Assembly: GCA_009777475.1 (NCBI GenBank)
Contig: WRLU01000007.1
Coordinates: forward strand, 6,532-70,531
DNA from: Oscillospiraceae bacterium
Lineage (GTDB): Bacteria > Bacillota > Clostridia > Oscillospirales > UBA929
Direction of reading: 5' to 3'
DNA: 64,000 nt
Shown here one piece after another: positions 1-64,000 of this stretch. Below the pieces are notes generated by a model. That model did not search any database. It was not told where the DNA came from and worked only from the letters and a program-made list of their open reading frames with translations. The first letter of the stretch is position 1. Each line of letters starts with the position of its first letter. A program made the position numbers and the translations under genes.

Positions 1-678
1 AATAACGCAGAACTTATACTTACATACAGGGTTATTCGTGACAATGTAGACGACCTCATAGATGCGTTAAATGCACATAGAGGGCAAAATAGTGAGGACT
101 ATTATTACCGAGTGCGCGAACAAGATCGTCTCCTTGATTTATTTGCTGAACTGACAGACATTCAAAAGGCAGCTCGATTAATATATCTAAATAAAACGTG
201 TTACAATGGGTTATATCGGGTAAACTCACAGGGAATGTTTAACGTCCCTTATGGAAGATACACGAATCCTGCCATTTGTGATGAACCTGTTATACGAGCC
301 ATTCACAGGTATTTGAGCCACGAAAATACGGAGATAAATATTTTACATGGTGACTTCGCTACCGCGGTAGTAGATGCGGGACGAAGTTCGTTTATATATT
401 TTGACCCTCCTTATCACAGTCCTGACAATACCAATTTTACAGGGTATCAAGCCGGCAGATTTAGCGAAGCTGAACAAGAGCGACTGCGTGATGTGTTTGT
501 TGAGCGTACTAATGCTGGAGCAAAGTGCCTTTTAAGCAATTCTGATACTCCGTTCATTAGAGGGTTATATGATGACGAACGCTTTGAAATCATATCTGTC
601 AGAGCAAGGCGAGCTATAAATTCTGATAGTGCAGGCAGAGGCGAGGTAGACGAGGTTCTGATTAAAAATTGGAGGTGA
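1..678 (+). CDS. Dam-family (D12 class) N6-adenine DNA methyltransferase, 5' end outside the window
   Basis: Frame 1 is open from base 1 (NNAELILTYRVIRDN...) into the listed ORF. It carries NKTCYNGLYRVN and FDPPY (DPPY catalytic motif), both typical of Dam-type enzymes. Stop at 676-678. Confidence 0.85.
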   Translation, partial: NNAELILTYRVIRDNVDDLIDALNAHRGQNSEDYYYRVREQDRLLDLFAELTDIQKAARLIYLNKTCYNGLYRVNSQGMFNVPYGRYTNPAICDEPVIRAIHRYLSHENTEINILHGDFATAVVDAGRSSFIYFDPPYHSPDNTNFTGYQAGRFSEAEQERLRDVFVERTNAGAKCLLSNSDTPFIRGLYDDERFEIISVRARRAINSDSAGRGEVDEVLIKNWR

Positions 679-682
679 AGAT

Positions 683-1981
683 ATGTCCAGCGGCACCACA
701 AAAGTTGACAAAGCATGGGAGCGATTGTTTGACAAATACAACATCATTTCGCAGGTGGATACCGAAGGTTCATTTCGCATTTCCTCAACACAGATCAATG
801 AATTTCATGAAGCGCGGTTGATGGCTAAATTTGATCAGTCGGCACAGTTACCAAACATTTTCCGCGCAAATCAATTATCTATACTCCCTGTTACAAGAGG
901 CGATTATCTCATTGGTTCTTTTGTTACACATGAAAAAATAAATTATTGCCCCTCAGTAAGATCTAAACCAGTAACAGACCCACAATTAGAAACACTCAAT
1001 AAAGAAAATTTATATAGTGAAGCGGCGGCCCTATTTTTCGCCTACAATAGCGGAATAATTGCGGATGTTATGGGAAGCAACAAAATAAATTTCACAGTAA
1101 ACGGTCGGATGGGTTCGGGCAACTTTTCCTTTGCAATAAAAAATCGTTTGAATCCTCAAGTTTCTGTCGAGGTTGATGTCAAAAATTCGCAAATTGAAAT
1201 TGACGCAGGCTTCGAAAGTCCAGAGGCGTTTGTTATATGTGAAGCGAAAAATCAAGCATCAGAAGAAATATTAATACGCCAGTTGTACTATCCGTATAGA
1301 CGGTGGTGCGATAAAATTACCAAGCCCATTATTCCTATGTTTTTGGCATTTTCGAATGACATTTTTCATGTTTTTACATATGAGTTTACAGACAAGCATA
1401 ATTATAATTCCTTAACTCTCAAGGATTATCGAGAATATACCTTTGCTGATGAAGATGTCTCGTTGCAAGATATAATTGAATTATGGCACTCAACTACCGT
1501 CATAACAGAACCAAGCATAACATTCCCACAAGCAGATTCTTTTCCACGTGTGTTGGATTTGTTGTCAGTTCTCCACGAAGAAGAATTAACACGAAGTGAG
1601 GTAACTCTAAAATATGAGTTCGATCCTCGACAAACAAATTATTATGTTTCTGCCTGTGAATACCTTGGCTTAGTTGAACGTTTTTTGACCGGAGGAAATG
1701 AGCGTGGATATCGCTTGACATCCGAAGCAAGAAACGTCATGTCTTTCCCATATAAAAGAAAACATTTGGCACTGATGAAGAAAATATTAGAGAGGTCGGT
1801 ATTTAACAAGGCCTTTGATATTTTTATAAGCAGCAATGAAATTCCAGATAAAAATGCAGTATGTCAAGTTATGAAATCAACCAACTTTCCGATTCCGATA
1901 AATGATACAACGGTAGAGCGTCGCTCATCGACTGTCCTTGGTTGGGTAAAATGGATGCTCGATATTTCTATTGCGGAGTAG
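683..1981 (+). CDS. Putative restriction endonuclease partner of the methyltransferase (PD-(D/E)XK-like motif)
   Basis: Starts 5 nt after the methylase stop with RBS GGAGGTGA. The motif D..(13 aa)..ICEAK (IDAGFESPEAFVICEAKN) fits a D-Xn-E-X-K nuclease core. I recognise no family for the remainder. Confidence 0.45.
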   Translation: MSSGTTKVDKAWERLFDKYNIISQVDTEGSFRISSTQINEFHEARLMAKFDQSAQLPNIFRANQLSILPVTRGDYLIGSFVTHEKINYCPSVRSKPVTDPQLETLNKENLYSEAAALFFAYNSGIIADVMGSNKINFTVNGRMGSGNFSFAIKNRLNPQVSVEVDVKNSQIEIDAGFESPEAFVICEAKNQASEEILIRQLYYPYRRWCDKITKPIIPMFLAFSNDIFHVFTYEFTDKHNYNSLTLKDYREYTFADEDVSLQDIIELWHSTTVITEPSITFPQADSFPRVLDLLSVLHEEELTRSEVTLKYEFDPRQTNYYVSACEYLGLVERFLTGGNERGYRLTSEARNVMSFPYKRKHLALMKKILERSVFNKAFDIFISSNEIPDKNAVCQVMKSTNFPIPINDTTVERRSSTVLGWVKWMLDISIAE

Positions 1982-2153
1982 TGCTATGCGATGGTGACCA
2001 GAACATTTTTCGTTAGGAAATAAATCGGTTTGGAGCTTTCCTGAGACGCAAATCTCCACCCTCAATCCTTGACAAGGCAAAAACCAGTGCATCAGGAAAC
2101 AGGGACAATTAAAGTTTCAACTTACCCCGTCCACTCCCGGGTAAAAATAATGC

Positions 2154-2182
2154 TTGACAATTCATATATAGTGCATTATACT
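2154..2182 (+). promoter_or_regulatory. Sigma-A type promoter upstream of tRNA-Gly
   Basis: TTGACA (2154-2159), a 17-nt spacer, then TATACT (2177-2182). Confidence 0.6.
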
Positions 2183-2335
2183 TGTGGAGTGTGGCAATGC
2201 CCAATAGCTGTGAGGTCATAATCACTTGTCGTGTAGTTGCTTTGCGAGTAGTAATATGCGCCTACTTTATATGGGTCCTGTATAGTCGTTGCACACATGT
2301 AAGGAATGACAGAATTTCGTCCGGCATCGCAAGCC

Positions 2336-2409
<74 letters not shown>

Positions 2410-2414
2410 TCAAT

Positions 2415-2447
2415 AAACGCCCTGCCATTCGGGGCGTTTATTTCTTT
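2415..2447 (+). terminator. Intrinsic terminator after tRNA-Gly
   Basis: AAACGCCC / GGGCGTTT stem followed by a T-rich tail ATTTCTTT. Confidence 0.7.
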
Positions 2448-2501
2448 GCTGTCATGGTATTACTAAACTCCCGAAAAATTAATCTCAAATTACAAAAAAC
2501 C

Positions 2502-2530
2502 GTGGCTCCCCATATCACAAGGGGAGCCAC
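2502..2530 (-). terminator. Intrinsic terminator of the large surface-protein gene
   Basis: GTGGCTCCCC / GGGGAGCCAC stem. On the minus strand it is followed by GGTTTTTTGTA. Confidence 0.7.
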
Positions 2531-2552
2531 GATAACTTTTATTGGATGGTTG

Positions 2553-5500
2553 CTAGGCAGTGACCACAATCTTCATTGTCTTTTTCTTTTTGGGATTGCC
2601 CACCGCAGTTGCCGTAATTTTATATGTACCGGGAATGGTAGGTGTAAAAGTGAATGGCCCGGTGCCGTTTCCGCTCAGGTCAACTATGGTGCCGCCTGTG
2701 TCGCCCCCGCTAAAGACAAAGGTTTTGTTGGTTGCGTTCTCCGGGAGTACCGATGCGTTAAATGTTACCGATTGACCAACACTTATCTTGGTTTCGTTTG
2801 CGGTTAGATGTACGCTCTTAACCATATTGGCGCAGAGTATAACAATAGTGGTTTCCGGTGCGGTCGAATCAAACGGCGCACCGCGCGCTACAAGCCTTAC
2901 CAACCCTTCTTGGTTGGCGGTAACCTTTCCTTTCTCATTTACCGTTGCAACCGGCGTACCGGCAGGCTCTAAGAAGTAACGTACTTCCTTGCTTATTGTT
3001 TTGACAGCTTTAATCTTGCTTTTCAAAGACTTGCTCTTCCCGACAGCCATGACAAACGGAAGCTGATCCGTGCCGTTTATTTTGGTGGAGATCATTCCCG
3101 GTTGCGGGAAATTAAGCACCGTTATATTTATCGACACCTTTTTCCCGGAGTTGTAGTTCTTTCCCGTTACCTTGACCTTGCCCACCTTCAGCGCCTTAAT
3201 GTTCACACTTGCACCGGTTGGATCGGTATCGTCAACCGTGATGTCAACTATTCCCTTGCCCTTATCCGGAACCGTCCACTCAAAGGCAAGCATTGTAGCA
3301 TCCTCAGGTGAGATAAGCCTCGCTTGAAGGTCAATTGATTCAGCGCGAACCGCAAGCATAGGATCGTCTGTAGCATCTATGCAGATGTTGGCCTTTTTAA
3401 CTGGGAGATTGTCGCGATTTTTGTCTGCCAGCTCAAGCTTCTTGATGGGAACTACCGCGTACATTATGAATATCTGCTCCCGGATGACGATTTTCTCCAT
3501 ACCATTGGTACTGCTGCCGAAGTCTCCCGAGCCGGGATCGTCAGGGTCGTATGTGTAGTAGCTGTCCGCCATAACCAAGGCACGCACTATTGTAGGATTG
3601 CCCACTGTGTTTACCTTATCGGCAGTTATCTTCAGGGTATTTCCGGAAATGGCGGTTTTGAAGTGATTGTTTGTCATTCTGTCTACTTCTTTGTCTTCCG
3701 GGTCGTTGCCATCGAATACCCATGTAACGGTGTTGTTAGATGCCCCCAGCATCTTTAGAGTGGCTGATTTGCCAATTCTGAGGACAACATCAGGCTCGCG
3801 GGTAACAATGATCTCGCATTCGGCTGTTTGCACATTACCGTCTTTATCACGAGTATCCTCGGCAGTAGCAACAACGGTAACCCTTCCCGGCTTGAGAGCC
3901 GTAACAATTCCAAGCACGGGCTCAATGTGAACTATGCTCTCATCGCCCGGAGCAAGGTCATTGCCCTTTTCGTCCTTAGCGTTTCTCGTTGTCCACAGTA
4001 CTCTCTTGTTGGAGGCGTTAGCCGGCCTGATCGCGGGGGTACCCAATGTCAGCTTGCTGCCAACAGACATGTTCTCTTTTTTCTGGGACAAGCTTATCCC
4101 GGTAGCAGGCACCCTCAGCACCCTGAACCTTGCCATGTTGGAGGTTACCTGAACTCCGGTCACTGAGCAGGTCCAGACTGCGTAAACACAGGCGAACCCA
4201 TCGCCCCCGGGAGCCGATTTTATCGCGGTAACACGCCCATTGTCATCAACCCTGATGTGGGGACCCTCCTCGCTGTAAGGATCCGCTGGGTCATATTCCC
4301 TGGAAAAAGTGTCAAGCTTATTGGAACTCCGCGTGACCCTCCACTCCAGCCGCTTGTCTGAAACATCCTCCGGGATAAATGTAGTTTTGATCGAAAAGCT
4401 TGAGTTGGCACTCATATCAACAGTTCTCTCGTTTATCATATCCGGTTCAATTATAATGTCCTGCACAGGAACAGGAACGACCTTGACAGCTGTAGTGTAC
4501 TCAAAGCTTTGCGCCGGATTGCCTGAATCTGTTTGGCTGGGAGTTGGGATCAGCCCGGTATCCGGATCTCTGTCAGTGTAGAAAACTGTAACCCTCAGGA
4601 GAAATTCCTTATCATAGTTGAGCGTGTTGCTGGAGGTTTTGATTTTAACGCCCTCTCCCGGGTCCTTTAATGTGAGTATAAATGGAGATTCCACGATTCT
4701 GTCTGAGCTCATGGGCATCCCGCTCGGAAGAGGGGGTGCGTGAAGAATCTCCGGATCGTCCTCATCCTTCCACTTGGGGTACCCTGGAATGCGTACAACA
4801 TCGGGATCTTTGAAAATCGGATCGGTGTATTCGGGGTTGTGCCACATCCGGTCGAAAGCCCCGGCAGTTTTGTTTCCCGCGCCGTCATCGGTTATTTCAG
4901 CAACGTGCCATTGAGTCAGATGGGTTTGAACATTGTTTGCGTTGATGGGCATGTGGTTGGGACCCAAGTCCTCGGTGCTTCCCGGGGCAAGAGCTAAAAG
5001 CGGATGAGTTGTACCGTCAACGTCAAGAGTGCGGTCAGCTCCGTCCTTATCCTTGGACTGAGGAAGCTTTACGCCCCTTACATCCAAGCCTATTCCATCC
5101 TCAACGTGGGCTTTTAGACAAATTGAGCCCTTGTAGTTGCTGGAGGCATCAAGCCAGACATCACCGTTAGCAGAGGCAAAGCCTCTTCCATTGGATGTTG
5201 GGTATCTGGCAGTCGACTGAATCGGTATTGCGGCGGATTTGTTGTAGCTTGTAACAACCGCAACCAGCGCAAACCTGCGGCCCTTTGCCGGAAGGAACAC
5301 CGGGTCGTACGCACCTGAAATGGGCAAATCAACCCCTGAGAACACCGGGTAAGTGTAGTATCCCGGGAGGAGCTCATCCCCTGAGGCCACAAGAACCCCT
5401 TTGCTCTTAACCTCCTCAATTTTGAGGTCATCTGCACTGCTGTATTCATCCAGATAATATACTTCAAATTCATTTTCCTGCCCCATCAAAAACACGGAAA

Positions 5501-6704
5501 CAGCCTGTAAGCTCGCCGCCGGAGTGGCGGCTGAAAAGACATTGGCGTAGTAAACCGTGCCTTTGTTATCACTGGTGTTCATCTTCATGGTGGTCTGTCC
5601 GAAGGGGTCATATTCGTAGGTGTAGCCGAAGGGGTCAGGGGTTGAGCTGGGCCTGGGTGCCGAAAGAGTCGGGAAGTCCGCCGACCAGTCGGGATTAATG
5701 AAACCGTTTACACAATAAGCGGCCCGACCGTTTGCCAAAACAGTCTGGTAAGAGAGCCAGTATTCTTTGCCAAAGCCGTTATAATTACGGCTGTCTAATA
5801 CCCTGAACGCACCGGTACCCGGATCATATGACGGAGGGGGCGAGGGACTCGCGGAGGGTTCCGGCACCCATCCGGTATTCGGGAGCGTATACTCAGGAAG
5901 AGCCTTGTCATCGTCCCATCCAACTATGACCACAGTGTGATCGGGCGTAACATTTGCCTGGTAATCGTAAAAATAGTCTTCGTCTGACCAGCCTGCCGTT
6001 GCGAGCTGATTGTCCGGCTTGTTTTGTGCATCATAACGGTCATCATCCATGTGAAGGGAAAGTGCCGCGCCGCCTTTCTCATAAACAGCCTGCTTGAGCA
6101 GATTCATATAATTAGCCTTGTCGTTTGACGAGGGTTGCTCAGGCAAATCAGGAATATATGAGATGCCGGAAATCCTGCGCCGGGAAGCAGGGTTATCCAG
6201 CGCAGCCAGGGATTCTTCGGGGCCCAGGATGTTCCTGTTGTCAGGCCCGCCGAGCTTGCCGCGCGTCAGATATGCCGAAACCATGCCGCGGTTTCCCTTG
6301 TCATACATAGATCTGCCGAAGCCCAGGCTTGAAGCCGCAGTACTCAGGGATTTATCCATATGTATATATGAATACCTCTCGCTGTTTTCTCCCATGGGGA
6401 AATAGCCGGACTGTTGGGCGGAAATCTCCAGAATCTCTTTAGCGGCGTGAACCCAAGAGTTTCTGTGTATCCCTGCCTGTTGAGAAACAGACGTGGACAC
6501 AGCCGGGAGGTATTCATCAGGGAATGTCCCCGTGGCCAAATCCCCTCCGAGCGTGAAAACATTGTCCTTCTCGTATTCCAGGTTGGACTCGGAGGCCGAC
6601 AAGGCAGCCGCCTCAGGAAAAACAGCCGGACCGTTGCCGGGTGGAAACAGGGAAATTAGAATTGCCGCCGCCAGCAGCCAAGCGAACATACGCATACGTT
6701 TCAT
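2553..6704 (-). CDS. Secreted multidomain surface protein with a papain-like (C1-type) domain followed by many bacterial Ig-like group 2 (Big_2) repeats
   Basis: I chose the ATG at 6704 (MKRMRMFAWLLAAAILISL..., a signal peptide) because it has RBS GAAAGGA upstream. DHTVVIVGWDD and a downstream N..G..YW block resemble the papain His/Asn region. Repeated ...V.W.S.N..VA.V...G.VTA.K.G.V.V.A... units are Big_2-like. Confidence 0.75.
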   Translation of the reverse strand: MKRMRMFAWLLAAAILISLFPPGNGPAVFPEAAALSASESNLEYEKDNVFTLGGDLATGTFPDEYLPAVSTSVSQQAGIHRNSWVHAAKEILEISAQQSGYFPMGENSERYSYIHMDKSLSTAASSLGFGRSMYDKGNRGMVSAYLTRGKLGGPDNRNILGPEESLAALDNPASRRRISGISYIPDLPEQPSSNDKANYMNLLKQAVYEKGGAALSLHMDDDRYDAQNKPDNQLATAGWSDEDYFYDYQANVTPDHTVVIVGWDDDKALPEYTLPNTGWVPEPSASPSPPPSYDPGTGAFRVLDSRNYNGFGKEYWLSYQTVLANGRAAYCVNGFINPDWSADFPTLSAPRPSSTPDPFGYTYEYDPFGQTTMKMNTSDNKGTVYYANVFSAATPAASLQAVSVFLMGQENEFEVYYLDEYSSADDLKIEEVKSKGVLVASGDELLPGYYTYPVFSGVDLPISGAYDPVFLPAKGRRFALVAVVTSYNKSAAIPIQSTARYPTSNGRGFASANGDVWLDASSNYKGSICLKAHVEDGIGLDVRGVKLPQSKDKDGADRTLDVDGTTHPLLALAPGSTEDLGPNHMPINANNVQTHLTQWHVAEITDDGAGNKTAGAFDRMWHNPEYTDPIFKDPDVVRIPGYPKWKDEDDPEILHAPPLPSGMPMSSDRIVESPFILTLKDPGEGVKIKTSSNTLNYDKEFLLRVTVFYTDRDPDTGLIPTPSQTDSGNPAQSFEYTTAVKVVPVPVQDIIIEPDMINERTVDMSANSSFSIKTTFIPEDVSDKRLEWRVTRSSNKLDTFSREYDPADPYSEEGPHIRVDDNGRVTAIKSAPGGDGFACVYAVWTCSVTGVQVTSNMARFRVLRVPATGISLSQKKENMSVGSKLTLGTPAIRPANASNKRVLWTTRNAKDEKGNDLAPGDESIVHIEPVLGIVTALKPGRVTVVATAEDTRDKDGNVQTAECEIIVTREPDVVLRIGKSATLKMLGASNNTVTWVFDGNDPEDKEVDRMTNNHFKTAISGNTLKITADKVNTVGNPTIVRALVMADSYYTYDPDDPGSGDFGSSTNGMEKIVIREQIFIMYAVVPIKKLELADKNRDNLPVKKANICIDATDDPMLAVRAESIDLQARLISPEDATMLAFEWTVPDKGKGIVDITVDDTDPTGASVNIKALKVGKVKVTGKNYNSGKKVSINITVLNFPQPGMISTKINGTDQLPFVMAVGKSKSLKSKIKAVKTISKEVRYFLEPAGTPVATVNEKGKVTANQEGLVRLVARGAPFDSTAPETTIVILCANMVKSVHLTANETKISVGQSVTFNASVLPENATNKTFVFSGGDTGGTIVDLSGNGTGPFTFTPTIPGTYKITATAVGNPKKKKTMKIVVTA

Positions 6705-7075
6705 TAGAACCAATCCTTTCTTTTTTGAGTGACAACAAGCCACCCGCCCCATTAAAGGGCCGTCAAATATCCGGGTCACAACCGGTCTTACCAGTAGTAT
6801 CGTAAGGAAACTTACTAAACTTTAGCCCAAATGAAAAATTTTTTGAAAAAATTTTAGGCACTGCCGAAACCCACCGGCACATAAATTCCCCCAACGCTAT
6901 TATACAGCAAGGGTTTTGTTCTGTCAAGCAGGGAAAAATATTTTTTTACACCAGCCTCCAGGCTGCCTTTGGGCCAGCATGCCGTGCTTAGTGCTTAACC
7001 GTAATTTCAGCTACGACCCTGCGCGGAATATCGGCATTCCCGAAATTACCTTAAGGGCATGGCCAGTCCCGGCAT

Positions 7076-7118
7076 AAGCTTAGCCCCAATTCGGCGGTGC
7101 CGAATTGGGGCTAAGCTT
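7076..7118 (-). terminator. Perfect 20-bp stem-loop just after the rubrerythrin stop (no U-tract)
   Basis: AAGCTTAGCCCCAATTCGGC - GGT - GCCGAATTGGGGCTAAGCTT. Confidence 0.5.
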
Positions 7119-7120
7119 AA

Positions 7121-7663
7121 TCAGTAATTCGTAACAGCGACTTCAAAATAAGCCTGCGGATGCACACACACCGGACAAACCCCAGGGGCATTCACTCCTT
7201 TATGAATATGACCGCAGTTCCGGCAAATCCATTCAGCAGGACTGTCTTTTTTAAAAACAGTGCCACCCTCAATATTGCCCAGCAATGCCAAGTAACGTTC
7301 CTCATGGTGCTTTTCTATGCTTCCGACCATAGAAAACAGTGCGGCAATGTCTGGGAAGCCCTCTGTCTTGGCAGTTTCGGCAAAATTTTTATACATTTCA
7401 GTCCACTCGGCGTGTTCTCCCGCGGCGGCATCCCTGAGGTTTTGTGCAGTACCGGGAATGCTGTCGCCGTGCAGCTTTTTAAACCAAATCTTAGCATGTT
7501 CCTTTTCGTTGTCAGCCGTTTCCTGAAAAATTGCCGCAACTTGCTCAAATCCGTCTTTTTTCGCTCTGGAGGCATAGTATGTGTACTTGTTGCGTGCCTG
7601 ACTTTCCCCTGCAAAAGCATCCATCAGATTTTTTTCGGTTTGAGTCCCTTTTAATTCAGCCAT
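7121..7663 (-). CDS. rbr: Rubrerythrin
   Basis: [31 protein letters not shown]... is a ferritin-like diiron domain, and the C-terminus has a rubredoxin-type CxxC...CPVC. ATG at 7663 has RBS AAAGGAGAAG. The longer listed ORF is an upstream read-through. Confidence 0.9.
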
Positions 7664-7723
7664 GTCATCTTCTCCTTTACAATTATTTTGGGCACTATTA
7701 AAGCCCGGCTGGAAGACACAAAC

Positions 7724-7752
7724 ATTATAAATCACTTCGGAGAAATTTGCAA
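7724..7752 (-). promoter_or_regulatory. Sigma-A type promoter of rubrerythrin
   Basis: Minus strand reads TTGCAA, a 17-nt spacer, then TATAAT. Confidence 0.55.
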
Positions 7753-7944
7753 GCATTTTTATTGCGGGGAAAAACATCTTAATTAAGCAGCCCCTAAGTA
7801 ACTTGCTTTTCAGGATTGGCAAGAAAATTTTGCCCGGGATTTGTTTTGAAACGAATTGATGTCTGATATATTCACGAATATTTGGGACAAAAAACGGACG
7901 AACATTTTCCGGCAAGCCGGAAAATGAGATTTTTAGAGGTTGAC

Positions 7945-8208
7945 TTAATCTTCGGATTTATCACTCCCTTTGTATTTCATTTTGGTAGCCAACCCTCCCC
8001 GCAGATGACGCTGAGCTTTATTTTCTTCCAAAACCTCCTTTACAGATTCATACAGTGTTCTGCTGCAGCCCTTAAGCCGTTCAGATAGGTCTTTATGTAC
8101 GGTACTCTTGGAAATTCCGAATTTTTTGGCGGCGGCACGTACCGTTGCCCTTGTATCTATGATGTAAGCGGCTAATTCATAAACCCGCTCCTCAATGTTA
8201 CACTTCAA
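7945..8208 (-). CDS. spoIIID: Sporulation transcriptional regulator SpoIIID
   Basis: ..[41 protein letters not shown]...[18 protein letters not shown] matches the SpoIIID pattern. TTG start is preceded by GGGGGGAG. Confidence 0.9.
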
Positions 8209-8391
8209 AAATAAACTCCCCCCTTCGCTTCTGTGATATGTATATGCGAATCTTGCGGCAGATATTTCCGGGCTTCAGGAAATATCCCTTGCCTCCTTGT
8301 CCTTATGAGGGTGCCGCCAACTCTTTTCGGGGTTAATAACTGTGTGCGATTTCAGCTTTTTTTAAGCTATGAAAATTTTCAAACTCACCTC

Positions 8392-8420
8392 TTGCCCCAA
8401 TGGGCAAGCTGTGATATACT
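8392..8420 (+). promoter_or_regulatory. Candidate dnaA promoter (extended -10)
   Basis: TTGCCC, a 17-nt spacer, then TATACT preceded by TGA. Confidence 0.45.
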
Positions 8421-8471
8421 TGTCCGGAATTGTTTTTGAATTCCTAAAGGGTATGATCGGGGGAGTAGCCT

Positions 8472-9770
8472 TTGAACAACGACACAGATGTTGTCTGCAA
8501 GCTGTGTGAGGAATTGTCTGTTGATATGGCGCAAAGCGTGGTAAACTCGTGGTTTACCGACCTAGAGGTAGAATCCTTTGCTAATGACAGGCTTGTCCTG
8601 CACTCGCCTGCTGATTTTAAGCGCGATGTTATCTCCTCAAAATATGTGCCTGCACTATCTCGTGCAGCCAAGCATATTTTTGGGAGGGATATTGACGTGT
8701 CCATAGCTCAGGTCGGCGGAGTTAAGTCGCGCCAGCCTGTCCGCCGGGGACCTGAACAACGAAGATATTCCTTTGACGAATTTGTTGTAGGGGAGAGCAA
8801 TAAATACGCCTATTCGGCAGCCAGCGCAGTTGCCAAATCGCCTGGCAAGGCTTATAATCCCCTGTTTTTATACGGCGGTTCAGGGTTGGGCAAAACTCAT
8901 CTGCTCCATGCCATAAAGGATTCGGTAAGACGCAATAACCCCGGGCTTGTGGTGTTAGCCGTTACCGCGGAAGCCTTTACCGGCGAATTGGCAACCGCTA
9001 TTCAAACCAAAACAACAAAGGACTTTAAAGAACGCTACCGGACCCCCGACCTTCTTTTAATAGACGACATACAATTTATCGCCCGCAGTGAATTTTCCCA
9101 AGAAGAAATTTTCCATACCTTCAACGCCATGTACGATGCACAGAATCAGATCGTTATAACCTCCGATCGGCCGCCCCGGGAGCTTCAGGCAATCGAAAAC
9201 CGATTGCGTACCCGTTTCGAGTGGGGACTGATTACCGACATAAGTCCGCCCGACTTTGAAACCCGTATTGCGATTATACAATCAAAATCACAACGGCTGG
9301 GGCTTATTCTGCCTCGTGAGGTTATAGAGCTTGCCGCAGAATCTATCACCACAAATGTAAGGCAGATAGAGGGGATGGTAAACAAGCTTAAAGCAGAGAG
9401 GGATTTGATGGGCAAATCCATTGATGTGGAAATGGCGGGAAAGGCGATTGCTGACCTCATGAGGGAAAACCCCGGATTCAATCCCACACCGATGTATATC
9501 TTGGAAGAAGTTTGCAAGTTTTACAACTTAGAGCCCTCCCAAATAACCGGAAAAAGCCGCAAAGGGGATATTGTCCGGGTGCGCCAGATTGCTATGTACC
9601 TAATCCGCACCATGACCTCCATGTCTCTTGAAAATATAGGTCATAGAATTTTTTTACGTGACCATACCACCGTTTTGCACGCAGTTAAAAAGGTAGAGGA
9701 GCATAAAGAGCATAACCCTGCCTTTAATAACGATATCAAGGCTATTATTGAGAATATTAAGGGGAATTAG
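8472..9770 (+). CDS. dnaA: Chromosomal replication initiator DnaA
   Basis: AAA+ Walker A GGSGLGKTHLLHAI, box VII, and a C-terminal DNA-binding domain (..RQIAMYLIR..T..SL..IG..F..RDHTTVLHA). TTG start has RBS GGGGGAG. Confidence 0.97.
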   Translation: MNNDTDVVCKLCEELSVDMAQSVVNSWFTDLEVESFANDRLVLHSPADFKRDVISSKYVPALSRAAKHIFGRDIDVSIAQVGGVKSRQPVRRGPEQRRYSFDEFVVGESNKYAYSAASAVAKSPGKAYNPLFLYGGSGLGKTHLLHAIKDSVRRNNPGLVVLAVTAEAFTGELATAIQTKTTKDFKERYRTPDLLLIDDIQFIARSEFSQEEIFHTFNAMYDAQNQIVITSDRPPRELQAIENRLRTRFEWGLITDISPPDFETRIAIIQSKSQRLGLILPREVIELAAESITTNVRQIEGMVNKLKAERDLMGKSIDVEMAGKAIADLMRENPGFNPTPMYILEEVCKFYNLEPSQITGKSRKGDIVRVRQIAMYLIRTMTSMSLENIGHRIFLRDHTTVLHAVKKVEEHKEHNPAFNNDIKAIIENIKGN

Positions 9771-9773
9771 ACT

Positions 9774-10880
9774 ATGCGCTGTGTCTGTGAGAGAGAGCTT
9801 CTGAATGAGGCGTTGGGGGCGGCCGTCAGGGCGGTTTCACCCAAGGCTACCATGGATGTGCTGAAGGGAATTCTTTTAAACTGCGAAAACGGAAAATTGA
9901 CCGTTACGGGAAATGATCTTGAAATGGGCATTTCCTCAGTAATTCCCGCCAAGGTCGAGCAAGAAGGTGCCTTTGTGCTTGACAGTCGGATGATTTCCGA
10001 GATAGTACGCCGTGCCTCGGGAGAGGAGGTTGCACTGTCTGTGGATGAACGGTTTACCGCATCGGTTATCTGTGACACGATGTCTTTTGACATAATGGCA
10101 CTGCCCGCGGACAATTACCCTGATTTGCCTGATGTTGCAGAACTTCGCTCCCTTACGCTGTCTCAGGCGTTGCTGAAGTGTCAGCTTACCCAAACCTTGT
10201 TTTCCGTTTCTGAATCCGAGGGCAAGGGCATACACACAGGAGCCTTGTTTGACCTTGAACCGGGCAGGCTGACTATCGTAGCCCTTGACGGTCACAGGAT
10301 GGCCCTGCGGCATGAGGAAATTTCAAATCAGGAGAAATTCAGCTTTGTGATTCCGGGTGCAGCTCTTAAGGAAATTGAAAAAATGCTCTCCTCCGATGAG
10401 GAAAGCGAGGTTACTCTGCATATCGGAAGCAAGCATGTGCTCACAGAATTGTCAGGACAAACGGTTATTTCCCGGCTTTTAGAGGGCGACTTTTTGCAAT
10501 ATAAAAACGCATTGCCTCAGGAATGCTCTTTTTCGGCTGTCTTAGAGGTCAGGCCATTTATTGCCGCACTGGAACGAGTAGGCCTTTTAATTACAGAGCG
10601 GCTTAAAAACCCGGTTAAGCTTTTGTTTTCTGAAAACTCATTGTCTGTTTCGTGCCAAACCTCCCTGGGCAGGGCGCAGGACGATATACCCTCATGGGAG
10701 GCTGGAGAATTGGAAATAGGTTTCAACCACCGCTATCTGCTTGATGCCCTAAAAAAGATGGAGAGTGAACGTTTCCGATTTGAAACATCAGGCCCCCTGT
10801 CCCCCTGCACTCTCCGCCCCGAGGACGATGGCAATGTCGTGTTCATGGTGCTTCCGGTACGCCTTAAGGCTGATTTATGA
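9774..10880 (+). CDS. dnaN: DNA polymerase III beta sliding clamp
   Basis: Position directly after dnaA, a 368-aa size and clamp-like sequence (..LDGHRMA.., ..IGFNHRYLLDAL..). Confidence 0.95.
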   Translation: MRCVCERELLNEALGAAVRAVSPKATMDVLKGILLNCENGKLTVTGNDLEMGISSVIPAKVEQEGAFVLDSRMISEIVRRASGEEVALSVDERFTASVICDTMSFDIMALPADNYPDLPDVAELRSLTLSQALLKCQLTQTLFSVSESEGKGIHTGALFDLEPGRLTIVALDGHRMALRHEEISNQEKFSFVIPGAALKEIEKMLSSDEESEVTLHIGSKHVLTELSGQTVISRLLEGDFLQYKNALPQECSFSAVLEVRPFIAALERVGLLITERLKNPVKLLFSENSLSVSCQTSLGRAQDDIPSWEAGELEIGFNHRYLLDALKKMESERFRFETSGPLSPCTLRPEDDGNVVFMVLPVRLKADL

Positions 10881-11926
10881 CCCTGCAAACCATATCCCTC
10901 CGGTCCTGGCGCAGCTTTGACCATGCAAATTTCTCATTCTATGAGGGTGTCAATGTTATATCAGGGAAAAACGGTACGGGAAAAACAAATCTTTTGGAGA
11001 GTATTTTTTATCTCTCCTGCTGCAGGGGCTTGAAAGGGTCAAAGGAAGCCGACATTATTAACTTTGATGGCAAAGAGGCTGAAGCTCACGCTAGGTTCCT
11101 GTCAGACGGTCGTGAACAAGACATAAGAGCTCTTTTGCGCCGTGGAGCTAAGCGTTCGTTCTGGCTTAACCAATCGGCTTTGCCGTCTCCCCGGCATTTG
11201 ATGGGTGTGTTGCCCGCAGTTTTTTTCCAGCCGGAGGATTTGGGGCTTTTGCGTTCAGGAGCAGCATCCAGAAGAGGGTATATGGATATATCCCTGTGCC
11301 AACTGCACCCGAGATATTTAGAGGCTCTGACTCGTTGCCGCAGGCTCCATGAGGGCAAGCAGAAAATATTGCGTCTTGCCGTGTCAAACCCCTCTTATCT
11401 CAATACCCTGCCCGATTACAATCGCGGACTGTGTGATATGGGGGCAACCCTGACATCCTTTCGTGCCCCCTTTGTTGAGCAGGCGGCGCGTTTGGCACAG
11501 GAACACTACAAAGCCATTTCGGGAAACGGTGAAAGGTTAGAATTTTCCTACCGCACGCAGATGACCAACGCCGATTCAGCGTTTGAGCATATGCAGGAAC
11601 GCCAGGCCGCCGAGCTGGCACGCTGCCAGTGTCTTGTCGGGTCACATAGGGACGATATAGACGTGTTTCTGAATAAACGCTCTGCCAGAGATTTCGGTTC
11701 CCAGGGTCAAACGCGTACCGCTGTCATTGCCATGAAGCTTGCTGTGCGCGATCTGCTGGCACAGGAATTTGGGGAACCACCGCTTTTGCTGCTGGATGAC
11801 GTTCTAAGCGAGCTGGATCAGTCCAGACAAAGGTATTTACTCGACCATACCGGAGGCGGTCAGGTTTTTATAAGCTGCTGCGAGCCGGGAAAGGTAACGT
11901 CAACGGGAAAAAATATAGAGCTGTAG
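10877..11926 (+). CDS. recF: DNA replication/repair protein RecF
   Basis: Walker A GKNGTGKTNLLESI and LLLDDVLSELD. ATGA overlap with dnaN. Confidence 0.95.
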   Translation: MTLQTISLRSWRSFDHANFSFYEGVNVISGKNGTGKTNLLESIFYLSCCRGLKGSKEADIINFDGKEAEAHARFLSDGREQDIRALLRRGAKRSFWLNQSALPSPRHLMGVLPAVFFQPEDLGLLRSGAASRRGYMDISLCQLHPRYLEALTRCRRLHEGKQKILRLAVSNPSYLNTLPDYNRGLCDMGATLTSFRAPFVEQAARLAQEHYKAISGNGERLEFSYRTQMTNADSAFEHMQERQAAELARCQCLVGSHRDDIDVFLNKRSARDFGSQGQTRTAVIAMKLAVRDLLAQEFGEPPLLLLDDVLSELDQSRQRYLLDHTGGGQVFISCCEPGKVTSTGKNIEL

Positions 11927-12001
11927 TTTAAATTGAGGGCTGTGCTAAGTCAAAATACTCGGAATGTCCGGAAGAACAGCGGTAAAGGAGAGATTCACGC
12001 A

Positions 12002-12256
12002 ATGTACCTTCACATAGGACAAAATGCCATATTGCAAACACAAGATATTATCGGCATATTTGATTTAGACAATTCCTCCAGGGGAAAGGATACTCGGAAT
12101 TTACTTGCAAAAAGCGAGCGGGAGGGAAAGGTATACGCCTCGGGTGGGGCTTTGCCCAGAAGCTTTGTCCTTTTAGCTGACGGTGCGGTTTATTTAACTC
12201 CGATTTCAACCGCTACTATCGTCAAAAGGCGAGGAAAATCAATTGATAATTATTAA
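12002..12256 (+). CDS. DUF370 protein (YaaB/RemB-like)
   Basis: Conserved recF-gyrB position. MYLHIGQNAILQTQDIIGIFDL... and ..SFVLLADGAVYLTPISTATIVKR are DUF370-like. ATG at 12002 has RBS AAAGGAGAG. Confidence 0.8.
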   Translation: MYLHIGQNAILQTQDIIGIFDLDNSSRGKDTRNLLAKSEREGKVYASGGALPRSFVLLADGAVYLTPISTATIVKRRGKSIDNY

Positions 12257-12270
12257 ACTATACAAAATAG

Positions 12271-14208
<1,938 letters not shown>

Positions 14209-14288
14209 AGGAAGAAATAAACCATGCTGTCTTATCATGCGGACGGAAAAGTGCCGGTAACTTGGATGCGTAAAGGGAGGGGAACCGC

Positions 14289-15431
14289 TTGAATAAAGGT
14301 ATGTTGTTTTTTATACCCGCATTAATTTTAGGTTTGCTTATGACCCTAAGCTCCTGTGATGACCCCTATCCCTTGGAGGCAACGCCATACGGCGAGCCTG
14401 ACAGGCGTGGTTCATGGTCTCAAATCGACCAGCAAATAGACCGCCCCTATGACTGGAGGCAAATCGTGCAGGACAGTGAGTTTCAATTGGGCGAAAGTGT
14501 ACCGGACTCAAGCCTGGGGGAAATGGGAAGTTCGGGGTATGACCCATACAGAGAGATGTTCGGCACATACCCGCGCATTGACGGCTCAACTGTGGCTCTC
14601 CCCATGGCTTTGGAGTTTGCCCGGCAGCATTTAGAGCTTTCTGATGTGAAATCCGAGTCATTCGTCCGTTTTCAAACAACACACAACGCTTATGCAGAAT
14701 TGATTACAGGCAATCCTATTGAAGGAAGTCTGTATTCATCATATCCCTGGAGAATTAAGGGTGACAATAAAGAGTTCTTCCTTGACCCTGACCATCCTGT
14801 TGACATTATCTTAGCGACTGAGCCGTCTGATGAAGAGCTGGCTTTAGCCAGGGAAAACAACGTAGCCCTGCTGAAAGAGCCTGTATGCTGGGATGCCTTT
14901 GTGTTTATCACACACAAGGACAACCCTGTAAAGAGCCTGACCGTTGAGCAAATTCGGAAAATCTACACAGGCGAAATCACCAATTGGAAGTCATCGGGCG
15001 GCCAAGACAAAGAAATTACCGCCTATCAGAGGGAGAAAAATTCGGGAAGCCAGACCGCTATGGAAAACCTTGTAATGCAGGGGGAGCAGATGGCGGAGCC
15101 GCCCATGGTAATTCCTGTGCTGGAAATGTCAAAGATGGTTGAGGCTATTGCCGAGGAATATCAGAACGACTCCGCCAGCATAGGCTACACCTACAAATAT
15201 TACATTGATGAACTATACAAAAACGAAAACATCAAAATCCTGCAAATCAACGGCATAGAGCCGTCTAACGAAAACATCCGGGGCAAAGCCTATCCCTTTA
15301 CTGTCAATTACTACGGCGTTATCCGGGATACCGACAGGGACAAAACCGGCGGTAAATTTTTAGACTGGATACTGTCGCAAGAGGGGCAGAGATGCGTTGC
15401 CCAGGTGGGGTATATACCGCTGAAGGACTGA
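14289..15431 (+). CDS. PstS-like (PBP type 2) substrate-binding lipoprotein
   Basis: Lipobox LSSC after a hydrophobic leader. LTVEQIRKIYTGEITNWKSSGG...ITAYQREKNSGSQ is typical of phosphate-binding-protein-like domains. The start (TTG 14289 or ATG 14301) is uncertain. Confidence 0.7.
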   Translation: MNKGMLFFIPALILGLLMTLSSCDDPYPLEATPYGEPDRRGSWSQIDQQIDRPYDWRQIVQDSEFQLGESVPDSSLGEMGSSGYDPYREMFGTYPRIDGSTVALPMALEFARQHLELSDVKSESFVRFQTTHNAYAELITGNPIEGSLYSSYPWRIKGDNKEFFLDPDHPVDIILATEPSDEELALARENNVALLKEPVCWDAFVFITHKDNPVKSLTVEQIRKIYTGEITNWKSSGGQDKEITAYQREKNSGSQTAMENLVMQGEQMAEPPMVIPVLEMSKMVEAIAEEYQNDSASIGYTYKYYIDELYKNENIKILQINGIEPSNENIRGKAYPFTVNYYGVIRDTDRDKTGGKFLDWILSQEGQRCVAQVGYIPLKD

Positions 15432-15479
15432 GTGCTACAGACAGCGAAATAAGCTTGCAACCGAGAGGAGAAATAAGTA

Positions 15480-17981
15480 ATGTCAGACAAACACACCGGA
15501 CAAGAACATGAAAACGTAAGTTTTGAGAATCAAAAAATCATACCTGTCGATTTAGAGAGGGAAATGCGAACGGCATTTCTGCAATACTCTATGTCGGTCA
15601 TAACCTCGCGGGCACTTCCCGATGTGCGGGATGGGCTGAAGCCGGTACACAGGCGCATACTCTACACCATGCACGAGGAAAACCTGACGCCGGACAAGCC
15701 CTTCCGCAAGTCTGCAACTGCAGTAGGCGATGTGCTGGGACGGTACCATCCCCACGGCGACCAGTCTGTCTATGATGCACTTGTGCGTATGGCCCAGCCA
15801 TTTTCCATGCGGCATATGCTGATTGACGGCCACGGAAACTTCGGTTCGGTGGACGGCGACCCTCCCGCGGCCTACAGATACACCGAGGCACGCATGAGCA
15901 AGCTTGCGGTGGAAATGCTGCGTTACATTGAAAAGGAAACGGTGGACTTTATACCTAACTATGACGGCTCACGCAAAGAGCCGACAGTCTTACCCTGCCT
16001 CTTTCCCAATCTGCTAGTCAACGGATCTTCGGGAATAGCGGTTGGCATGGCAACTAATATACCACCGCATAACTTAAAGGAAACAGTCGGGGCTATCCTG
16101 TGTGTGATTGACAACGAAGAAGCCGAACTCGAGGATTTGATGGAACATCTGAGCGGTCCGGATTTCCCGACTGCCGGTCAGATTTACGGAAAGGCTGGCA
16201 TACGGCAGGCGTATTCATCCGGCAGGGGCAAGGTGCGTGTACGAGCTAAGGCAGAAATAGAAGAATATAAAAATAAGATGCGTATTGTTGTAAGCGAGCT
16301 TCCCTACCAGGTCAACAAGGCGGAGCTTGTAAAGCATATCGGCACACTGGCACAGAGCAAACAACTCGAGGGCATTTCCGCCCTGCGCGATGAGTCCGGG
16401 CGTGCCGGCATGAAAATTGTCATTGACCTAAAGCGGGATGCCAATGCGCAAGTAGTTCTAAACAAATTATACGCACAAACCAGAATGCAGACAACCTTTG
16501 CCATTAACATGATTGCGCTAGTTGGCGGACAGCCCATGACATTGGGGCTGAGGCCTATTTTAGACCATTACATCGCCCATCAAAAGGAAGTCATCTGCCG
16601 CCGCACAGAGTATGATCTGCGCCGTGCCTTGGAACGTATGCACCTTTTGGAGGGCCTGAAAATAGCGGTTGACAACATTGATGAGGTAATTAAAATCATC
16701 CGCTCAAGCTATAACAATGCTAAATCGCGCCTGATGGAGCGTTTTGGCCTGTCGGATGTACAGGGTCAGGCTATCGTGGATATGCGGCTGGGAAGGCTGC
16801 AGGGACTTGAAATTGAAAAATTACAGGCTGAAATAGACTCTTTGGCGTTAGCAATTGTGGATTACCGTGATATTTTAGCTAAAGACGAGAGAGTAAAGGA
16901 TATTTTACGCAATGAGCTGACGACCCTTTCTGAAAGGTTTGGGAATGTCAGGCGTACCGAAATCGTTGATAATGAAGACGAAATTGATTTAGAGGATTTA
17001 ATAGAGCGTGAGGACTGTGTGTACACATTGACCCAAGTTGGATACATGAAGCGTACTCCCCGCTCAATCTACCGCTCCCAGAGGCGGGGCGGCAGGGGCG
17101 TTGCAGGTCAGACGGTGAGAGATGAAGATTACATCAAGGAATTGTTTGTCGCGAGTACCCATGACGACATTTATTTTTTCACCACCTCCGGGCGTATGTT
17201 CAAAAAACGAGGCTATCACGTGCCCGAGGCATCCCGTACGGCAAAGGGGCTGAATTTGGCAAACCTTCTCCCTCTTGAGGCCGATGAAACAGTTACCTCT
17301 GTTATCCCGATGGGGGATGATGAAGAGGTGGGCTACCTATTCTTCGCAACTAAACACGGTATTGTTAAGCGTACACGCATGGATTTGTTTGCATCTGCCG
17401 GACGGAAATCCGGCTTGCGCGCGGTTAGCCTTGATGAGGGCGATGAGCTTATCGGTGTACGCAAAACCGATGGCAATCAGGATATGCTGCTTGCAACCCG
17501 GGGCGGGCTTGCCATTTGCTTCAATGAAACCGGTGTTAGGGAGGTAGGGCGATCTGCCCGGGGAGTTATCGGCATACGTTTGCTTGAAGACGACTATGTG
17601 ATCGACTTGGCGTGTGCAAGGGCAGGTGCCGAGTTGCTGACTGTAACCGAAAACGGTTTCGGCAAGCGTACCCATATCGATGAATACAAGCGTGGCGGCG
17701 AGGCCCAAAACCGTGGCGGCAAGGGCTTAAAAAACCAGAATTTAACTGAACAAACCGGCAAGGTCGCCGGAGTGCGGGTTGTCGATGAGGACGACGACAT
17801 TATGTTCATCTCAGACGATGGCGTAATTATTAGAACAGCCGTTGCTGGAATCCGCCGTTGCTCAAGAACCTCAAAAGGTGTTATACTCATGCGTTTAGCC
17901 AAGGGCGCAAGAGTAATAACCTTAGCACGTACATTCAAAGAAGAAGAAGAAGAAGAGGAGCAGGAAATCCACGAGGAATAA
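15480..17981 (+). CDS. gyrA: DNA gyrase subunit A
   Basis: [29 protein letters not shown] (active-site Tyr region), a C-terminal beta-pinwheel and an acidic tail. Confidence 0.97.
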
Positions 17982-18165
17982 TGCCGGGTACCATGCCCCT
18001 CTCTGTCACGGCACGGCAAATATATAAAGCAATTAAATCCAGGAGTAAATCTGTATATATCACGAAAAGGTGGGCGTTAGTTGCTTTTATATTGAGGAGG
18101 CTACCAAAAGCGTTTTACATAAAATGGTTTTGGTTTGCTGTACACTACATAGCATAAGCAGAACA

Positions 18166-18200
18166 TAATGGACAGAGCGGTTAAGTGCCGCTCTGTCCAT
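18166..18200 (+). terminator. Stem-loop downstream of gyrA
   Basis: AATGGACAGAGCGG - TTAAGTG - CCGCTCTGTCCATT. There is no clear U-tract. Confidence 0.45.
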
Positions 18201-18338
18201 TAGTCAGATTATCGACATCAATCAAGGCAACCGTTTCTTTTTCTTACGTTCGGCTTTCACCCTGTGGTAGTAGCCCTGTGCTTTATGCCAAGGTGCTGGC
18301 CGAAGTTAAGAATCAATTAAAAGAAATTTCAAAAATCT

Positions 18339-18366
18339 TGTAACGAAATCGAAATTGCTCCGTCTA
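18339..18366 (+). promoter_or_regulatory. ECF-type (autoregulated) promoter
   Basis: TGTAAC, a 16-nt spacer, then CGTCTA. This matches the AAC-N16-CGT architecture of ECF sigma promoters and lies directly upstream of the ECF sigma gene. Confidence 0.55.
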
Positions 18367-18399
18367 ATCGTTGAACCCAAATCGAAGGGAGGTGATGAT

Positions 18400-18879
18400 G
18401 TGGAAGCAGAATTTGAACAGCTATACAATTCCTACTATATGCAAGTTTATTCATTCGTGATGACGCTTGCAAAGAATCGGGATTTGTCCGAAGAAGTCAC
18501 GCAGAAGACTTTTTTCAAAGCGATGACTACCGACAAAAAACATCGCAGAGGCTCGTCCGAATTTACTTGGCTGTGCGCCATAGCAAAGAATCTAATGACT
18601 GATGAGTTCAGGGCGCAGAAAAAGACAAGCGAATTTAGTCAAGATGTCATTTCTGACAGCAGTTTTGAAGACGCTATGATTGATGAAGAGTCCGCTTTTC
18701 GTATACATCAGGCGCTTCATAACTTGGATGAGCCGTATAAAGAAGTGTTTGGGCTTCGGGTTTTTGGTGAGTTGAGCTTTAAGAAAATCGGTTTGCTGTT
18801 TGGTAAGACGGAAAACTGGGCGCGCATTACATATCATCGCGCCCGGCTGAAAATTCAAGAAAGGATGGATGAGAAGTGA
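18400..18879 (+). CDS. ECF (sigma-70 family) RNA polymerase sigma factor
   Basis: Region 2 (..YNSYYMQVYSFVMTL..EEVTQKTFFKA) and region 4 (..FGLRVFGELSFKKIGLLFGKTENWARITYHRARLKI). GTG at 18400 lies 7 nt after AAGGGAGG. Confidence 0.85.
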   Translation: MEAEFEQLYNSYYMQVYSFVMTLAKNRDLSEEVTQKTFFKAMTTDKKHRRGSSEFTWLCAIAKNLMTDEFRAQKKTSEFSQDVISDSSFEDAMIDEESAFRIHQALHNLDEPYKEVFGLRVFGELSFKKIGLLFGKTENWARITYHRARLKIQERMDEK

Positions 18880-19856
18880 AGATTTCGTGCGATGTTGCAA
18901 GGGATTTATTACCCCTTTATCATGATGCCGTTTGCAGCAGCGGCAGCAAGCAGCTTTTGGAGGAGCATTTGGCTGATTGTGATTCATGCAAATCCATGTT
19001 GGCGAAAATTAGGGACAACACGATTGATAACCGGATTAAACACGAGTGCGGGGATGTCGTTGGTCATCACACTAAAGCTGTAAAGCGAAAATCATTCACC
19101 ACCGGGGTTAGCATTGCAGGCATCTTGACGATTCCGATTCTGGTCTGCCTAATCGTAAACCTCGCCGTCGGGCGCGCGCTGGATTGGTTTTTTATCGTGC
19201 TGACCTCGCTGATGACGCTGGCCTCGGTTACGGTCGTTCCGCTCGTCTGCGAAAAAAAAAGAGGCTTATGGACACTAGGCAGCTTCATAGGGAGCTTGAT
19301 TGCGCTTTTGATGACCTGCGCCATATACACAGGAGGGGACTGGTTCTTTGTCGCAGCTATATCAATTCTGTTTGGGGTTTGCATCCTGTTTGCGCCGTAT
19401 GTGTTGAGCCAATTGCCCTTGTCGGGCATCGCATCACGCCATAAGGGGTTTATAGCTATGGCGCTGGATACAGTGTTGCTGTTTGCCGTTATTGTTGCAA
19501 GTGGGTTGTATGTCGGAGCAGACGTGTTTGCCGATTGGCATCTTGGCCTCTTATCTGCGATTGTCGCATTAGCGCTCCCTTGGGGGTTGTTCCTGATAAT
19601 CCGCTATGTCAAAACAAACGCACTTTTGAGAGCCGGACTGTCAACTATTTCCAGCGGGTTGTTCATGTCCTACGGACTTGGCTTGATGGACTGGATATTG
19701 GAAGGCACAGTTCCATACCGTTTCAGCGGTGCCAACCTATTTGTCTGGAACGATGCTACGATAAATCCTAATATCTTTCTTTTGGCTTTGCTTTCCAGTT
19801 TAGTCGTTGGCGGTATACTCAGCCTTGTCGGGTTGCTACGGAATAAGAAAGAGTGA
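18876..19856 (+). CDS. Anti-sigma factor (zf-HC2) with a polytopic membrane domain
   Basis: GTGA overlap with the sigma gene. N-terminal H..C...C..C motif (LEEHLADCDSCKSML) followed by multiple hydrophobic segments. Confidence 0.7.
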   Translation: MKISCDVARDLLPLYHDAVCSSGSKQLLEEHLADCDSCKSMLAKIRDNTIDNRIKHECGDVVGHHTKAVKRKSFTTGVSIAGILTIPILVCLIVNLAVGRALDWFFIVLTSLMTLASVTVVPLVCEKKRGLWTLGSFIGSLIALLMTCAIYTGGDWFFVAAISILFGVCILFAPYVLSQLPLSGIASRHKGFIAMALDTVLLFAVIVASGLYVGADVFADWHLGLLSAIVALALPWGLFLIIRYVKTNALLRAGLSTISSGLFMSYGLGLMDWILEGTVPYRFSGANLFVWNDATINPNIFLLALLSSLVVGGILSLVGLLRNKKE

Positions 19857-19867
19857 GGGCGTGTATA

Positions 19868-19960
19868 ATGATGAATCTTACGATTAACGGTATATCCAAA
19901 AGATACGGAAAAGCGCAGACTTTGTCCGATTGCAACTTGAGTATTTGCTGGCGGCTTTAA
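19868..19960 (+). pseudogene. 30-codon N-terminal remnant of an ABC-transporter ATPase
   Basis: MMNLTINGISKRYGKAQTLSDCNLSI reads like the standard ABC ATPase N-terminus. It stops before the Walker A motif. Confidence 0.45.
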
Positions 19961-20130
19961 ACTCAATTATGACGGCCTTCACCTTGAGTTTTTCATTTTC
20001 TGCAATCAACTTTTGGTTGTGATTGAATAAATCTTTTTCGTAATTCCCAGCCAAAGCCTCGCCGCCTTTTATGATTAAATTGCACCACAAAGCACCTGGA
20101 AAATCAATGGGTCATCAATAAAAACTCAGA

Positions 20131-20152
20131 TTTTATGCGGGTTTTATGCGGG
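20131..20152. repeat. Tandem 11-mer duplication
   Basis: TTTTATGCGGG occurs twice in tandem and is followed by a partial third unit. Confidence 0.8.
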
Positions 20153-20289
20153 TTTTTGGATGTTGTAGACATCATGCTTTGGCACTTGCTTTTTATGGAC
20201 TCATGCCCTTGCTCTGCTATAGATCGAAGCCCGGGCTAGCTGAGTAGTAACGAATAGTTAGATTGACGTGATTTTTTTGCAACAAAGTA

Positions 20290-20318
20290 TTGTATATTTT
20301 TTTGCTGTGTGCTATAAT
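20290..20318 (+). promoter_or_regulatory. Sigma-A promoter of the tRNA-His/tRNA-Gln pair
   Basis: TTGTAT, a 17-nt spacer, then TGC-TATAAT (extended -10). Confidence 0.65.
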
Positions 20319-20361
20319 GCCCTCAGTGTTTTTGCTTTGGGCTTGAGCGCGAGGGCCTTGT

Positions 20362-20439
20362 GGTGGATGTAGTTCAGTTGGTTAGAGCACCAGTTTGTGG
20401 CACTGGAAGTCGCCGGTTCGAATCCGGTCATCCACCCCA
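20362..20439 (+). tRNA. tRNA-His (anticodon GUG) with encoded G-1
   Basis: G-1 plus acceptor GTGGATG/CATCCAC, anticodon loop UUGUGGC, T-arm GCCGGTTCGAATCCGGT, discriminator C and CCA. Confidence 0.95.
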
Positions 20440-20451
20440 TATCTTGTTTAT

Positions 20452-20526
20452 TGGGCTGTCGCCAAGCGGTAAGGCACCAGACTTTGACTCTGGCATTCGT
20501 AGGTTCAAATCCTGCCAGCCCAGCCA
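20452..20526 (+). tRNA. tRNA-Gln (anticodon UUG)
   Basis: Acceptor TGGGCTG/CAGCCCA, anticodon loop CUUUGAC, T-loop GGTTCAAATCC and CCA. Confidence 0.95.
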
Positions 20527-20534
20527 CTTAAATT

Positions 20535-20565
20535 CCCTGTGACTTCAAGGGTTACAGGGTTTTTT
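20535..20565 (+). terminator. Intrinsic terminator after tRNA-Gln
   Basis: CCCTGT...ACAGGG stem followed by TTTTTT. Confidence 0.75.
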
Positions 20566-20677
20566 CTATCCCTCGTTCTGCAACCTCCAAAACCCCTCTT
20601 GACCCCCGCAAACACCCTTTTTACCCTGTCTCTCGGGGTCAAGCTGGGGGTCAGACCCCGACCCAAACAACAAAACA

Positions 20678-20704
20678 AGCGGCACCCTCTTTTCGGGTGC
20701 CGCT
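20678..20704 (-). terminator. Intrinsic terminator of the XRE gene
   Basis: AGCGGCACCC / GGGTGCCGCT stem. The minus strand continues TGTTTTGTTGTTT. Confidence 0.7.
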
Positions 20705-20741
20705 CTTTCTATCACACAATCGCCCCTTGCCGGGTCAAGTG

Positions 20742-20990
20742 CTAAGGTTTAGAGTTGCCGTTTTTTGTCTTGGTGCGTGGGTTCGGGTTTTCTTCACGGA
20801 TAAGTAGGTCAGACACCTCGCACCCCAACGCCTCACAGATTAGGTCTAGGTGGTCGAGCTTCACACGCTCCCCCAATTCGTTATACATATCTCCGATGGT
20901 GCTGGGGCGGATGCCTGTTGATCTGGATAGGTCTGCTTGTGTCCACCGAACTTCGCCAAGCCGGGCGGACAACAGGATTCTGATAGCCAT
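20742..20990 (-). CDS. XRE-family helix-turn-helix transcriptional regulator (82 aa)
   Basis: MAIRILLSARLGEVRWTQADLSRSTGIRPSTIGDMYN...LDLICEALGCEVSDLL is a classic Cro/C1-type HTH. ATG at 20990 has RBS GAAGGGAG. Confidence 0.85.
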   Translation of the reverse strand: MAIRILLSARLGEVRWTQADLSRSTGIRPSTIGDMYNELGERVKLDHLDLICEALGCEVSDLLIREENPNPRTKTKNGNSKP

Positions 20991-21100
20991 AATCTTGCTC
21001 CCTTCAAATAATTTAGCACGGATGATAAAATAAAGGGGCAATTTGTGAGATAATCTCATTTTCCATCATAGCCTATGTCAATTGCTATCGATTTTTCTAT

Positions 21101-21150
21101 GAAAACGACAAAACGCCCTGCATTCCGCACAAAAGGCAAAATACAGGGCG
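21101..21150 (-). terminator. Terminator between the 47-aa ORF and the XRE gene
   Basis: CGCCCTG / CAGGGCG stem. The minus strand then reads TTTTGTCGTTTTC. Confidence 0.5.
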
Positions 21151-21165
21151 ATATAGGAATTTTAT

Positions 21166-21309
21166 TCACTTTTCGCCGATGGCGGCAACCTCGGCTTTGC
21201 CGAATATGCCCTCAACCTCGTGTGCAAGGCTCACAATATGTTCGAGCTTGGCGATGATGTCATCCAAACCCTCCTCGCTGAATTCAAGAACGGATTTTAT
21301 TTTGCTCAT
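21166..21309 (-). CDS. Unlisted 47-aa acidic hypothetical protein
   Basis: MSKIKSVLEFSEEGLDDIIAKLEHIVSLAHEVEGIFGKAEVAAIGEK. ATG at 21309 lies 7 nt after GAGGGGGGTG. It is below the ORF-track size cutoff. Confidence 0.5.
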   Translation of the reverse strand: MSKIKSVLEFSEEGLDDIIAKLEHIVSLAHEVEGIFGKAEVAAIGEK

Positions 21310-21330
21310 CTGTGTTCACCCCCCTCAAAA

Positions 21331-21362
21331 GCACAAACCGCCCCAGCGGAGCGGTCTGGTTT
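21331..21362 (-). terminator. Second terminator-like hairpin just upstream of the 47-aa ORF RBS
   Basis: Minus strand ACCGC..GCGGT stem followed by TTGTGCTTTT. Confidence 0.4.
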
Positions 21363-21371
21363 ATTGATAAA

Positions 21372-21625
21372 CTAAATAAGCAAGAGAGCCTTTCGGCTCT
21401 CCTGTAAGGTTGGCATTTGGCAGGCGTAGCATTCTCCTGCGTCTCTCGGGTTGCCCCTGTCAATACCAGCGGCGTGTGGTCGCTACGAAATCCACCACCT
21501 CAAACACCCAACCTTATTGTTCGACAGGATAAAGGGTTGTCGGCAGGGCCGGCTGTTCCTGCATCACTTTTGGCCGCTGGGGCGCGTGGATGCCGTTGTC
21601 CACCCCAACAACCCATTACCATCAT
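21372..21625 (-). ncRNA. Candidate structured RNA 'A' (~250 nt), family unassigned
   Basis: Begins just downstream of a near-consensus promoter and ends at GAGAGCC-GAAA-GGCTCTC plus TTGCTTATTT. It contains several perfect 7-9-bp long-range complementarities and no credible ORF. Confidence 0.5.
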
Positions 21626-21631
21626 ACGCAC

Positions 21632-21660
21632 ATTATAACACGCTTATTCTTTTTTGTAAA
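21632..21660 (-). promoter_or_regulatory. Promoter A (TTTACA-N17-TGT-TATAAT)
   Basis: Minus strand TTTACAAAAAAGAATAAGCGTGTTATAAT. It is identical at 23 of 29 positions to promoter B. Confidence 0.65.
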
Positions 21661-21827
21661 TAACTTTGTGAGTTAAAATATACCGTTGCAACCGAGGCTC
21701 CTTCATTTCCCACATGGTTATGATTGAGTTTTTCTTTTCTGCTGTTTCTGTACTCAATCTCAAAACGATTTCTGCTACATTGCTGTATCGCTTTATGACA
21801 CCCAGGCGGGGACCTGGACGCTGAGGG

Positions 21828-22868
21828 TCAAAAAAGGCGGTGCGGCACCCATACTCTCCTACGAATGGTCGAAGGCCAGCGGCAAGGGACCCGATGGCAG
21901 CTGGCTGCATCGGCTCGACCCAGCAATTCTCGCTCAATCCGCTTTTTATTGCTGAGTTCAATGGCATCACGGATGGCTTCTTGCTGTGTGTCTATTTTGC
22001 GAAAGATGGCATCGAGTTTTTTATCATCATCATCTTCCTGTTGGTTTTTCCATACTTTAGAGAGAAGCTCATAGAGTTCTTGACCATCCGGGAAGTCGTT
22101 ATATCCCAACAGCATATCGTCCCAAAGGCGAGGGGTGCTTATGGCGGCAACATATTCTGCTTCAGTGCTGTTTTGGTTTAAGTGAGCAAATGCGTAGTGC
22201 ATCACTTGGCGGTCTAAATTCATGCGTACACTCGCAGAGATTGCTCCAACGTTATACAAAAGTTGGGCTGCCTCCAGCATTTCTTGGGGCGAGGAAAACT
22301 TCAACCCACCTAAAATTTCTTTCTGTTGCGCTTCAGGGGAGAGTCCGGCTAAACCGTATTTCTCAGCATAGAACAATGCAGCGATGGGACTCATATAAGT
22401 GTTATCCCGTAGCCCTTGAATCTCTGTCGGCGTGAGAAAAGCATATGATTGGGGATTCGCCTCGTATTCTTCAACGGTCGCTGACTTATGAAAACCAGGG
22501 ATTCCTGCCTCGGCCAATTCGTTACGAAACTCTGATGTTATTTCCGCATATTTTAGCCTTGTAGATGCTGCCTCTGCTGAAAAACCAAGGTCGGGTATAT
22601 TGTTTTTTGTTTCAAAGTCATCCCCATGAAGCGTGGCGTATTTGGTATAAATTTCAGCATATTTATCCAGCCACATCAGCGTTTCAGCATCCAACTCGGA
22701 TCGCACCTCAGCGATGCGGTCAGCAGCAGACGGAACGGCGGTTGCGATAGTTTGCGATTTCTGCAGTTGTGCCAAGATTTTTGTGAAGCCATCACCGGCA
22801 ATGCCTGATGTTTTTGACGACTGTAAATTGTTCACAGAAGGCGTAGTAGTCAAGCCTGATATGTTCAA
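21828..22868 (-). CDS. Hypothetical protein (347 aa from TTG 22868, or 362 aa from ATG 22916)
   Basis: Long ORF with protein-like composition. TTG at 22868 (MNISGLTTTPS...) lies 6 nt after GAGGAGGA, whereas ATG 22916 has no RBS. I recognise no family. Confidence 0.6.
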   Translation of the reverse strand: MNISGLTTTPSVNNLQSSKTSGIAGDGFTKILAQLQKSQTIATAVPSAADRIAEVRSELDAETLMWLDKYAEIYTKYATLHGDDFETKNNIPDLGFSAEAASTRLKYAEITSEFRNELAEAGIPGFHKSATVEEYEANPQSYAFLTPTEIQGLRDNTYMSPIAALFYAEKYGLAGLSPEAQQKEILGGLKFSSPQEMLEAAQLLYNVGAISASVRMNLDRQVMHYAFAHLNQNSTEAEYVAAISTPRLWDDMLLGYNDFPDGQELYELLSKVWKNQQEDDDDKKLDAIFRKIDTQQEAIRDAIELSNKKRIERELLGRADAASCHRVPCRWPSTIRRRVWVPHRLF

Positions 22869-22957
22869 ATTGCTTCCTCCTCGTATAAAGCTATATTTTC
22901 TGCGAAAAATTTTCATGCTTTTCGCAATGTATACATCGACCGAAACCCCATATGTCT

Positions 22958-23124
22958 TTAGGGAAAAAGGGCTGCGGTTATATTTGGAATACCGCAGCCC
23001 TTTTGTTTGGTTTTAGCCGATGAAGAGGTTTTGGCACTTTGGCGAGTGTACCCCTTCCCGCATTTCTTTTGACCCGAAGGGTGCGTAGCAGCACAATCTC
23101 TACTTCAAAGCACCAACCCATTGT
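22958..23124 (-). promoter_or_regulatory. Leader RNA 'B' with an intrinsic terminator (attenuator or riboswitch-like)
   Basis: Runs from promoter B to the AAAAGGGCTGCGGT / ACCGCAGCCCTTTT stem (22965-23004) plus a U-tract, about 50-100 nt ahead of the orphan ORF. Confidence 0.5.
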
Positions 23125-23130
23125 ACGTTG

Positions 23131-23159
23131 ATTATAACATACTTATTCCCATATGTAAA
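23131..23159 (-). promoter_or_regulatory. Promoter B (TTTACA-N17-TGT-TATAAT)
   Basis: Minus strand TTTACATATGGGAATAAGTATGTTATAAT. Confidence 0.65.
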
Positions 23160-23400
23160 GGGCTTTATTTTTGCCCTCCAGCCTTTTTAAGTTCCGCCCT
23201 CGGATTCGATAGAATGTCATAACGGAATTTTTCAAGCCCTTTTGGTTTGCCCCTTGCAGTATCAGGGCTTGTCCATTTTTCACGGAACCAGTTTTTTGCA
23301 AATTGAACGTCCAAAAATGGGCAAAATTTCTACTATTCCGGCAAGAAAAAGCGGCACAAGGCAAAGAGCTTACGGAGAACATCGACAAATCCGTGGGAGC

Positions 23401-23452
23401 AAAAACAAGGTTATAGCTCGCGCGGATTTAAAGGATAGTGACAACTATAACC
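23401..23452 (-). terminator. glmS terminator
   Basis: AGGTTATAG / CTATAACCT stem abutting the stop codon. The minus strand then reads TTGTTTTTG. Confidence 0.6.
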
Positions 23453-25264
23453 TCACTCCACCGTAACGCTTTTTGCTAAGTTTCGGGGCTTGTCTATATC
23501 CAGACCCTTATTTGCGGCTACATAATAAGCGAAAAGCTGTAAAACTATCGCAGAGAGAGACGGCGAAAACAATTCCGTACTCGGGGGCAGGGCTATGACC
23601 GAGAGCTTATCATCCTGTACTGCCTGAGGTACATTACCTATAAGTAACACCTTAGCTCCCCGACTTATTACCTGCTCTATGTTGCTCATGATTTTGCCGT
23701 GCAGGCGCGGACAGTTGGCAATTGCTACAACCAAGGTATCCTCCTCAATAAGAGAAATAGTGCCGTGTTTTAGCTCCCCGCCGGCATATGCCTCGGAGTG
23801 GATATAGGAGATCTCTTTGAGCTTCAGCGAACCCTCCAATGCGATTGCGTAATCTATATTTCTGCCGATAAAGAAAATACTCTTGCAGCCGACACACTCT
23901 GATGCGTGTTTCTGCACAAGGTCTATCTGTCCTAATATGTGCTCAGTTTTTTCGGGCAGAGCCTCTAATTCCGCCAAGAACCCTTTCGCTCCGGCGGGTG
24001 ATAATTCTCCTGCTTGGAGGGCAAAATGTATAGCTAAGCCGTACAATACCGCAAGCTGTGCCGAAAAAGCCTTTGTGGTGGCAACGGCTATCTCAGGTCC
24101 GGCTGCCGTGTATACGCAAAAGTCCGACTCTTTTGCTATAGTACTGCCGGTTACATTGACAATTGACAGGCAAACGGCACCCTTTGACCTCGCCTCACGC
24201 ATGGCGGCTATGGTATCGGCAGTCTCCCCCGACTGGCTGATGAGTATAACCAAGGTTTTTTCATCAATAATAGCATCTTTATACCTAAACTCGCTGGCAA
24301 GCTCAACATCAACAGGTATTCTGCACAGTTTTTCAATAACATATTTGCCCACAACCCCGGCGTTATATGCCGACCCGCAGGCAACTGCCGCGATTTTGTT
24401 AAACTTAGTAATATCTATTTTGTCAATAACCTCCCTGTTATTCCCTGGGTTTACAACGGAGCTAACTGTTTCCCGCAAGACCTTAGGCTGTTCTACAATT
24501 TCTTTTAGCATAAAATGTTCCCATCCGCCCTTTTCGGCACTGTCGGCACTCCATGATATGGTTTCCGCAGTCTTTTGGAGTGGTTCTCTGTTTATGTTGT
24601 AAAATTCTACACCATTGCGCTGCAAAACCGTTATCTCTTTGTCGTTGAGATAGTAGACCTTGTTGGTATGTTGCAGTACGGCGGGAACGTCTGAGGCTAT
24701 AAAATTCCCGTGATCCGAAACACCAATAATCAGCGGATTATCCTTTTTAATAGCGATAAGGGTATCGGGATGGTCAAGGCTCATAACCCCAAGGGCATAG
24801 GATCCCTCCAATGCGTTTGATACATGAATGACTGTTTCAAGTAAATCCCCATTGTAGTAATATTCGGCGAGCTGTGCGATTACCTCGCTGTCGGTCTGAG
24901 AGGCAAAGACCGCCCCTTTGTGCTCCAGCAGCTCCTTCAGTTGCTTGTAGTTTTCAATAATTCCGTTATGTACAATGGCAATTTTGCTCCGGCTTCCCAC
25001 ATGGGGATGAGAGTTTGTATCGGAGGGTTCGCCATGGGTTGCCCATCTGGTATGCCCGATGCCTATATTTCCCTTGATTGTACAATCACGCAGGCGTTCC
25101 TCCAACACATTCAAGCGGCCCTTTTGCTTTACTATATCAAAGCCATTGCCACCCCAAACGGCTATTCCCGCCGAATCATATCCTCTGTATTCAAGTTTTT
25201 TCAGCCCCTGTACAATAATCGGAACAGCGTCCCTCAGACCTACATAACCAATAATTCCGCACAT
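23453..25264 (-). CDS. glmS: Glutamine-fructose-6-phosphate aminotransferase
   Basis: MCGIIGYVG N-terminal nucleophile, two SIS domains and a C-terminal ...KPRNLAKSVTVE. ATG at 25264 has RBS AAAGGAGGA. Confidence 0.97.
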   Translation of the reverse strand: MCGIIGYVGLRDAVPIIVQGLKKLEYRGYDSAGIAVWGGNGFDIVKQKGRLNVLEERLRDCTIKGNIGIGHTRWATHGEPSDTNSHPHVGSRSKIAIVHNGIIENYKQLKELLEHKGAVFASQTDSEVIAQLAEYYYNGDLLETVIHVSNALEGSYALGVMSLDHPDTLIAIKKDNPLIIGVSDHGNFIASDVPAVLQHTNKVYYLNDKEITVLQRNGVEFYNINREPLQKTAETISWSADSAEKGGWEHFMLKEIVEQPKVLRETVSSVVNPGNNREVIDKIDITKFNKIAAVACGSAYNAGVVGKYVIEKLCRIPVDVELASEFRYKDAIIDEKTLVILISQSGETADTIAAMREARSKGAVCLSIVNVTGSTIAKESDFCVYTAAGPEIAVATTKAFSAQLAVLYGLAIHFALQAGELSPAGAKGFLAELEALPEKTEHILGQIDLVQKHASECVGCKSIFFIGRNIDYAIALEGSLKLKEISYIHSEAYAGGELKHGTISLIEEDTLVVAIANCPRLHGKIMSNIEQVISRGAKVLLIGNVPQAVQDDKLSVIALPPSTELFSPSLSAIVLQLFAYYVAANKGLDIDKPRNLAKSVTVE

Positions 25265-25369
25265 AGATAATCCTCCTTTTACAGTTGCGTTTAATTTGGC
25301 ATTCACCAGATGACGGTCGCGGAAAAATGCATGCTTTGCCACAAGTTAAAGCACTAGCGATAAACCACT

Positions 25370-26530
25370 CTATAGAGTTTTTATAAATTCCCTTAGGCGC
25401 GACAGTGCCTGTTTAATGTTATCAATAGAATATGCGTATGAGCATCTGACATGACCTTCCCCGCAATCACCAAATGCTGTTCCGGGAACAACCGCCAGCT
25501 GTTGTTCCCTTAACAGCCGGGTGCAAAAGTCTTCGCTGGACAAGCCAAACCTACTGATAGACGGAAAGAGGTAAAAGGCCCCCTTTGCCTCAAAACAGTC
25601 TATTTTCATTTTACGCAACTCATTCAACATAAAACGTCTTCTAGAGTTATACTCTCTTCGCATATGATCAACCCTTGTCGCCCCATTGCGGAGGGCCTCG
25701 ATTCCTGCGTATTGTGCAATGGTGGGTGCACACATCAGCACATATTGGTGTATCTTGGTCATAGCCTCAATAAGCGAAACAGGTCCGCAAGCGTAGCCAA
25801 GCCGCCAGCCGGTCATGGCAAATGCCTTTGAAAAACCGTTGAGAACTATTGTTTTTTCAGACAGCCCCGGAAAGGAGGCTATGCTTGTGTGTACCGCATC
25901 GCCGTATGTGAGCTCGGCATAGATTTCATCGCTGATTACAACAAGTGCCCTATCCCTAAGCAGGGAAGCTATCTCCTCTAAATCCCTGCCCTCAAGAATA
26001 GCGCCCGTGGGATTGCTTGGATAGCTTATCAGGATTGCTTTAGTTTTTGGAGTGAGTCTTTTCTCAATGTCCCCTGCGGTTACCCTAAAGCTGTTTTCGG
26101 CACTTGATGGGACCGAAACAGGCACACCGCCCGCCATAATTACACAGGGTTTATATGACACAAAGCAAGGTTCAACCACCAAAACCTCATCACCCGGTTC
26201 AACTATTGCCCGCAAGGCTATGTCGATGCCCTCGCTGGCACCGACTGTTACAACAATCTGTCTGTCCGGGTTATAGCTCAGGCTATACTTTGCCGACATA
26301 TAGCGGCTGATTTCATCACGCAGCTCAGGCATTCCGGAATTTGAAGTGTACATGGTGCGGCGGTTTTCCAGCGAAAATATAGCTTCCTCACGAATGTGCC
26401 ATGGTGTGGTAAAATCAGGTTCACCCACACCCAAGGAAACTACATCCTCCATTTCGGAAGCTATATCAAAAAATTTACGTATGCCGGAAGAGGGGAGATC
26501 CTGGACTACTTTCGATATAAAATCATTCAT
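25370..26530 (-). CDS. PLP-dependent aminotransferase, class I/II
   Basis: SKAFAMTGWRLGY (PLP-lysine motif), ..NPTG.. and a 386-aa size. Confidence 0.9.
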   Translation of the reverse strand: MNDFISKVVQDLPSSGIRKFFDIASEMEDVVSLGVGEPDFTTPWHIREEAIFSLENRRTMYTSNSGMPELRDEISRYMSAKYSLSYNPDRQIVVTVGASEGIDIALRAIVEPGDEVLVVEPCFVSYKPCVIMAGGVPVSVPSSAENSFRVTAGDIEKRLTPKTKAILISYPSNPTGAILEGRDLEEIASLLRDRALVVISDEIYAELTYGDAVHTSIASFPGLSEKTIVLNGFSKAFAMTGWRLGYACGPVSLIEAMTKIHQYVLMCAPTIAQYAGIEALRNGATRVDHMRREYNSRRRFMLNELRKMKIDCFEAKGAFYLFPSISRFGLSSEDFCTRLLREQQLAVVPGTAFGDCGEGHVRCSYAYSIDNIKQALSRLREFIKTL

Positions 26531-27009
26531 GGCGAAACAATCATCCTTTCATCGCCCCCATCCTGCTCAAAAATAATCCTATGGTTTTTATATGTTTTCA
26601 TCACAAAATGGGTTGTTGTGCTGAGAACAGATTCAAGGGAGGCTATCTTGTCGGAAACAAACAGCGAAATTTCCTTTAGGCTGTTACCTTCGACAATGAC
26701 TGATAAATCGTATCCTCCCGACATAAGATAAACTGCCTTGACCTCATCAAATCGAGCTATTCTTCCGGCGATTTTGTTAAACCCCTGACCGCGCGCCGGA
26801 GTAACCTTTACCTCAATAAGTGCGGTTAGAAAATCGCTGCCGGCATTCTCCCAGTTAATACAGGCGCAGTATCCGCATATTATTTGCTCTTCCTCCATTT
26901 TTGTAATCTCAGACCTAACCTCGGCCTCCGGCAGACCCAGCCGTACAGAGATTTCCTCCGGTGTCAGCTTGGCATTGTGTTCTAACAGGGATAAAATATC
27001 GTTACGCAT
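26527..27009 (-). CDS. Lrp/AsnC-family transcriptional regulator
   Basis: N-terminal HTH (ILSLLEHNAKLTPEEISVRLGLPEAEVRSEI) plus an AsnC-type ligand domain. ATGA overlap with the aminotransferase gene. Confidence 0.9.
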   Translation of the reverse strand: MRNDILSLLEHNAKLTPEEISVRLGLPEAEVRSEITKMEEEQIICGYCACINWENAGSDFLTALIEVKVTPARGQGFNKIAGRIARFDEVKAVYLMSGGYDLSVIVEGNSLKEISLFVSDKIASLESVLSTTTHFVMKTYKNHRIIFEQDGGDERMIVSP

Positions 27010-27314
27010 TATTTCACATCCTCCTGTACTATCTGTTCATGCTTTAGCTTCCGGGCAAAACCATCAATTTTCCCAAAATGGAAAAGCATCCAAGGCAGTG
27101 ATATTATATCAGAGGCTCTTGAAAAAAGCAACCGAAAGCCTCAAGCCCGCCACCACTTTTCCTGAAAAAACGAAAAAACCCACCACTTTCTCAATCTATA
27201 AAAAATAATTCTGTAGCCCCCCTTATCTCTGCATAGCCGGGGCGAGGGGCTTTTTGGAACACATACACAGGATAGCTCATACTATGGTAATATCAAGGCG
27301 TGAAAAGGAGCTGT

Positions 27315-27497
27315 ATGCGCATGAGAAAGCGGGGCGTAAGATGGGCCGGCGGCAGACGCTGCGGTCATATATGGGGATCGGTTACACTTATAGCGGCAGC
27401 CGGGCTGTTTTTGGCAGTTGTTTATCCCTTAGGGCTTCTGATGCTGTTTTTAGGGGCAGTCATCGCCTGTATTTTGTTTTGCTTTTTGTATGAATAA
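27315..27497 (+). CDS. Possible small two-TM membrane protein
   Basis: Basic N-terminus followed by two hydrophobic segments, with AAAGGAG upstream. The start (27315 or 27321) is uncertain. Confidence 0.3.
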   Translation: MRMRKRGVRWAGGRRCGHIWGSVTLIAAAGLFLAVVYPLGLLMLFLGAVIACILFCFLYE

Positions 27498-27598
27498 ACA
27501 GCTGCCGTCATTGTATGGGTGTGTACCATCCGCCTAATGGCAAAATAGCACCGGACTCGGATACAGGCAGAATCGCTATATAAAGGAGGTGACCAGCC

Positions 27599-27682
27599 TT
27601 GAAAATCGTTGTTTGGAGGTCCCCCAGGCTTTTGAGGGGATTGTTCCGGAGAATGTTTGGTATCAGGGATGAAGGAATTTAA
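27599..27682 (+). CDS. spoVM: Stage V sporulation protein M-like 27-aa peptide (not in the ORF track)
   Basis: TTG start 6 nt after AAAGGAGGTGA. MKIVVWRSPRLLRGLFRRMFGIRDEGI resembles the SpoVM amphipathic pattern (MK..xIKLPKFLxGxxRxxxG). A hairpin follows. Confidence 0.6.
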   Translation: MKIVVWRSPRLLRGLFRRMFGIRDEGI

Positions 27683-27691
27683 GACATCAAA

Positions 27692-27719
27692 AAGATAACC
27701 GCGAATTTGCGGTTATCTT
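27692..27719 (+). terminator. Stem-loop after the spoVM-like ORF
   Basis: AAGATAACCGC / GCGGTTATCTT. Confidence 0.5.
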
Positions 27720-27783
27720 AGCTTGTTAACATGACCACCAACCATAGAAGCCTGACAAGCCTGCTTCAATATCCTCAACAGGC

Positions 27784-28257
27784 CTAATGGTCGCTTAACA
27801 CCTTTTCTAAGTTAATCAGGAGCTTATTGCCGTGGTCAGTCCTGGCAATAGACTTAATATACCGGTTTTGCTGTGCAGCCGCCGCGGCGGGGTCTCCTAT
27901 CTGACTGTCGTCAATCACCAAAACATCCCGGATGGTATCAACGATTAAGCCTATCGAGGTGTTCAAGTGGTTTACCACAATAATACAAGTGCGGTCATCA
28001 TATTCCTGAGGCATCTTATTGAAACGGAGCCTTACGTCCATGACCGGTGTAATTTTACCGCGTAGATTGATGAGCCCCTTAATATAAGAGGGTATATCGG
28101 GAACATCGGTAATAGGCTGTATGCCGATAATCTCCGTGACATAGGCGATTTCCATACCGTATTCCTCATCGCTCACGCAAAAGGTCAGGTATTTCCCCTG
28201 TGTTTCATTAAAATCTCCGCCCAAAAGGTCGTTCAGTTCATCCATACTGAATAACAT
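27784..28257 (-). CDS. cheW: Chemotaxis coupling protein CheW
   Basis: YLTFCVSDEEYGMEIAYVTEIIGIQPITDVPDIPSYIKGLINLRGKI is a CheW domain. Confidence 0.9.
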   Translation of the reverse strand: MLFSMDELNDLLGGDFNETQGKYLTFCVSDEEYGMEIAYVTEIIGIQPITDVPDIPSYIKGLINLRGKITPVMDVRLRFNKMPQEYDDRTCIIVVNHLNTSIGLIVDTIRDVLVIDDSQIGDPAAAAAQQNRYIKSIARTDHGNKLLINLEKVLSDH

Positions 28258-28303
28258 CCTCTCTTAACAAAATGTTTGTTTGCCCGCCAATGGCCTCGCA
28301 TTC

Positions 28304-30433
28304 TTAGTGCGTTAAGCTTTTTACGTCAATAATCAGGCTTATGCTGCCATCGCCCAAAAGGGTACAGCCGGAAATTCCGTAAATCTGACCAATACGCTCG
28401 GTGATAAAGTTGGGAATAGGCTTGACAACTGCCTGCTGCTCCCCTACCAAGGCATCAGCAAAAACCGCGGTCATGCAATCATCGTCTTCTATCATAATCA
28501 TTATGCCGTCCTCAAATTGCTCAATTTCGGTGTCGACACCAAACAGGCTGTGCAAGCGCACAATGCTAAAGCACTCGCCGCGGTACATAATCATCTCATT
28601 GCCATCGGGGTCGATGATGATATTCTCACTCTTGGGCTTGTAGGTCTCGCGTATATTGAGTGTGGGAATGAGGTAGTTGTTTTTTCCCACGCTGATCTCA
28701 ATAGATTGCAAAATTGCCAATGTGAGCGGTATTCGGATATTAACGGTCATGCCCTCGCCCGGCGATGAGTCTAAATCAACGCTCCCGCCGACCTTTTCAA
28801 TATTTTTCTTAACAACATCCATTCCCACACCGCGCCCGGAAAGCTCGGTCACGGCATCATTGGTGGAAAATCCGGCGTTCATTATAAACTGATACACCTC
28901 TTTGTCGGTGTATTCGTTTTCGGGACGAGCCAACAGACCGTTCGCCCTTGCCTTGTTCAGAATTTTTTCGCGGCTGAGGCCCTTGCCATCGTCTGAGCAG
29001 TAGATGATGACATCTGAGCCGGAGTTGCGTGCCTCAAGTACAATTTTTCCTGCAGGCGGCTTGCCTGCATTAATCCGTTCTTCCTTGCTGTCCTCAATGC
29101 CATGATCCATTGAGTTTCTGATGATGTGCATCAGGGGATCTGAAAGGTGGTCGATGATATTTTTGTCAACCTCGGTCTCCTCTCCCAAAATAACAAGCTC
29201 TGCTTCTTTGCCAAGCTTTTTAGCTGTATCACGCACAATCCGGGACATTTTGTGGAATGTGGAGGATATGGGCAACATACGCACCGACATGATAATATCC
29301 TGAAGCTCTCCTGTGTTTTTTAGAAGCTGCACGGATGCTTTTTCAAAATTATCTAATTCCAGCCCATCCAAATCAGGATTGTTGACCACCATGGAAACTG
29401 AAATGACTATTTCACCCATAAGATCCATCAGCTTGTCAAGCTTATCCACATTAACACTAATAAACCTCTGTTTAATTTCTGCGGCCTGAGGCTCCGCTGG
29501 AACCGCCGGAATAGGAAGAGGCGGCTCCTCAACAACGGCAGCCGGAGTCGGCTCCTCAACAATCTCAGGCTTTTTGCTTTTGGCCTTCTTTTTCTTGGGC
29601 TTGGCTTCCTTTGGAGGGGCATCCTCCGGGGATTTCCCCGCAGGAGCATCGGCAGGGGAAGCGTTATTCTCACCATCGACTACAATATCAAAGGTTTTTA
29701 CAAACAGAGCCTCGGAAATTACCGACTCTATCTTTTTCAGCGGAACAGAAGAGTGTATTGACAGCTTTACCCCTGATGCGATAATTTCGTCAGAGCAATC
29801 CTCCAGCAAATCATGCGGCTCTGTTTCTATCTTATCGGCATATTCGTTCAAGGTGCTGACAATGGTGTAGGCTCGGATATTCTCCATTTTACAGCCTGGC
29901 TCAAAGAAAATTTGGCATTTGTACACATTTAACACGTTTAACCCATCCTCTGCTTCCAAGTTTTCTTTAGCTTGGTCATCTTCATCCCCATCATTCTCCC
30001 CGCTGCCTTCCCCTCCGCTATTTTCCGGCACCTGGCCTTCGTTGAGCAAGGAGTCCATGCATTTAGCAATACGATCTAAGGTTTCCGACATATCGCCATC
30101 TGACGGCTTGCCGTCCTGTATCTTAGAGACCTCCTGCTTGAAGAAATCTATTGCCTCCAAGCAAATATCGGTTATTTCTCCCCAGTCCGGCTCTGCCTCC
30201 CCATGCTCCCGGATAAAGAAGAACATATCCTCAATTTTATGCGCCAACGCGGCGATCTCATCGTATTCCATCATGGCCGCCGAGCCTTTGATGGTATGCA
30301 TAATCCGGAAAACCTCATTGATGTGTTCAGAATTAAGACCTCCGGCGTGTTCGCCTTCAATCATAACCTCCTCTAGCTTTTCGGTTAATTGCACATTTTC
30401 AAATATGAACATTTCCAGCATATCATTGGACAT
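28304..30433 (-). CDS. cheA: Chemotaxis histidine kinase CheA
   Basis: HPt motif MHTIKGSAAMM, dimerisation and HATPase domains (DDGKGL, GRGVGMDVV) and a C-terminal CheW-like domain. Confidence 0.95.
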   Translation of the reverse strand: MSNDMLEMFIFENVQLTEKLEEVMIEGEHAGGLNSEHINEVFRIMHTIKGSAAMMEYDEIAALAHKIEDMFFFIREHGEAEPDWGEITDICLEAIDFFKQEVSKIQDGKPSDGDMSETLDRIAKCMDSLLNEGQVPENSGGEGSGENDGDEDDQAKENLEAEDGLNVLNVYKCQIFFEPGCKMENIRAYTIVSTLNEYADKIETEPHDLLEDCSDEIIASGVKLSIHSSVPLKKIESVISEALFVKTFDIVVDGENNASPADAPAGKSPEDAPPKEAKPKKKKAKSKKPEIVEEPTPAAVVEEPPLPIPAVPAEPQAAEIKQRFISVNVDKLDKLMDLMGEIVISVSMVVNNPDLDGLELDNFEKASVQLLKNTGELQDIIMSVRMLPISSTFHKMSRIVRDTAKKLGKEAELVILGEETEVDKNIIDHLSDPLMHIIRNSMDHGIEDSKEERINAGKPPAGKIVLEARNSGSDVIIYCSDDGKGLSREKILNKARANGLLARPENEYTDKEVYQFIMNAGFSTNDAVTELSGRGVGMDVVKKNIEKVGGSVDLDSSPGEGMTVNIRIPLTLAILQSIEISVGKNNYLIPTLNIRETYKPKSENIIIDPDGNEMIMYRGECFSIVRLHSLFGVDTEIEQFEDGIMIMIEDDDCMTAVFADALVGEQQAVVKPIPNFITERIGQIYGISGCTLLGDGSISLIIDVKSLTH

Positions 30434-30635
30434 CCGTTCAGCACCTGCCTTATCTGTCTATATAGCCAAGGGGTTTGCAAGGTATCTCCCGACACCCCAG
30501 AATCCGCCTTAGGGCATTATACATGAAAAGAGAAAAAAACGCCATAGGTATTTTGCATAAACTTTTCCTTAAATGCACGGCACATCCTAACAAGTGATAT
30601 AATTTTTTCGGCACATTGCATAAAAGCTCGCTGAC

Positions 30636-31706
30636 TCAGCCTAACAGCTGCAGTACAGACTGCGGGATCTTGCTTGCCTGTGACAGCATAGCAGCTGCCG
30701 ATTGGGAAAGAACCTGATCCTTTGCAAGCTCCATCATTTCTTTTGCTACATCTGCGTCCCGGATACGGCTTTCAGCCGCCTGGAGATTTTCCCCTGTGTT
30801 GCCTAAGGAGCTCATGGCATGCTCCAAACGGTTCTGCACCGCACCCAGCTGCACCCTCAATTCGCTGACCCGGGCTATGCCGGTTTTTGGGTCCGCCCAC
30901 TCCTCGGGCTGTGTGCCGTCTTCATTCAGGCCGTCTATCACGTTTACCAGAGAGTGGAAAGCGTTGACCGACCAAACATACGGATAGCCCTGAGCCTCCA
31001 ATGTCCCATCCTCTATCGGCAAAAACCCGGGGCCAACGGCATTGCAGCCTTGGCGTATCAGCATTCCCCGCTTCCCTGTCCCATCCGGTGCCTGCCAAAA
31101 CGTTGGGTCATCATCGGTGTCAACGAATGTGAGAAGCGAATGGGCGTTAACGCTTGAAAAGCTGAGCGGAATCGCATCCTGGCATACCGGATCCGCCCCG
31201 GCCTGGAGAAAAATTCTGCCGATTAAATCATCGGCATCCCATCTCGGGTTGAAGTGGTTATCAACATACGGTGAGTCAAAATCACAGTACAGTCCGCTGA
31301 GGATATATTTGCCGTTGAAATCTACACTATCGGCAATGCGGTCTAACTCAAGGCAGAGCTGTTCTATTTCGTCCATGACGGCGATTCTGTCCTCGGGTGC
31401 GTTGATATCGTTCGCGCCTTGAAGGGCCAGCTCTCGTATGCGGTGGAGGATATCGTGGGAGCCTTGAAGGGCACTGTCTGCGGCCTGGAGCATTGATATA
31501 CCGTCCTGGATATTTGCACAGGCCCTGTGTACCCCTCTTATCCGGGAACGCAGCTTTTCCGATATAGAAAGTCCCGCGGCATTGTCTGCGGCACGGTTGA
31601 CCTGGAATCCCGAACTTAACCTTTCGGTAACCTTGGCCTGCTTGCGCCGGGTTTTATCCAGCTGTATCAGGGCATGAGCCGCCGCCGTATTGGTTCTTAT
31701 TCGCAC
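30636..31706 (-). CDS. Flagellin
   Basis: N-terminal RIRTNTAAAHAL...RLSSGFQVNRAADNAAGLSISEKLRS and C-terminal ...LSQASKIPQSVLQLLG. GTG at 31706 gives the usual MRI(R)TN start. Confidence 0.9.
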   Translation of the reverse strand: MRIRTNTAAAHALIQLDKTRRKQAKVTERLSSGFQVNRAADNAAGLSISEKLRSRIRGVHRACANIQDGISMLQAADSALQGSHDILHRIRELALQGANDINAPEDRIAVMDEIEQLCLELDRIADSVDFNGKYILSGLYCDFDSPYVDNHFNPRWDADDLIGRIFLQAGADPVCQDAIPLSFSSVNAHSLLTFVDTDDDPTFWQAPDGTGKRGMLIRQGCNAVGPGFLPIEDGTLEAQGYPYVWSVNAFHSLVNVIDGLNEDGTQPEEWADPKTGIARVSELRVQLGAVQNRLEHAMSSLGNTGENLQAAESRIRDADVAKEMMELAKDQVLSQSAAAMLSQASKIPQSVLQLLG

Positions 31707-31900
31707 AGACTCATCCCCCCGCTTCTGCTCCCGCAGCACAACATCCTCTTTATTCTATCATATCTTAATTAAAAAGAAAAGCTTTTTTTCAGAATCCGCC
31801 CTCTTGTCAAAGCTTAAGGCTTCTGGTATTGTTGTGGTACTGGGCTCCACACTTTAGCTTCCTAATGATGCCCGGAATAGATTTTGGGGGAATTGGTAAA

Positions 31901-32722
31901 ATGAGTGCCGAACCTATGCGGTTGCTGCTGGTAGAGGACGATGTGTGCGAAGCCATCAAGTTTACGGAGGCCGCCAAGCGCAGGACAGACATAGCCTTTG
32001 TGGGAATGACAGATTCATCTGAGGATGGCATGGATCTTGTCAAATCCCGGTTGCCAGAGGGCGTTATATTAGATTTGCAACTGATTAAGGGTTCCGGATC
32101 CGGCATTAAATTTTTGGAGGATTTGAGTGAAGCCGAGCTGACCCTCCGCCCCTTTGTCGTGGTTACAACAAGCAACCAGTCAGAAGCTGTTTGCAGGCTT
32201 GCCGAGGCATTAGGTGCGGATTTCTTTTTCAGCAAAACACAGCAGGGCTACAATGAGGACTTTGTCATTGATACCCTGCTGTCATTGCGAAGGGTTTTTA
32301 ATGCCAAGCAGAAAAAGCAGGCAGACAAGCCTGTCCAAAGTGATTTGCGCAAGTCAGCGGAGCTGGTTGAATCCCCTGACGACAGGCAGAGGCGTATATA
32401 CAGCCGGATTGATACCGAGCTTGACTTAATCGGCCTCCGGGCAAAGCTTAAGGGCCGCCTGTACCTCAGGGATGCCATTTATATTCAAATACATTCTAAA
32501 AAGCACAGGGGCTCGGGGATAGAGGAGGTTGCCGCAAAATACAGCTACACATATGCATCCATCATCAAAACAATGCAGACAGCAATTAACGATGCCTGGG
32601 ATCATGGGGACATAGATGAAATTATGGTTCACTTTACCGCACGCGTTGCCGCACGAAGCGGGGTTCCCTATGTATCCGACTTTGTCCACTATTATGCCGA
32701 CAAGATAGGCAACAGCATCTGA
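31901..32722 (+). CDS. Spo0A-like response regulator (receiver domain plus Spo0A C-terminal-type DNA-binding domain)
   Basis: Receiver RLLLVEDD...VILDLQL. The C-terminus LIGLRAKLKGRLYLRDAIY...IIKTMQTAINDAWDHGDIDEIMVHF parallels Spo0A IGVPAHIKGYxYLREAI...ERAIRHAIEVAW..GNID. Confidence 0.8.
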   Translation: MSAEPMRLLLVEDDVCEAIKFTEAAKRRTDIAFVGMTDSSEDGMDLVKSRLPEGVILDLQLIKGSGSGIKFLEDLSEAELTLRPFVVVTTSNQSEAVCRLAEALGADFFFSKTQQGYNEDFVIDTLLSLRRVFNAKQKKQADKPVQSDLRKSAELVESPDDRQRRIYSRIDTELDLIGLRAKLKGRLYLRDAIYIQIHSKKHRGSGIEEVAAKYSYTYASIIKTMQTAINDAWDHGDIDEIMVHFTARVAARSGVPYVSDFVHYYADKIGNSI

Positions 32723-33002
32723 TGACCTTACAGCAGTGTTAAGGCGGCCTTAGTGGGATGTCCGCCCCCGGGCAGGCTAGAAGCTCCGCCTCCCCCACAA
32801 GGTGCCACAGGGTGTTAAATGGTCGTTTATATACATGCCGCACCATATGGGAATTGTCCTTCCGCATGGTACTGTTTAGACGTAGTTCCAGTCGCAGTGT
32901 CTGTTTTTCTGATTATGCATCTGTTTCCCTGGAGTGCTTAGTTGGTGAAATGAATCCTCCCGGAAGAGGTAGGCTTGTTTTGGCTTTCAACCTACCGATT
33001 AC

Positions 33003-33047
33003 AAGGAAACCGCCGTTTGTGCAGACGGTGGTTTCCTTGTGTTTTTC
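33003..33047 (+). terminator. Strong intrinsic terminator
   Basis: 15-bp stem CAAGGAAACCGCCGT / ACGGTGGTTTCCTTG followed by TGTTTTT. Confidence 0.8.
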
Positions 33048-33130
33048 CGCGGAAAGCGGCGGTTTGTCAGCAGGGGCAGGAAGGATATTGGTTTACATAA
33101 GTTTATTTAATCATCTTTGTGTACACCTCA

Positions 33131-33169
33131 TATCACACAGAGTTATCCGCTCTGCGTGATATCTTTTTA
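33131..33169 (+). terminator. Imperfect 13-bp inverted repeat with a T-run
   Basis: ATATCACACAGAG - 7 nt - CTCTGCGTGATAT followed by CTTTTTA. Confidence 0.5.
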
Positions 33170-33231
33170 TCAGAGCATAATTTACATAACATCGTTGTTT
33201 GGATCTGAGAAAAGAGGGAGGGGAAATATAG

Positions 33232-33273
33232 TGGCATTGTGGAACTGGATTAAGCGTTTGATGGTCCGGTAAT
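33232..33273 (+). CDS. Candidate 13-codon mini-ORF (MALWNWIKRLMVR)
   Basis: GTG lies 7 nt after a very strong RBS, AGAGGGAGGGG. A terminator follows about 40 nt downstream. It sits between the Spo0A-like regulator and the kinase genes. Confidence 0.25.
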
Positions 33274-33313
33274 TATTGTTTGGATAGTTAAAACCTGGGT
33301 TCATTTTTATAAA

Positions 33314-33364
33314 ACAGGAGACAACGGAAGGAAAGTCCGGGTCTCTTGTTTTATATTTTTTTTA
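33314..33364 (+). terminator. Intrinsic terminator after the mini-ORF
   Basis: AACAGGAGAC / GTCTCTTGTT stem followed by TTATATTTTTTTT. Confidence 0.7.
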
Positions 33365-33409
33365 TGATATAATACTAAAAAGGAAGATGATGATACAGGG
33401 GAGTTAAAT

Positions 33410-34927
33410 ATGTTTGAATTTGGCGTTGATGCAGTCAGGGCTATGGGAACATTGCTTGCAAGTCTGTATATTTTCAAAAGGTCGGTCAGGCAGCAGGTGA
33501 CAAATAAACAAACAATGCTTTCTGTGCTGTTCTGCATGGTAGCGGCGGCTTTATATGCGGCAGCAGTGCCTTGGCTGGCTAGACCGAGTACATATTTGAT
33601 GGAATGCCTTTTATCCATTATTTTTATTTTGCTCATAATCAGGAGGAAGATTAATACTGTTATACCAGCCTACCTATTTTCTTATTGTGTTAGCAATATA
33701 CTATATTATATTACTGTGCCTGTTGTTACAGTCATCTTTGCCGCTGTCATTGACCCTCTCTTGGGCAAAGGGTATATTAATTATGATATTGTTGATCTTA
33801 ACCAGCCTGTTTATCTTTTGTTGTATTCAGCCGTATGCGCCCTGCAGCTTTTATTTTCGGCCCTGCTTTTCAAAATCAGGCGGTTTAAGAATGGCTTTCC
33901 CTTTTTATTTGAGAGGGGCTCCGCCATCATGGCATTGGTTTTTGCGGGGACCATAGTGTTTTTTTCAACACAGCTGAATGCCCTTTCAATGCAAAGGAAT
34001 ACCTCTGCCATGGATTATTACATTGCGGGAATTGCCATTGCCGGAACAGGCATTTTCATATGGTCCCGCAGGGGGCTGCAAGCTTACAGACGTAAACGGA
34101 CAAGGGAAAACAATGAAAAGCTTTTAAGGCGGGAAAATACGGAGCTGCAACGTGAAATCTGTCAACTGAAGGAAAACGAGGAGATCTTCAGGATTGCCAA
34201 TCACAGCATAGCCCACCGCCTTAACGCTATGTCCCGGCGTGTTGCGGAATTGCTGGAAAAATCCCAGGAATATAATTTTTCCGCCGAGTTCAGTCGTGAG
34301 CTGGCTGCTGCCGCGGTCGATATTCGCAATCAGCTGAATGAATACGGCGCAGAGATAAACGCCAAAGCAAGAATAGATATAACCCTGCCCTCGACCAATG
34401 TGAGAATGATAGATGAACTATTTGGTTTATTCGCCGAAAAATTTGCCGCCAACGGCATCAAGTTTAGGCTGATAGCTACTGGCAGTATTATATATATGAC
34501 AGAGAATATAATTAAACAGGGCAGGCTGGAAACGCTGATTGGAGATTTGCTGCAAAACGCGCTGATCGCAATCGAGGCGGGAAGAAGCCACGTAAGCAGT
34601 ATTTTAGCTGTAATCGGTGAGTCAGGCAGCTGTTACGAGCTTTCAGTACATGACAGTGGCATACCCTTTGAGCCAAGCACATTAATGCGGCTCGGCACGG
34701 AGCGGATAACAACCCGCCAATCCGGCGGCGGAAGCGGAGCAGGCATGATGAAAACCTTTGAAACCATAAGAGAGTGCAGCGCAAGCCTAATAATCACCGA
34801 AAACAATGGCGGCGAGTTCTCCAAATCAGTTGCCGTCCGCTTTGATAACAAAAATCAGTATATTATCAAAACCCACCGACCCGATGCCTTCCCGCCCGGT
34901 GACAGATACACAGTCTCCGGGTATTGA
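33410..34927 (+). CDS. Polytopic sensor histidine kinase (GHKL ATPase, AgrC-like architecture)
   Basis: About 6 N-terminal TM segments, a coiled coil, a His region (IANHSIAHRLNAM) and a C-terminal ATPase (HDSGIPF...GGGSGAGMM). Confidence 0.8.
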   Translation: MFEFGVDAVRAMGTLLASLYIFKRSVRQQVTNKQTMLSVLFCMVAAALYAAAVPWLARPSTYLMECLLSIIFILLIIRRKINTVIPAYLFSYCVSNILYYITVPVVTVIFAAVIDPLLGKGYINYDIVDLNQPVYLLLYSAVCALQLLFSALLFKIRRFKNGFPFLFERGSAIMALVFAGTIVFFSTQLNALSMQRNTSAMDYYIAGIAIAGTGIFIWSRRGLQAYRRKRTRENNEKLLRRENTELQREICQLKENEEIFRIANHSIAHRLNAMSRRVAELLEKSQEYNFSAEFSRELAAAAVDIRNQLNEYGAEINAKARIDITLPSTNVRMIDELFGLFAEKFAANGIKFRLIATGSIIYMTENIIKQGRLETLIGDLLQNALIAIEAGRSHVSSILAVIGESGSCYELSVHDSGIPFEPSTLMRLGTERITTRQSGGGSGAGMMKTFETIRECSASLIITENNGGEFSKSVAVRFDNKNQYIIKTHRPDAFPPGDRYTVSGY

Positions 34928-34928
34928 T

Positions 34929-35330
34929 TTATTCAGGGAGTGCTGCAATATCGTTCAGTGCTTTGCTATGCATTTGCAGCACCCGCTGTTTGCTGTAATT
35001 CATCTCTAAGGCGATTTTTTCCCATGAGTGACCCTTGATGTACCTATGCCTCAGCACCCTGCGGGATGCACTGTCTAAACTGTCAATCATAACCTCAACC
35101 TTTATGCGAAGCTCTGTTAAGCACCTGAGCCTTTCGCTTAAAAGCTTGTCAACTTTTTGCAGCTTGTCAATCAGAAACGGATATGAGTCACGAAATCCTG
35201 ACTGACCCGGCGTAAGGCTGAGGGCCTTTGTCCACCGCTCCGCCTTATTGCGCCAAACCAAACGCTCGTCCTCTAGCTCCTGAATTTCTTTAAGCATAGC
35301 TATATACTGCCTGAGTTCGTTCTTGCTCAT
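34929..35330 (-). CDS. Small sigma-70 region-4-like HTH protein (DUF1492 / phage late-regulator-like)
   Basis: N-terminal coiled coil. C-terminus SASRRVLRHRYIKGHSWEKIALEMNYSKQRVLQMHSKALNDI is a region-4 type HTH. ATG at 35330 has RBS GAAAGGGG. Confidence 0.6.
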   Translation of the reverse strand: MSKNELRQYIAMLKEIQELEDERLVWRNKAERWTKALSLTPGQSGFRDSYPFLIDKLQKVDKLLSERLRCLTELRIKVEVMIDSLDSASRRVLRHRYIKGHSWEKIALEMNYSKQRVLQMHSKALNDIAALPE

Positions 35331-35350
35331 CGGCAATTGCCCCTTTCACT

Positions 35351-35406
35351 ACAATATCCTTTAATGGATGTTATAGTAGCAGTATATATCCATTAAAGGA
35401 TATTGT
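35351..35406. repeat. Perfect 19-bp inverted repeat with an 18-nt spacer
   Basis: ACAATATCCTTTAATGGAT (35351-35369) and ATCCATTAAAGGATATTGT (35388-35406). Confidence 0.9.
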
Positions 35407-35493
35407 CAAGGCCTTTTGAAAAAAATTTAATGCCCGGCGCATAAGTACGCACCGGACACTTTTTATAGTAAAAATCCCCTATTCTATTTGCAG

Positions 35494-37347
35494 TCACCCA
35501 CGCGCACGCATTGCGTTGAGTACGGCAATAAGTGAAACGCCCAAATCTGCCGCCACCGCTAGCCAGAGGGGGGCGATGCCAATGGCGGCCAGAGCCAGCA
35601 CAGCAACCTTGCATGAGGTTGTAAAAATTATATTCCCACGAGCCAATGCCCGGGTCCTCCGTGCTTTTTCCACAGCCTGGGGCAACTTGAAGAGTTCCCT
35701 GCCCATAAGCACTATATCGGCGGCCTCCATTGCGGCATCATTGCCGGCACCTCCTATGGCAATGCCAACATCGGCTTTTATCAGGGATGCCGCATCGTTC
35801 ATGCCATCGCCTATGTAAGCTGTGGCTCCTGTACATGACCCCATAAGCCCTTCCAGCTCTGAAAGCTTGCCGGAGGGCAAAAGCCCTGAGCTTACGTGGT
35901 CTATGCCAAGCGTTTCCGCAGCCTCTTTAGCCGGCTCCTCTTTGTCGCCTGTTAACATAGCGGTTTTTATGCCCCATTTCCGCAGAGCCTGCACCGTTTC
36001 ACGCGCCTGCTCCCTAAGAGGGGCGGCAAATCGAAAATAACCTATGAGCCGACTGTCAAGAGAAATATACACAACTGTACCCGGCAATTCCGGCAGATCC
36101 TTTACCCCAAGCCTAGTTAAGTATTCATGGCTCCCGGCATGTATAATCTGTCCCGCAAAGCTTGCCGTTACGCCTAGCCCTGGAGTCTCCATATATTTTT
36201 CCGGCTCCGCGCCGACATCCCCGCAATGGGTGCGTAAGCTGACTCCCAATGGGTGGCTCGAGTGGTATTCGGCAATGGCGGCACAGCGGTTAAGCGTAGC
36301 CTCATCGGCACCATCGGCACAAACGGTCTGGGAAATGCCGAAGCTGTCCTGTGTAAGTGTTCCTGTTTTATCAAAAACAGCAAGTGCTATACCTGCCAAG
36401 GAATCCATGGCTGTTCCGCTTTTTACTAATATTCCGGCCTTGGCCGCACCGCCGATTCCGGCAAAATAGCACAAAGGGATTGAAACCACCAACGCACACG
36501 GACAGCTGGCAACTAATAATACTAAAGCCCTGTAAACCCATGTACCCCATTCGCCATCGAAGGCAAGAGGCGGGATAACCGCAACCATAAGAGCTAAAAG
36601 CATGACAATTGGCGTGTATATTTTTGCAAACCGGGTAATAAAGCGTTCGATTTTTGCCTTACCCGACTCTGCCTGTTCAATGAGGCGAAGGGTACGAGCG
36701 GCCACTGTTTCCTGGGCGGCTAAGGTTGTTTCTATTTCAATTACGCCGCTAATGTTAATAGTTCCGGCGAAAACGGCATCCCCCTGCCCTATGCCCCGGG
36801 GCTGTGATTCCCCGGTTAATGAGGCGGTGTTCACAGAGGTTTCCCCTTTTTTAACAATACCGTCTAATGGAATCATTTCCCCCGGTCGAACCAGCAGGCG
36901 AGATCCTACGGCGACTTCTTCTGCGTTTTTTGAAATCACACTGCCATCGCCGGTTATTAAATTAGCCGTATCGGGAGTTATGGCACACAATTCGGTAACC
37001 GAGCGGCGCGAGCGGGCTACCGCGCTTTCCTGCAAGGCTTCACCGATTTGGTAGAGTGCCATAACAATGCCGGCCTCCGCTGCCTCCCCTATACACAGGG
37101 CACCTATGGTTGCCGCCGTCATCAGAAGGTTTTCGTCAAAACGGAATCTGGTGCGGAGAACAACATCATACCCGGCAACCGCCCAGCCTGCAAGCTGCAA
37201 GGCAAAGCCAAGCCCGGAAAAATACGCCCCGGCGAAATGACCGCAGACAATCAACGCAGCTGATACGGCAACTCTTATCCAGATTATATTTCCTGCCGGA
37301 CTATTTACCCGGGCATGCCCATGCCCATGGCTGTACTCGTGTGCCAT
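35494..37347 (-). CDS. Heavy-metal translocating P-type ATPase (P1B)
   Basis: CPC in a TM helix (SCPCALVVS), DKTGTLT, GDGMNDA and a His-rich N-terminus MAHEYSHGHGHA. Confidence 0.95.
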   Translation of the reverse strand: MAHEYSHGHGHARVNSPAGNIIWIRVAVSAALIVCGHFAGAYFSGLGFALQLAGWAVAGYDVVLRTRFRFDENLLMTAATIGALCIGEAAEAGIVMALYQIGEALQESAVARSRRSVTELCAITPDTANLITGDGSVISKNAEEVAVGSRLLVRPGEMIPLDGIVKKGETSVNTASLTGESQPRGIGQGDAVFAGTINISGVIEIETTLAAQETVAARTLRLIEQAESGKAKIERFITRFAKIYTPIVMLLALMVAVIPPLAFDGEWGTWVYRALVLLVASCPCALVVSIPLCYFAGIGGAAKAGILVKSGTAMDSLAGIALAVFDKTGTLTQDSFGISQTVCADGADEATLNRCAAIAEYHSSHPLGVSLRTHCGDVGAEPEKYMETPGLGVTASFAGQIIHAGSHEYLTRLGVKDLPELPGTVVYISLDSRLIGYFRFAAPLREQARETVQALRKWGIKTAMLTGDKEEPAKEAAETLGIDHVSSGLLPSGKLSELEGLMGSCTGATAYIGDGMNDAASLIKADVGIAIGGAGNDAAMEAADIVLMGRELFKLPQAVEKARRTRALARGNIIFTTSCKVAVLALAAIGIAPLWLAVAADLGVSLIAVLNAMRARG

Positions 37348-37368
37348 GTTTTGATGCTCCTTGCCGAC

Positions 37369-38301
37369 CTATTTGTCATTTACCATTTCCTTTAGCCCTG
37401 CCGCCAACCCGGCTATGCCTTGGATTTCAGAAGGAATAATGATTTTGGTGGCCTTCCCGTCGGCGGCTTTACTAAAAGCCTCTAGTGCTTTGATTTTGAG
37501 TACCGAATCATTGGCGTTGGCATCGTTTAGCAACCGGATTGAATCTGCAAGTGCCGTTTGCACTCGCATAATGGCACCCGCCTCGCCCTCCGACTCTAAA
37601 ATTCGCGCCTGCTTAACCGCATCGGCACGCAGGATGGTGGATTCCTTGTCTCCTTCCGCCCTTAATATCTGGCTTCTTTTTTCACCCTCTGCCTCTAATA
37701 TGACCTGGCGGCGTTCCCGTTCTGCCTTCATCTGCTTTTCCATTGCTGTTTGAATTTCACGAGGAGGGATAATGCTCTTTAGCTCAACGCGGTTGACCTT
37801 GATGCCCCATGGGTCGGTGGCTTCGTCTAAAATAGTCTGCATTTTAGCATTGATAGTGTCACGAGAGGTTAGAGTTTGGTCTAATTCCAAGTCGCCTACA
37901 ATGTTGCGGAGTGTCGTGGCAGTCAGGTTCTCAATCGCCGCCATGGGATGCTCCACTCCGTAGGTATACAGCTTGGGATCGGTGATTTGGAAGTATATTA
38001 CTGTGTCGATTTGCATGGAGACATTATCCCTGGTAATTACGCTTTGGGGATGAAAATCAACAACCTGCTCCTTGAGAGATACGATTTTAACAACTCTGTC
38101 GAAAAAGGGCACCTTCCAGTGCAAGCCGTTTTCCCAGATGGTGTGAAATGACCCCAGCCTTTCAATGACAAAGCGTTTTGACTGCTGGACTATTTTGATG
38201 TTGGCAGTGAGGATAAGCAAGCCGACTATCCCCAAAAAAATTAAAGCAATAATGCCGGGTGACGGGCCTGAGATCCCAAAGGTATCAATTTCTAAAAACA
38301 T
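37369..38301 (-). CDS. SPFH/Band 7 (stomatin-like) protein
   Basis: N-terminal TM segment, an SPFH core (..VSLKEQVVDFHPQSVITRDNV..), and a coiled-coil tail. Confidence 0.9.
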   Translation of the reverse strand: MFLEIDTFGISGPSPGIIALIFLGIVGLLILTANIKIVQQSKRFVIERLGSFHTIWENGLHWKVPFFDRVVKIVSLKEQVVDFHPQSVITRDNVSMQIDTVIYFQITDPKLYTYGVEHPMAAIENLTATTLRNIVGDLELDQTLTSRDTINAKMQTILDEATDPWGIKVNRVELKSIIPPREIQTAMEKQMKAERERRQVILEAEGEKRSQILRAEGDKESTILRADAVKQARILESEGEAGAIMRVQTALADSIRLLNDANANDSVLKIKALEAFSKAADGKATKIIIPSEIQGIAGLAAGLKEMVNDK

Positions 38302-38318
38302 ATATTCTTCCTCCTAAT

Positions 38319-38774
38319 TTAACGTAAATTGTTTTGAAGCTGACCCACAGGGGTCACGACTAGCTTGGAGCCTTCAATCGCCTCTATGCGAACAGTCTGC
38401 CCCGGTTCGGCAGTACTCCCCCCCAGGGTGCGTGCTGTCCAGACAATGCCTGAGATTTTTACCGCCCCCGAACCCTTGATATTGTCAATGCGCTCGGTAC
38501 AGACAGCAATCTCACCTATGTTTCTGTCAGCATTGGTCGCCACGTTTTTTCTGATTAGGAAGCGTTTGCAAAACGGTCTCAACGCCGCTAAGGTAATCCC
38601 GGAAACCAATACGAAAACGGCCCATGCCACCCAGGGCTCCGCGCCAAGCAGTGAGGCGATCAGGGCACACAACGCCCCAGCGGCAAACCAAATGCTGATT
38701 AAATTAACCGCTAGCGCTTCGATTATAACCAAGCCAACGATTGAAGCCAACCAGAAAAAATCAACTCCCTGCAT
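38319..38774 (-). CDS. NfeD-family membrane protein
   Basis: Three N-terminal TM segments, a C-terminal OB-like domain and the canonical position upstream of an SPFH gene. Confidence 0.85.
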   Translation of the reverse strand: MQGVDFFWLASIVGLVIIEALAVNLISIWFAAGALCALIASLLGAEPWVAWAVFVLVSGITLAALRPFCKRFLIRKNVATNADRNIGEIAVCTERIDNIKGSGAVKISGIVWTARTLGGSTAEPGQTVRIEAIEGSKLVVTPVGQLQNNLR

Positions 38775-39331
38775 ATCATCACCTCCATTCCACTCCTACC
38801 CTGGCAGTGTATCATATGAAAAGAAAAAAATCAAATAGAACTTTTTCTCATTTTTCTTCACAATGCCAATTCTTATGCCGCGACTGTTTTTCACCCGGTG
38901 TACTTTAAGCTGTATTGTACTACTTTAATAACCTCTTTTACCGCGCTGGAGGCGGCTCTAGATAAGCGGATGGGCAGCAAGTAAAAAATTTTCTAAAAAC
39001 GCTAAAGTTTTGATATTAGGAAACGATATAATAGGTAGACAGGGGAAGCATGTGTATGGATGATGTGACCGTTTCTGCTGTTTGAGCTACCACCTTTGCA
39101 AGAGCTATTGACTTTTTTTATTGAGTGCTGTAATGTTGTAGAGGCAGAGTTGCTGACAAAACGGCGGCTTTATACCAAAAATCCCCTGAGAGCAGGAAGG
39201 AGAGGACTTATTATGGTACCGCAATAATTATATCGCCGCCAGTGGAAGGCTGATGCCCTAAAAATGACCACAGCATTCAAAAGCAAAGAGAAAGAGAAAA
39301 CTAAACAAAAATAGGAAAGGAAGTATTTGAA

Positions 39332-41485
39332 ATGAAAAGAAAAATCACAAGAAGCCTCTCGTTAGCCCTTGCGTTGATCTTCGCGCTAACCCTAATGCCC
39401 ATGGCGGGTCTGTCGGCTCCGGCGGGAGCCAGGTACACCGAGCTGGTAGCTCCGACTCTTGATGTTTCCCCCGGAATGTTCTCTGAGGGACTGGCGTTTG
39501 TGCGGACAAACGGTGCTGGGGCGCAATATCCCACATGGGGATACATGGATGCTTACGGCGATATTGTAATTTCCCTTGACGAGTATGATGAGAATCCCTT
39601 CTACGGCTCTAAGGGAGCGCAGTTTAGCGATGGACTTGCGGTTGTATGGAAAAATGGAAAAGCCGGCTACATAAATAGGGCAGGCGAAGCTGTCATACCC
39701 CCGCAATTTGTGTATGCTCATTTATTTGTTGATGGGTATGCCTATGCCCAGACCGATGAAAAGAGTGGAATTATTGATAAAACCGGGGCATTTGTTCACT
39801 CTACTCCTGTAGGCGGCGGGTCCGATGGCTATATGTATATCTACCAAGGTGGCATGGCGCGTATATCTGACGGATACAACGGTCTCCTAATTGACATTGA
39901 GAGCGGTGCCCACCTTGATGATGGTATGGGTGAGTTTATCTCGTGCAGCAACGGATTGATTTTATTCGTTGAAGAGGCTTCATCTGGCTATGTGTACCGT
40001 TTCTGGGAAAAAGACGAATTGATCCGATTAGGGGAAACCGGAGCTGGTTCACCGGCACATAAGTTCAGCCTGCCGTATTCTGTCAGCGACTTTGAATCGG
40101 GATTGATTATTGTTGAGGATGATACCGGTCGTGCTGCCGCCTTCAATGTGCAGGGGGATATAGTCGTTGACTGGTCTGAGTGTCTTGAGTTTTACGATGG
40201 CTTTGGTTATGTGGAAGATCCTGTACCCTGCCCCTGCGGCTGTGTTTTTGACGGTTGGGAATTAGAGGATTGGGAAGACGGCTACCAATACTGGACTGAG
40301 AAATTCTCCGGCGGCTGCGGAAATTACGAAGACTGCGATGACTGCAACCATTACGATTACGAGGATAAAATAGTTAATAAAAGCGGCAAAACTATTGCGA
40401 TAGTCGGTTATGGGGAAGACGAAAACGGCAGTTGGGATCGTTATGGCGACTGGGCAAGCGAGCATATGCTCGTTGTTCATGAGTCCACCTATGACGAAAG
40501 CACCGGGCAGGAAACAAGTGGCTCTTGCCTGATGGACTCAGAGGGTGAATACATCATTGCCCCCGGCATATATGATGAAATCGTTCCTAATCTTAACGGC
40601 GGCCTGATAACAGTAACCAAAAACACCAAAACAGGCATACTTCTGCTTGACGGCTACGAAATCCCCGAATATCCTAACTATTCCGGTTCAGGCACGACCG
40701 CCGGGAATGTTACCATTGTTGATAATGAAACCGGTGTTTCTCTTGACCTGAGTTCAGAGAGCTTTGATTTTGGCTCGGGTGCCGATGAATTTGTACCTAA
40801 GTCTGTCAGCATAATCACAAAAGCCGGAAAAGACGACAAATGGGTTGCCTACAACGAATCTAAGCATGAAATTGGCAAGCTGCTCAAGAAAGGCTGGCTT
40901 AGCCTCAAGTTTGCCAGCGAGGTCAACGGCGGCGGAACAGTTGTTGAGATTCCAGCCGTGGAGAAACGCGCAAAAACAGCCAAGACCCGCGATGACATAA
41001 GCAAAAAGCTTGCCGCATGGTATCCGAGCAGCACACCGAGCAAATGGATATTGGGCGACAGCGGCAAATTTAAGTCAGGAGATGTTTCAGCTGTTCGTGA
41101 CGGCTTAGAGTACTGTGTATTTGAGGGCAAAAAGCCTGACGAAAACTGGAAGCCTGTGCCTGCCGGAGGCTTCGATATAGCAACCGCCAAAACAGTTTAT
41201 GCTGTGCGCGAGGCTGCCAAAGAGGCCGGCGGCAAGTTCTACCCGGCAACCGCGTTTGTTAAGATTACCGACAAGGGCTACGGCAAGGCAACAAAGGTAA
41301 GCGTTAAAAATGGTACCGCTAAGCTGAAAAAAGGAATGATGTACAGGGTTAACAACGGAGCAATCACAGGACCCTTAGCTGACAAAGCCGCAGTTGATTT
41401 TACACCCGGTCAAAAGGTAGAATTCTGGATGGGAGCAACGGGCAAAAAACCTGAAACTATTAAGCAAACTGTTACTGTGTCATAG
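39332..41485 (+). CDS. Secreted WG-repeat (KWG-type) protein with a Cys/acidic-rich middle and an unknown C-terminal domain
   Basis: Signal peptide, then repeated GLA.V..NGK.GYI...G..VIPP.F units. Confidence 0.8.
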   Translation: MKRKITRSLSLALALIFALTLMPMAGLSAPAGARYTELVAPTLDVSPGMFSEGLAFVRTNGAGAQYPTWGYMDAYGDIVISLDEYDENPFYGSKGAQFSDGLAVVWKNGKAGYINRAGEAVIPPQFVYAHLFVDGYAYAQTDEKSGIIDKTGAFVHSTPVGGGSDGYMYIYQGGMARISDGYNGLLIDIESGAHLDDGMGEFISCSNGLILFVEEASSGYVYRFWEKDELIRLGETGAGSPAHKFSLPYSVSDFESGLIIVEDDTGRAAAFNVQGDIVVDWSECLEFYDGFGYVEDPVPCPCGCVFDGWELEDWEDGYQYWTEKFSGGCGNYEDCDDCNHYDYEDKIVNKSGKTIAIVGYGEDENGSWDRYGDWASEHMLVVHESTYDESTGQETSGSCLMDSEGEYIIAPGIYDEIVPNLNGGLITVTKNTKTGILLLDGYEIPEYPNYSGSGTTAGNVTIVDNETGVSLDLSSESFDFGSGADEFVPKSVSIITKAGKDDKWVAYNESKHEIGKLLKKGWLSLKFASEVNGGGTVVEIPAVEKRAKTAKTRDDISKKLAAWYPSSTPSKWILGDSGKFKSGDVSAVRDGLEYCVFEGKKPDENWKPVPAGGFDIATAKTVYAVREAAKEAGGKFYPATAFVKITDKGYGKATKVSVKNGTAKLKKGMMYRVNNGAITGPLADKAAVDFTPGQKVEFWMGATGKKPETIKQTVTVS

Positions 41486-41518
41486 AGATGGCCCAACAGG
41501 GACGTCAAGACAAAACAG

Positions 41519-41546
41519 GCGGCACCCTAAGGGGTGCCGCTTTGTT
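41519..41546. terminator. Bidirectional terminator between the convergent WG-repeat and spoVT genes
   Basis: GCGGCACCC - TAAG - GGGTGCCGC, with T-runs on both strands. Confidence 0.7.
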
Positions 41547-41558
41547 GGCCGCGGGAAG

Positions 41559-42101
41559 CTATGCTTCCATTTGTTTTCCCAGGAAATTAGCTACTGTTTG
41601 CGCCAGCTTGTGTTCGGTATCGGAAAAAGGCTGCCCGGATTCGCCAAGTATAAACATAACACAGCCCGATACATCGCCCTCTGCTAAAATAGGGGCGGCT
41701 ATGCCGGCAAAATGCTTGTCGGCATCATCCACGACACGAAGCTTGTTTTCGCCCTGCTTATACTGATAAACCTGACGGTTTTCCATAACCTTTTCCAAGT
41801 CCTCCCCAATGCGTTTTTCCAAGAGCTCGCGCTGGGGCGCGCCGGCAACTGCTATTATAGCATCCCGATCGCTGATGCAGACCATTCCGCCCGTGGTTTT
41901 TCTCATGGTTTCACAAAGCTGTCCTGCAAAATCAGAGAGCTCCCCCATAGGCGAATATTTTTTGAAAATAACCTCGCCGTCTTTATCAGTATAAATTTCA
42001 AGGGGGTCACCCTCACGTATACGCATGGTTCTGCGGATTTCCTTGGGGATTACAACACGCCCCAAATCATCAATTCGCCTGACAATTCCCGTTGCTTTCA
42101 T
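41559..42101 (-). CDS. spoVT: Stage V sporulation protein T (AbrB-type N-terminus plus GAF-like C-terminus)
   Basis: MKATGIVRRIDDLGRVVIPKEIRRTMRIREGDPLEIY... and a 180-aa size. Confidence 0.9.
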   Translation of the reverse strand: MKATGIVRRIDDLGRVVIPKEIRRTMRIREGDPLEIYTDKDGEVIFKKYSPMGELSDFAGQLCETMRKTTGGMVCISDRDAIIAVAGAPQRELLEKRIGEDLEKVMENRQVYQYKQGENKLRVVDDADKHFAGIAAPILAEGDVSGCVMFILGESGQPFSDTEHKLAQTVANFLGKQMEA

Positions 42102-42244
42102 GGTTTACCTCCTACACATGATTTAGGAGTAGTATCCGCAAAATTTGACAGACTATACAGCTTTTACGATGTTGGAAATACTTTGCAATAATTCTTCATG
42201 ATTTTATCGGATAAAGAGGGAACGGCGGAGAGGAGCCGCAGCCC

Positions 42245-43537
42245 TCAAACACAAAATGCGGCATAGTGCGGTATGGCTCGAATGCTGCCGTCTGTACCGA
42301 AATTCTTTTCAGAAAACCGGATAGAATAGGCAGCTTGGTATCTCTCCATGAACACACTTATGCTCTTGGAGCGTGTTTTGATGCCCTTCTTAACCTCTAT
42401 GCCGATAATGTCTGTTTCCTTTTGCATTACAAAATCAATCTCAGCGGTGTGTTCGCTCGTCCAGTAAAACAGCGGGTGTCCGTTTGCGGCCAAAGCCTGT
42501 GCGATATAATTTTCTGCCACTGACCCCATAAACAAATTAGACTCACCGCTTAATATGGTCTGTTGGGGAATGCCTGAACGCATAGCAAGCAGACCGACAT
42601 CGCCTGAATAGAGTTTGAACGATGAGAGGTCTTCGTATACTGCGATGGGGTTTGCGGCATGGTCAATCCTGCGGCACTTCAACACAACGCCCGCCTGAAC
42701 CAGCCAGTCGATAGACGCACCAAACAGAGATGCACCGCCGCCCTTTTGCACCACCTTGTACTGGAATTTTTTATTTTTCTTGGCGAGCTGGGCCGGGATA
42801 GACTCATAGCAAGCACGGATTTTTACCGTTTCAGAGGACTCTGCGTATTTCGCCATATCTGCCACATAGTTGTTGGCAATCTCATTTTGCAGCGGCGGAA
42901 TCAACACCGCTTTTCCGTTTTTGGAAAACGCCAAGACACAAGCGGGCATCCCCCCCACAATGAGATAGCAACGGTAATGCTCTATTGCTTTCTGGTGCAA
43001 TGCGGCTGGCATCGGCTCCATACTTGCACAGCAGGTACGAATGTCCTCAGCTAGCCGTTCTTCCCCAAGCGACCAAAGAAACTCCTCGAAATCCAAGGGA
43101 TACAAGGTCAGGCTTTCCACCTTGCCTACAGGGAAAGAATACTGCTCTCTATTGATAGCCACGCCTAGCAGACTGCCCGCGGCCGCCACATGGTATTCCG
43201 GTGCATTTTCGGCAAAGTATTTCAGTGAGGTCAATGCCCGCTCACAAGATTGGATTTCATCAAAGATAATTAGTGTCTCCCCGGGCAGTATGACATCGTT
43301 GGCCGTGGTTTCCAAAAACCGAATCAGCCGCTCGGGGGTTATATCCCCGGAAAAATATTGGGCAACCGCTTGGTTGGTTTCCAGATTTACATAAATCGCA
43401 TTTTTATAATGCTGCTCCCCGAACTGATTGAGAATGTAGGTTTTGCCCACTTGTCTAGCCCCATACAACAAGAGCGGCATTCTGCCCTCTGATTTGTTTT
43501 TCCAGTCAAACAGCCGCTCTTCAATTTTTCTTTGCAT
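42245..43537 (-). CDS. AAA-family ATPase with a DUF4143-type C-terminus
   Basis: Walker A YGARQVGKTY, Walker B LIIFDEIQ and a 430-aa size typical of the AAA_14/DUF4143 family. Confidence 0.85.
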   Translation of the reverse strand: MQRKIEERLFDWKNKSEGRMPLLLYGARQVGKTYILNQFGEQHYKNAIYVNLETNQAVAQYFSGDITPERLIRFLETTANDVILPGETLIIFDEIQSCERALTSLKYFAENAPEYHVAAAGSLLGVAINREQYSFPVGKVESLTLYPLDFEEFLWSLGEERLAEDIRTCCASMEPMPAALHQKAIEHYRCYLIVGGMPACVLAFSKNGKAVLIPPLQNEIANNYVADMAKYAESSETVKIRACYESIPAQLAKKNKKFQYKVVQKGGGASLFGASIDWLVQAGVVLKCRRIDHAANPIAVYEDLSSFKLYSGDVGLLAMRSGIPQQTILSGESNLFMGSVAENYIAQALAANGHPLFYWTSEHTAEIDFVMQKETDIIGIEVKKGIKTRSKSISVFMERYQAAYSIRFSEKNFGTDGSIRAIPHYAAFCV

Positions 43538-43623
43538 CCAACCGCCTCCCTCGGTTTATCATACTAGGGAGTTTGCCATTATGTCAAGAATAATATATTT
43601 ATATATTATTCTTTCCCACATAA

Positions 43624-44709
43624 CTATCTTGTGTTCATTTTCACCATTTGAAGTGTTTTCACCATCCACTCCAATGCACCGTTAAACCGATAGCCCTTAA
43701 ATCCCGAGGCTTCAAGAATTTCTGCAATCTCATTTTTAGAAATGTCAAGATTGATAAGTCCCTCCAGTCCGCCGCGTTCCTTGGCGATTTCCTGTGCATA
43801 GTCCCAATAAGTGCCGGAATAACCGAAGCTAGTGGACAACTCAGCCGGATTACCCACCGCCTGTACCACCATTTCCTCCGTGTCTTCGTAGAACAGGCTG
43901 CGTCCGTTATCATAAAGCGGATAAAAGGACTCGCCTTGTCCGCTCATTTTAATGGCCACATTGGAAAGATGCCGGTCGTCCTGCCGTGTGATAAAGTCCA
44001 GCAAAATCATTCGGACAATATCGTCTTTGTACTGTGGACGGACAGAAATCAGGTTTTGATATTCGTTGTCAGATCTGGCCCCCTCAAATAGGCGGCGAAA
44101 ATGCACAATGTATTCTCGAGAAAAGTCATAGAGAAAACTTGAAAATACTGTGTCTTTATCAACACGGCAAGCCGGGCAGCAGGGGACACCCAGCTTTTGT
44201 GCCAGCAGATAGACCGCTGTTTCTGATTCCACATCGGTATGCAGGGGGCTGATTCGCTGCTTATAGATGCCGTATTCACCGTTGTGTACGCCATAACGCT
44301 TGATGTTGTAGCCCTCCGGTGTATCAATGCTGTCGCCGATTAGGTCGATTTTCTGACGAAACACCGATGCGAATACATCGGTCATAATTGTTTCCAGTTG
44401 CTCATCCTCACTATGTGCGATCCACAATAGGTCTTTGGGATGGATGCCACGGGTAATTTCCGCAATTCGCAAAACATCGTAGTGAGACAGACCGCAGCGG
44501 AACAATATCCGCTCAATGTCCCGCCGGTCACGGCTGACCGTCCGTTCGGATAAGAACTCTGTGAATTGCTCGGGTGTCCAAAATTTTGCTCCGTGGGTGT
44601 ACAGAGAGACGGCTTGGTTATATTCAGGCAAGGCGAACGTAACGGCACCCGAACGGCTGACGGTGCCAATGGTTTCATCATTCCATTTCAAAATGCGTTG
44701 GTCGCCCAT
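43624..44709 (-). CDS. HipA-like kinase-fold protein (orphan)
   Basis: QDDRHLSNVAI fits the HipA catalytic D-x-H-x-x-N loop, and FYPLYDNG fits the PLYD Mg-binding motif. The start was moved to 44709 because the listed N-terminus overlaps its own promoter. Confidence 0.55.
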   Translation of the reverse strand: MGDQRILKWNDETIGTVSRSGAVTFALPEYNQAVSLYTHGAKFWTPEQFTEFLSERTVSRDRRDIERILFRCGLSHYDVLRIAEITRGIHPKDLLWIAHSEDEQLETIMTDVFASVFRQKIDLIGDSIDTPEGYNIKRYGVHNGEYGIYKQRISPLHTDVESETAVYLLAQKLGVPCCPACRVDKDTVFSSFLYDFSREYIVHFRRLFEGARSDNEYQNLISVRPQYKDDIVRMILLDFITRQDDRHLSNVAIKMSGQGESFYPLYDNGRSLFYEDTEEMVVQAVGNPAELSTSFGYSGTYWDYAQEIAKERGGLEGLINLDISKNEIAEILEASGFKGYRFNGALEWMVKTLQMVKMNTR

Positions 44710-44731
44710 AATCATCACTTTCCCTGAGGAT

Positions 44732-44759
44732 ATTATAGTATAATACGAAATAATGTCAA
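44732..44759 (-). promoter_or_regulatory. Sigma-A promoter of the HipA-like gene
   Basis: Minus strand TTGACA, a 16-nt spacer, then TATAAT. Confidence 0.6.
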
Positions 44760-44799
44760 TCAGCATTGCTCCGCGCCCTCTTCGTTAAAATGGATGCAA
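44752..44799. repeat. 48-bp promoter-upstream element, copy 1
   Basis: AATGTCAATCAGCATTGCTCCGCGCCCTCTTCGTTAAAATGGATGCAA. It matches copy 2 at 43 of 48 positions. Confidence 0.85.
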
Positions 44800-44829
44800 A
44801 AAGCACTGGCCGGTTTTCGGCTGGTGCTT
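44795..44829 (-). terminator. Terminator of the 133-aa membrane-protein gene
   Basis: AAGCACTGGCCG / CGGCTGGTGCTT stem. The minus strand continues TTTTTGC. Confidence 0.65.
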
Positions 44830-44844
44830 GGGATACATTGTGAT

Positions 44845-45246
44845 TTAGACCCACGGAACAGTTATATCATATTTCGCAAATATGATTTCCAACTTTTCTC
44901 TATTTTTTATGTTGTAGTATATATCGCCATCCCCTAGCCGCATTGTGTTGCAGCTATCTCCCGCCGGATAGATATGTAGTTTTTTACCGTTTCCCTCAAA
45001 AATCAACTCCACCACCCCAAAAGCACAAGCATAACCTTCCGGGTGGGCGATCCCTTTACAGAGGGAAATCAGTTCAACGAAATCCGCACCGTTTTTAATC
45101 TCCAAATGGATATTTTTATCGTGATGAATCAAGGTGATTTTTTCGGCAAAGCTCAAATTAACTGGTCTGAAGAAGAAAGCACAACAACTTCCAATGAGGA
45201 TGATTGGAATGAAAACTATTAGCGCAATTCGTATCCGTTTATTCAC
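44845..45246 (-). CDS. Hypothetical N-terminally anchored small protein (133 aa)
   Basis: GTG at 45246 lies 5 nt after GGGGGG. MNKRIRIALIVFIPIILIGSCCAFFF is a TM anchor. I recognise no family. Confidence 0.55.
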   Translation of the reverse strand: MNKRIRIALIVFIPIILIGSCCAFFFRPVNLSFAEKITLIHHDKNIHLEIKNGADFVELISLCKGIAHPEGYACAFGVVELIFEGNGKKLHIYPAGDSCNTMRLGDGDIYYNIKNREKLEIIFAKYDITVPWV

Positions 45247-45287
45247 GTTTACCCCCCAATACCAGTGCAATGTTATACCCTTGTCCA

Positions 45288-45316
45288 ATATTACCACGCC
45301 TTACCCAAAATGTCAA
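45288..45316 (-). promoter_or_regulatory. Sigma-A promoter of the 133-aa gene
   Basis: Minus strand TTGACA, a 17-nt spacer, then TGG-TAATAT. Confidence 0.6.
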
Positions 45317-45356
45317 TCAGCCGTGCTCCGCACCCTCTCCGTTAAAATGGGTGCAA
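45309..45356. repeat. 48-bp promoter-upstream element, copy 2
   Basis: AATGTCAATCAGCCGTGCTCCGCACCCTCTCCGTTAAAATGGGTGCAA. Confidence 0.85.
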
Positions 45357-45373
45357 CTTTTTTATTTGCACAG

Positions 45374-45402
45374 TTGACTTGAACTCGAAAATATCATATA
45401 AT
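45374..45402 (+). promoter_or_regulatory. Sigma-A promoter of the aspartate aminotransferase gene
   Basis: TTGACT, a 17-nt spacer, then TATAAT. Confidence 0.6.
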
Positions 45403-45438
45403 AAGTGCTATGTTGAGAAATACTAGGGAGGAACATCT

Positions 45439-46632
45439 ATGAAAAAATCATTATCCAGAATCGCCTCAAATGTCAAGGCCTCCAGCACCATCACCATTGA
45501 TGCCTTATTCAAAAAGATGAAGGCAGAGGGTCAAGACGTTATCGGCTTCGGCACCGGGGAGCCGGACTTTAATACACCTGATCATATCAAACAGGCGGGC
45601 ATTGATGCTATCGGCAAAAACCAGACCCGCTACACCCCGGCAGCAGGAACTCTGGAGCTGCGCCAGGCAATATGTGACGCGGCCAAAAAGGACTATGGGC
45701 TGAAATACGCACCAACACAGGTCGTTGTTTCCTGCGGTGCCAAGCACACTATTTCACAGCTTATGATGATACTCTGCAACCCCGGTGACGAGGTTATCCT
45801 GCCCTCCCCTTACTGGGTTAGCTATCCGGAAATGATTAGCATGGCAGGAGCCGTGCCTGTTGTTGTGGAGGGCTTGGAGGAAAACGGATTTTTGATTACC
45901 CCTGAGCAGCTTGCCAAGGCAATTACCCCGAAAACCAAGGCGGTTATCTTTAATTCGCCGTCTAACCCAACCGGCATGATCTACAAAAGAGAAGACCTCA
46001 AGGCCCTTTGTGATATTTGCGTTAAAGAGGGTATTTATATCGTATCCGATGAGGTATATGACAAGCTTGTATACGATGGAATCTCCTTCACCAGCATACC
46101 CGCCCTTGGCGAAGAGATCAAGGAGCTTGCAATTCTTGTAAACGCTGTTTCCAAAACCTACTGCATGACCGGCTGGCGTATCGGCTGGGCCTGCGCCAAT
46201 GCTGAAATCGCTAAAATTATGAGTGCCTATCAAAGCCACAGCGCATCGGCCCCGGCAAGCATGTCCCAGGCTGCCGCACTTGAGGCCATTAAAGGCGACC
46301 AGAGCGGAATTGAAAAAATGAGAAAAGAATTTGAAGGCCGCCGTGATTTTTTTGTAAAAAGAGTTTCTGAGATTGAGGGAATCAGTTGTTGCAAGCCTGA
46401 GGGTGCATTCTACATCATGCTCAATGTCAATGCCCTCATGGGGCGTACCATTTCGGGCAGAGCCATCAACAGCTCAGATGCTTTTGCCGAGACGTTGCTT
46501 GAAAAACAGGGTGTAGCAGTTGTCCCCTGTGAGGGCTTCGGCTCACCGGGATATGTTCGTATGTCCTACGCCGCTTCTATGGAAAACATCAGCAAAGGAC
46601 TTGACCGGATTGAAGCCTTTATAAAAGGGTAG
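45439..46632 (+). CDS. Aspartate/aromatic aminotransferase (class I PLP enzyme)
   Basis: FGTGEPDF, NSPSNPTG and SKTYCMTGWRIGW. 397 aa. Confidence 0.92.
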   Translation: MKKSLSRIASNVKASSTITIDALFKKMKAEGQDVIGFGTGEPDFNTPDHIKQAGIDAIGKNQTRYTPAAGTLELRQAICDAAKKDYGLKYAPTQVVVSCGAKHTISQLMMILCNPGDEVILPSPYWVSYPEMISMAGAVPVVVEGLEENGFLITPEQLAKAITPKTKAVIFNSPSNPTGMIYKREDLKALCDICVKEGIYIVSDEVYDKLVYDGISFTSIPALGEEIKELAILVNAVSKTYCMTGWRIGWACANAEIAKIMSAYQSHSASAPASMSQAAALEAIKGDQSGIEKMRKEFEGRRDFFVKRVSEIEGISCCKPEGAFYIMLNVNALMGRTISGRAINSSDAFAETLLEKQGVAVVPCEGFGSPGYVRMSYAASMENISKGLDRIEAFIKG

Positions 46633-46732
46633 CAGAGAGCCTGCTTTATAATAACCCCTCTGGCACCGGATGTCGGAGGGGTTTTGCAAGGGACTACCCA
46701 AAAAAAGATGAGAGGAGAACGCTGAATTCAAA

Positions 46733-47464
46733 ATGCCAACAGAAAACCGAAACCGATTCTCCGCGTTATTTAGAGCAGAACCGGACAGAGCTCAAGCAAA
46801 ATCCTCAATCGCGGATGCATGCTGCTTGCCGGCTTCCCCGCTGCTAATGGTTTTAGCGGCAGTATTTGCGGGAATATTGCTTATATCAAACGTAATCGCA
46901 AACCATATGCTCCAATTTTTCCAATGGACTGTTGATGCAGGGGCATTGACATTCCCGATTACCTATATTCTTTCGGATATTTTTTCTGAGGTATATGGTT
47001 ACAAGTGGTCACGCCGCATAGCCTGGACATCCCTTGCCGTTAACGGTGCATTTGCCCTAATTGTGCAACTGATCCTGCTATTGCCCCAGCCGGAGTGGTA
47101 TGACGGAATATTTTTCGCAACAGCGTTAGGCAATTCATGGAGGATTATCATAGCAAGCTTAATCGCTTATTGTATAGGTGATCTGGCAGACGACAGAGTA
47201 TTCCGCCACATGAAACGCAGGCATAAATCAACAAAAGGCTTTGCCGGACGAGCGTTAATTTCCTCATTTATAGGAAATTGCCTTGACACATCCCTTTTCT
47301 GCGTGACAGCGTTTGCGTTTGTCATGCCGTGGGATGAATTGCCGGGGATGATTATCACAGGCATATGCCTAAAGCTTGCGTATGAGTGTGTTCTGTTGCC
47401 TGTAACATGGAGAGTAGTAAAGGCGGTGAAAAAGCATGAAGATATTGATAACAGGGACAAGTAG
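46733..47464 (+). CDS. Queuosine-precursor transporter (YhhQ/DUF165, VUT family)
   Basis: LTFPITYILSDIFSEVYGYKWSRRIAW is the family signature. The protein is polytopic, and the true start may be internal. Confidence 0.8.
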   Translation: MPTENRNRFSALFRAEPDRAQAKSSIADACCLPASPLLMVLAAVFAGILLISNVIANHMLQFFQWTVDAGALTFPITYILSDIFSEVYGYKWSRRIAWTSLAVNGAFALIVQLILLLPQPEWYDGIFFATALGNSWRIIIASLIAYCIGDLADDRVFRHMKRRHKSTKGFAGRALISSFIGNCLDTSLFCVTAFAFVMPWDELPGMIITGICLKLAYECVLLPVTWRVVKAVKKHEDIDNRDK

Positions 47465-48086
47465 GGGAATCGGCTGCGCTACGGCGTTAAGGTTTTTGTC
47501 CGCGGGACATCATGTTGTTGGAATTGACAAAAACAACCCGGCGATCAACCATGCCGAATACCAGCATATAGTCTGCGATATATGGGCAGACAGCCTCCCC
47601 GGCATTCCTGATGTAGATATTCTCATCAACAATGCCGGTCAGCAAAAAATGTCTATGGAGGACATTGACGTAAACCTTAAAAGCCTTATCAAGTGTACTG
47701 AAAAATACGGAATTAGGCAAGGCATCAAAGCTATTGTGAATATAGCATCTGTTTCGGGGCACAACGGTGCTGAATTCCCGGAATATGCCGCAAGTAAAGG
47801 AGGAGTACTTGCGTATACCAAAAATGTTGCTAACTCGGTAGCCGAGTTTGGTGCAACGTGCAACAGTATTTCCCCCGGCGGTGTATTGACAGAAAGCAAC
47901 AACCACATCATTAAAAACCCGCAGTTATGGGACAAGGTTATGAAGGAATGCCTCCTGCCTAAGTGGGCACTAGCTGAGGAAATTGCAGAATGGATTTATT
48001 TTATTGCGGTTGTGAACAAAAGCATGACCGGCCAGGATGTTGTGATAGATAACGGTGAGACGGCAAAGTTTAATTTTGTCTGGTAA
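47436..48086 (+). CDS. SDR-family oxidoreductase
   Basis: TGTSRGIG cofactor motif, NNAG and the YAASKGG catalytic YxxxK. Confidence 0.85.
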   Translation: MKILITGTSRGIGCATALRFLSAGHHVVGIDKNNPAINHAEYQHIVCDIWADSLPGIPDVDILINNAGQQKMSMEDIDVNLKSLIKCTEKYGIRQGIKAIVNIASVSGHNGAEFPEYAASKGGVLAYTKNVANSVAEFGATCNSISPGGVLTESNNHIIKNPQLWDKVMKECLLPKWALAEEIAEWIYFIAVVNKSMTGQDVVIDNGETAKFNFVW

Positions 48087-48116
48087 CAGGACCTCTATAC
48101 ACAAACCGCCGGGATG

Positions 48117-49499
48117 TTATACATATAAATCCCTCTCCCCATTTTTAATCCGGCGCAAAATTTCGCGTGTTCTTTCACGCATAGATTCATCAGTAATGCC
48201 ATCAAGCTGATCGGCAATTAGCTTGCCGGCTTTTTGTATTATTTCCTCGCTACCATAGTCGGCGGCGTATTCCGCTAAGGTTATCAGTGAATTGGGAAGG
48301 CAAAGGTTTTTAATATTTCCAGATTTTGCCATATCCATAAAGTACTCGCCTGTACGCCCTGAGCGGTAACAGGCGGTACAAAAACTGGGGATATTCCCCT
48401 GGCGTATCAAACATTCAATAATTTCAGATACCGGACGTTCATCATCAACATCAAATTGGGCGGCAACACCGGAGCCGGAGTAACCCCCAACTCCTGCGCG
48501 GCTCCCCCCGCTAAGCTGGGAAATGCCGCAGTCAATCAGCTTTTTCCGCATCCCGGGGGATTCCCTGGTTGAAATAATTATCCCGGTAAAGGGTACTGCC
48601 AAGCGAAGCACCGCCGCCGTACGCAAAAATTCTTGATCCGAGGGCATATACTGGGGAGCAAAGACCGAGCCTTGCGCGGGGCGGATGCGAGGCAGGGAAA
48701 TTGTATGGAATCCAACACCGTATTCCCTCTCTAAATGCTCATTGTGCAAAATCAGGGCTATTGCTTCAAATCTGGAGTCATACAGCCCAAATAAAACCCC
48801 TGCGCCTACATCGTCAAGTCCTGCCTCCATGGCACGGTCGAGGGCAGTAAGGTGGTACAAATAATCGGATTTTGGTCCGGCAGGGTGTACTGTCTCATAT
48901 GTCCGGCGGTGATAGGTCTCTTGAAAGAGGATATATGTCCCTATCCCCGCCTCTTTGAGCTTCCGATAGTCCTCAGTGCCAGTTGCGGCGATATTTACGT
49001 TGACCCTGCGTATATCTCCGGACTTGTGTTTTTCTGAATAAATAGTTTTCAGAGCATCTACAACATACTCTATGGGGCAAGCATCAGGATCCTCCCCCGC
49101 TTCAAGGGCGAGTCGCTTATGACCCATAGCCTCCAAGGCACGCACCTCGGCGCGTATTTGCTCCTGAGAAAGTTTTTTCCGGGAAAATCCCCTGCCATGC
49201 CGAAAGGAGCAATAGAGGCAGCTGTTAACACATAAATCGCTGATATACAACGGCGCGAACAGTACTATCCTGTCACCGTAAACCTGCTCGCGCACCTGCT
49301 TTGCAGCCTCAAAAATGCGCTGGATTTGCTCTTGGCTTCCGGTTGACAGCAGTGCGGCTGTTTCTTGATGAGTCAGGCCCTTTAATTTTAAGGCCTTGTC
49401 TAAAATATCGCCGAAAGCCGCACCGGGGATATCCCGGGTATCCCCTAAAAGCCTATGTATGTATTCTTCGTCAATAAATTGCAGACTCTCATTGCTCAT
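48117..49499 (-). CDS. hydG: Radical-SAM [FeFe]-hydrogenase maturase HydG
   Basis: CVNSCLYCSF (CX3CX2C), a ThiH-like core and a C-terminal extension with FCTACYRSGRTG. The 460-aa size fits HydG rather than ThiH. Confidence 0.8.
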   Translation of the reverse strand: MSNESLQFIDEEYIHRLLGDTRDIPGAAFGDILDKALKLKGLTHQETAALLSTGSQEQIQRIFEAAKQVREQVYGDRIVLFAPLYISDLCVNSCLYCSFRHGRGFSRKKLSQEQIRAEVRALEAMGHKRLALEAGEDPDACPIEYVVDALKTIYSEKHKSGDIRRVNVNIAATGTEDYRKLKEAGIGTYILFQETYHRRTYETVHPAGPKSDYLYHLTALDRAMEAGLDDVGAGVLFGLYDSRFEAIALILHNEHLEREYGVGFHTISLPRIRPAQGSVFAPQYMPSDQEFLRTAAVLRLAVPFTGIIISTRESPGMRKKLIDCGISQLSGGSRAGVGGYSGSGVAAQFDVDDERPVSEIIECLIRQGNIPSFCTACYRSGRTGEYFMDMAKSGNIKNLCLPNSLITLAEYAADYGSEEIIQKAGKLIADQLDGITDESMRERTREILRRIKNGERDLYV

Positions 49500-49632
49500 A
49501 AGGACTCACTCCCCCTGTTTTAGATTTGTAAAAGCTTGCCCCCTCCACTATACATCACCAGTGAAAGAAAAACAAGAGACAATAAACCGGGATAACCGCT
49601 GGCGTCTGATTGTTCCATATTGCCAGTCACCT

Positions 49633-50466
49633 TTAACTAAATATATCCGCGTCATTTAGTTTTGTGCGGTTAATGCGCGAAAAATCCACGCGTGTGAAAA
49701 CAATTGCAGATAATGTTAAAAACAAAGCCCCAAAAGCAATTACAATGAACATACTTATCAAAGGAGTTATGGTAAATCCACCTATCTCAAAGGCAATGCC
49801 CTCGGCAACCATTTCTCCCTTTGGCAACCCCATCTTTTCAAGGATTACCGCCCTGAAAAATGCTATAGTATAAGTCAAAGGATTGAAGTAGGCGATTTTT
49901 TGCAGTGCTGCAGGCAGAATAGCCAAAGGAACATACGCGCCGCACAAAAACATCATTGGCATCTGCACAACCATCCCAACAACTTGGTATGTCTGCGCGT
50001 TTTTAACAACGCTGGCTAAAAACAGTCCCAAGCCGCCAAAAACAAAGCCTATGGCTATTATTGCCACCAATGCAAACAGCGGTGTAAATACATTTGTATA
50101 CCTAAGACCCAAAAACCATCCTAAAATCATCACCGGAACAGACTGTGCAACCGCTATGGTAGCTGCCGCCAGCAGCTGACCAACGGCAATATGACTGCGC
50201 TTTACAGGGCTTACAAGCACCTCTTTCATGAAGCCTGATACAATGTCGGTTATGGTTGATGATGAAAGGGCAAGTGCCGTTCCAAAGGCATTTACAATTA
50301 TTATGCCTGCTAGCATATAGCTCATAGGGTTATCGCTCTGCAAGCTAAATATTGAGCTGAAAATATACATAAAGAAAAACGGTGCGATCAGTGTAAAAAT
50401 CAGCTGTACTCTATTACGGGCAAATGTTTTTAGATTACGTACCCATAAACTTACAATCACTCTCAT
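49633..50466 (-). CDS. ABC-2 type transporter permease
   Basis: Six hydrophobic segments, and it is translationally coupled to the ATPase gene upstream. Confidence 0.85.
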   Translation of the reverse strand: MRVIVSLWVRNLKTFARNRVQLIFTLIAPFFFMYIFSSIFSLQSDNPMSYMLAGIIIVNAFGTALALSSSTITDIVSGFMKEVLVSPVKRSHIAVGQLLAAATIAVAQSVPVMILGWFLGLRYTNVFTPLFALVAIIAIGFVFGGLGLFLASVVKNAQTYQVVGMVVQMPMMFLCGAYVPLAILPAALQKIAYFNPLTYTIAFFRAVILEKMGLPKGEMVAEGIAFEIGGFTITPLISMFIVIAFGALFLTLSAIVFTRVDFSRINRTKLNDADIFS

Positions 50467-51410
50467 TATACTTTGTCCTCCTTATTCCCCATATCGGCCT
50501 GGCGTATATCCTTGCCCGTGATAGCAATAAAAACATCGTTAAGTGTACCCTTTTTGACCTCCAGCTCGCCTATAAACCTCTTTTGATCACTCAAAAGATC
50601 TAAAAGAGTACTGATATTATCCACCTCAATGGAATAATGGGTGCCCTTATTTTTGTACACAAAGTTGTGTTTTTGTAAAAAACACTCTAATTCAGTGCTG
50701 TTTGATGTGTTTATGTACGCCTTGTCTTTAGTATATTTCTTTTTGAGGTTAAAGGGGGTATCCATTGCCACAATTTCACCATTGTCTATAATTGCCGCCA
50801 TGTGCGAAATCTCCGCCTCGTCCATGTAATGCGTTGTGAGGAAAATAGTCATATTTTCATCCCTCTGTAGCTTTACAATATAATCCCAGATATGCGCTCT
50901 GGTCTGTGGGTCTAACCCGGTGGTAGGCTCATCTAGGAAGAGAACCTTAGGCTTGTGCAGCAAGCCCCTGGCAATCTCGACACGGCGTTTCATTCCGCCT
51001 GAAAGGCTTGATACTATAGCATTTCTCCATTTTTGCAAATCCACAATGCCCAATGCAAAGTCAATACGTTCTGCCACCTCATTTTTAGGAACGGCATAAA
51101 AACAGCAGTGCATTTTTAAATTTTCATCCACCGTCATTTTCGTATCAAGGGTACTGTCTTGAAAAACTACGCCAATTGCAGCCCTTACAGCATCCTTTTG
51201 GGTTGTTGTATCTTTGCCATCGATCAGCAGGGTTCCCGATGTTTTATCAAATATTGTAACAAGAGTGTTTATTGTTGTGCTTTTTCCGGCCCCATTAGGT
51301 CCCAGAAAGGCAAAAATACTACCCTCGGCAACATTAAACGAGATATTCTTAACAGCCGTAAACTGCCCATATTGTTTTGTGAAGTTTTTTACTTCAATAG
51401 CATTTTTCAT
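50466..51410 (-). CDS. ABC transporter ATP-binding protein (DrrA-like)
   Basis: GPNGAGKST, LSGGMKRR and LFLDEPTTGLD. Confidence 0.93.
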   Translation of the reverse strand: MKNAIEVKNFTKQYGQFTAVKNISFNVAEGSIFAFLGPNGAGKSTTINTLVTIFDKTSGTLLIDGKDTTTQKDAVRAAIGVVFQDSTLDTKMTVDENLKMHCCFYAVPKNEVAERIDFALGIVDLQKWRNAIVSSLSGGMKRRVEIARGLLHKPKVLFLDEPTTGLDPQTRAHIWDYIVKLQRDENMTIFLTTHYMDEAEISHMAAIIDNGEIVAMDTPFNLKKKYTKDKAYINTSNSTELECFLQKHNFVYKNKGTHYSIEVDNISTLLDLLSDQKRFIGELEVKKGTLNDVFIAITGKDIRQADMGNKEDKV

Positions 51411-51424
51411 AAAAAAATCTCCCT

Positions 51425-52159
51425 TTATACAAACTTGACCTCAATTCCGCCCAATGTGACACTACCTGTAAGTGTTAGCAGTGGAGGATTTTCACATGGC
51501 GAGTCAAATCTATTGTCTATCTCAACGCCGCCAAGCGTACAACTCATTTTATCTATTATCTGCCAATGCCGCGGAACAACAATTTCAATGCCTCCAAAAT
51601 TGCAATTTATATTCATAACAGCACCATATGGACTAAGCTGTGCCTGATCGAAAAAAACTTCAATCGCACCAAAATTGCAATGCAGCTGTATCGTTTCCAA
51701 GCAGTCAGAGTGTAAATATTGGCTTACCCCGCCAAAATCGGCACTGATTGATGGGTTTCTGTCATTATCTATACCTGGGTTCAGTTTATTGCCGTTTTTA
51801 TGCTTTCCTGTATGAACACCTCCAAAGCACACACTGTTTTTGTTAAAATGCTTTCGCGGAAGAAGTATGTTCAGACCGATACAGGCAAGCAGGGCAGTTA
51901 GCCCTAAAGCCCATGGAGCTATATAGGGCAAACCAAGCTGTTTATGGAATAAAATATACAGCACCGCAATAGGGAAAGGGAGCGGGGCAAAAGACAGCCG
52001 TGCCGCACACTGCACAAAAAAAGCTACCGCTAAAAAAGCAGCAACAATGCCTAGCGCACCTACGTTGTAAAAGCTTCCCCTATGAAGCTGGTTATACAGC
52101 ACAAGCATTGCAGCAAGAAGCATAAATGTACCCCATAGCCAATTAAAATTTTTTTTCAT
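51425..52159 (-). CDS. LiaF/DUF2154-like membrane protein
   Basis: N-terminal TM segments and C-terminal repeated GG(I/V)E(I/V) beta-strand motifs. ATGA overlap with the LytTR gene. Confidence 0.65.
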   Translation of the reverse strand: MKKNFNWLWGTFMLLAAMLVLYNQLHRGSFYNVGALGIVAAFLAVAFFVQCAARLSFAPLPFPIAVLYILFHKQLGLPYIAPWALGLTALLACIGLNILLPRKHFNKNSVCFGGVHTGKHKNGNKLNPGIDNDRNPSISADFGGVSQYLHSDCLETIQLHCNFGAIEVFFDQAQLSPYGAVMNINCNFGGIEIVVPRHWQIIDKMSCTLGGVEIDNRFDSPCENPPLLTLTGSVTLGGIEVKFV

Positions 52160-52611
52160 ACTGATGAACTCCTTTCTTCTAATTTTTGTTTAAGAGATTT
52201 GTAATAGTGCCGTGATGCATAAACATTTTTGTAGGTCCCTGAAAACTGTATCTTGCTTGCCGAGGCTAAGTTGCGGTTGATTGCATAAATCATCAATGTG
52301 TTAACAATGGCACCTTTTGCAGCTCTGACAAAATAAGCGGGAAGCAGACGTTCAAGGGCATACAGTCTGTGTTTTACCGTAAAGACATCCTTAGCCGTAT
52401 GTGCGTATACTCTGTCACCGTCTGTTTCAAAAAAGAATATAGATTCAACCGGAAAATAAAATTCCTTTTCGCCCTTGTAAAAGGTCATCTCGTCAGAGCA
52501 GAGGTTATGTATACGCTCCTGCAGCCTTTGAGCAGCTCCATCTTCCGCACCGCATCGTATAATTACTTCAGGCTCCACAATCCCTTCAAGCACCTCAATA
52601 CTTATTTTCAC
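52156..52611 (-). CDS. LytTR-family DNA-binding protein (no receiver domain)
   Basis: IFFFETDGDRVYAHTAKDVFTVKHRLYALERLLPAYFVRAAKGAIVN is a LytTR domain. GTG start has RBS GGAGGTGGGG. Confidence 0.85.
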   Translation of the reverse strand: MKISIEVLEGIVEPEVIIRCGAEDGAAQRLQERIHNLCSDEMTFYKGEKEFYFPVESIFFFETDGDRVYAHTAKDVFTVKHRLYALERLLPAYFVRAAKGAIVNTLMIYAINRNLASASKIQFSGTYKNVYASRHYYKSLKQKLEERSSSV

Positions 52612-52745
52612 ACAAACCCCACCTCCATTCTACCACGGTAGCCATATTCTATCAGCAGGCAAAGACAAATACAATAGAAAAACCGCAAGAGGCAGTATTT
52701 CAGCGTCAAGAGGTAAGGAGAGGATTAAACAGAAGCTCTAGGTAT

Positions 52746-52838
52746 TTATCCACAAAACTCTGTGGATTGTTAAAAACACCTTTTTCTCCACTTTTTAGCT
52801 TATGTGGATAAGTACAGCTAAATACATTCTTGTCCACA
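52746..52838. promoter_or_regulatory. DnaA-box cluster
   Basis: TTATCCACA (52746-52754, perfect), TGTGGATTG (52761-52769, 2 mismatches), TGTGGATAA (52803-52811, perfect, inverted) and TTGTCCACA (52830-52838, 1 mismatch). Confidence 0.7.
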
Positions 52839-52875
52839 TAACCGTGTTAATAAAAAAGCCCCTGCCCTTCTGCAA

Positions 52876-52960
52876 TTTACTTACTTTTCAACAATTCACA
52901 TATACAATAGAAATAAAAAAAACAATAAATATCTTATATATATATTATTTATTCAGACTC
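52876..52960. other. A+T-rich tract next to the DnaA boxes (possible unwinding element)
   Basis: TTTACTTACTTTTCAACAATTCACATATACAATAGAAATAAAAAAAACAATAAATATCTTATATATATATTATTTATT. Confidence 0.45.
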
Positions 52961-53050
52961 AACGTTCCCAATGCAAAAGAAAAAGCGTCGCTATGGTGCT
53001 TTTTCGGAATAGAAGTCCATTAGGACTATTACCGGCAGTGATACGCCAGG

Positions 53051-53908
53051 CTACACCGGATATCCTATGAAGGTGGCACTATATTCGCGCCGCAGTTGAT
53101 TATAGGCGTTTTGTGCAGCACTTTCTTTGGCAAATAGGCCGAACATTGATGGTCCCGAGCCACTCATAGCCGCACCCATGGCATCGTTCTGAAGATATAC
53201 GTCCCGGATTTCGCCAAGTGCTGTTTTTTTTGAAGCCTGAAATTCCTCAAATACATTGAACATACGCCTGGCAAGACTTTTAATGCTTCCATCCCTTATT
53301 GCCTGTTCCAAGCCATGCCAGTCGGGGCGGCGGCAAAGCGAGTGGGCGTTTATGGATGAATATGCTTCCTTTGTTGAAATAGCAACTGGTGGGCAGCAAA
53401 TTACAAATACACATTCAGGAAGCTTTCCCAGGCCGATGAGTATTTCGCCCTTCCCTTCGGCCAGGCACAAGCCGCCCTGATAACAATAGGGGACATCTGA
53501 GCCGATTTCCAGTGCCCATTCCATCATAGTTTCATGGGGTGTAGGGTCGCAAAAATACTCCTTCAAGGCACGCAGAACGGCGGCGGCATCACTGCTTCCG
53601 CCTCCTAATCCGGCACAAATTGGTATATTTTTTTTAATATGTATGTTGATTCCTAAATTGGCACGTCTAGTCCGAGATAAAAATATCTCCGCCGCCTGAC
53701 CGGCTAAATTCCGCCTCCCGCCAACCAGGCCTGCCAAATTGGAACGCACCGTGATGCGCCTGTCCTGGGTTATGTTAATTGACAGCTCATCATACAGCGA
53801 TACCGATTGCATAATCATGCGCAGATCATGGTATCCGTCCTGCCTTTTTCGCAAAACGTCCAGAGCAAGATTCAACTTGGCTGGTGCTTTGACCTGTATA
53901 TCCGGCAT
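53051..53908 (-). CDS. ispE: 4-diphosphocytidyl-2-C-methyl-D-erythritol kinase
   Basis: APAKLNLAL start and the GHMP kinase motif PICAGLGGGSSDAAA. Confidence 0.93.
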   Translation of the reverse strand: MPDIQVKAPAKLNLALDVLRKRQDGYHDLRMIMQSVSLYDELSINITQDRRITVRSNLAGLVGGRRNLAGQAAEIFLSRTRRANLGINIHIKKNIPICAGLGGGSSDAAAVLRALKEYFCDPTPHETMMEWALEIGSDVPYCYQGGLCLAEGKGEILIGLGKLPECVFVICCPPVAISTKEAYSSINAHSLCRRPDWHGLEQAIRDGSIKSLARRMFNVFEEFQASKKTALGEIRDVYLQNDAMGAAMSGSGPSMFGLFAKESAAQNAYNQLRREYSATFIGYPV

Positions 53909-54010
53909 AGTTTACCCCCTCCCCTTTCTTGATAGCAACTAAATTTCGACTGAAAAAATCAGCCCCCTGGTGATATGCTCCTGTCATATTGAAGACAGGA
54001 GGCCGAGTTT

Positions 54011-55087
54011 ATGAAAATATTAAATGATCCGGTTTGGTATAAAAGAATATTAGCCTGGTCGGCGATTGTGATAGGAGGCTGTTTGTTTTTTAAGTTTTTT
54101 CTGCCCTTTGTGCTTCCCCTTCTTATAGGCGTGCTGATTGCCTGCATGATGGAACCGGCGGTAAAAGTCCTGCAATCTAAATTTCGCTTGCCGCGCTTTG
54201 CCGGGGCAGGCTTGGTCATGGTACTCGGTATAGGAGCAGGTATATTTTTAATCCACAGGATAGTGAGAAGAATTTTAGCTGAGGCCGGCACACTTATAGA
54301 TCAAGCACCTAGACTTATGGGCAAGCTTTCATCCCCATTTCAAAGATGGCAGGAAAATATAACTGCCTGGATACAGTCAATGCCGCCGCCGCTCAAAGGT
54401 ACCTTTGAATCTGCATATGACCAGGTGCTTAAAGAGAGTTCAGCCTTGCCTGGTGAAGTCTATAACACCGCAGCGGGATGGATACCGGAGCTTGCCGGTT
54501 CCCTGCCGTCGGCCATATTGTTTCTATTTACCCTGATTCTTTCGGCGTTTTTAATTTCGGGTGAATATCCCAGACTGTCACAAAAAGCCCTGAATCTCTT
54601 TCCCGAAGCTCTTAGCAGTAAAGTCCTAGGCTTAAAAAACCAGACCATCAAAACCTTGGGTAAATGGGCTAAAGCGCAGGGGATTATGATGGGCCTCACC
54701 TTTCTGCTGCTACTGTCGGGATTTGCCATACTCAGGTTAGATGCTATATTCGTCCCGGCACTGCTAATATCCTTAATTGATGCACTCCCGGTATTAGGGC
54801 TTGGGATTTGCCTTCTGCCATGGGCAGGGGTAGCATTTTTAACAGGGGACATTGAGACAGCGATAGGATTGCTGATTGTATACGGCACGGCTGTTGTCAT
54901 ACGCGGGGTATTAGAACCCAAGCTCATAGGCTCCCAGCTGGGGATGAAAGCCTTGACCACCGTTGCCGCAATGTATATAGGGTTTAAAGCAGGCGGTGTG
55001 GTGGGCATAATACTGTTCCCTATTTTTGCTGTCGTTGGCAAGCAGATATGGCTCTCATTCAGTGACCGTCCGCCGCCAGCCAGCTAA
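54011..55087 (+). CDS. ytvI: AI-2E/PerM-family membrane protein (sporulation YtvI-like)
   Basis: About 8 TM segments with the family-typical ...IDALPVLGLG... region. Confidence 0.75.
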   Translation: MKILNDPVWYKRILAWSAIVIGGCLFFKFFLPFVLPLLIGVLIACMMEPAVKVLQSKFRLPRFAGAGLVMVLGIGAGIFLIHRIVRRILAEAGTLIDQAPRLMGKLSSPFQRWQENITAWIQSMPPPLKGTFESAYDQVLKESSALPGEVYNTAAGWIPELAGSLPSAILFLFTLILSAFLISGEYPRLSQKALNLFPEALSSKVLGLKNQTIKTLGKWAKAQGIMMGLTFLLLLSGFAILRLDAIFVPALLISLIDALPVLGLGICLLPWAGVAFLTGDIETAIGLLIVYGTAVVIRGVLEPKLIGSQLGMKALTTVAAMYIGFKAGGVVGIILFPIFAVVGKQIWLSFSDRPPPAS

Positions 55088-55098
55088 AGAGATAAATA

Positions 55099-56457
55099 TT
55101 AACCGAAAAACTCAGCGTACAACGAGCGGACCGCCTCCCTGTCATCGGAACCCTTGACAGCAAAGGCCATGCTGACCTCAGAGGAACCCTGGGTAATCAT
55201 TTCAATATTTATTCCCGCCCTGGCAATAGCAGAGGCGGCGCGGGCCGCGATGCCTACAGAACGCGACATACCCTCTCCTGCAACTGTAATCATAGACAAA
55301 TCATAGGCAAAATCCACTTTTTCTACATTCAGCTCGGTGAAAAGCCGCTTTGTAATGCTGCTCTTGGCTTCATCTGTTAACTGAGCCTGCTTGAAAACAA
55401 CCGACATATCATCAATCCCCGTTGGTGTATGGTCGTATGAGATGCCGTTTTCCTCTATTATTTGTAGTACATGGCGACCAAAACCGTACTCATGGTTCAT
55501 CAGATACTTGCTGATATACATACAGCAAAAATCACCATCGTTAGCAATTCCGGCAATGGGCGCACCCGCGCAATCTCTTTCTAAGACAATTCGTGTTCCC
55601 ATACAGGAGGGGTTGTTGACATTTCTTACATTAACCGGAATACCGCGTTTATAAACCGGCAGCAACGCCTCCTCCTGATATACCGCAAATCCGGCACTTG
55701 AAAGCTCACGCATCTCGCGGTAGGTAATCTCTAAAATAGGATCGGGATTTTCGGCAATTTTTGGGTTCACTCTGTAAACATAATCAACATCAGTAAAGTT
55801 TTCATATACCTTGGCATTGACAGCCGCCGTCAAAATGGATCCAGTAATGTCTGACCCACCCCTGGGAAATGTTGCTATATCCCCCTTTTGGGTTGTACCG
55901 AAAAATCCGGGGAAGATTGTGAGATAATCCTTGCCAGCCAAAGCAGACAGGCTTTTGTAAGATTCTTCAAGTAATCGGGCATTGCCAAAGTCGTCTGTCA
56001 GCCGCATGCCTGCCTGACCCGGGTTGATATATTTAGCATCATTTCCGGTCTTTCTCAGATAAGCCGCTACCAATTTTGCCGTGGTATCCTCACCAGCTGC
56101 TTTAAGGGCATCCATAAACATACCTGAATGTGCCCTGCTCAAGGTCAGCAGCTTTTCCAAATCAGCCCGCAGTGCCGGAAGCTCCTCCGGTATTCCCAAG
56201 CCGGCTGTAATATCGTCAAACCGGCTTACAACAGCATCAAGCTCAGGCCGCCCATCATTGCCGCCTAAGCAGGCATTTGCCAGATCAATCAGTAAGTCGG
56301 TTACTTTTATATCACTGTCACTCCGTTTTCCGGGGGCGGACACAACCACAATGCGCCGGGAGGGATCCGCTAAAACAACATCACATACCTTTTTAATCTG
56401 GTCGGCATCCGCCAACGATGTGCCTCCGAATTTGCACACTTTCATGTAAAATATCAT
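55099..56457 (-). CDS. Aspartate kinase
   Basis: KFGGTSLAD, VVVVSAPG and C-terminal ACT domains. ATG 56445 (MKVCKFGGTS) is an alternative start. Confidence 0.93.
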   Translation of the reverse strand: MIFYMKVCKFGGTSLADADQIKKVCDVVLADPSRRIVVVSAPGKRSDSDIKVTDLLIDLANACLGGNDGRPELDAVVSRFDDITAGLGIPEELPALRADLEKLLTLSRAHSGMFMDALKAAGEDTTAKLVAAYLRKTGNDAKYINPGQAGMRLTDDFGNARLLEESYKSLSALAGKDYLTIFPGFFGTTQKGDIATFPRGGSDITGSILTAAVNAKVYENFTDVDYVYRVNPKIAENPDPILEITYREMRELSSAGFAVYQEEALLPVYKRGIPVNVRNVNNPSCMGTRIVLERDCAGAPIAGIANDGDFCCMYISKYLMNHEYGFGRHVLQIIEENGISYDHTPTGIDDMSVVFKQAQLTDEAKSSITKRLFTELNVEKVDFAYDLSMITVAGEGMSRSVGIAARAASAIARAGINIEMITQGSSEVSMAFAVKGSDDREAVRSLYAEFFG

Positions 56458-56655
56458 TCCTCTCCTTCAATGTACCCACTAAATGACTTTGATTTAGATT
56501 TTATCATATGTTATCCCCTGTGTCAAACTGCATAAAAGCTTTACAAAACGGTTCAAGTTACTGCTCGCACTAATTTCAAGGCATGGCCATGACCCATTCA
56601 AGGGTGTGGAGGATTTTGTTTTCAAATTTCCCTACGGATTTTTTCAGAAAAAGTA

Positions 56656-56684
56656 TTGACAAGGGAGGCACAATCTGACATAAT
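56656..56684 (+). promoter_or_regulatory. Sigma-A promoter of the giant surface-protein gene
   Basis: TTGACA, a 17-nt spacer, then CATAAT. Confidence 0.55.
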
Positions 56685-56724
56685 TGGATTGTTAGGATTT
56701 TGTCATGGGAGGCAGACAAATATT

Positions 56725-59700
56725 ATGGCATTGAAAAACCTTTTTAAATCGACCCTTTCGCTGATATTGGCTCTGTGTATCTTAGCAGGGCTGGTGCCCT
56801 TTGGCACTATGGACACACACGCTGCTGCCGCCTCATACTATTTTACCGAAGCCGGCGCAGGTAATATGGACGCTACGAGCTGGGCAAACGCGGGTTCTTC
56901 TGAGATGTTTGCGGATAAATTGAATGACGCCACAGACGGCGATTCGTTTTATCTTGCCGGTGGTACATATTATCCGAAATATGATCAAGATAAAAATGAG
57001 GCAACTGGCGTAAGTTATGCAGATACTAGATATAAAAAAACATTCTACATAGACTGTGCTGTTTCAATCTACGGCGGGTATAATGATAAAGGTGAAAGAT
57101 TTTTATCAGCAGATGCCACTGACCCCACCATACTCCACGGTAATAATGAAAATCGTGTTATAATGATTGACACTAACAACAATGTTATGCTTGACGGGCT
57201 GACGATAACCGGTGGTCTTTTGAGTGGCAGTGGTAACGTTGATGGTGTGGGCATTTATATAAATGGCACGGCAACAACAATTCAGCGTTGTATAATAAAA
57301 GAAAATAATTCGAGAAACTCTGCCTCACATGGGGGAGCTATTTATTCGCGTCTTTCCCTTACTCCTAATCCGAAGGTTTACGACTGTATATTCATCGGCA
57401 ATACAGCAACCTCATACGGCGGCGTTCATGGGGTTGATGTATATAATTCATATTTTGAAGGGAACACCACTACAAACGGACCAGGTGCTATTTATGGAAA
57501 TGCTGAAAACTGTACCATTATAAATAATACCTCTGGAGATGCGAGTGGGGCATTGAGCGCTATCGACTGGGCAAGGAACAATACAATTATAAACAATTCG
57601 TCACAGTATGGATCCGGTGGTCTTTCTGCTGGCTATGCAGTTGGGAATATAGTAGTTGGCAATACTGCCTCGCCAAGTTTTAGTAAATACGAAGTGTCTC
57701 TGGGTTCATCATCCAGGGCTATGTATAACATTATAGGGGTTGTGGATGAATCAATACTGGGTACAAATAATTTCAACGTATCCGAAGAAACCATGCGAAC
57801 AATCCTCGACTATAGCGACGGCAAATATAACGTTAAAAATAACGGCGGGTTTGCGCCTACAATCGCTGTGGTAAATCCAACTGTGGATATAGGCAACGGC
57901 AAAACGATAATGTGTATGCCTGTTGGAGCGGATGCTGCACCGGAAACAGACCAGCGCGGAGTTGAGCGCAGAACCAACGGTACAGCAACTATCGGCGCAT
58001 TTGAAGCGGCTTATCAGGTTACATACAACTCACAGGGGGGAAGTCTTGTTTCCCGGGGCTATGGATACTACAACAGCACAATTACCGCACCATCACCGCC
58101 CACAAGAGATGGGTATGATTTTGCGGGGTGGTATAGGGATTCATCTTACACGAATGTGTGGAATTTCTCCGCAGACAAAGTAACCGGTCCAATAACCCTA
58201 TACGCAAAATGGGGGCTGAAAAAATACACCGTCACATTTGATTTGACAGGAGGCACCCGCACCGGGGGCGGAGCATTGACACAGACAATAGAGCATGGAG
58301 CTGATGCTGCTGAGCCGTCAGTGACAAGGGCTGGATATGTCTTTGACAGTTGGGAAGGGTCACTTACCAGTATCTCCAGCAACCGAACTATTACAGCGCA
58401 GTGGAATGCCAACACCAATACACTAAGCTTCAGTGCCAACGGCGGCACAGGCTCAATGGCTCCTCAATCATATAAAACAGATGAAACAAAGAACATCATC
58501 GACTGCACCTTTACCCGCGATGGATACACCTTTGCTGGGTGGTCTGTAAGTGCTGATGGGGCTGTTGTTTATGATAACAAGGCATCCTATGCCATGGGCG
58601 CAAGCAGCGAATATACCCTATATGCCCAATGGACACCTAACAACAACATCATCACCTTTGATGCCAACAACGGCACGGATGAAGCCCACACTCAAGCTAT
58701 TGCAACAGATGCAACGGCTAATCTAACCAACTATGATGACTGGTTCACCCCTCCAACCGGACACAGCTTTTCAAGCTGGAACACAGCCGCTAACGGAAGC
58801 GGCATGTCTTACATCAACGGTGCGAGCTACACAATGGGAGCCAGCGCAAGCTATACCCTGTTCGCTCAATGGAGTCCAAACACATATGATGTTACATTCG
58901 ATAAAAACGCGGATGAAGTAGCTGGTACAATGTCTGACCAGCCCTTTATATATAATACTAATGCTGCCCTATATCCAATAGGATATGACCGTCAAGGCTA
59001 CAGCTTTACAGGTTGGGCAAAGGACCCGGATGGCTCTGTTGAGTATAATGATGAGGCTGATTTTACTATGAATGTATTGGGTGCAACCCTATATGCCGTA
59101 TGGGAACCTAAGACTAATAGCCTTGTATTCAACGCCAACGGCGGAGCCGGGACAATGCCGGCTCAAAGCATAAAAACCGCGTCTGCCGCCCAACTGAACG
59201 ATAATCAGTTTACTCGTGCGGGATATATATTCAGCGGCTGGAATACCAAAGCAGACAGCACAGGAGTGTCATACAATGACGGCGATGACTACACTATGGG
59301 CGCAAACAGCGAATACATCCTGTATGCCCAATGGGAGGCTAAGCTCAACACGCTGACCTTCTATCCGGGAAACGCAAACGGTGAAGGCTATACCCAAGCC
59401 ATTGCCACGGATGACTCAGATGAGTTGCTTGAGAGCCGCTTTAGCAGAACCGGTTATACGCAAACAGGCTGGCAATTAGATGGAACAGGGGCTGTGATTC
59501 CCCTTGGTTCGCAGTATACGATGGGAACAAGCTCAAATTACAATCTGTATGCCGTGTGGGAGCCGAATATATATCCCCTGCATTTTGACGCGGGCAATGT
59601 TGTTGTTGCTGGATATATGCCTCCTGTAGATGTTGCCTTTGATGATGCCGTTGCCCTGCCGGAATGTGCCTTTACCAAGCCCGGATATACATTTTCCGGC

Positions 59701-62700
59701 TGGGCGGAATATGAGGCCGGCAATGTTGTATATCTTGACGGAGATATATACCCCCTGAGAACCGAGGGGGCGGTGCTGTATGCTGTATGGGAGGCTAAAG
59801 CCAACACGGTTACCTTTCATTCCAATGACGGAACAAACAATATATATAAGCAGACTCTGAAAACAGACCAAATCGCCTTGCTGGATGCCAACACATTTAC
59901 ACGTATCGGATATACATTCTCCGGTTGGGCAACAAGCTCCGGCGGCACCGCTTTGTTTGATGACTCTGACGATTACATTATGGGTTATGAAGAAAACTAT
60001 GATTTATATGCCGTCTGGCGGCCCAATATATATCAGGTTACATTCAGCGGAAACGGCGCGGTTTCGGGAAGTATGCCCAAACAAGCCATGGCTTTTGACG
60101 ATACCGTACAGCTTAATGCTAATCTGTTTACACGTCCAGGGTACACTTTTATTGGTTGGCGTGATGCGGTCAGCGGAACAGAATATGCAGACCAAGGCGG
60201 CTACAGCATGAAATCTGAGGGTGCGGTCCTCGTTGCTATATGGAGTGCAAATGATAATTTCGTTCTCTTTAATGCAGGAGGCGGGGAAGGGTTTATGCCC
60301 CCGCAAGCTATTAAATCAGGCCTTGAGACACCTTTATCTGGCAATAAATTTACCAAAACAGGCTACAGCTTTGCCGGGTGGGCGTTGTCGGAAAATGGGG
60401 AAATTGTGTATGAAGACGGTGAATTGTTTGATATGCCGTTAGAATCTGTGGTTCTATACGCTGTTTGGACAGCTAATACATATACCCTCTCCTTCCGTGG
60501 GAACGGTGCAAGCTCCGGCAATATGCAGCCTCAGCAATTTGTGTATGATACTCCGGCGGCTTTATTAAAAAATAATTTTTCAAGAGATGGCTACGAGTTT
60601 GTTGGCTGGTCTGCAAAACAAACCACAGACCGCCCAATCAACCCGGTATTTGATTTTTCGGATGAAGAAATATACGCCGTGGATGCCGCGAATGCGGTAC
60701 TGTATGCTGTTTGGAAGCCAAGGGTTTTCAGCGTAACCTTTAAATCAGGCGGTAACGGTACGTTAAACGGCGGTACGGGCGATGTTGTATATAAGTTCTA
60801 TTGTGATGATGATTTGACGCCTCCTGTCCCTGCTCCGGAGGCCGGGTACTTTTTCGGAGGCTGGGATAAGCCCTTGGAGCTGATTGTGCGGGGTGACTCC
60901 GAATATACCGCTGCTTGGACAGAACAGCCCGTATACACCGTGGCGTTCGATCCAAACGGCGGGGCGGGTAAAATGCCGGATCAGCCAATCCAGCGTGACA
61001 CAGCTGCCGTCCTGTATAAAAGCACCTTCAGCAAGCCGGGGCATACGTTTGCCGGATGGTCTGTTTCGGCTGCTTCAAGCACTGAAAACCCGGACCCTGA
61101 CTATGCCGACAATGCGGCTTATACGATGGGTGACAACAGTGTTACGTTATATGCCGCCTGGAGAGTAAATTATTATGATGTGGAGTTTTTCGATTATGAC
61201 GGTGCCTTGTTGAAGTCAAGGCAAGCTGTAAAATACAACATGCCGGCCGTTCCGCCGCAAGAGCCTTTACGTCCGGGCTATACCTTCGCCGGATGGGAGC
61301 CCGGTTATGACAAAATTACTGAAAATAGCGCGATTACGGCGGCATATACTGCCAATGAGAACACTGTCACATATCAAAATGGGGGCGGCACAGGCAGCAG
61401 TATGACCCAAATAATAAACACAGACCAAAGGGCGCGGCTGATGATGAACGCCTTCAGCAAAACCGGGTATTCGTTTGCCGGGTGGCGTGAGGGTGAAAAT
61501 ACCCCTGTTTTGGCTCAAAATGCTTGGTATGTTATGGGCGCGGGCGATGTTACACTCAGTGCTGTTTGGGTGCCGAAGCTGTATGAACTTACCTTTGCCC
61601 CCGGCGGCGGCTCGGGTTCTATGCCTAAAATACCAATGTATTTTGACGATTCGGTAACTCTTCCCGAAGGCTTGTTTACTCGTGCCGGATATACCTTCAC
61701 CGGATGGAATGACGGCCAGAGGACTGCTAGGGCGGGAGAAAGCTATAAGCTGACTGCCACAGGAGCAACCTTAACCGCTGTGTGGTCTGCTGATGAAAAT
61801 ACTATTACTCTTATGCCAAACGGTGGTATGGGAGAGGTGTATTCCGTGTCTGCAAAGACAGACCAAATACTGACTGTCAAAAATCAATTCACCCGCCCGG
61901 GCTACACCTTTGCCGGTTGGGCGGAAGCACCGGGCGGCAGAATCCTGACCCCTGCCGGGGTGCAATATAAGATGGGTGTCTCCGGTATTACGCTGTATGC
62001 CGTATGGGAGGCTAATGAGAATAACATCAGGTTTGTAAACGGAAACGAAGGCTATAATCAGCCGGCCAGAACCGGTGCCAATATTAAGCTTGTGCCAAAC
62101 AGGTTTAGCCGTGCCGGGTATACCTTTGCCGGGTGGGCCTCCTCCCGCGGTCAGGCCAAATCCGAATATAATGACGCCGCCTCAATTACCGTGCCGCCGC
62201 GGGATTTAACCCTTTATCCTGTATGGTCGGCAAATACCAACAATATCGTTTTCAACGCTGACAACGGCAGCAGCGAAACGCTGCGCGGTAAAACAGATGA
62301 GACAATTGCTCTGCCCGAATGCAAGACACCCAAAAAAGGCTACACCTTCACTCACTGGAGTACAAAGGCCGGTGGGGGCGGCGATTCTTATAAGCCCGGC
62401 GGTGCATATACTGTTACCGCTGCCTCCAATAACCAGCTGTACGCCGTATATACCCCTAATAAATACAAAATTGCCTTTGACGCAAACGGAGGCGGGGGCG
62501 CAATGACAGGGCTGAGTGCCGTGTTCGATGACAGTGCTGCGCTGCCAAAAAACAAATTTACAAGAGCTGGCTATAAATTCAAGCAATGGGCAGTCAGCCC
62601 TGACGGACGCGGCGGGGTATATAACAATAAAGAAAAATTTACCTATACATATGACAAAAATATTACCCTGTATGCCATATGGGAGGCCGAGGCGGGGCGG

Positions 62701-64000
62701 GTTGTGTTTGAGCCAAATGGGGCCGGGGGTAAGGTCTATACACAGGAAATCCTTCAGGATGAAGCTAAAAATCTCCTGAAATGCGCCTTTACACGCGAGG
62801 GCTACAGCTTTGCCGGGTGGGCCTTGGAGGAGGATTCTTATGAGATAGAATACCAGGATAAGGCCAAGTTTACCATGAGCCAGTCCCCTAATGTGTTGTA
62901 CGCCGTGTGGATGCCTGAGCTGAATACCATAACCTTTAAGGGCAATGGCGCCGACAGCGGCGAGATGCCCCGGCAGGAAATATTTACTGACGAGACCGCT
63001 GTTCTCCTGCCCAATATGTACGAGCGTTACGGCTGTGTTTTCGCCGGGTGGAGCAGTAATCCTAACATCAGTTCGGTTGAATACGGTGATGAAGCCGAAT
63101 ACCAAATGGGTGTAAAAAATGTAACATTATATGCTGTGTGGAAGGACGATGCGGGTACCGTTATCTTCGACGCCAACGCGCCGCATTCGGGCGGTATGCC
63201 CAGCCAGGCCAACGAGCTGGGTCAGCGGTTTACCCTGATTCCCAACGGCTTTGTGCGCGAGGGCTACTACTTTGAGGGCTGGTCGGTTACGCCCGGAGGT
63301 CAGGCCGAGTATTTGGATGAGGCTGAATTTGTCCTTAGAAAAAAGAGCCTTATTCTGTATGCTGTGTGGAAGCCTGAGTTAAATTATGTTATTTTTGATA
63401 CCTGCGGCGGAGAAGGGCAGGACTTCTATATGCAGGTATATACCGGTGAAACCAAGGCGTTGACACCCAACTCCTTCCATAATCCGGGCTACACCTTTGC
63501 CGGGTGGTCTGTTGTGTCGGGGTTTGAGGAGTCCGTGGACCCCGAGGAGGCTATGCTCACCGAAAAGCCTGTCGGGCGTAAAATTGACTTTTTCGACAAA
63601 GCTCCTTATATTTCGATAATCGGCAGCACCCGGCTGTATGCTGTGTGGGAGCCTGTTGAATATACGGTTATTTTCAACAGCGGGTATGACTTAGGGGCGG
63701 AATACACCCAAAAAGCCCTGTGTTATGAAACATTTACGCTCACGTCCGGCAAGTTTGAGCGGCGGGGCTACACCTTTGCCGGGTGGACAACGGTTGAGGA
63801 GGGCGAGGCGGATGACGCCGAGTATGAGGACGGCGCGGAATTTACCATGGGCATTGAAAATGTGACACTTTACGCGCTGTGGACGCCCAACGAATACCTG
63901 GTAATTTTCGACTCAAACGCCCCCGGGGTCATAGGCGAGATGCCTGCGGAGGCGTATGCATACGACAGCTGGAGCGTGCTGCCGGACTGTGAATTCGACC
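56725..64000 (+). CDS. Giant secreted repeat protein, 3' end outside the window: N-terminal beta-helix-like domain followed by at least 26 Listeria-Bacteroides-type (InlB B-repeat-like) repeats
   Basis: Not in the ORF track. ATG at 56725 gives MALKNLFKSTLSLILALCILAGLVPFGTMDTHAAAA (a signal peptide). My own translation was done at spot-check segments (the start through the first repeats, 59101 and 63901 onward), and these keep frame 1 open to base 63999. All plus-strand ORFs the track lists in this span are in frame 2. The repeats read F.R.GY.F.GW......Y.DG..Y.M....LYA.W. Confidence 0.85.
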   Translation, partial: MALKNLFKSTLSLILALCILAGLVPFGTMDTHAAAASYYFTEAGAGNMDATSWANAGSSEMFADKLNDATDGDSFYLAGGTYYPKYDQDKNEATGVSYADTRYKKTFYIDCAVSIYGGYNDKGERFLSADATDPTILHGNNENRVIMIDTNNNVMLDGLTITGGLLSGSGNVDGVGIYINGTATTIQRCIIKENNSRNSASHGGAIYSRLSLTPNPKVYDCIFIGNTATSYGGVHGVDVYNSYFEGNTTTNGPGAIYGNAENCTIINNTSGDASGALSAIDWARNNTIINNSSQYGSGGLSAGYAVGNIVVGNTASPSFSKYEVSLGSSSRAMYNIIGVVDESILGTNNFNVSEETMRTILDYSDGKYNVKNNGGFAPTIAVVNPTVDIGNGKTIMCMPVGADAAPETDQRGVERRTNGTATIGAFEAAYQVTYNSQGGSLVSRGYGYYNSTITAPSPPTRDGYDFAGWYRDSSYTNVWNFSADKVTGPITLYAKWGLKKYTVTFDLTGGTRTGGGALTQTIEHGADAAEPSVTRAGYVFDSWEGSLTSISSNRTITAQWNANTNTLSFSANGGTGSMAPQSYKTDETKNIIDCTFTRDGYTFAGWSVSADGAVVYDNKASYAMGASSEYTLYAQWTPNNNIITFDANNGTDEAHTQAIATDATANLTNYDDWFTPPTGHSFSSWNTAANGSGMSYINGASYTMGASASYTLFAQWSPNTYDVTFDKNADEVAGTMSDQPFIYNTNAALYPIGYDRQGYSFTGWAKDPDGSVEYNDEADFTMNVLGATLYAVWEPKTNSLVFNANGGAGTMPAQSIKTASAAQLNDNQFTRAGYIFSGWNTKADSTGVSYNDGDDYTMGANSEYILYAQWEAKLNTLTFYPGNANGEGYTQAIATDDSDELLESRFSRTGYTQTGWQLDGTGAVIPLGSQYTMGTSSNYNLYAVWEPNIYPLHFDAGNVVVAGYMPPVDVAFDDAVALPECAFTKPGYTFSGWAEYEAGNVVYLDGDIYPLRTEGAVLYAVWEAKANTVTFHSNDGTNNIYKQTLKTDQIALLDANTFTRIGYTFSGWATSSGGTALFDDSDDYIMGYEENYDLYAVWRPNIYQVTFSGNGAVSGSMPKQAMAFDDTVQLNANLFTRPGYTFIGWRDAVSGTEYADQGGYSMKSEGAVLVAIWSANDNFVLFNAGGGEGFMPPQAIKSGLETPLSGNKFTKTGYSFAGWALSENGEIVYEDGELFDMPLESVVLYAVWTANTYTLSFRGNGASSGNMQPQQFVYDTPAALLKNNFSRDGYEFVGWSAKQTTDRPINPVFDFSDEEIYAVDAANAVLYAVWKPRVFSVTFKSGGNGTLNGGTGDVVYKFYCDDDLTPPVPAPEAGYFFGGWDKPLELIVRGDSEYTAAWTEQPVYTVAFDPNGGAGKMPDQPIQRDTAAVLYKSTFSKPGHTFAGWSVSAASSTENPDPDYADNAAYTMGDNSVTLYAAWRVNYYDVEFFDYDGALLKSRQAVKYNMPAVPPQEPLRPGYTFAGWEPGYDKITENSAITAAYTANENTVTYQNGGGTGSSMTQIINTDQRARLMMNAFSKTGYSFAGWREGENTPVLAQNAWYVMGAGDVTLSAVWVPKLYELTFAPGGGSGSMPKIPMYFDDSVTLPEGLFTRAGYTFTGWNDGQRTARAGESYKLTATGATLTAVWSADENTITLMPNGGMGEVYSVSAKTDQILTVKNQFTRPGYTFAGWAEAPGGRILTPAGVQYKMGVSGITLYAVWEANENNIRFVNGNEGYNQPARTGANIKLVPNRFSRAGYTFAGWASSRGQAKSEYNDAASITVPPRDLTLYPVWSANTNNIVFNADNGSSETLRGKTDETIALPECKTPKKGYTFTHWSTKAGGGGDSYKPGGAYTVTAASNNQLYAVYTPNKYKIAFDANGGGGAMTGLSAVFDDSAALPKNKFTRAGYKFKQWAVSPDGRGGVYNNKEKFTYTYDKNITLYAIWEAEAGRVVFEPNGAGGKVYTQEILQDEAKNLLKCAFTREGYSFAGWALEEDSYEIEYQDKAKFTMSQSPNVLYAVWMPELNTITFKGNGADSGEMPRQEIFTDETAVLLPNMYERYGCVFAGWSSNPNISSVEYGDEAEYQMGVKNVTLYAVWKDDAGTVIFDANAPHSGGMPSQANELGQRFTLIPNGFVREGYYFEGWSVTPGGQAEYLDEAEFVLRKKSLILYAVWKPELNYVIFDTCGGEGQDFYMQVYTGETKALTPNSFHNPGYTFAGWSVVSGFEESVDPEEAMLTEKPVGRKIDFFDKAPYISIIGSTRLYAVWEPVEYTVIFNSGYDLGAEYTQKALCYETFTLTSGKFERRGYTFAGWTTVEEGEADDAEYEDGAEFTMGIENVTLYALWTPNEYLVIFDSNAPGVIGEMPAEAYAYDSWSVLPDCEFD
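58052..64000 (+). repeat. Array of diverged coding repeats of ~75-80 codons inside the giant gene
   Basis: Unit boundaries recur every ~220-240 nt at (L/V)YA(V/Q)W(E/T/K/S)(P/A)N..Y.V.F..NGG. I saw no long identical DNA copies. Confidence 0.85.

What the first reader, a model, noticed from the sequence alone, without database searches (positions are those of the whole stretch)
42245..45356. Accessory block: AAA/DUF4143 ATPase, orphan HipA-like kinase and a small membrane protein, with a duplicated 48-bp promoter element
Three same-strand genes with no metabolic context sit between spoVT and an aminotransferase. The 361-aa protein carries HipA-type catalytic motifs (DDRHLSN, PLYD), but I saw no HipB-type or other antitoxin ORF. 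This gene and the next one, a 133-aa TM-anchored protein, are separate transcription units. Their promoters are embedded in a 48-bp element present twice (44752-44799 and 45309-45356, matching at 43 of 48 positions) that includes the -35 TTGACA and about 35 bp upstream of it. The shared upstream sequence implies co-regulation by one factor, or cassette-like duplication. The gene content is reminiscent of toxin-antitoxin or abortive-infection islands.
Basis: partly seen in the sequence, partly recalled or inferred. Interest (0 to 1): 0.55.

Follow-up and report, generated by a model that had tools for sequence, protein, structure and literature searches.

The report
Truncated HipA-like kinase with copied promoter
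Three unrelated accessory genes sit side by side here: the kinase belongs to a widely transferred, apparently self-regulating kinase family but has lost its DNA-binding head, and the upstream half of its promoter was copied to drive the small gene next door.

Summary
In detail: there are three minus-strand genes, each with its own promoter, and a 48-bp direct repeat (43 of 48 identical, two copies only). The "one system" reading does not hold. In about 160 related loci the three genes almost never co-occur.

- **42245-43537** is an ordinary PDC-S01-type AAA_14/DUF4143 gene. It carries that family's own promoter palindrome.
- **43624-44709** belongs to a large, unannotated family of single-gene HipA/CtkA-like kinases, 66-81% identical across several phyla. 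Members normally have an N-terminal HTH_17 domain and a palindromic operator, TTCGGAAYAAT-N9-10-ATTRTTCCGAA, across the -35. That fused domain explains the missing antitoxin gene.
- **In this copy** the HTH is gone but the native start codon is kept, both operator arms are decayed, and the -10 is now consensus. The kinase domain is intact at 151 of 152 conserved positions.
- **HTH loss recurs**: 18 of 82 loci lack it, scattered over the tree, and it goes with operator loss (p = 3e-10).
- **The 48-bp repeat** is a local duplication. Its proximal 24 nt are the kinase family's promoter (relic left arm plus -35). The second copy supplies the -35 for a rare small membrane-protein gene.

Kinase function and toxicity remain inferred.

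The parts
42245..43537 (-). AAA_14 + DUF4143 ATPase gene (430 aa). It is a PADLOC PDC-S01-type single-gene defence candidate and an independent module.
   Evidence: Pfam gives AAA_14 at 4e-26 and DUF4143 at 2e-33. PADLOC model PDLC04786 matches at E = 7.6e-164 over the full length. Relatives up to 86% identical occur in termite-gut and other gut metagenomes.
43558..43612 (-). Promoter of the AAA gene (-35 at 43587..43582, -10 at 43563..43558) together with a perfect 12+12 palindrome at 43587-43612. The palindrome is that gene family's own conserved upstream inverted repeat.
   Evidence: The promoter was found. The palindrome is the only window match to my operator-core pattern. The same architecture, GTTATGTCAAGAAAAAT...ATTTTTCTTGACATAAC with the -35 inside the right arm, is visible upstream of most of the 80 AAA relatives. 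As RNA the hairpin folds at -12.2 kcal/mol, z = -3.6.
43624..44709 (-). HipA/CtkA-like protein kinase gene (361 aa). It is an HTH-less member of a monocistronic HTH_17-kinase family.
   Evidence: More than 1000 homologues were found, the best 120 at 74-81% identity, most about 420 aa long and many with a recorded PF12728 hit. Homology with the family starts at R5 of the 361-aa protein, in the motif R-I-L-K-W. The protein differs from the family at 1 of 152 positions that are at least 95% conserved. Foldseek finds HipA, CtkA, PI4KII and HipT.
44732..44775 (-). Kinase promoter with a relic operator. The left arm is CGCGGAGCAAT (44775..44765), the spacer is GCTGA, the -35 is TTGACA (44759..44754), the right arm is ATTATTTCGTA (44754..44744) and the -10 is TATAAT (44737..44732).
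   Evidence: Alignment to the family promoter TTCGGAAYAAT-N5-TTGAC-ATTRTTCCGAA-N7-TATACT gives 8 of 11 and 9 of 11 arm matches, with a joint chance probability of about 1e-5. The leader and start codon also align with the family's.
44752..44799 (-). 48-bp repeat, copy 1. The proximal 24 nt hold the relic left operator arm, the spacer and TTGACATT of the kinase promoter. The distal 24 nt are specific to this locus.
   Evidence: The sequence has no significant fold as RNA (z = -0.23).
44796..44829 (-). Intrinsic terminator of the small gene.
   Evidence: The hairpin folds at -15.9 kcal/mol (z = -3.7) and is followed by UUUUU.
44845..45246 (-). Gene for a 133-aa protein with an N-terminal transmembrane anchor and a Cys-containing domain of about 105 aa. 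The family is very rare.
   Evidence: Only 3 clusters were found among 5.8 billion proteins: one at 99% identity (same organism) and two at 48-54%. C63, C74 and C99 are conserved, as is the motif ELIFEG.GK. AlphaFold predicts a helix at residues 3-23, but the model is unreliable at pLDDT 52.
45288..45316 (-). Promoter of the small gene. The -35 TTGACA (45316..45311) lies inside repeat copy 2. The extended -10, TG-TAATAT (45293..45288), lies outside the repeat.
45309..45356 (-). 48-bp repeat, copy 2. It lies in the divergent intergenic region shared with the aminotransferase gene. Its left-arm remnant, TGCGGAGCACG, is further from the family consensus (7 of 11) than copy 1.
   Evidence: The aminotransferase promoter is at 45374-45402.

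Best explanation
The block is a mosaic of three self-contained single-gene modules, not one system.

1. **The AAA_14/DUF4143 gene** is a standard PDC-S01-type ATPase-nuclease candidate defence gene. It brings that family's own promoter palindrome with it.

2. **The kinase** belongs to a large, so far unannotated, horizontally spread family of monocistronic HipA/CtkA-like Ser/Thr kinases.
   - In most members an N-terminal HTH_17 domain is fused to the kinase.
   - In those members the promoter carries an 11-bp inverted repeat, TTCGGAAYAAT-N9-10-ATTRTTCCGAA, that straddles the -35.
   - The inferred mechanism is that a dimer of the protein binds its own operator and represses itself, as HipB does for hipBA and as proposed for the fused HTH of HipH/YjjJ.
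   - In this genome an in-frame deletion removed the HTH but kept the native -35, leader, ribosome-binding site and start codon.
   - Both operator arms have since drifted and the -10 has become consensus TATAAT.
   - The intact kinase is therefore most likely made constitutively, without self-repression.

3. **The 48-bp repeat** is a local duplication of the upstream half of that kinase promoter: 24 nt of locus-specific DNA plus the relic left arm, spacer and -35.
   - The duplication flanks a 509-bp insert that carries a rare small membrane-protein gene with its own -10 and terminator.
   - The small gene therefore runs on a borrowed -35.

**Shown:** family membership, HTH absence, operator relic, non-co-occurrence of the three genes, and the promoter and terminator anatomy.

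**Inferred:** kinase activity, toxicity or target, HTH-operator binding, and constitutive expression.
For: **Family and HTH.**
- 1078 homologues were found, the top 120 at 74-81% identity, mostly 413-440 aa; many have a recorded PF12728 hit and one source names its protein a helix-turn-helix domain-containing protein.
- The alignment shows that the window protein lacks about 60 N-terminal residues and joins the family at RxLKW.
- P0027 matches HTH_17 at 2.5e-7, above the gathering score.

**Monocistronic, in varied housekeeping contexts.** One copy lies between a beta-lactamase-like gene and a methyltransferase, right after ssrA. Another lies between proS and a shikimate kinase gene.

**Spread.** The family occurs in 80 species, including Oscillospiraceae, Lachnospiraceae, Coriobacteriales, Treponema, Synergistaceae and Anaerobacterium chartisolvens DSM 27016, at 66-80% identity. 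The nearest relative of the window's aminotransferase is only 62% identical.

**Operator.**
- The palindrome is conserved at a fixed place over the -35, in DNA that is otherwise unconserved.
- It is present in 51 of 60 HTH-bearing loci and in 2 of 22 loci scored HTH-less in that first-pass census (Fisher p = 2.8e-10).

**HTH census.** 61 loci have the HTH in frame, 18 have none, 1 is disrupted and 2 are partial. The HTH-less tips are scattered over the NJ tree. Clean in-frame deletions are also seen in L018, L022 and L067.

**Window promoter.** It aligns to the family promoter from the left arm through the start codon. The arms match at 8 of 11 and 9 of 11 positions, with a joint chance probability of about 1e-5.

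**Kinase domain.** It is intact, with 1 deviation (I349M) at 152 conserved columns.

**Fold.** HipA, CtkA, PI4KII and HipT are the top PDB matches, at E = 2e-5 to 1e-3. There is also a transitive sequence link: P0251 matches the query at 6.6e-11 and matches HipA_C at 36.7 bits, above the gathering score. An annotated Clostridium butyricum HipA-domain protein matches at 26% identity, E = 1e-6.

**Non-co-occurrence of the three genes:**

**The AAA family's own palindrome:**
Against: - No experiment bears on kinase activity, toxicity or HTH-operator binding.
- The Pfam HipA_C score is below the gathering score (22.9 against 30.5 bits). Profile comparison with E. coli HipA and HipH is not significant. 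The structural model has a poor N-lobe, with overall pLDDT 64.
- The direction and mechanism of the 48-bp duplication could not be reconstructed. No close relative of this organism exists in the collections, and the only other copy of the locus (L007) is identical.
- A 48-bp flanking duplication around a 509-bp insert is not the signature of any transposase I can name.
- The link between operator loss and HTH loss is partly trivial. In several loci a single deletion removed both.
- Only 64 kb of the genome is visible, so a full-length paralogue that could act in trans cannot be excluded.
Confidence: 0.6

Rival explanations
1. The three genes form one functional toxin-antitoxin or abortive-infection island, and the 48-bp element co-regulates its parts.
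For: The three genes are adjacent on the same strand and lie between housekeeping genes. The AAA gene is a PADLOC defence candidate. The kinase and an AAA gene are also neighbours in L013 and L129.
Against: In 80 kinase loci from different species, the AAA gene is adjacent once (plus one fragment) and the small gene never. In 80 AAA loci, the kinase is adjacent once, in the opposite order. Each gene has its own promoter, and a terminator follows the small gene. Each gene family carries its own conserved promoter architecture wherever it occurs. The 48-bp element is absent from the AAA gene.
Confidence: 0.06
2. The 48-bp repeat is a working shared operator. A trans-acting factor, for example a full-length HTH-kinase paralogue elsewhere in the genome, binds both copies and co-regulates the kinase and the small gene.
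For: Both copies keep CGGAGCA at the left-arm position with the correct 5-nt spacing to the -35. Outside five substitutions, the 24 distal nucleotides are also conserved between the copies. Only 64 kb of the genome could be inspected.
Against: Copy 2 has no right arm at all, and copy 1 has two mismatches in each arm. No second kinase or HTH copy is present in the window. The element has no other copy in the window, and its 23-nt core has no exact match in the genome or metagenome collections. In other HTH-less loci the operator likewise decays, which fits disuse.
Confidence: 0.12
3. The small membrane protein has replaced the lost HTH as the kinase's partner, acting as antitoxin, immunity protein or sensor. 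That would make this a new two-gene module.
For: It lies immediately upstream and shares the promoter element. Its only distant homologues also sit directly next to a toxin gene, relB-yafQ.
Against: It has an N-terminal membrane anchor and a Cys-containing, probably extracytoplasmic, domain. It is transcribed separately and a terminator follows it. None of the 17 other HTH-less kinase loci, nor any kinase locus at all, has a homologue nearby. Its GC content of 39.8%, against 48% for its neighbours, suggests a separate origin.
Confidence: 0.07
4. The HTH-less kinase is a decaying remnant on its way to loss and has no current function.
For: HTH-less members occur only as single tips on the tree, never as clades. 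As a group they carry more substitutions at conserved positions, with a mean of 4.0 against 1.2, p = 3e-7.
Against: The window copy has an intact ORF and differs at only 1 of 152 conserved positions. All catalytic residues are kept. It also has a perfect TTGACA/TATAAT promoter and a good ribosome-binding site. The group comparison is biased, because the conserved columns were defined on the HTH-bearing members.
Confidence: 0.15

Closest known systems
HipH / YjjJ of E. coli K-12 (monocistronic HipA-homologous kinase with a fused N-terminal HTH; Gerdes et al. 2021, PMC8262856; Gratani et al. 2022, PMC9948734)
   Same: The architecture and logic of the family match. It is a single-gene operon with no separate antitoxin, an N-terminal DNA-binding HTH fused to a HipA-superfamily kinase, and the catalytic D-x-H-x-x-N and Mg-binding Asp motifs.
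   Different: There is no detectable sequence membership. NCBIfam HipA/HipH models give no hit and hhalign against HipH gives a probability below 1%. The HTH is of the HTH_17 (excisionase/MerR-like) type rather than the Cro-like type. The window copy lacks the HTH altogether. The operator described here has no counterpart in the HipH papers I read.
HipBA type II toxin-antitoxin module
   Same: The kinase superfamily fold is shared. A palindromic operator overlaps the promoter and is presumably bound by an HTH dimer. This matches the account in PMC8262856 of HipB binding palindromic operators.
   Different: There is no hipB gene. Pfam HipA_C is below threshold and no Couple_hipA or HipA_N domain was detected. 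The family is far more conserved, at 66-81% across phyla, than I would expect for a toxin-antitoxin toxin. That expectation rests on my own knowledge.
Helicobacter pylori CtkA (JHP940) kinase, PDB 3akj/3akk/3akl
   Same: It gives the best structural superposition of the model, with a target-normalised TM-score of 0.49-0.53 and rmsd of 5-7 Å over about 280 columns.
   Different: Sequence identity is 14-16%. CtkA is a secreted proinflammatory kinase encoded on an ICE (PMC5785829 mentions ctkA in tfs elements). It has no HTH or operator.
PADLOC PDC-S01 (AAA ATPase + PD-(D/E)XK DUF4143 single-gene defence candidate)
   Same: The 430-aa protein is a full-length, high-scoring member. PDC-S01 is described as a very common single-gene candidate combining an ATPase with a PD-(D/E)XK domain (PMC12988326).
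   Different: Nothing distinguishes this copy. [quoted passage not shown]
PADLOC PDC-M03 (HipA + HIRAN two-gene candidate; compare the HipL and HipIN families of Gerdes et al.)
   Same: The PDC-M03A models hit the catalytic-loop region weakly (E = 1e-9 over about 60 residues).
   Different: The match is partial and there is no HIRAN partner gene. PDC-M03 is described as 2 of 2 genes, HipA and a HIRAN-domain protein (PMC13245101).

Membership tests
Pfam HipA_C (PF07804) / HipA kinase superfamily | Whole-protein score at or above the gathering threshold of 30.5 bits | tested here: not met
   The window protein scores 22.9 bits at E = 7.6e-5. Full-length relative P0027 scores 17.2 bits. A more distant family member, P0251, does pass at 36.7 bits, so homology is supported only through that intermediate.
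Pfam HipA_C (PF07804) / HipA kinase superfamily | Catalytic loop D-x-H-x-x-N and Mg-binding Asp in a YD motif | tested here: met
   D245-R-H247-L-S-N250 and P-L-Y-D267 align with DaHgkN and PwYD of Shewanella oneidensis HipA. D245, N250 and D267 are invariant and H247 nearly invariant in the 31-sequence alignment.
Pfam HipA_C (PF07804) / HipA kinase superfamily | HipA/PI4K-like kinase fold | tested here: inconclusive
   The top Foldseek PDB hits are all HipA, CtkA, PI4KII or HipT, at E = 2e-5 to 1e-3 with probability about 1.0. However, TM-scores are only 0.3-0.5, because the N-lobe of the model has low confidence (mean pLDDT 64).
hipBA type II toxin-antitoxin module | Adjacent, co-transcribed HipB-type HTH antitoxin gene | tested here: not met
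   There is no HTH ORF on either side. The upstream neighbour is a membrane protein followed by a terminator, and the downstream neighbour is the AAA gene with its own promoter.
hipBA type II toxin-antitoxin module | Growth arrest on kinase expression that is relieved by the antitoxin | not testable with these tools
   This requires expression experiments.
HipH / YjjJ clade | Sequence membership in the clade | tested here: not met
   No NCBIfam model was hit at E below 0.1. hhalign of the family profile against E. coli HipH gives a probability of 0.45%.
HipH / YjjJ clade | N-terminal HTH fused to the kinase in a monocistronic operon | tested here: not met
   The family meets this feature: 61 of 82 loci carry an in-frame HTH_17 and the gene is monocistronic. 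The window copy has no HTH in any frame. The architecture is therefore analogous in the family and lost here.
HTH_17-kinase family defined in this report | Full-length similarity of the kinase part to family members | tested here: met
   Identity is 74-81% over 97-99% of the query for the best 120 hits. 151 of 152 conserved positions are kept.
HTH_17-kinase family defined in this report | Palindromic operator TTCGGAAYAAT-N9-10-ATTRTTCCGAA across the -35 | tested here: inconclusive
   A relic is present at the homologous position, with 8 of 11 and 9 of 11 arm matches. It fails the strict pattern that 51 of 60 HTH-bearing loci pass.
PADLOC PDC-S01 | Single gene encoding AAA_14 ATPase + DUF4143 with a full-length match to a PDC-S01 HMM | tested here: met
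   PDLC04786 matches at E = 7.6e-164, covering residues 1-430 of the protein and positions 3-432 of the 439-position model. Both Pfam domains are present.
PADLOC PDC-S01 | Protection against phage | not testable with these tools
PADLOC PDC-M03 (HipA + HIRAN) | Both genes present: a kinase matching M03A over its length and a HIRAN-domain partner | tested here: not met
   Only residues 245-306 match M03A models. No HIRAN gene is nearby.

The most novel reading that the evidence does not exclude
The HTH_17-fused HipA/CtkA-like kinases may be a previously undescribed class of single-gene, self-repressing toxin modules, in which the HTH acts as a cis-antitoxin and autorepressor. They would move as naked single genes between phyla of gut anaerobes. 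Repeated, independent loss of the HTH with decay of the operator would mark escape from self-control, or domestication. The locus in this window would catch that process, together with co-option of the orphaned promoter half by a newly inserted ORFan gene.
Probability: 0.3. Interest if true: 0.6.

Novelty: new variant of a known kind. Interest (0 to 1): 0.42.

Why it matters
For this window, the result turns an apparent three-gene defence island into three unrelated hitchhiking genes. That guards against over-calling such blocks as "systems".

More broadly, the kinase points to a large family. It has more than 1000 members and is named only "hypothetical" or "helix-turn-helix domain-containing" in the source annotations seen here. 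No NCBIfam model covers it, and its Pfam HipA_C match falls below threshold.

The family has the same design logic as E. coli HipH/YjjJ: a DNA-binding head fused to a HipA-type kinase in a single gene. Unlike HipH in the papers I read, it also comes with a clearly readable operator.

About a fifth of the natural variants have lost the head. This offers a direct handle on an open question for HipH-like kinases, namely what the fused HTH does: autorepression, cis-inhibition, or both.

A cultured carrier exists, Anaerobacterium chartisolvens DSM 27016, so the question can be tested.

Tried and rejected
- **Rfam.** A scan of 41000-47000 at E up to 1 gave no hit.
- **RNA structure in the 48-bp element.** Copy 1 has z = -0.23 and copy 2 has z = -1.74. 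The 6-bp hairpin visible in copy 2 is broken in copy 1 without compensating changes, so I rejected this idea.
- **More copies of the 48-bp element.** None were found in the window, and its 23-nt core has no exact match in 185,579 species genomes or in JGI metagenome contigs.
- **Reconstructing the empty site.** The aminotransferase's nearest relatives are at most 62% identical and share no synteny. The only other copy of the locus, L007, is base-for-base identical over the stretch compared. The order of events behind the duplication therefore stays open.
- **A second family operator downstream of the kinase.** I briefly took the palindrome at 43587-43612 for one, because it is the only window match to GAAYAAT-N8-12-ATTRTTC. 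I rejected this. The same long palindrome, with the -35 in its right arm, precedes most relatives of the AAA gene, so it belongs to that gene.
- **Symmetric covariation inside the operator.** My first impression of AATAAT/ATTATT against AACAAT/ATTGTT did not hold up: position 8 is symmetric in only 22 of 43 operators. Only the outermost position covaries (38 of 43), and that could reflect shared ancestry.
- **Profile comparison with E. coli HipA and HipH.** Not significant. The profile has Neff 1.5, so power is low. A profile search of PDB sequences found nothing.
- **Structure of the small protein.** pLDDT was 52, which is unusable, so no fold search was run.
- **Phage or plasmid carriage of the kinase.** There is no relative in IMG/VR. 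Only matches at about 25% identity turned up in the INPHARED phage and PLSDB plasmid collections.
- **Lipoprotein reading of the small protein.** The LIGSC lipobox-like motif is not conserved in homologues, so I call it a signal anchor.
- **Literature.** Searching for HipA together with HTH_17 or excisionase fusions found no description.

Full report
**1. What is in the sequence.**

Three genes lie on the minus strand between spoVT (41559-42101) and an aspartate-type aminotransferase gene (45439-46632, plus strand).
- 42245-43537 encodes a 430-aa protein with AAA_14 and DUF4143 domains.
- 43624-44709 encodes a 361-aa kinase-like protein.
- 44845-45246 encodes a 133-aa protein with an N-terminal membrane anchor.

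The longest-ORF starts at 44766 and 45297 are not the real starts, because the promoters lie inside those extensions.

The 48-bp direct repeat is real. It lies at 44752-44799 and 45309-45356, with 43 of 48 positions identical and 557 bp between starts. Only these two copies exist in the window, against none in shuffled sequence. A 23-nt core has no exact match in the genome or metagenome collections.

Read on the minus strand, each copy ends in TTGACATT. Each has a good -10 box at 16-17 nt. The AAA gene has a promoter of its own at 43587..43558.

A strong intrinsic terminator follows the small gene at 44796-44829, with -15.9 kcal/mol, z = -3.7 and a U5 tail.

**2. The three genes are not a unit.**

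I collected 80 loci that encode relatives of the kinase, each from a different species' genome. A tblastn search of those loci found an AAA_14/DUF4143 relative next to the kinase only in L013, plus a fragment in L069. It found the small protein in none of them.

I also collected 80 metagenome loci that encode relatives of the AAA protein. Only L129 has the kinase alongside, and there the order is reversed, with the AAA gene first.

The small protein is extremely rare. Only three clusters were found among 5.8 billion proteins. One is the same organism (L007, identical DNA). The two distant ones, at 48-54% identity, sit directly after a relB-yafQ pair.

**3. The AAA gene.**

It is a full-length member of PADLOC's PDC-S01 (E = 7.6e-164). 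PDC-S01 is a very common single-gene defence candidate that combines an ATPase with a PD-(D/E)XK domain. [quoted passage not shown]

Relatives reach 86% identity.

Upstream of most of these relatives there is a long inverted repeat whose right arm contains the -35, of the form GTTATGTCAAGAAAAAT...ATTTTTCTTGACATAAC. The perfect palindrome at 43587-43612 in the window is this feature.

**4. The kinase and why it looks orphaned.**

A protein search found 1078 relatives. The best 120 are 74-81% identical, and most are 413-440 aa rather than 361 aa. Many have a precomputed PF12728 (HTH_17) hit.

The alignment shows a conserved N-terminal segment of about 57 residues, MxxEYxTAQQAAxKWxISDRRVRVLCxEGxIxGAVKxGKSYKIP, followed by a short linker. 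The window protein lacks both. It joins the family at R-x-L-K-W. P0027 matches HTH_17 above Pfam's threshold.

The gene is monocistronic and sits in unrelated housekeeping neighbourhoods.
- In L001 it lies immediately after the tmRNA gene.
- In L004 it lies between proS and a shikimate kinase gene.

The carriers span Oscillospiraceae, Lachnospiraceae, Family XIII, Coriobacteriales, Treponema, Synergistaceae and the cultured Anaerobacterium chartisolvens, at 66-80% identity. By contrast, the window's aminotransferase has no relative above 62%. This pattern indicates horizontal spread under strong constraint.

No close relative was found on viral contigs, phage records or plasmids.

**5. Is it HipA-like?**

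At sequence level the case is marginal.
- HipA_C scores 22.9 bits against a gathering score of 30.5.
- No NCBIfam HipA or HipH model is hit.
- hhalign against E. coli HipA and HipH is not significant, though with a shallow profile.

The catalytic D-x-H-x-x-N loop and the Y-D Mg site do align with Shewanella HipA. These residues are invariant or nearly invariant in the family.

A distant family member, P0251, matches the query at 6.6e-11 and passes HipA_C at 36.7 bits.

The AlphaFold model is good for the C-lobe and poor for the N-lobe, with mean pLDDT 64. Its best PDB matches are all HipA, H. pylori CtkA, PI4K type II or HipT, at E = 2e-5 to 1e-3 and TM-scores of 0.3-0.5.

I accept superfamily membership. 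I do not accept membership of the HipA, HipT or HipH families proper.

**6. A conserved operator, and its link to the HTH.**

Upstream of the HTH-bearing genes, in DNA that is otherwise unalignable, there is a fixed architecture: TTCGGAAYAAT, 5 nt, TTGAC, ATTRTTCCGAA, about 7 nt, TATACT, a leader, then the start codon. This is an 11-bp inverted repeat with a 9-10 nt centre that contains the -35.

A strict pattern for it is met in 51 of 60 HTH-bearing loci and in 2 of the 22 loci that a first-pass regex scored as HTH-less (Fisher p = 2.8e-10).

A refined census by tblastn in all frames gives the following:

| Class | Loci |
|---|---|
| In-frame HTH | 61 |
| No HTH at all | 18 |
| Disrupted HTH | 1 |
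| Partial kinase match | 2 |

On a neighbour-joining tree of the kinase domains, the HTH-less genes are scattered as single tips among HTH-bearing ones. The loss has therefore happened many times.

Some losses are clean in-frame deletions that keep the promoter.
- L018 reads TTG-GREKAKSA and still has a perfect operator.
- L022 reads M-RWLKW.
- L067 reads M-EKPDDNRFKD.

Others removed the whole 5' region.

The natural inference is that the HTH binds the palindrome as a dimer and represses its own promoter. This parallels HipB on the hipBA operators and what has been proposed for the fused HTH of HipH (PMC8262856). That inference has not been demonstrated.

**7. The window's copy in that frame.**

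On the minus strand, the kinase promoter reads CGCGGAGCAAT GCTGA TTGAC ATTATTTCGTA T TATACTATAAT ATCCTCAGGGAAAGTGATGATT ATG GGC GAC CAA CGC ATT TTG AAA TGG.

It aligns with the family promoter from the left arm to the start codon.
- The arms match the consensus at 8 of 11 and 9 of 11 positions, with a joint chance probability of about 1e-5.
- The leader AGTGATGATTATG matches the family's AGTGATTGCTTTG.
- The -10 is TATAAT, where the family has TATACT.

This copy is therefore an in-frame HTH deletion of a family member. It has a decayed operator and a consensus promoter.

The kinase domain itself is intact. At the 152 columns that are at least 95% conserved among HTH-bearing members, it differs once (I349M). 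HTH-less genes as a group average 4.0 differences. That comparison is biased, because the columns were defined on the HTH-bearing members.

No second family member or HTH is present in the 64-kb window.

**8. What the 48-bp repeat is.**

The proximal 24 nt of each copy are the relic left arm, the 5-nt spacer and TTGACATT, which together form the upstream half of the kinase family's promoter. The distal 24 nt, TTGCAYCCATTTTAACGRAGAGGG, match nothing else.

The similarity stops exactly after TTGACATT.
- Downstream of copy 1 come the family's right arm, the -10 and the leader.
- Downstream of copy 2 comes unrelated sequence, with an extended -10 (TG-TAATAT) at 17 nt, followed by the small gene.

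Copy 1 is closer to the family consensus at the two adjacent positions where the copies differ in the left arm (AAT against ACG).

The simplest description is X-[48]-Z-[48]-Y. Here Y is the rest of the kinase promoter and gene. Z is 509 bp and carries the small gene with its own -10, ribosome-binding site and terminator.

This is a local duplication of the promoter's upstream half around an inserted gene. That gene has a lower GC content, 39.8% against 48%, and it now uses the duplicated -35.

The 10% divergence between the copies shows that the event predates the split between the window and L007, which are identical over the stretch compared.

I could not determine the mechanism. It could be replication-based duplication with insertion, recombination with a circular intermediate, or an att-like junction.

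The element has no significant RNA fold and no Rfam match.

**9. Mechanism, with confidence.**

Most likely (about 0.6 for the composite), the locus holds three independent modules. The kinase is expressed constitutively from a de-repressed consensus promoter and acts as a HipA-type Ser/Thr kinase on an unknown cellular target. The small gene is co-expressed only in the sense that it uses a copy of the same -35 region.

The rivals are listed below, with the confidence I give each.

| Rival | Confidence |
|---|---|
| Joint three-gene system | 0.06 |
| The repeat as a live shared operator for a trans-acting paralogue | 0.12 |
| The small protein as a replacement partner for the kinase | 0.07 |
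| The kinase as a functionless remnant | 0.15 |

**10. Comparison and novelty.**

The nearest known design is HipH/YjjJ, but sequence membership was tested and not met. The HTH is also of a different type.

I found no description of an HTH_17-HipA-like fusion in the searchable literature. The sources name these proteins only "hypothetical" or "helix-turn-helix domain-containing".

I therefore rate the finding as a new variant of a known kind. The window's locus itself is an ordinary accessory mosaic. The wider interest lies in the family, its readable operator and the recurrent loss of its HTH.

Noticed in passing
window 43587-43612; loci L095-L174, about 40-90 nt upstream of the AAA gene start: Relatives of the AAA_14/DUF4143 (PDC-S01) gene carry a conserved long inverted repeat, of the form GTTATGTCAAGAAAAAT...ATTTTTCTTGACATAAC. 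Its right arm contains the -35 of the gene's promoter. It could be an insulating terminator-promoter unit or a regulator binding site that travels with the gene.
   Followed up: partly
L001 5400-5775 (tmRNA) and 6001-7260 (kinase): In one relative, the HTH-kinase gene sits about 150 bp downstream of the ssrA (tmRNA) gene, which is a classic integration hotspot. No integrase is nearby. The family seems to move as a bare single gene.
   Followed up: partly
L129 1-1137 (AAA) and 1253-2335 (kinase); L013: A termite-gut contig has a 79%-identical AAA gene followed by another HTH-less kinase (360 aa, 73% identity). The gene order is the reverse of the window's. L013 has a full AAA gene and AAA fragments around an HTH-bearing kinase. 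The adjacency recurs but is not ordered, which fits shared variable regions rather than an operon.
   Followed up: partly
L104 2995-4302 (AAA), 4329-4865 (DUF1706/DinB_2), 5042-5584 (spoVT): A second, distant genome, whose SpoVT is only 54% identical, also has a PDC-S01-type AAA gene just upstream of spoVT on the same strand. This could be a recurrent insertion spot or an old linkage.
   Followed up: partly
L008 4492-5520; L009; L010: The only distant homologues of the small membrane protein lie 38 nt downstream of a relB-yafQ toxin-antitoxin pair on the same strand. Both known contexts of this rare protein are therefore next to a toxin-type gene.
   Followed up: partly
kinase-domain alignment of loci L001-L090: HTH-less family members carry more changes at otherwise conserved positions, with a mean of 4.0 against 1.2 and Mann-Whitney p = 3e-7. 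They appear only as single tips on the tree. This hints that HTH loss is usually a step towards gene decay, although the window copy is an exception. The comparison is biased by how the columns were chosen.
   Followed up: partly
window 45439-46632: The housekeeping aminotransferase has no relative above 62% identity among 5.8 billion proteins, apart from its own MAG. The nearest relatives share no synteny. The host is therefore a poorly sampled Oscillospiraceae lineage. The source names it MAG protein FWH04_03300, and the twin contig comes from JGI sample 3300002469.
   Followed up: no
window 39332-41485: A 717-aa protein with a signal-peptide-like N-terminus and WG_beta_rep repeats (6 of the 7 Cys between residues 306 and 342) lies on the far side of spoVT, on the opposite strand. 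It was not examined further.
   Followed up: no

Follow-up and report, generated by a model that had tools for sequence, protein, structure and literature searches.

A DnaA-box cluster adjoining an A+T-rich tract 43 kb from dnaA: a candidate relocated replication origin in an uncultured Oscillospiraceae bacterium

In Firmicutes, the gene context of dnaA is the main indicator for predicting the origin of replication, for placing genome coordinate zero and for estimating growth rates from metagenomic peak-to-trough ratios. Where, then, might replication begin in a chromosome whose dnaA gene has no recognizable origin on either side? The rnpA-rpmH-dnaA-dnaN context of oriC is regarded as conserved in Firmicutes (PMC7561715). 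In other phyla, origins at a distance from dnaA have been described, and adjacency to dnaA is usual, not obligatory (PMC10225481). The question is raised by a 64,000-nucleotide stretch of DNA (the window) from an Oscillospiraceae bacterium, in which a first-pass annotation had described, at a distance from dnaA, the layout of a replication origin or of a strong DnaA-titration or regulatory site. At the sequence level this layout held up: the box cluster is significant, it is adjoined by the weakest duplex of the window, and its position is intergenic.

The source organism is an uncultured bacterium represented by a metagenome-assembled genome (MAG) that encodes SpoIIID, SpoVT, a Spo0A-like protein, CheA/CheW and flagellin and is, as far as its genes indicate, a spore-forming, flagellated member of the Clostridia. 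Two exact copies of the locus (L081 and L082) are identical in sequence. As first described, the element lies between the GHMP kinase gene ispE (53051-53908, minus strand) and a LytTR gene (52156-52611, minus strand); the distance to dnaA (8472-9770), given as about 44 kb, is 43 kb. The spacer that holds the element (52612-53050) is downstream of ispE and upstream of a minus-strand operon that runs from 52611 down to 49633 and encodes a 151-aa LytTR protein, a LiaF-like membrane protein, an ABC ATPase and an ABC-2 permease. Searches of this spacer returned no plausible open reading frame, no Rfam family and no similarity to plasmids. Its features are given below; the alignments refer to the dnaA-dnaN spacer of a relative, L169, which is taken up later.

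52627-52674, minus strand: TTGTAT-17-TAGAAT and CTGATA-17-TAGAAT, putative sigma-A promoters for the LytTR operon, from prediction and direct reading; left boundary of the element
52746-52754, plus strand: perfect DnaA box, TTATCCACA; aligns with the first perfect box in the dnaA-dnaN origin of L169
52761-52769, minus strand: DnaA box with 2 mismatches, TGTGGATTG (minus strand CAATCCACA), from the pattern search
52784-52792, plus strand: weak DnaA box with 2 mismatches, TTCTCCACT, from the pattern search
52803-52811, minus strand: perfect DnaA box, TGTGGATAA (TTATCCACA on the minus strand); aligns with TGTGGAC of L169
52830-52838, plus strand: DnaA box with 1 mismatch, TTGTCCACA; aligns with TCATCCACA of L169
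52845-52853, minus strand: weak DnaA box with 2 mismatches, TGTTAATAA (minus strand TTATTAACA), from the pattern search
52858-52867, no strand: G+C cluster GCCCCTGCCC, separating the boxes from the A+T tract, read from the sequence
52870-52955, no strand: A+T-rich tract, candidate DNA unwinding element, from composition and duplex energy
52876-52910, plus strand: 35-bp block TTTACTTACTTTTCAACAATTCACATATACAATAG common to the unwinding side of L169, local alignment score 39
52892-52900, plus strand: degenerate box CAATTCACA with 3 mismatches, within the A+T tract; aligns with the ATATCCACA box of L169
52979-53005, minus strand: hairpin GAAAAAGC-N11-GCTTTTTC followed by a T run, read from the sequence; probable ispE terminator and right boundary of the element

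Several other features of the window were recorded in passing. To the right of the element, a plus-strand gene (56725-64000) encodes a giant surface protein (more than 2425 aa, at least 21 Listeria-Bacteroides repeat domains); the gene runs off the window, and two independent metagenome assemblies break off inside it. Three skipping-rope RNA motifs above the Rfam gathering score (21412-21508, 21535-21613 and 23034-23113, minus strand) flank a 362-aa open reading frame (21828-22916) that has no Pfam match. A D12-class DNA methyltransferase adjoins a 432-aa DUF6996/DUF6997/DUF7226 protein (window 683-1981; L163:9118-9996), and an AAA_14/DUF4143 ATPase is found together with a weakly HipA_C-like protein at 42245-44766; these genes may be of the defence or toxin-antitoxin type.

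Four DnaA boxes within 93 bp had been reported, two of them perfect and in opposite orientation. Reading of the sequence and pattern searches agree with both statements: the four boxes span 52746-52838, and the two perfect ones are at 52746-52754 on the plus strand and 52803-52811 on the minus strand. Further boxes with two mismatches bring the total to six within 108 bp at up to two mismatches, and the two leftmost boxes form an inverted pair with a 6-bp spacer between them. An origin criterion attributed to Mackiewicz, in the form quoted in a passage of PMC7561715, is at least three DnaA boxes at a mean spacing below 100 bp; here there are three boxes with at most one mismatch in 93 bp and six with at most two in 108 bp. 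The stretch 52746-52838 is the sole cluster of at least three boxes (at most one mismatch) in the 64 kb of the window, and a relaxed count of the TCCAC/GTGGA core per 200 bp ranks it first as well, with five cores against three for the next best stretch. The 10 kb to the left of the window (L163) contain no DnaA-box cluster. When the window was simulated 1000 times with a first-order Markov model, any cluster of at least three boxes (at most one mismatch) arose in 12 simulations, and neither a cluster of this kind that included two perfect boxes nor two perfect boxes within 100 bp arose in any of the 1000. Single boxes with at most one mismatch are not enriched across the window (22 observed, 15.6 expected).

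The boxes are followed by the A+T-rich tract that had been described as almost pure A+T. The tract is present, about 32-36 bp past the last good box; its purity was slightly overstated, A+T content being 84% over 52870-52955, 87.5% over 52874-52953 and 90% over 52894-52953. It is nevertheless the top-ranked stretch of the window at 60, 80 and 100 bp (the runner-up at 80 bp has 77.5%) and also its least stable duplex, with a nearest-neighbour energy of -46.0 kcal/mol per 50 bp, about 4.8 standard deviations off the window mean of -69.4 kcal/mol per 50 bp (sd 4.9). In both composition and duplex energy, then, 52874-52953 is extreme in the way expected, at the sequence level, of an oriC unwinding element. 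The short G+C cluster between boxes and tract has counterparts at the equivalent position in the origins of B. subtilis and C. difficile (PMC8287927; PMC7561715).

The places where a Firmicutes origin would be sought first are empty:

9771-9773, no strand: dnaA-dnaN gap of 3 nt, from gene coordinates; the canonical oriC2 spacer is absent
8209-8471, no strand: spoIIID-dnaA spacer of 263 bp without DnaA box or A+T tract, from the pattern search

Even at up to two mismatches, the 263-bp spacer upstream of dnaA has no DnaA box, and the relaxed TCCAC/GTGGA core count finds nothing at dnaA. In place of rpmH and rnpA, dnaA is preceded by spoIIID and a gene for rubrerythrin. The adjacency that is the norm in Firmicutes (rpmH-dnaA-dnaN) is thus missing for the element, which lies 43 kb from dnaA, and in the 74 kb of this genome that were examined there is no other DnaA-box cluster or oriC candidate, both dnaA flanks included; a stronger candidate could lie elsewhere on the chromosome. 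Judged by its sequence, neither flank of dnaA can serve as the origin in this genome. Two further observations concern this region. ARAGORN calls a tRNA-Thr(CGT) at 8519-8588, inside the dnaA coding sequence; there is no Rfam tRNA at this position and the call is almost certainly spurious. Downstream of rubrerythrin, the spacer that leads to the gene for a 1408-aa lectin-like protein contains a near-perfect 40-bp palindrome, GCTTAGCCCCAATTCGGC...GCCGAATTGGGGCTAAGC (7078-7117), which is probably a terminator hairpin.

The same condition recurs among relatives. In a neighbour-joining tree, the closest DnaA sequences form a clade at 51-60% identity. Five of the six distinct members examined (L171, L172, L173, L174/175 and L176/177; DnaA 51-56% identical) share the loss, with a dnaA-dnaN gap of 3-129 nt and no enrichment of boxes in the DNA examined around dnaA. 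None of the clade members whose upstream flank was examined has rpmH-rnpA upstream of dnaA, and the clade as a whole appears to have emptied both dnaA flanks. The sixth member, L169 (GCA_031556035.1), keeps a dnaA-dnaN spacer of 284 bp with five boxes at up to one mismatch and several weaker ones, followed by the most A+T-rich 80 bp of that locus. It has no DnaA boxes upstream of dnaA, and its origin looks monopartite, of the dnaA-dnaN type. In L169 (107-2590 compared with 14190-16103), gyrA lies across the origin from gyrB and on the opposite strand, an arrangement that fits a symmetric inversion around the origin. Where a canonical origin is present, the method recovers it: in Lawsonibacter L178, jag-yidC-rnpA-rpmH, dnaA and dnaN follow one another in the textbook layout, and seven box cores together with a CTACTATTA trio occupy the spacer from dnaA to dnaN. 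The tree does not separate a single departure of the origin from dnaA from repeated ones.

Conservation of the site was also sought from the side of ispE. The best non-identical ispE relatives, from genome contigs, metagenome contigs and the protein database, are 47-55% identical, and their downstream spacers are 5-70 bp long and free of DnaA boxes, so the position beside ispE is not conserved. In the nearest ispE relatives, genes for an AsnC-type regulator, an aminotransferase and ispE stand in one row (L164:3343-5848, L166:901-3406). The AsnC/aminotransferase pair of the window (25370-27009) sits 26 kb from ispE, which indicates that the region has been rearranged.

The element resembles the L169 origin. 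From box to box, it is collinear with the L169 dnaA-dnaN spacer: the first perfect boxes correspond, TGTGGAT pairs with TGTGGAC, and TTGTCCACAT pairs with TCATCCACAT. On the unwinding side, the G+C cluster is common to both and TGCCCTTCT-GCAATTTACTTACTTTTCAACAATTCAC-ATATACAATAG of the window pairs with TGCCGCTCTAGCGTTTTATTTACTTATTAACATATCCACAGGATATACTATAG of L169, the degenerate box at 52892-52900 standing opposite a good box of the relative. As a pattern, the 35-bp block can be written TTTAYTTACTTWTYAAC...ATATACWATAG. None of 1000 full or block-wise shuffles reached its local alignment score of 39. The match also ranks first when both strands of all the fetched loci (2.25 Mb) are compared with the element; the runner-up, at 36, falls in a locus unrelated to any origin. 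This comparison used Smith-Waterman scoring; blastn-short did not recover the L169 match. Scores of 18-23 were obtained for the element against two Lawsonibacter origin spacers and of 18 for L169 against the Lawsonibacter dnaA-dnaN spacer, and given these low values the match between the window and L169 is specific and not generic to origins. A 17-nt motif of the block occurs among the loci only in the copies of the window and in L169/L170, apart from unrelated partial matches.

Homology to a related origin is thus found for one relative, in collinear order and with the best score in 2.25 Mb. With 39 against 36, the match stands only modestly above the database-wide background, and the alignment rests on one relative; the match draws its weight from where it falls, in the one canonical origin of the clade and in the same polarity. 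The shared block might double as the dnaN promoter in L169. In the window no plus-strand gene follows the block, so its retention there would not be explained by a dnaN promoter, which argues for an origin-related role. Synteny through an AI-2E transporter near the L169 origin was considered and rejected; the two proteins are 24% identical and are not orthologues.

Other tests did not favour an origin. GC, GC3 and AT skews, computed by sequence window and by gene over the 64 kb, track gene orientation, with no step at 52.9 kb and no replication component resolvable in this length of DNA. The cumulative skew has its minimum in the window at 54-58 kb, where it is accounted for by gene strands, and a 7.3-kb gene to the right of the element has a negative GC3 skew. 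Placing the origin at 52.9 kb would make about 59% of genes co-oriented with replication, and placing it in the spacer upstream of dnaA about 57%, a difference that does not discriminate. Both flanking genes, ispE and the LytTR gene, are on the minus strand, so that there is no divergent switch at the element, and gene orientation is mixed overall. An origin at 52.9 kb would make the transcription of ispE head-on, and the plus-strand dnaA-dnaN-recF-gyrB-gyrA block (8.4-18 kb) would likewise be head-on to its forks. A head-on dnaA-gyrA block is unusual for Firmicutes. A search by eye for DnaA-trios in both orientations found no run of four or more and no CTA/TTA array at the element. The more permissive BUS rule (a box, a spacer of 0-16 bp and at least three NAN repeats, typically 3'-GAT-5'; PMC8287927) is matched only by GTG-TTA-ATA after the box at 52830, as would be expected by chance. 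The canonical L169 origin likewise has no clear trio, so a missing trio is weak evidence either way. No parS site was found in the 64-kb window. Taken together, the missing orientation switch, the head-on dnaA-gyrA block, the lack of a clear trio and the silent skew do not support reading the element as an origin.

What else could the element be? A chance meeting of box-like words with an A+T-rich spacer can be ruled out for practical purposes, given the simulations, the extreme A+T stretch and the similarity to the L169 origin. The chief rival reading, possible if on balance unlikely, is that the element is a non-origin DnaA-box cluster (DBC) of the kind known from B. subtilis, which would bind DnaA stably near the origin region, titrate or buffer it and maybe affect transcription of its neighbours; it might even be the relic of an origin that no longer fires. 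On this account the A+T tract would be no more than an ordinary spacer, terminator or promoter sequence. The six B. subtilis DBCs (gcp-ydiF, yqeG-sda, ywlC-ywlB, ywcI-vpr, yydA-yycS and thdF-jag) have 4-8 boxes, 0-4 of them perfect, are all intergenic and regulate neighbouring genes (PMC2533591; PMC3245932), and the class has been defined by at least four dense boxes, an intergenic position and a high summed affinity (Ishikawa A value >0.3) (PMC2533591). Our element is likewise a compact intergenic cluster with few high-affinity boxes, proximal to the origin and beside a promoter (PMC2533591; PMC3245932). Its two perfect, one single-mismatch and three weak boxes are within the DBC range. Having only three strong boxes, no more than these non-origin clusters of 4-8 boxes, counts against an origin, and box number alone cannot tell the two apart. 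The unbroken skew and gene orientation, the want of a clear trio and the awkward direction of dnaA-gyrA for an origin at 52.9 kb would also suit a DBC. However, an adjacent unwinding element is no part of the DBC definition, and this cluster touches the weakest duplex in 64 kb. It also shares unwinding-side sequence with the L169 dnaA-dnaN origin, and it is absent from the equivalent position in the nearest ispE relatives, which speaks against a conserved regulatory site. Moreover, replication of this genome must start somewhere, and with both dnaA flanks disqualified a DBC here would have no dnaA origin to act upon.

Alternatively, the boxes might couple the LytTR/LiaF-like/ABC-transporter operon to DnaA activity, as at sda, ywlC and yydA in B. 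subtilis. They lie 72-180 bp upstream of the predicted -35 of plausible sigma-A promoters, and DnaA-regulated genes beside box clusters are known (PMC2533591). We regard this as a very improbable account of the element: the boxes do not overlap the -35 and -10 hexamers, and such a role would account neither for the A+T tract nor for the resemblance to the L169 origin nor for the lack of an origin at dnaA. Control of the promoter would in any case be compatible with a role as origin or DBC and is not a true alternative to them. A search for homologues of the LytTR/LiaF-like operon in the fetched loci of relatives (2.25 Mb) found none.

A separate box cluster came to light in Lachnospiraceae-like genomes, in which 4-8 DnaA boxes (up to four perfect) and an A+T-rich stretch are conserved just downstream of murC (L021:297-522, L034:271-517, L035:537-763, L096:297-522, L115:505-730, L116:503-728, L026:2777-2984 and others). 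These clusters lie about 7-9.5 kb upstream of ispE, near glgC/glgD, malQ and sipL, and dnaA is absent from the annotated part of L021 (1-11 kb). They could be origins or conserved DBCs.

For the element of the window, we favour an origin over the other options on the strength of the empty dnaA flanks, in this genome and in five related lineages, and of the similarity to L169. Over a DBC in particular, it is preferred for the adjoining weakest duplex, the shared unwinding-side sequence and the lack of an origin at dnaA. We therefore propose, with the sequence as our guide, that 52746-52955 is probably the chromosomal oriC, or at least a DnaA-dependent unwinding module, that has moved out of the dnaA-dnaN spacer. 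What the analysis shows is the layout with its significance, the empty dnaA flanks and the resemblance to the relative's origin; from there we infer DnaA binding, unwinding and firing. DnaA-ATP would bind the six boxes, of which three are strong (52746-52853), and oligomerize across the G+C cluster; it could then open the adjoining 85-bp A+T tract, the weakest duplex of the region, at which the helicase would be loaded.

The history of such a module can be sketched in outline. It would have left the dnaA-dnaN spacer, which collapsed to 3 nt, and would now be bounded by the end of ispE on one side and by the LytTR/LiaF-like/ABC-transporter operon promoter on the other, with its orientation relative to dnaA as in L169. 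A speculative path that keeps this polarity is a tandem duplication of the origin together with a block downstream of it, after which the first copy of the origin and the second copy of the block were lost. More tentatively, the whole clade of gut Oscillospiraceae, represented by several metagenomes and MAGs, the assembly of this genome among them, may have uncoupled its origin from dnaA. In these bacteria dnaA and dnaN would form one box-free operon, box-mediated autoregulation of dnaA would be lost, and the single unwinding module would have settled at sites that differ between lineages (here ispE-LytTR), perhaps on more than one occasion, with dnaA-gyrA now head-on.

Among known systems, the element comes closest, as its proposed equivalent, to the oriC2 (incC) dnaA-dnaN module in the origins of B. 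subtilis, C. difficile and other clostridia, which consists of 5-9 boxes in both orientations, a short G+C cluster and an A+T-rich unwinding element (PMC7561715; PMC8287927). Order and polarity relative to dnaA are the same, and sequence similarity extends to the dnaA-dnaN origin of L169. Unlike oriC2, the element lies 43 kb from dnaA between ispE and the LytTR operon instead of in the dnaA-dnaN spacer, lacks a recognizable CTA/TTA trio array such as the CTACTATTA of Lawsonibacter L178, and has no partner cluster (oriC1) upstream of dnaA. E. coli oriC, between gidA and mioC, likewise combines a box cluster with an A+T-rich unwinding element tens of kilobases from dnaA, whereas it belongs to another phylum and has another layout; its 13-mers, GATC sites and IHF/Fis sites are not evident here. 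From the B. subtilis DBCs, the element differs in being joined to the weakest duplex and in resembling the origin of a relative.

Were the element only a titration cluster, the finding would be an ordinary one; it would still leave the true origin of the clade to be found. If it is an origin, a clade with empty dnaA flanks and its replication module elsewhere would mislead dnaA-based origin prediction, the setting of genome coordinates and growth-rate estimates. Such a clade would also provide a natural experiment in three respects: on a minimal origin that is monopartite and has about three strong boxes and no obvious trio, on the regulation of dnaA without boxes in its promoter, and on how gene orientation re-adapts after an origin has moved.
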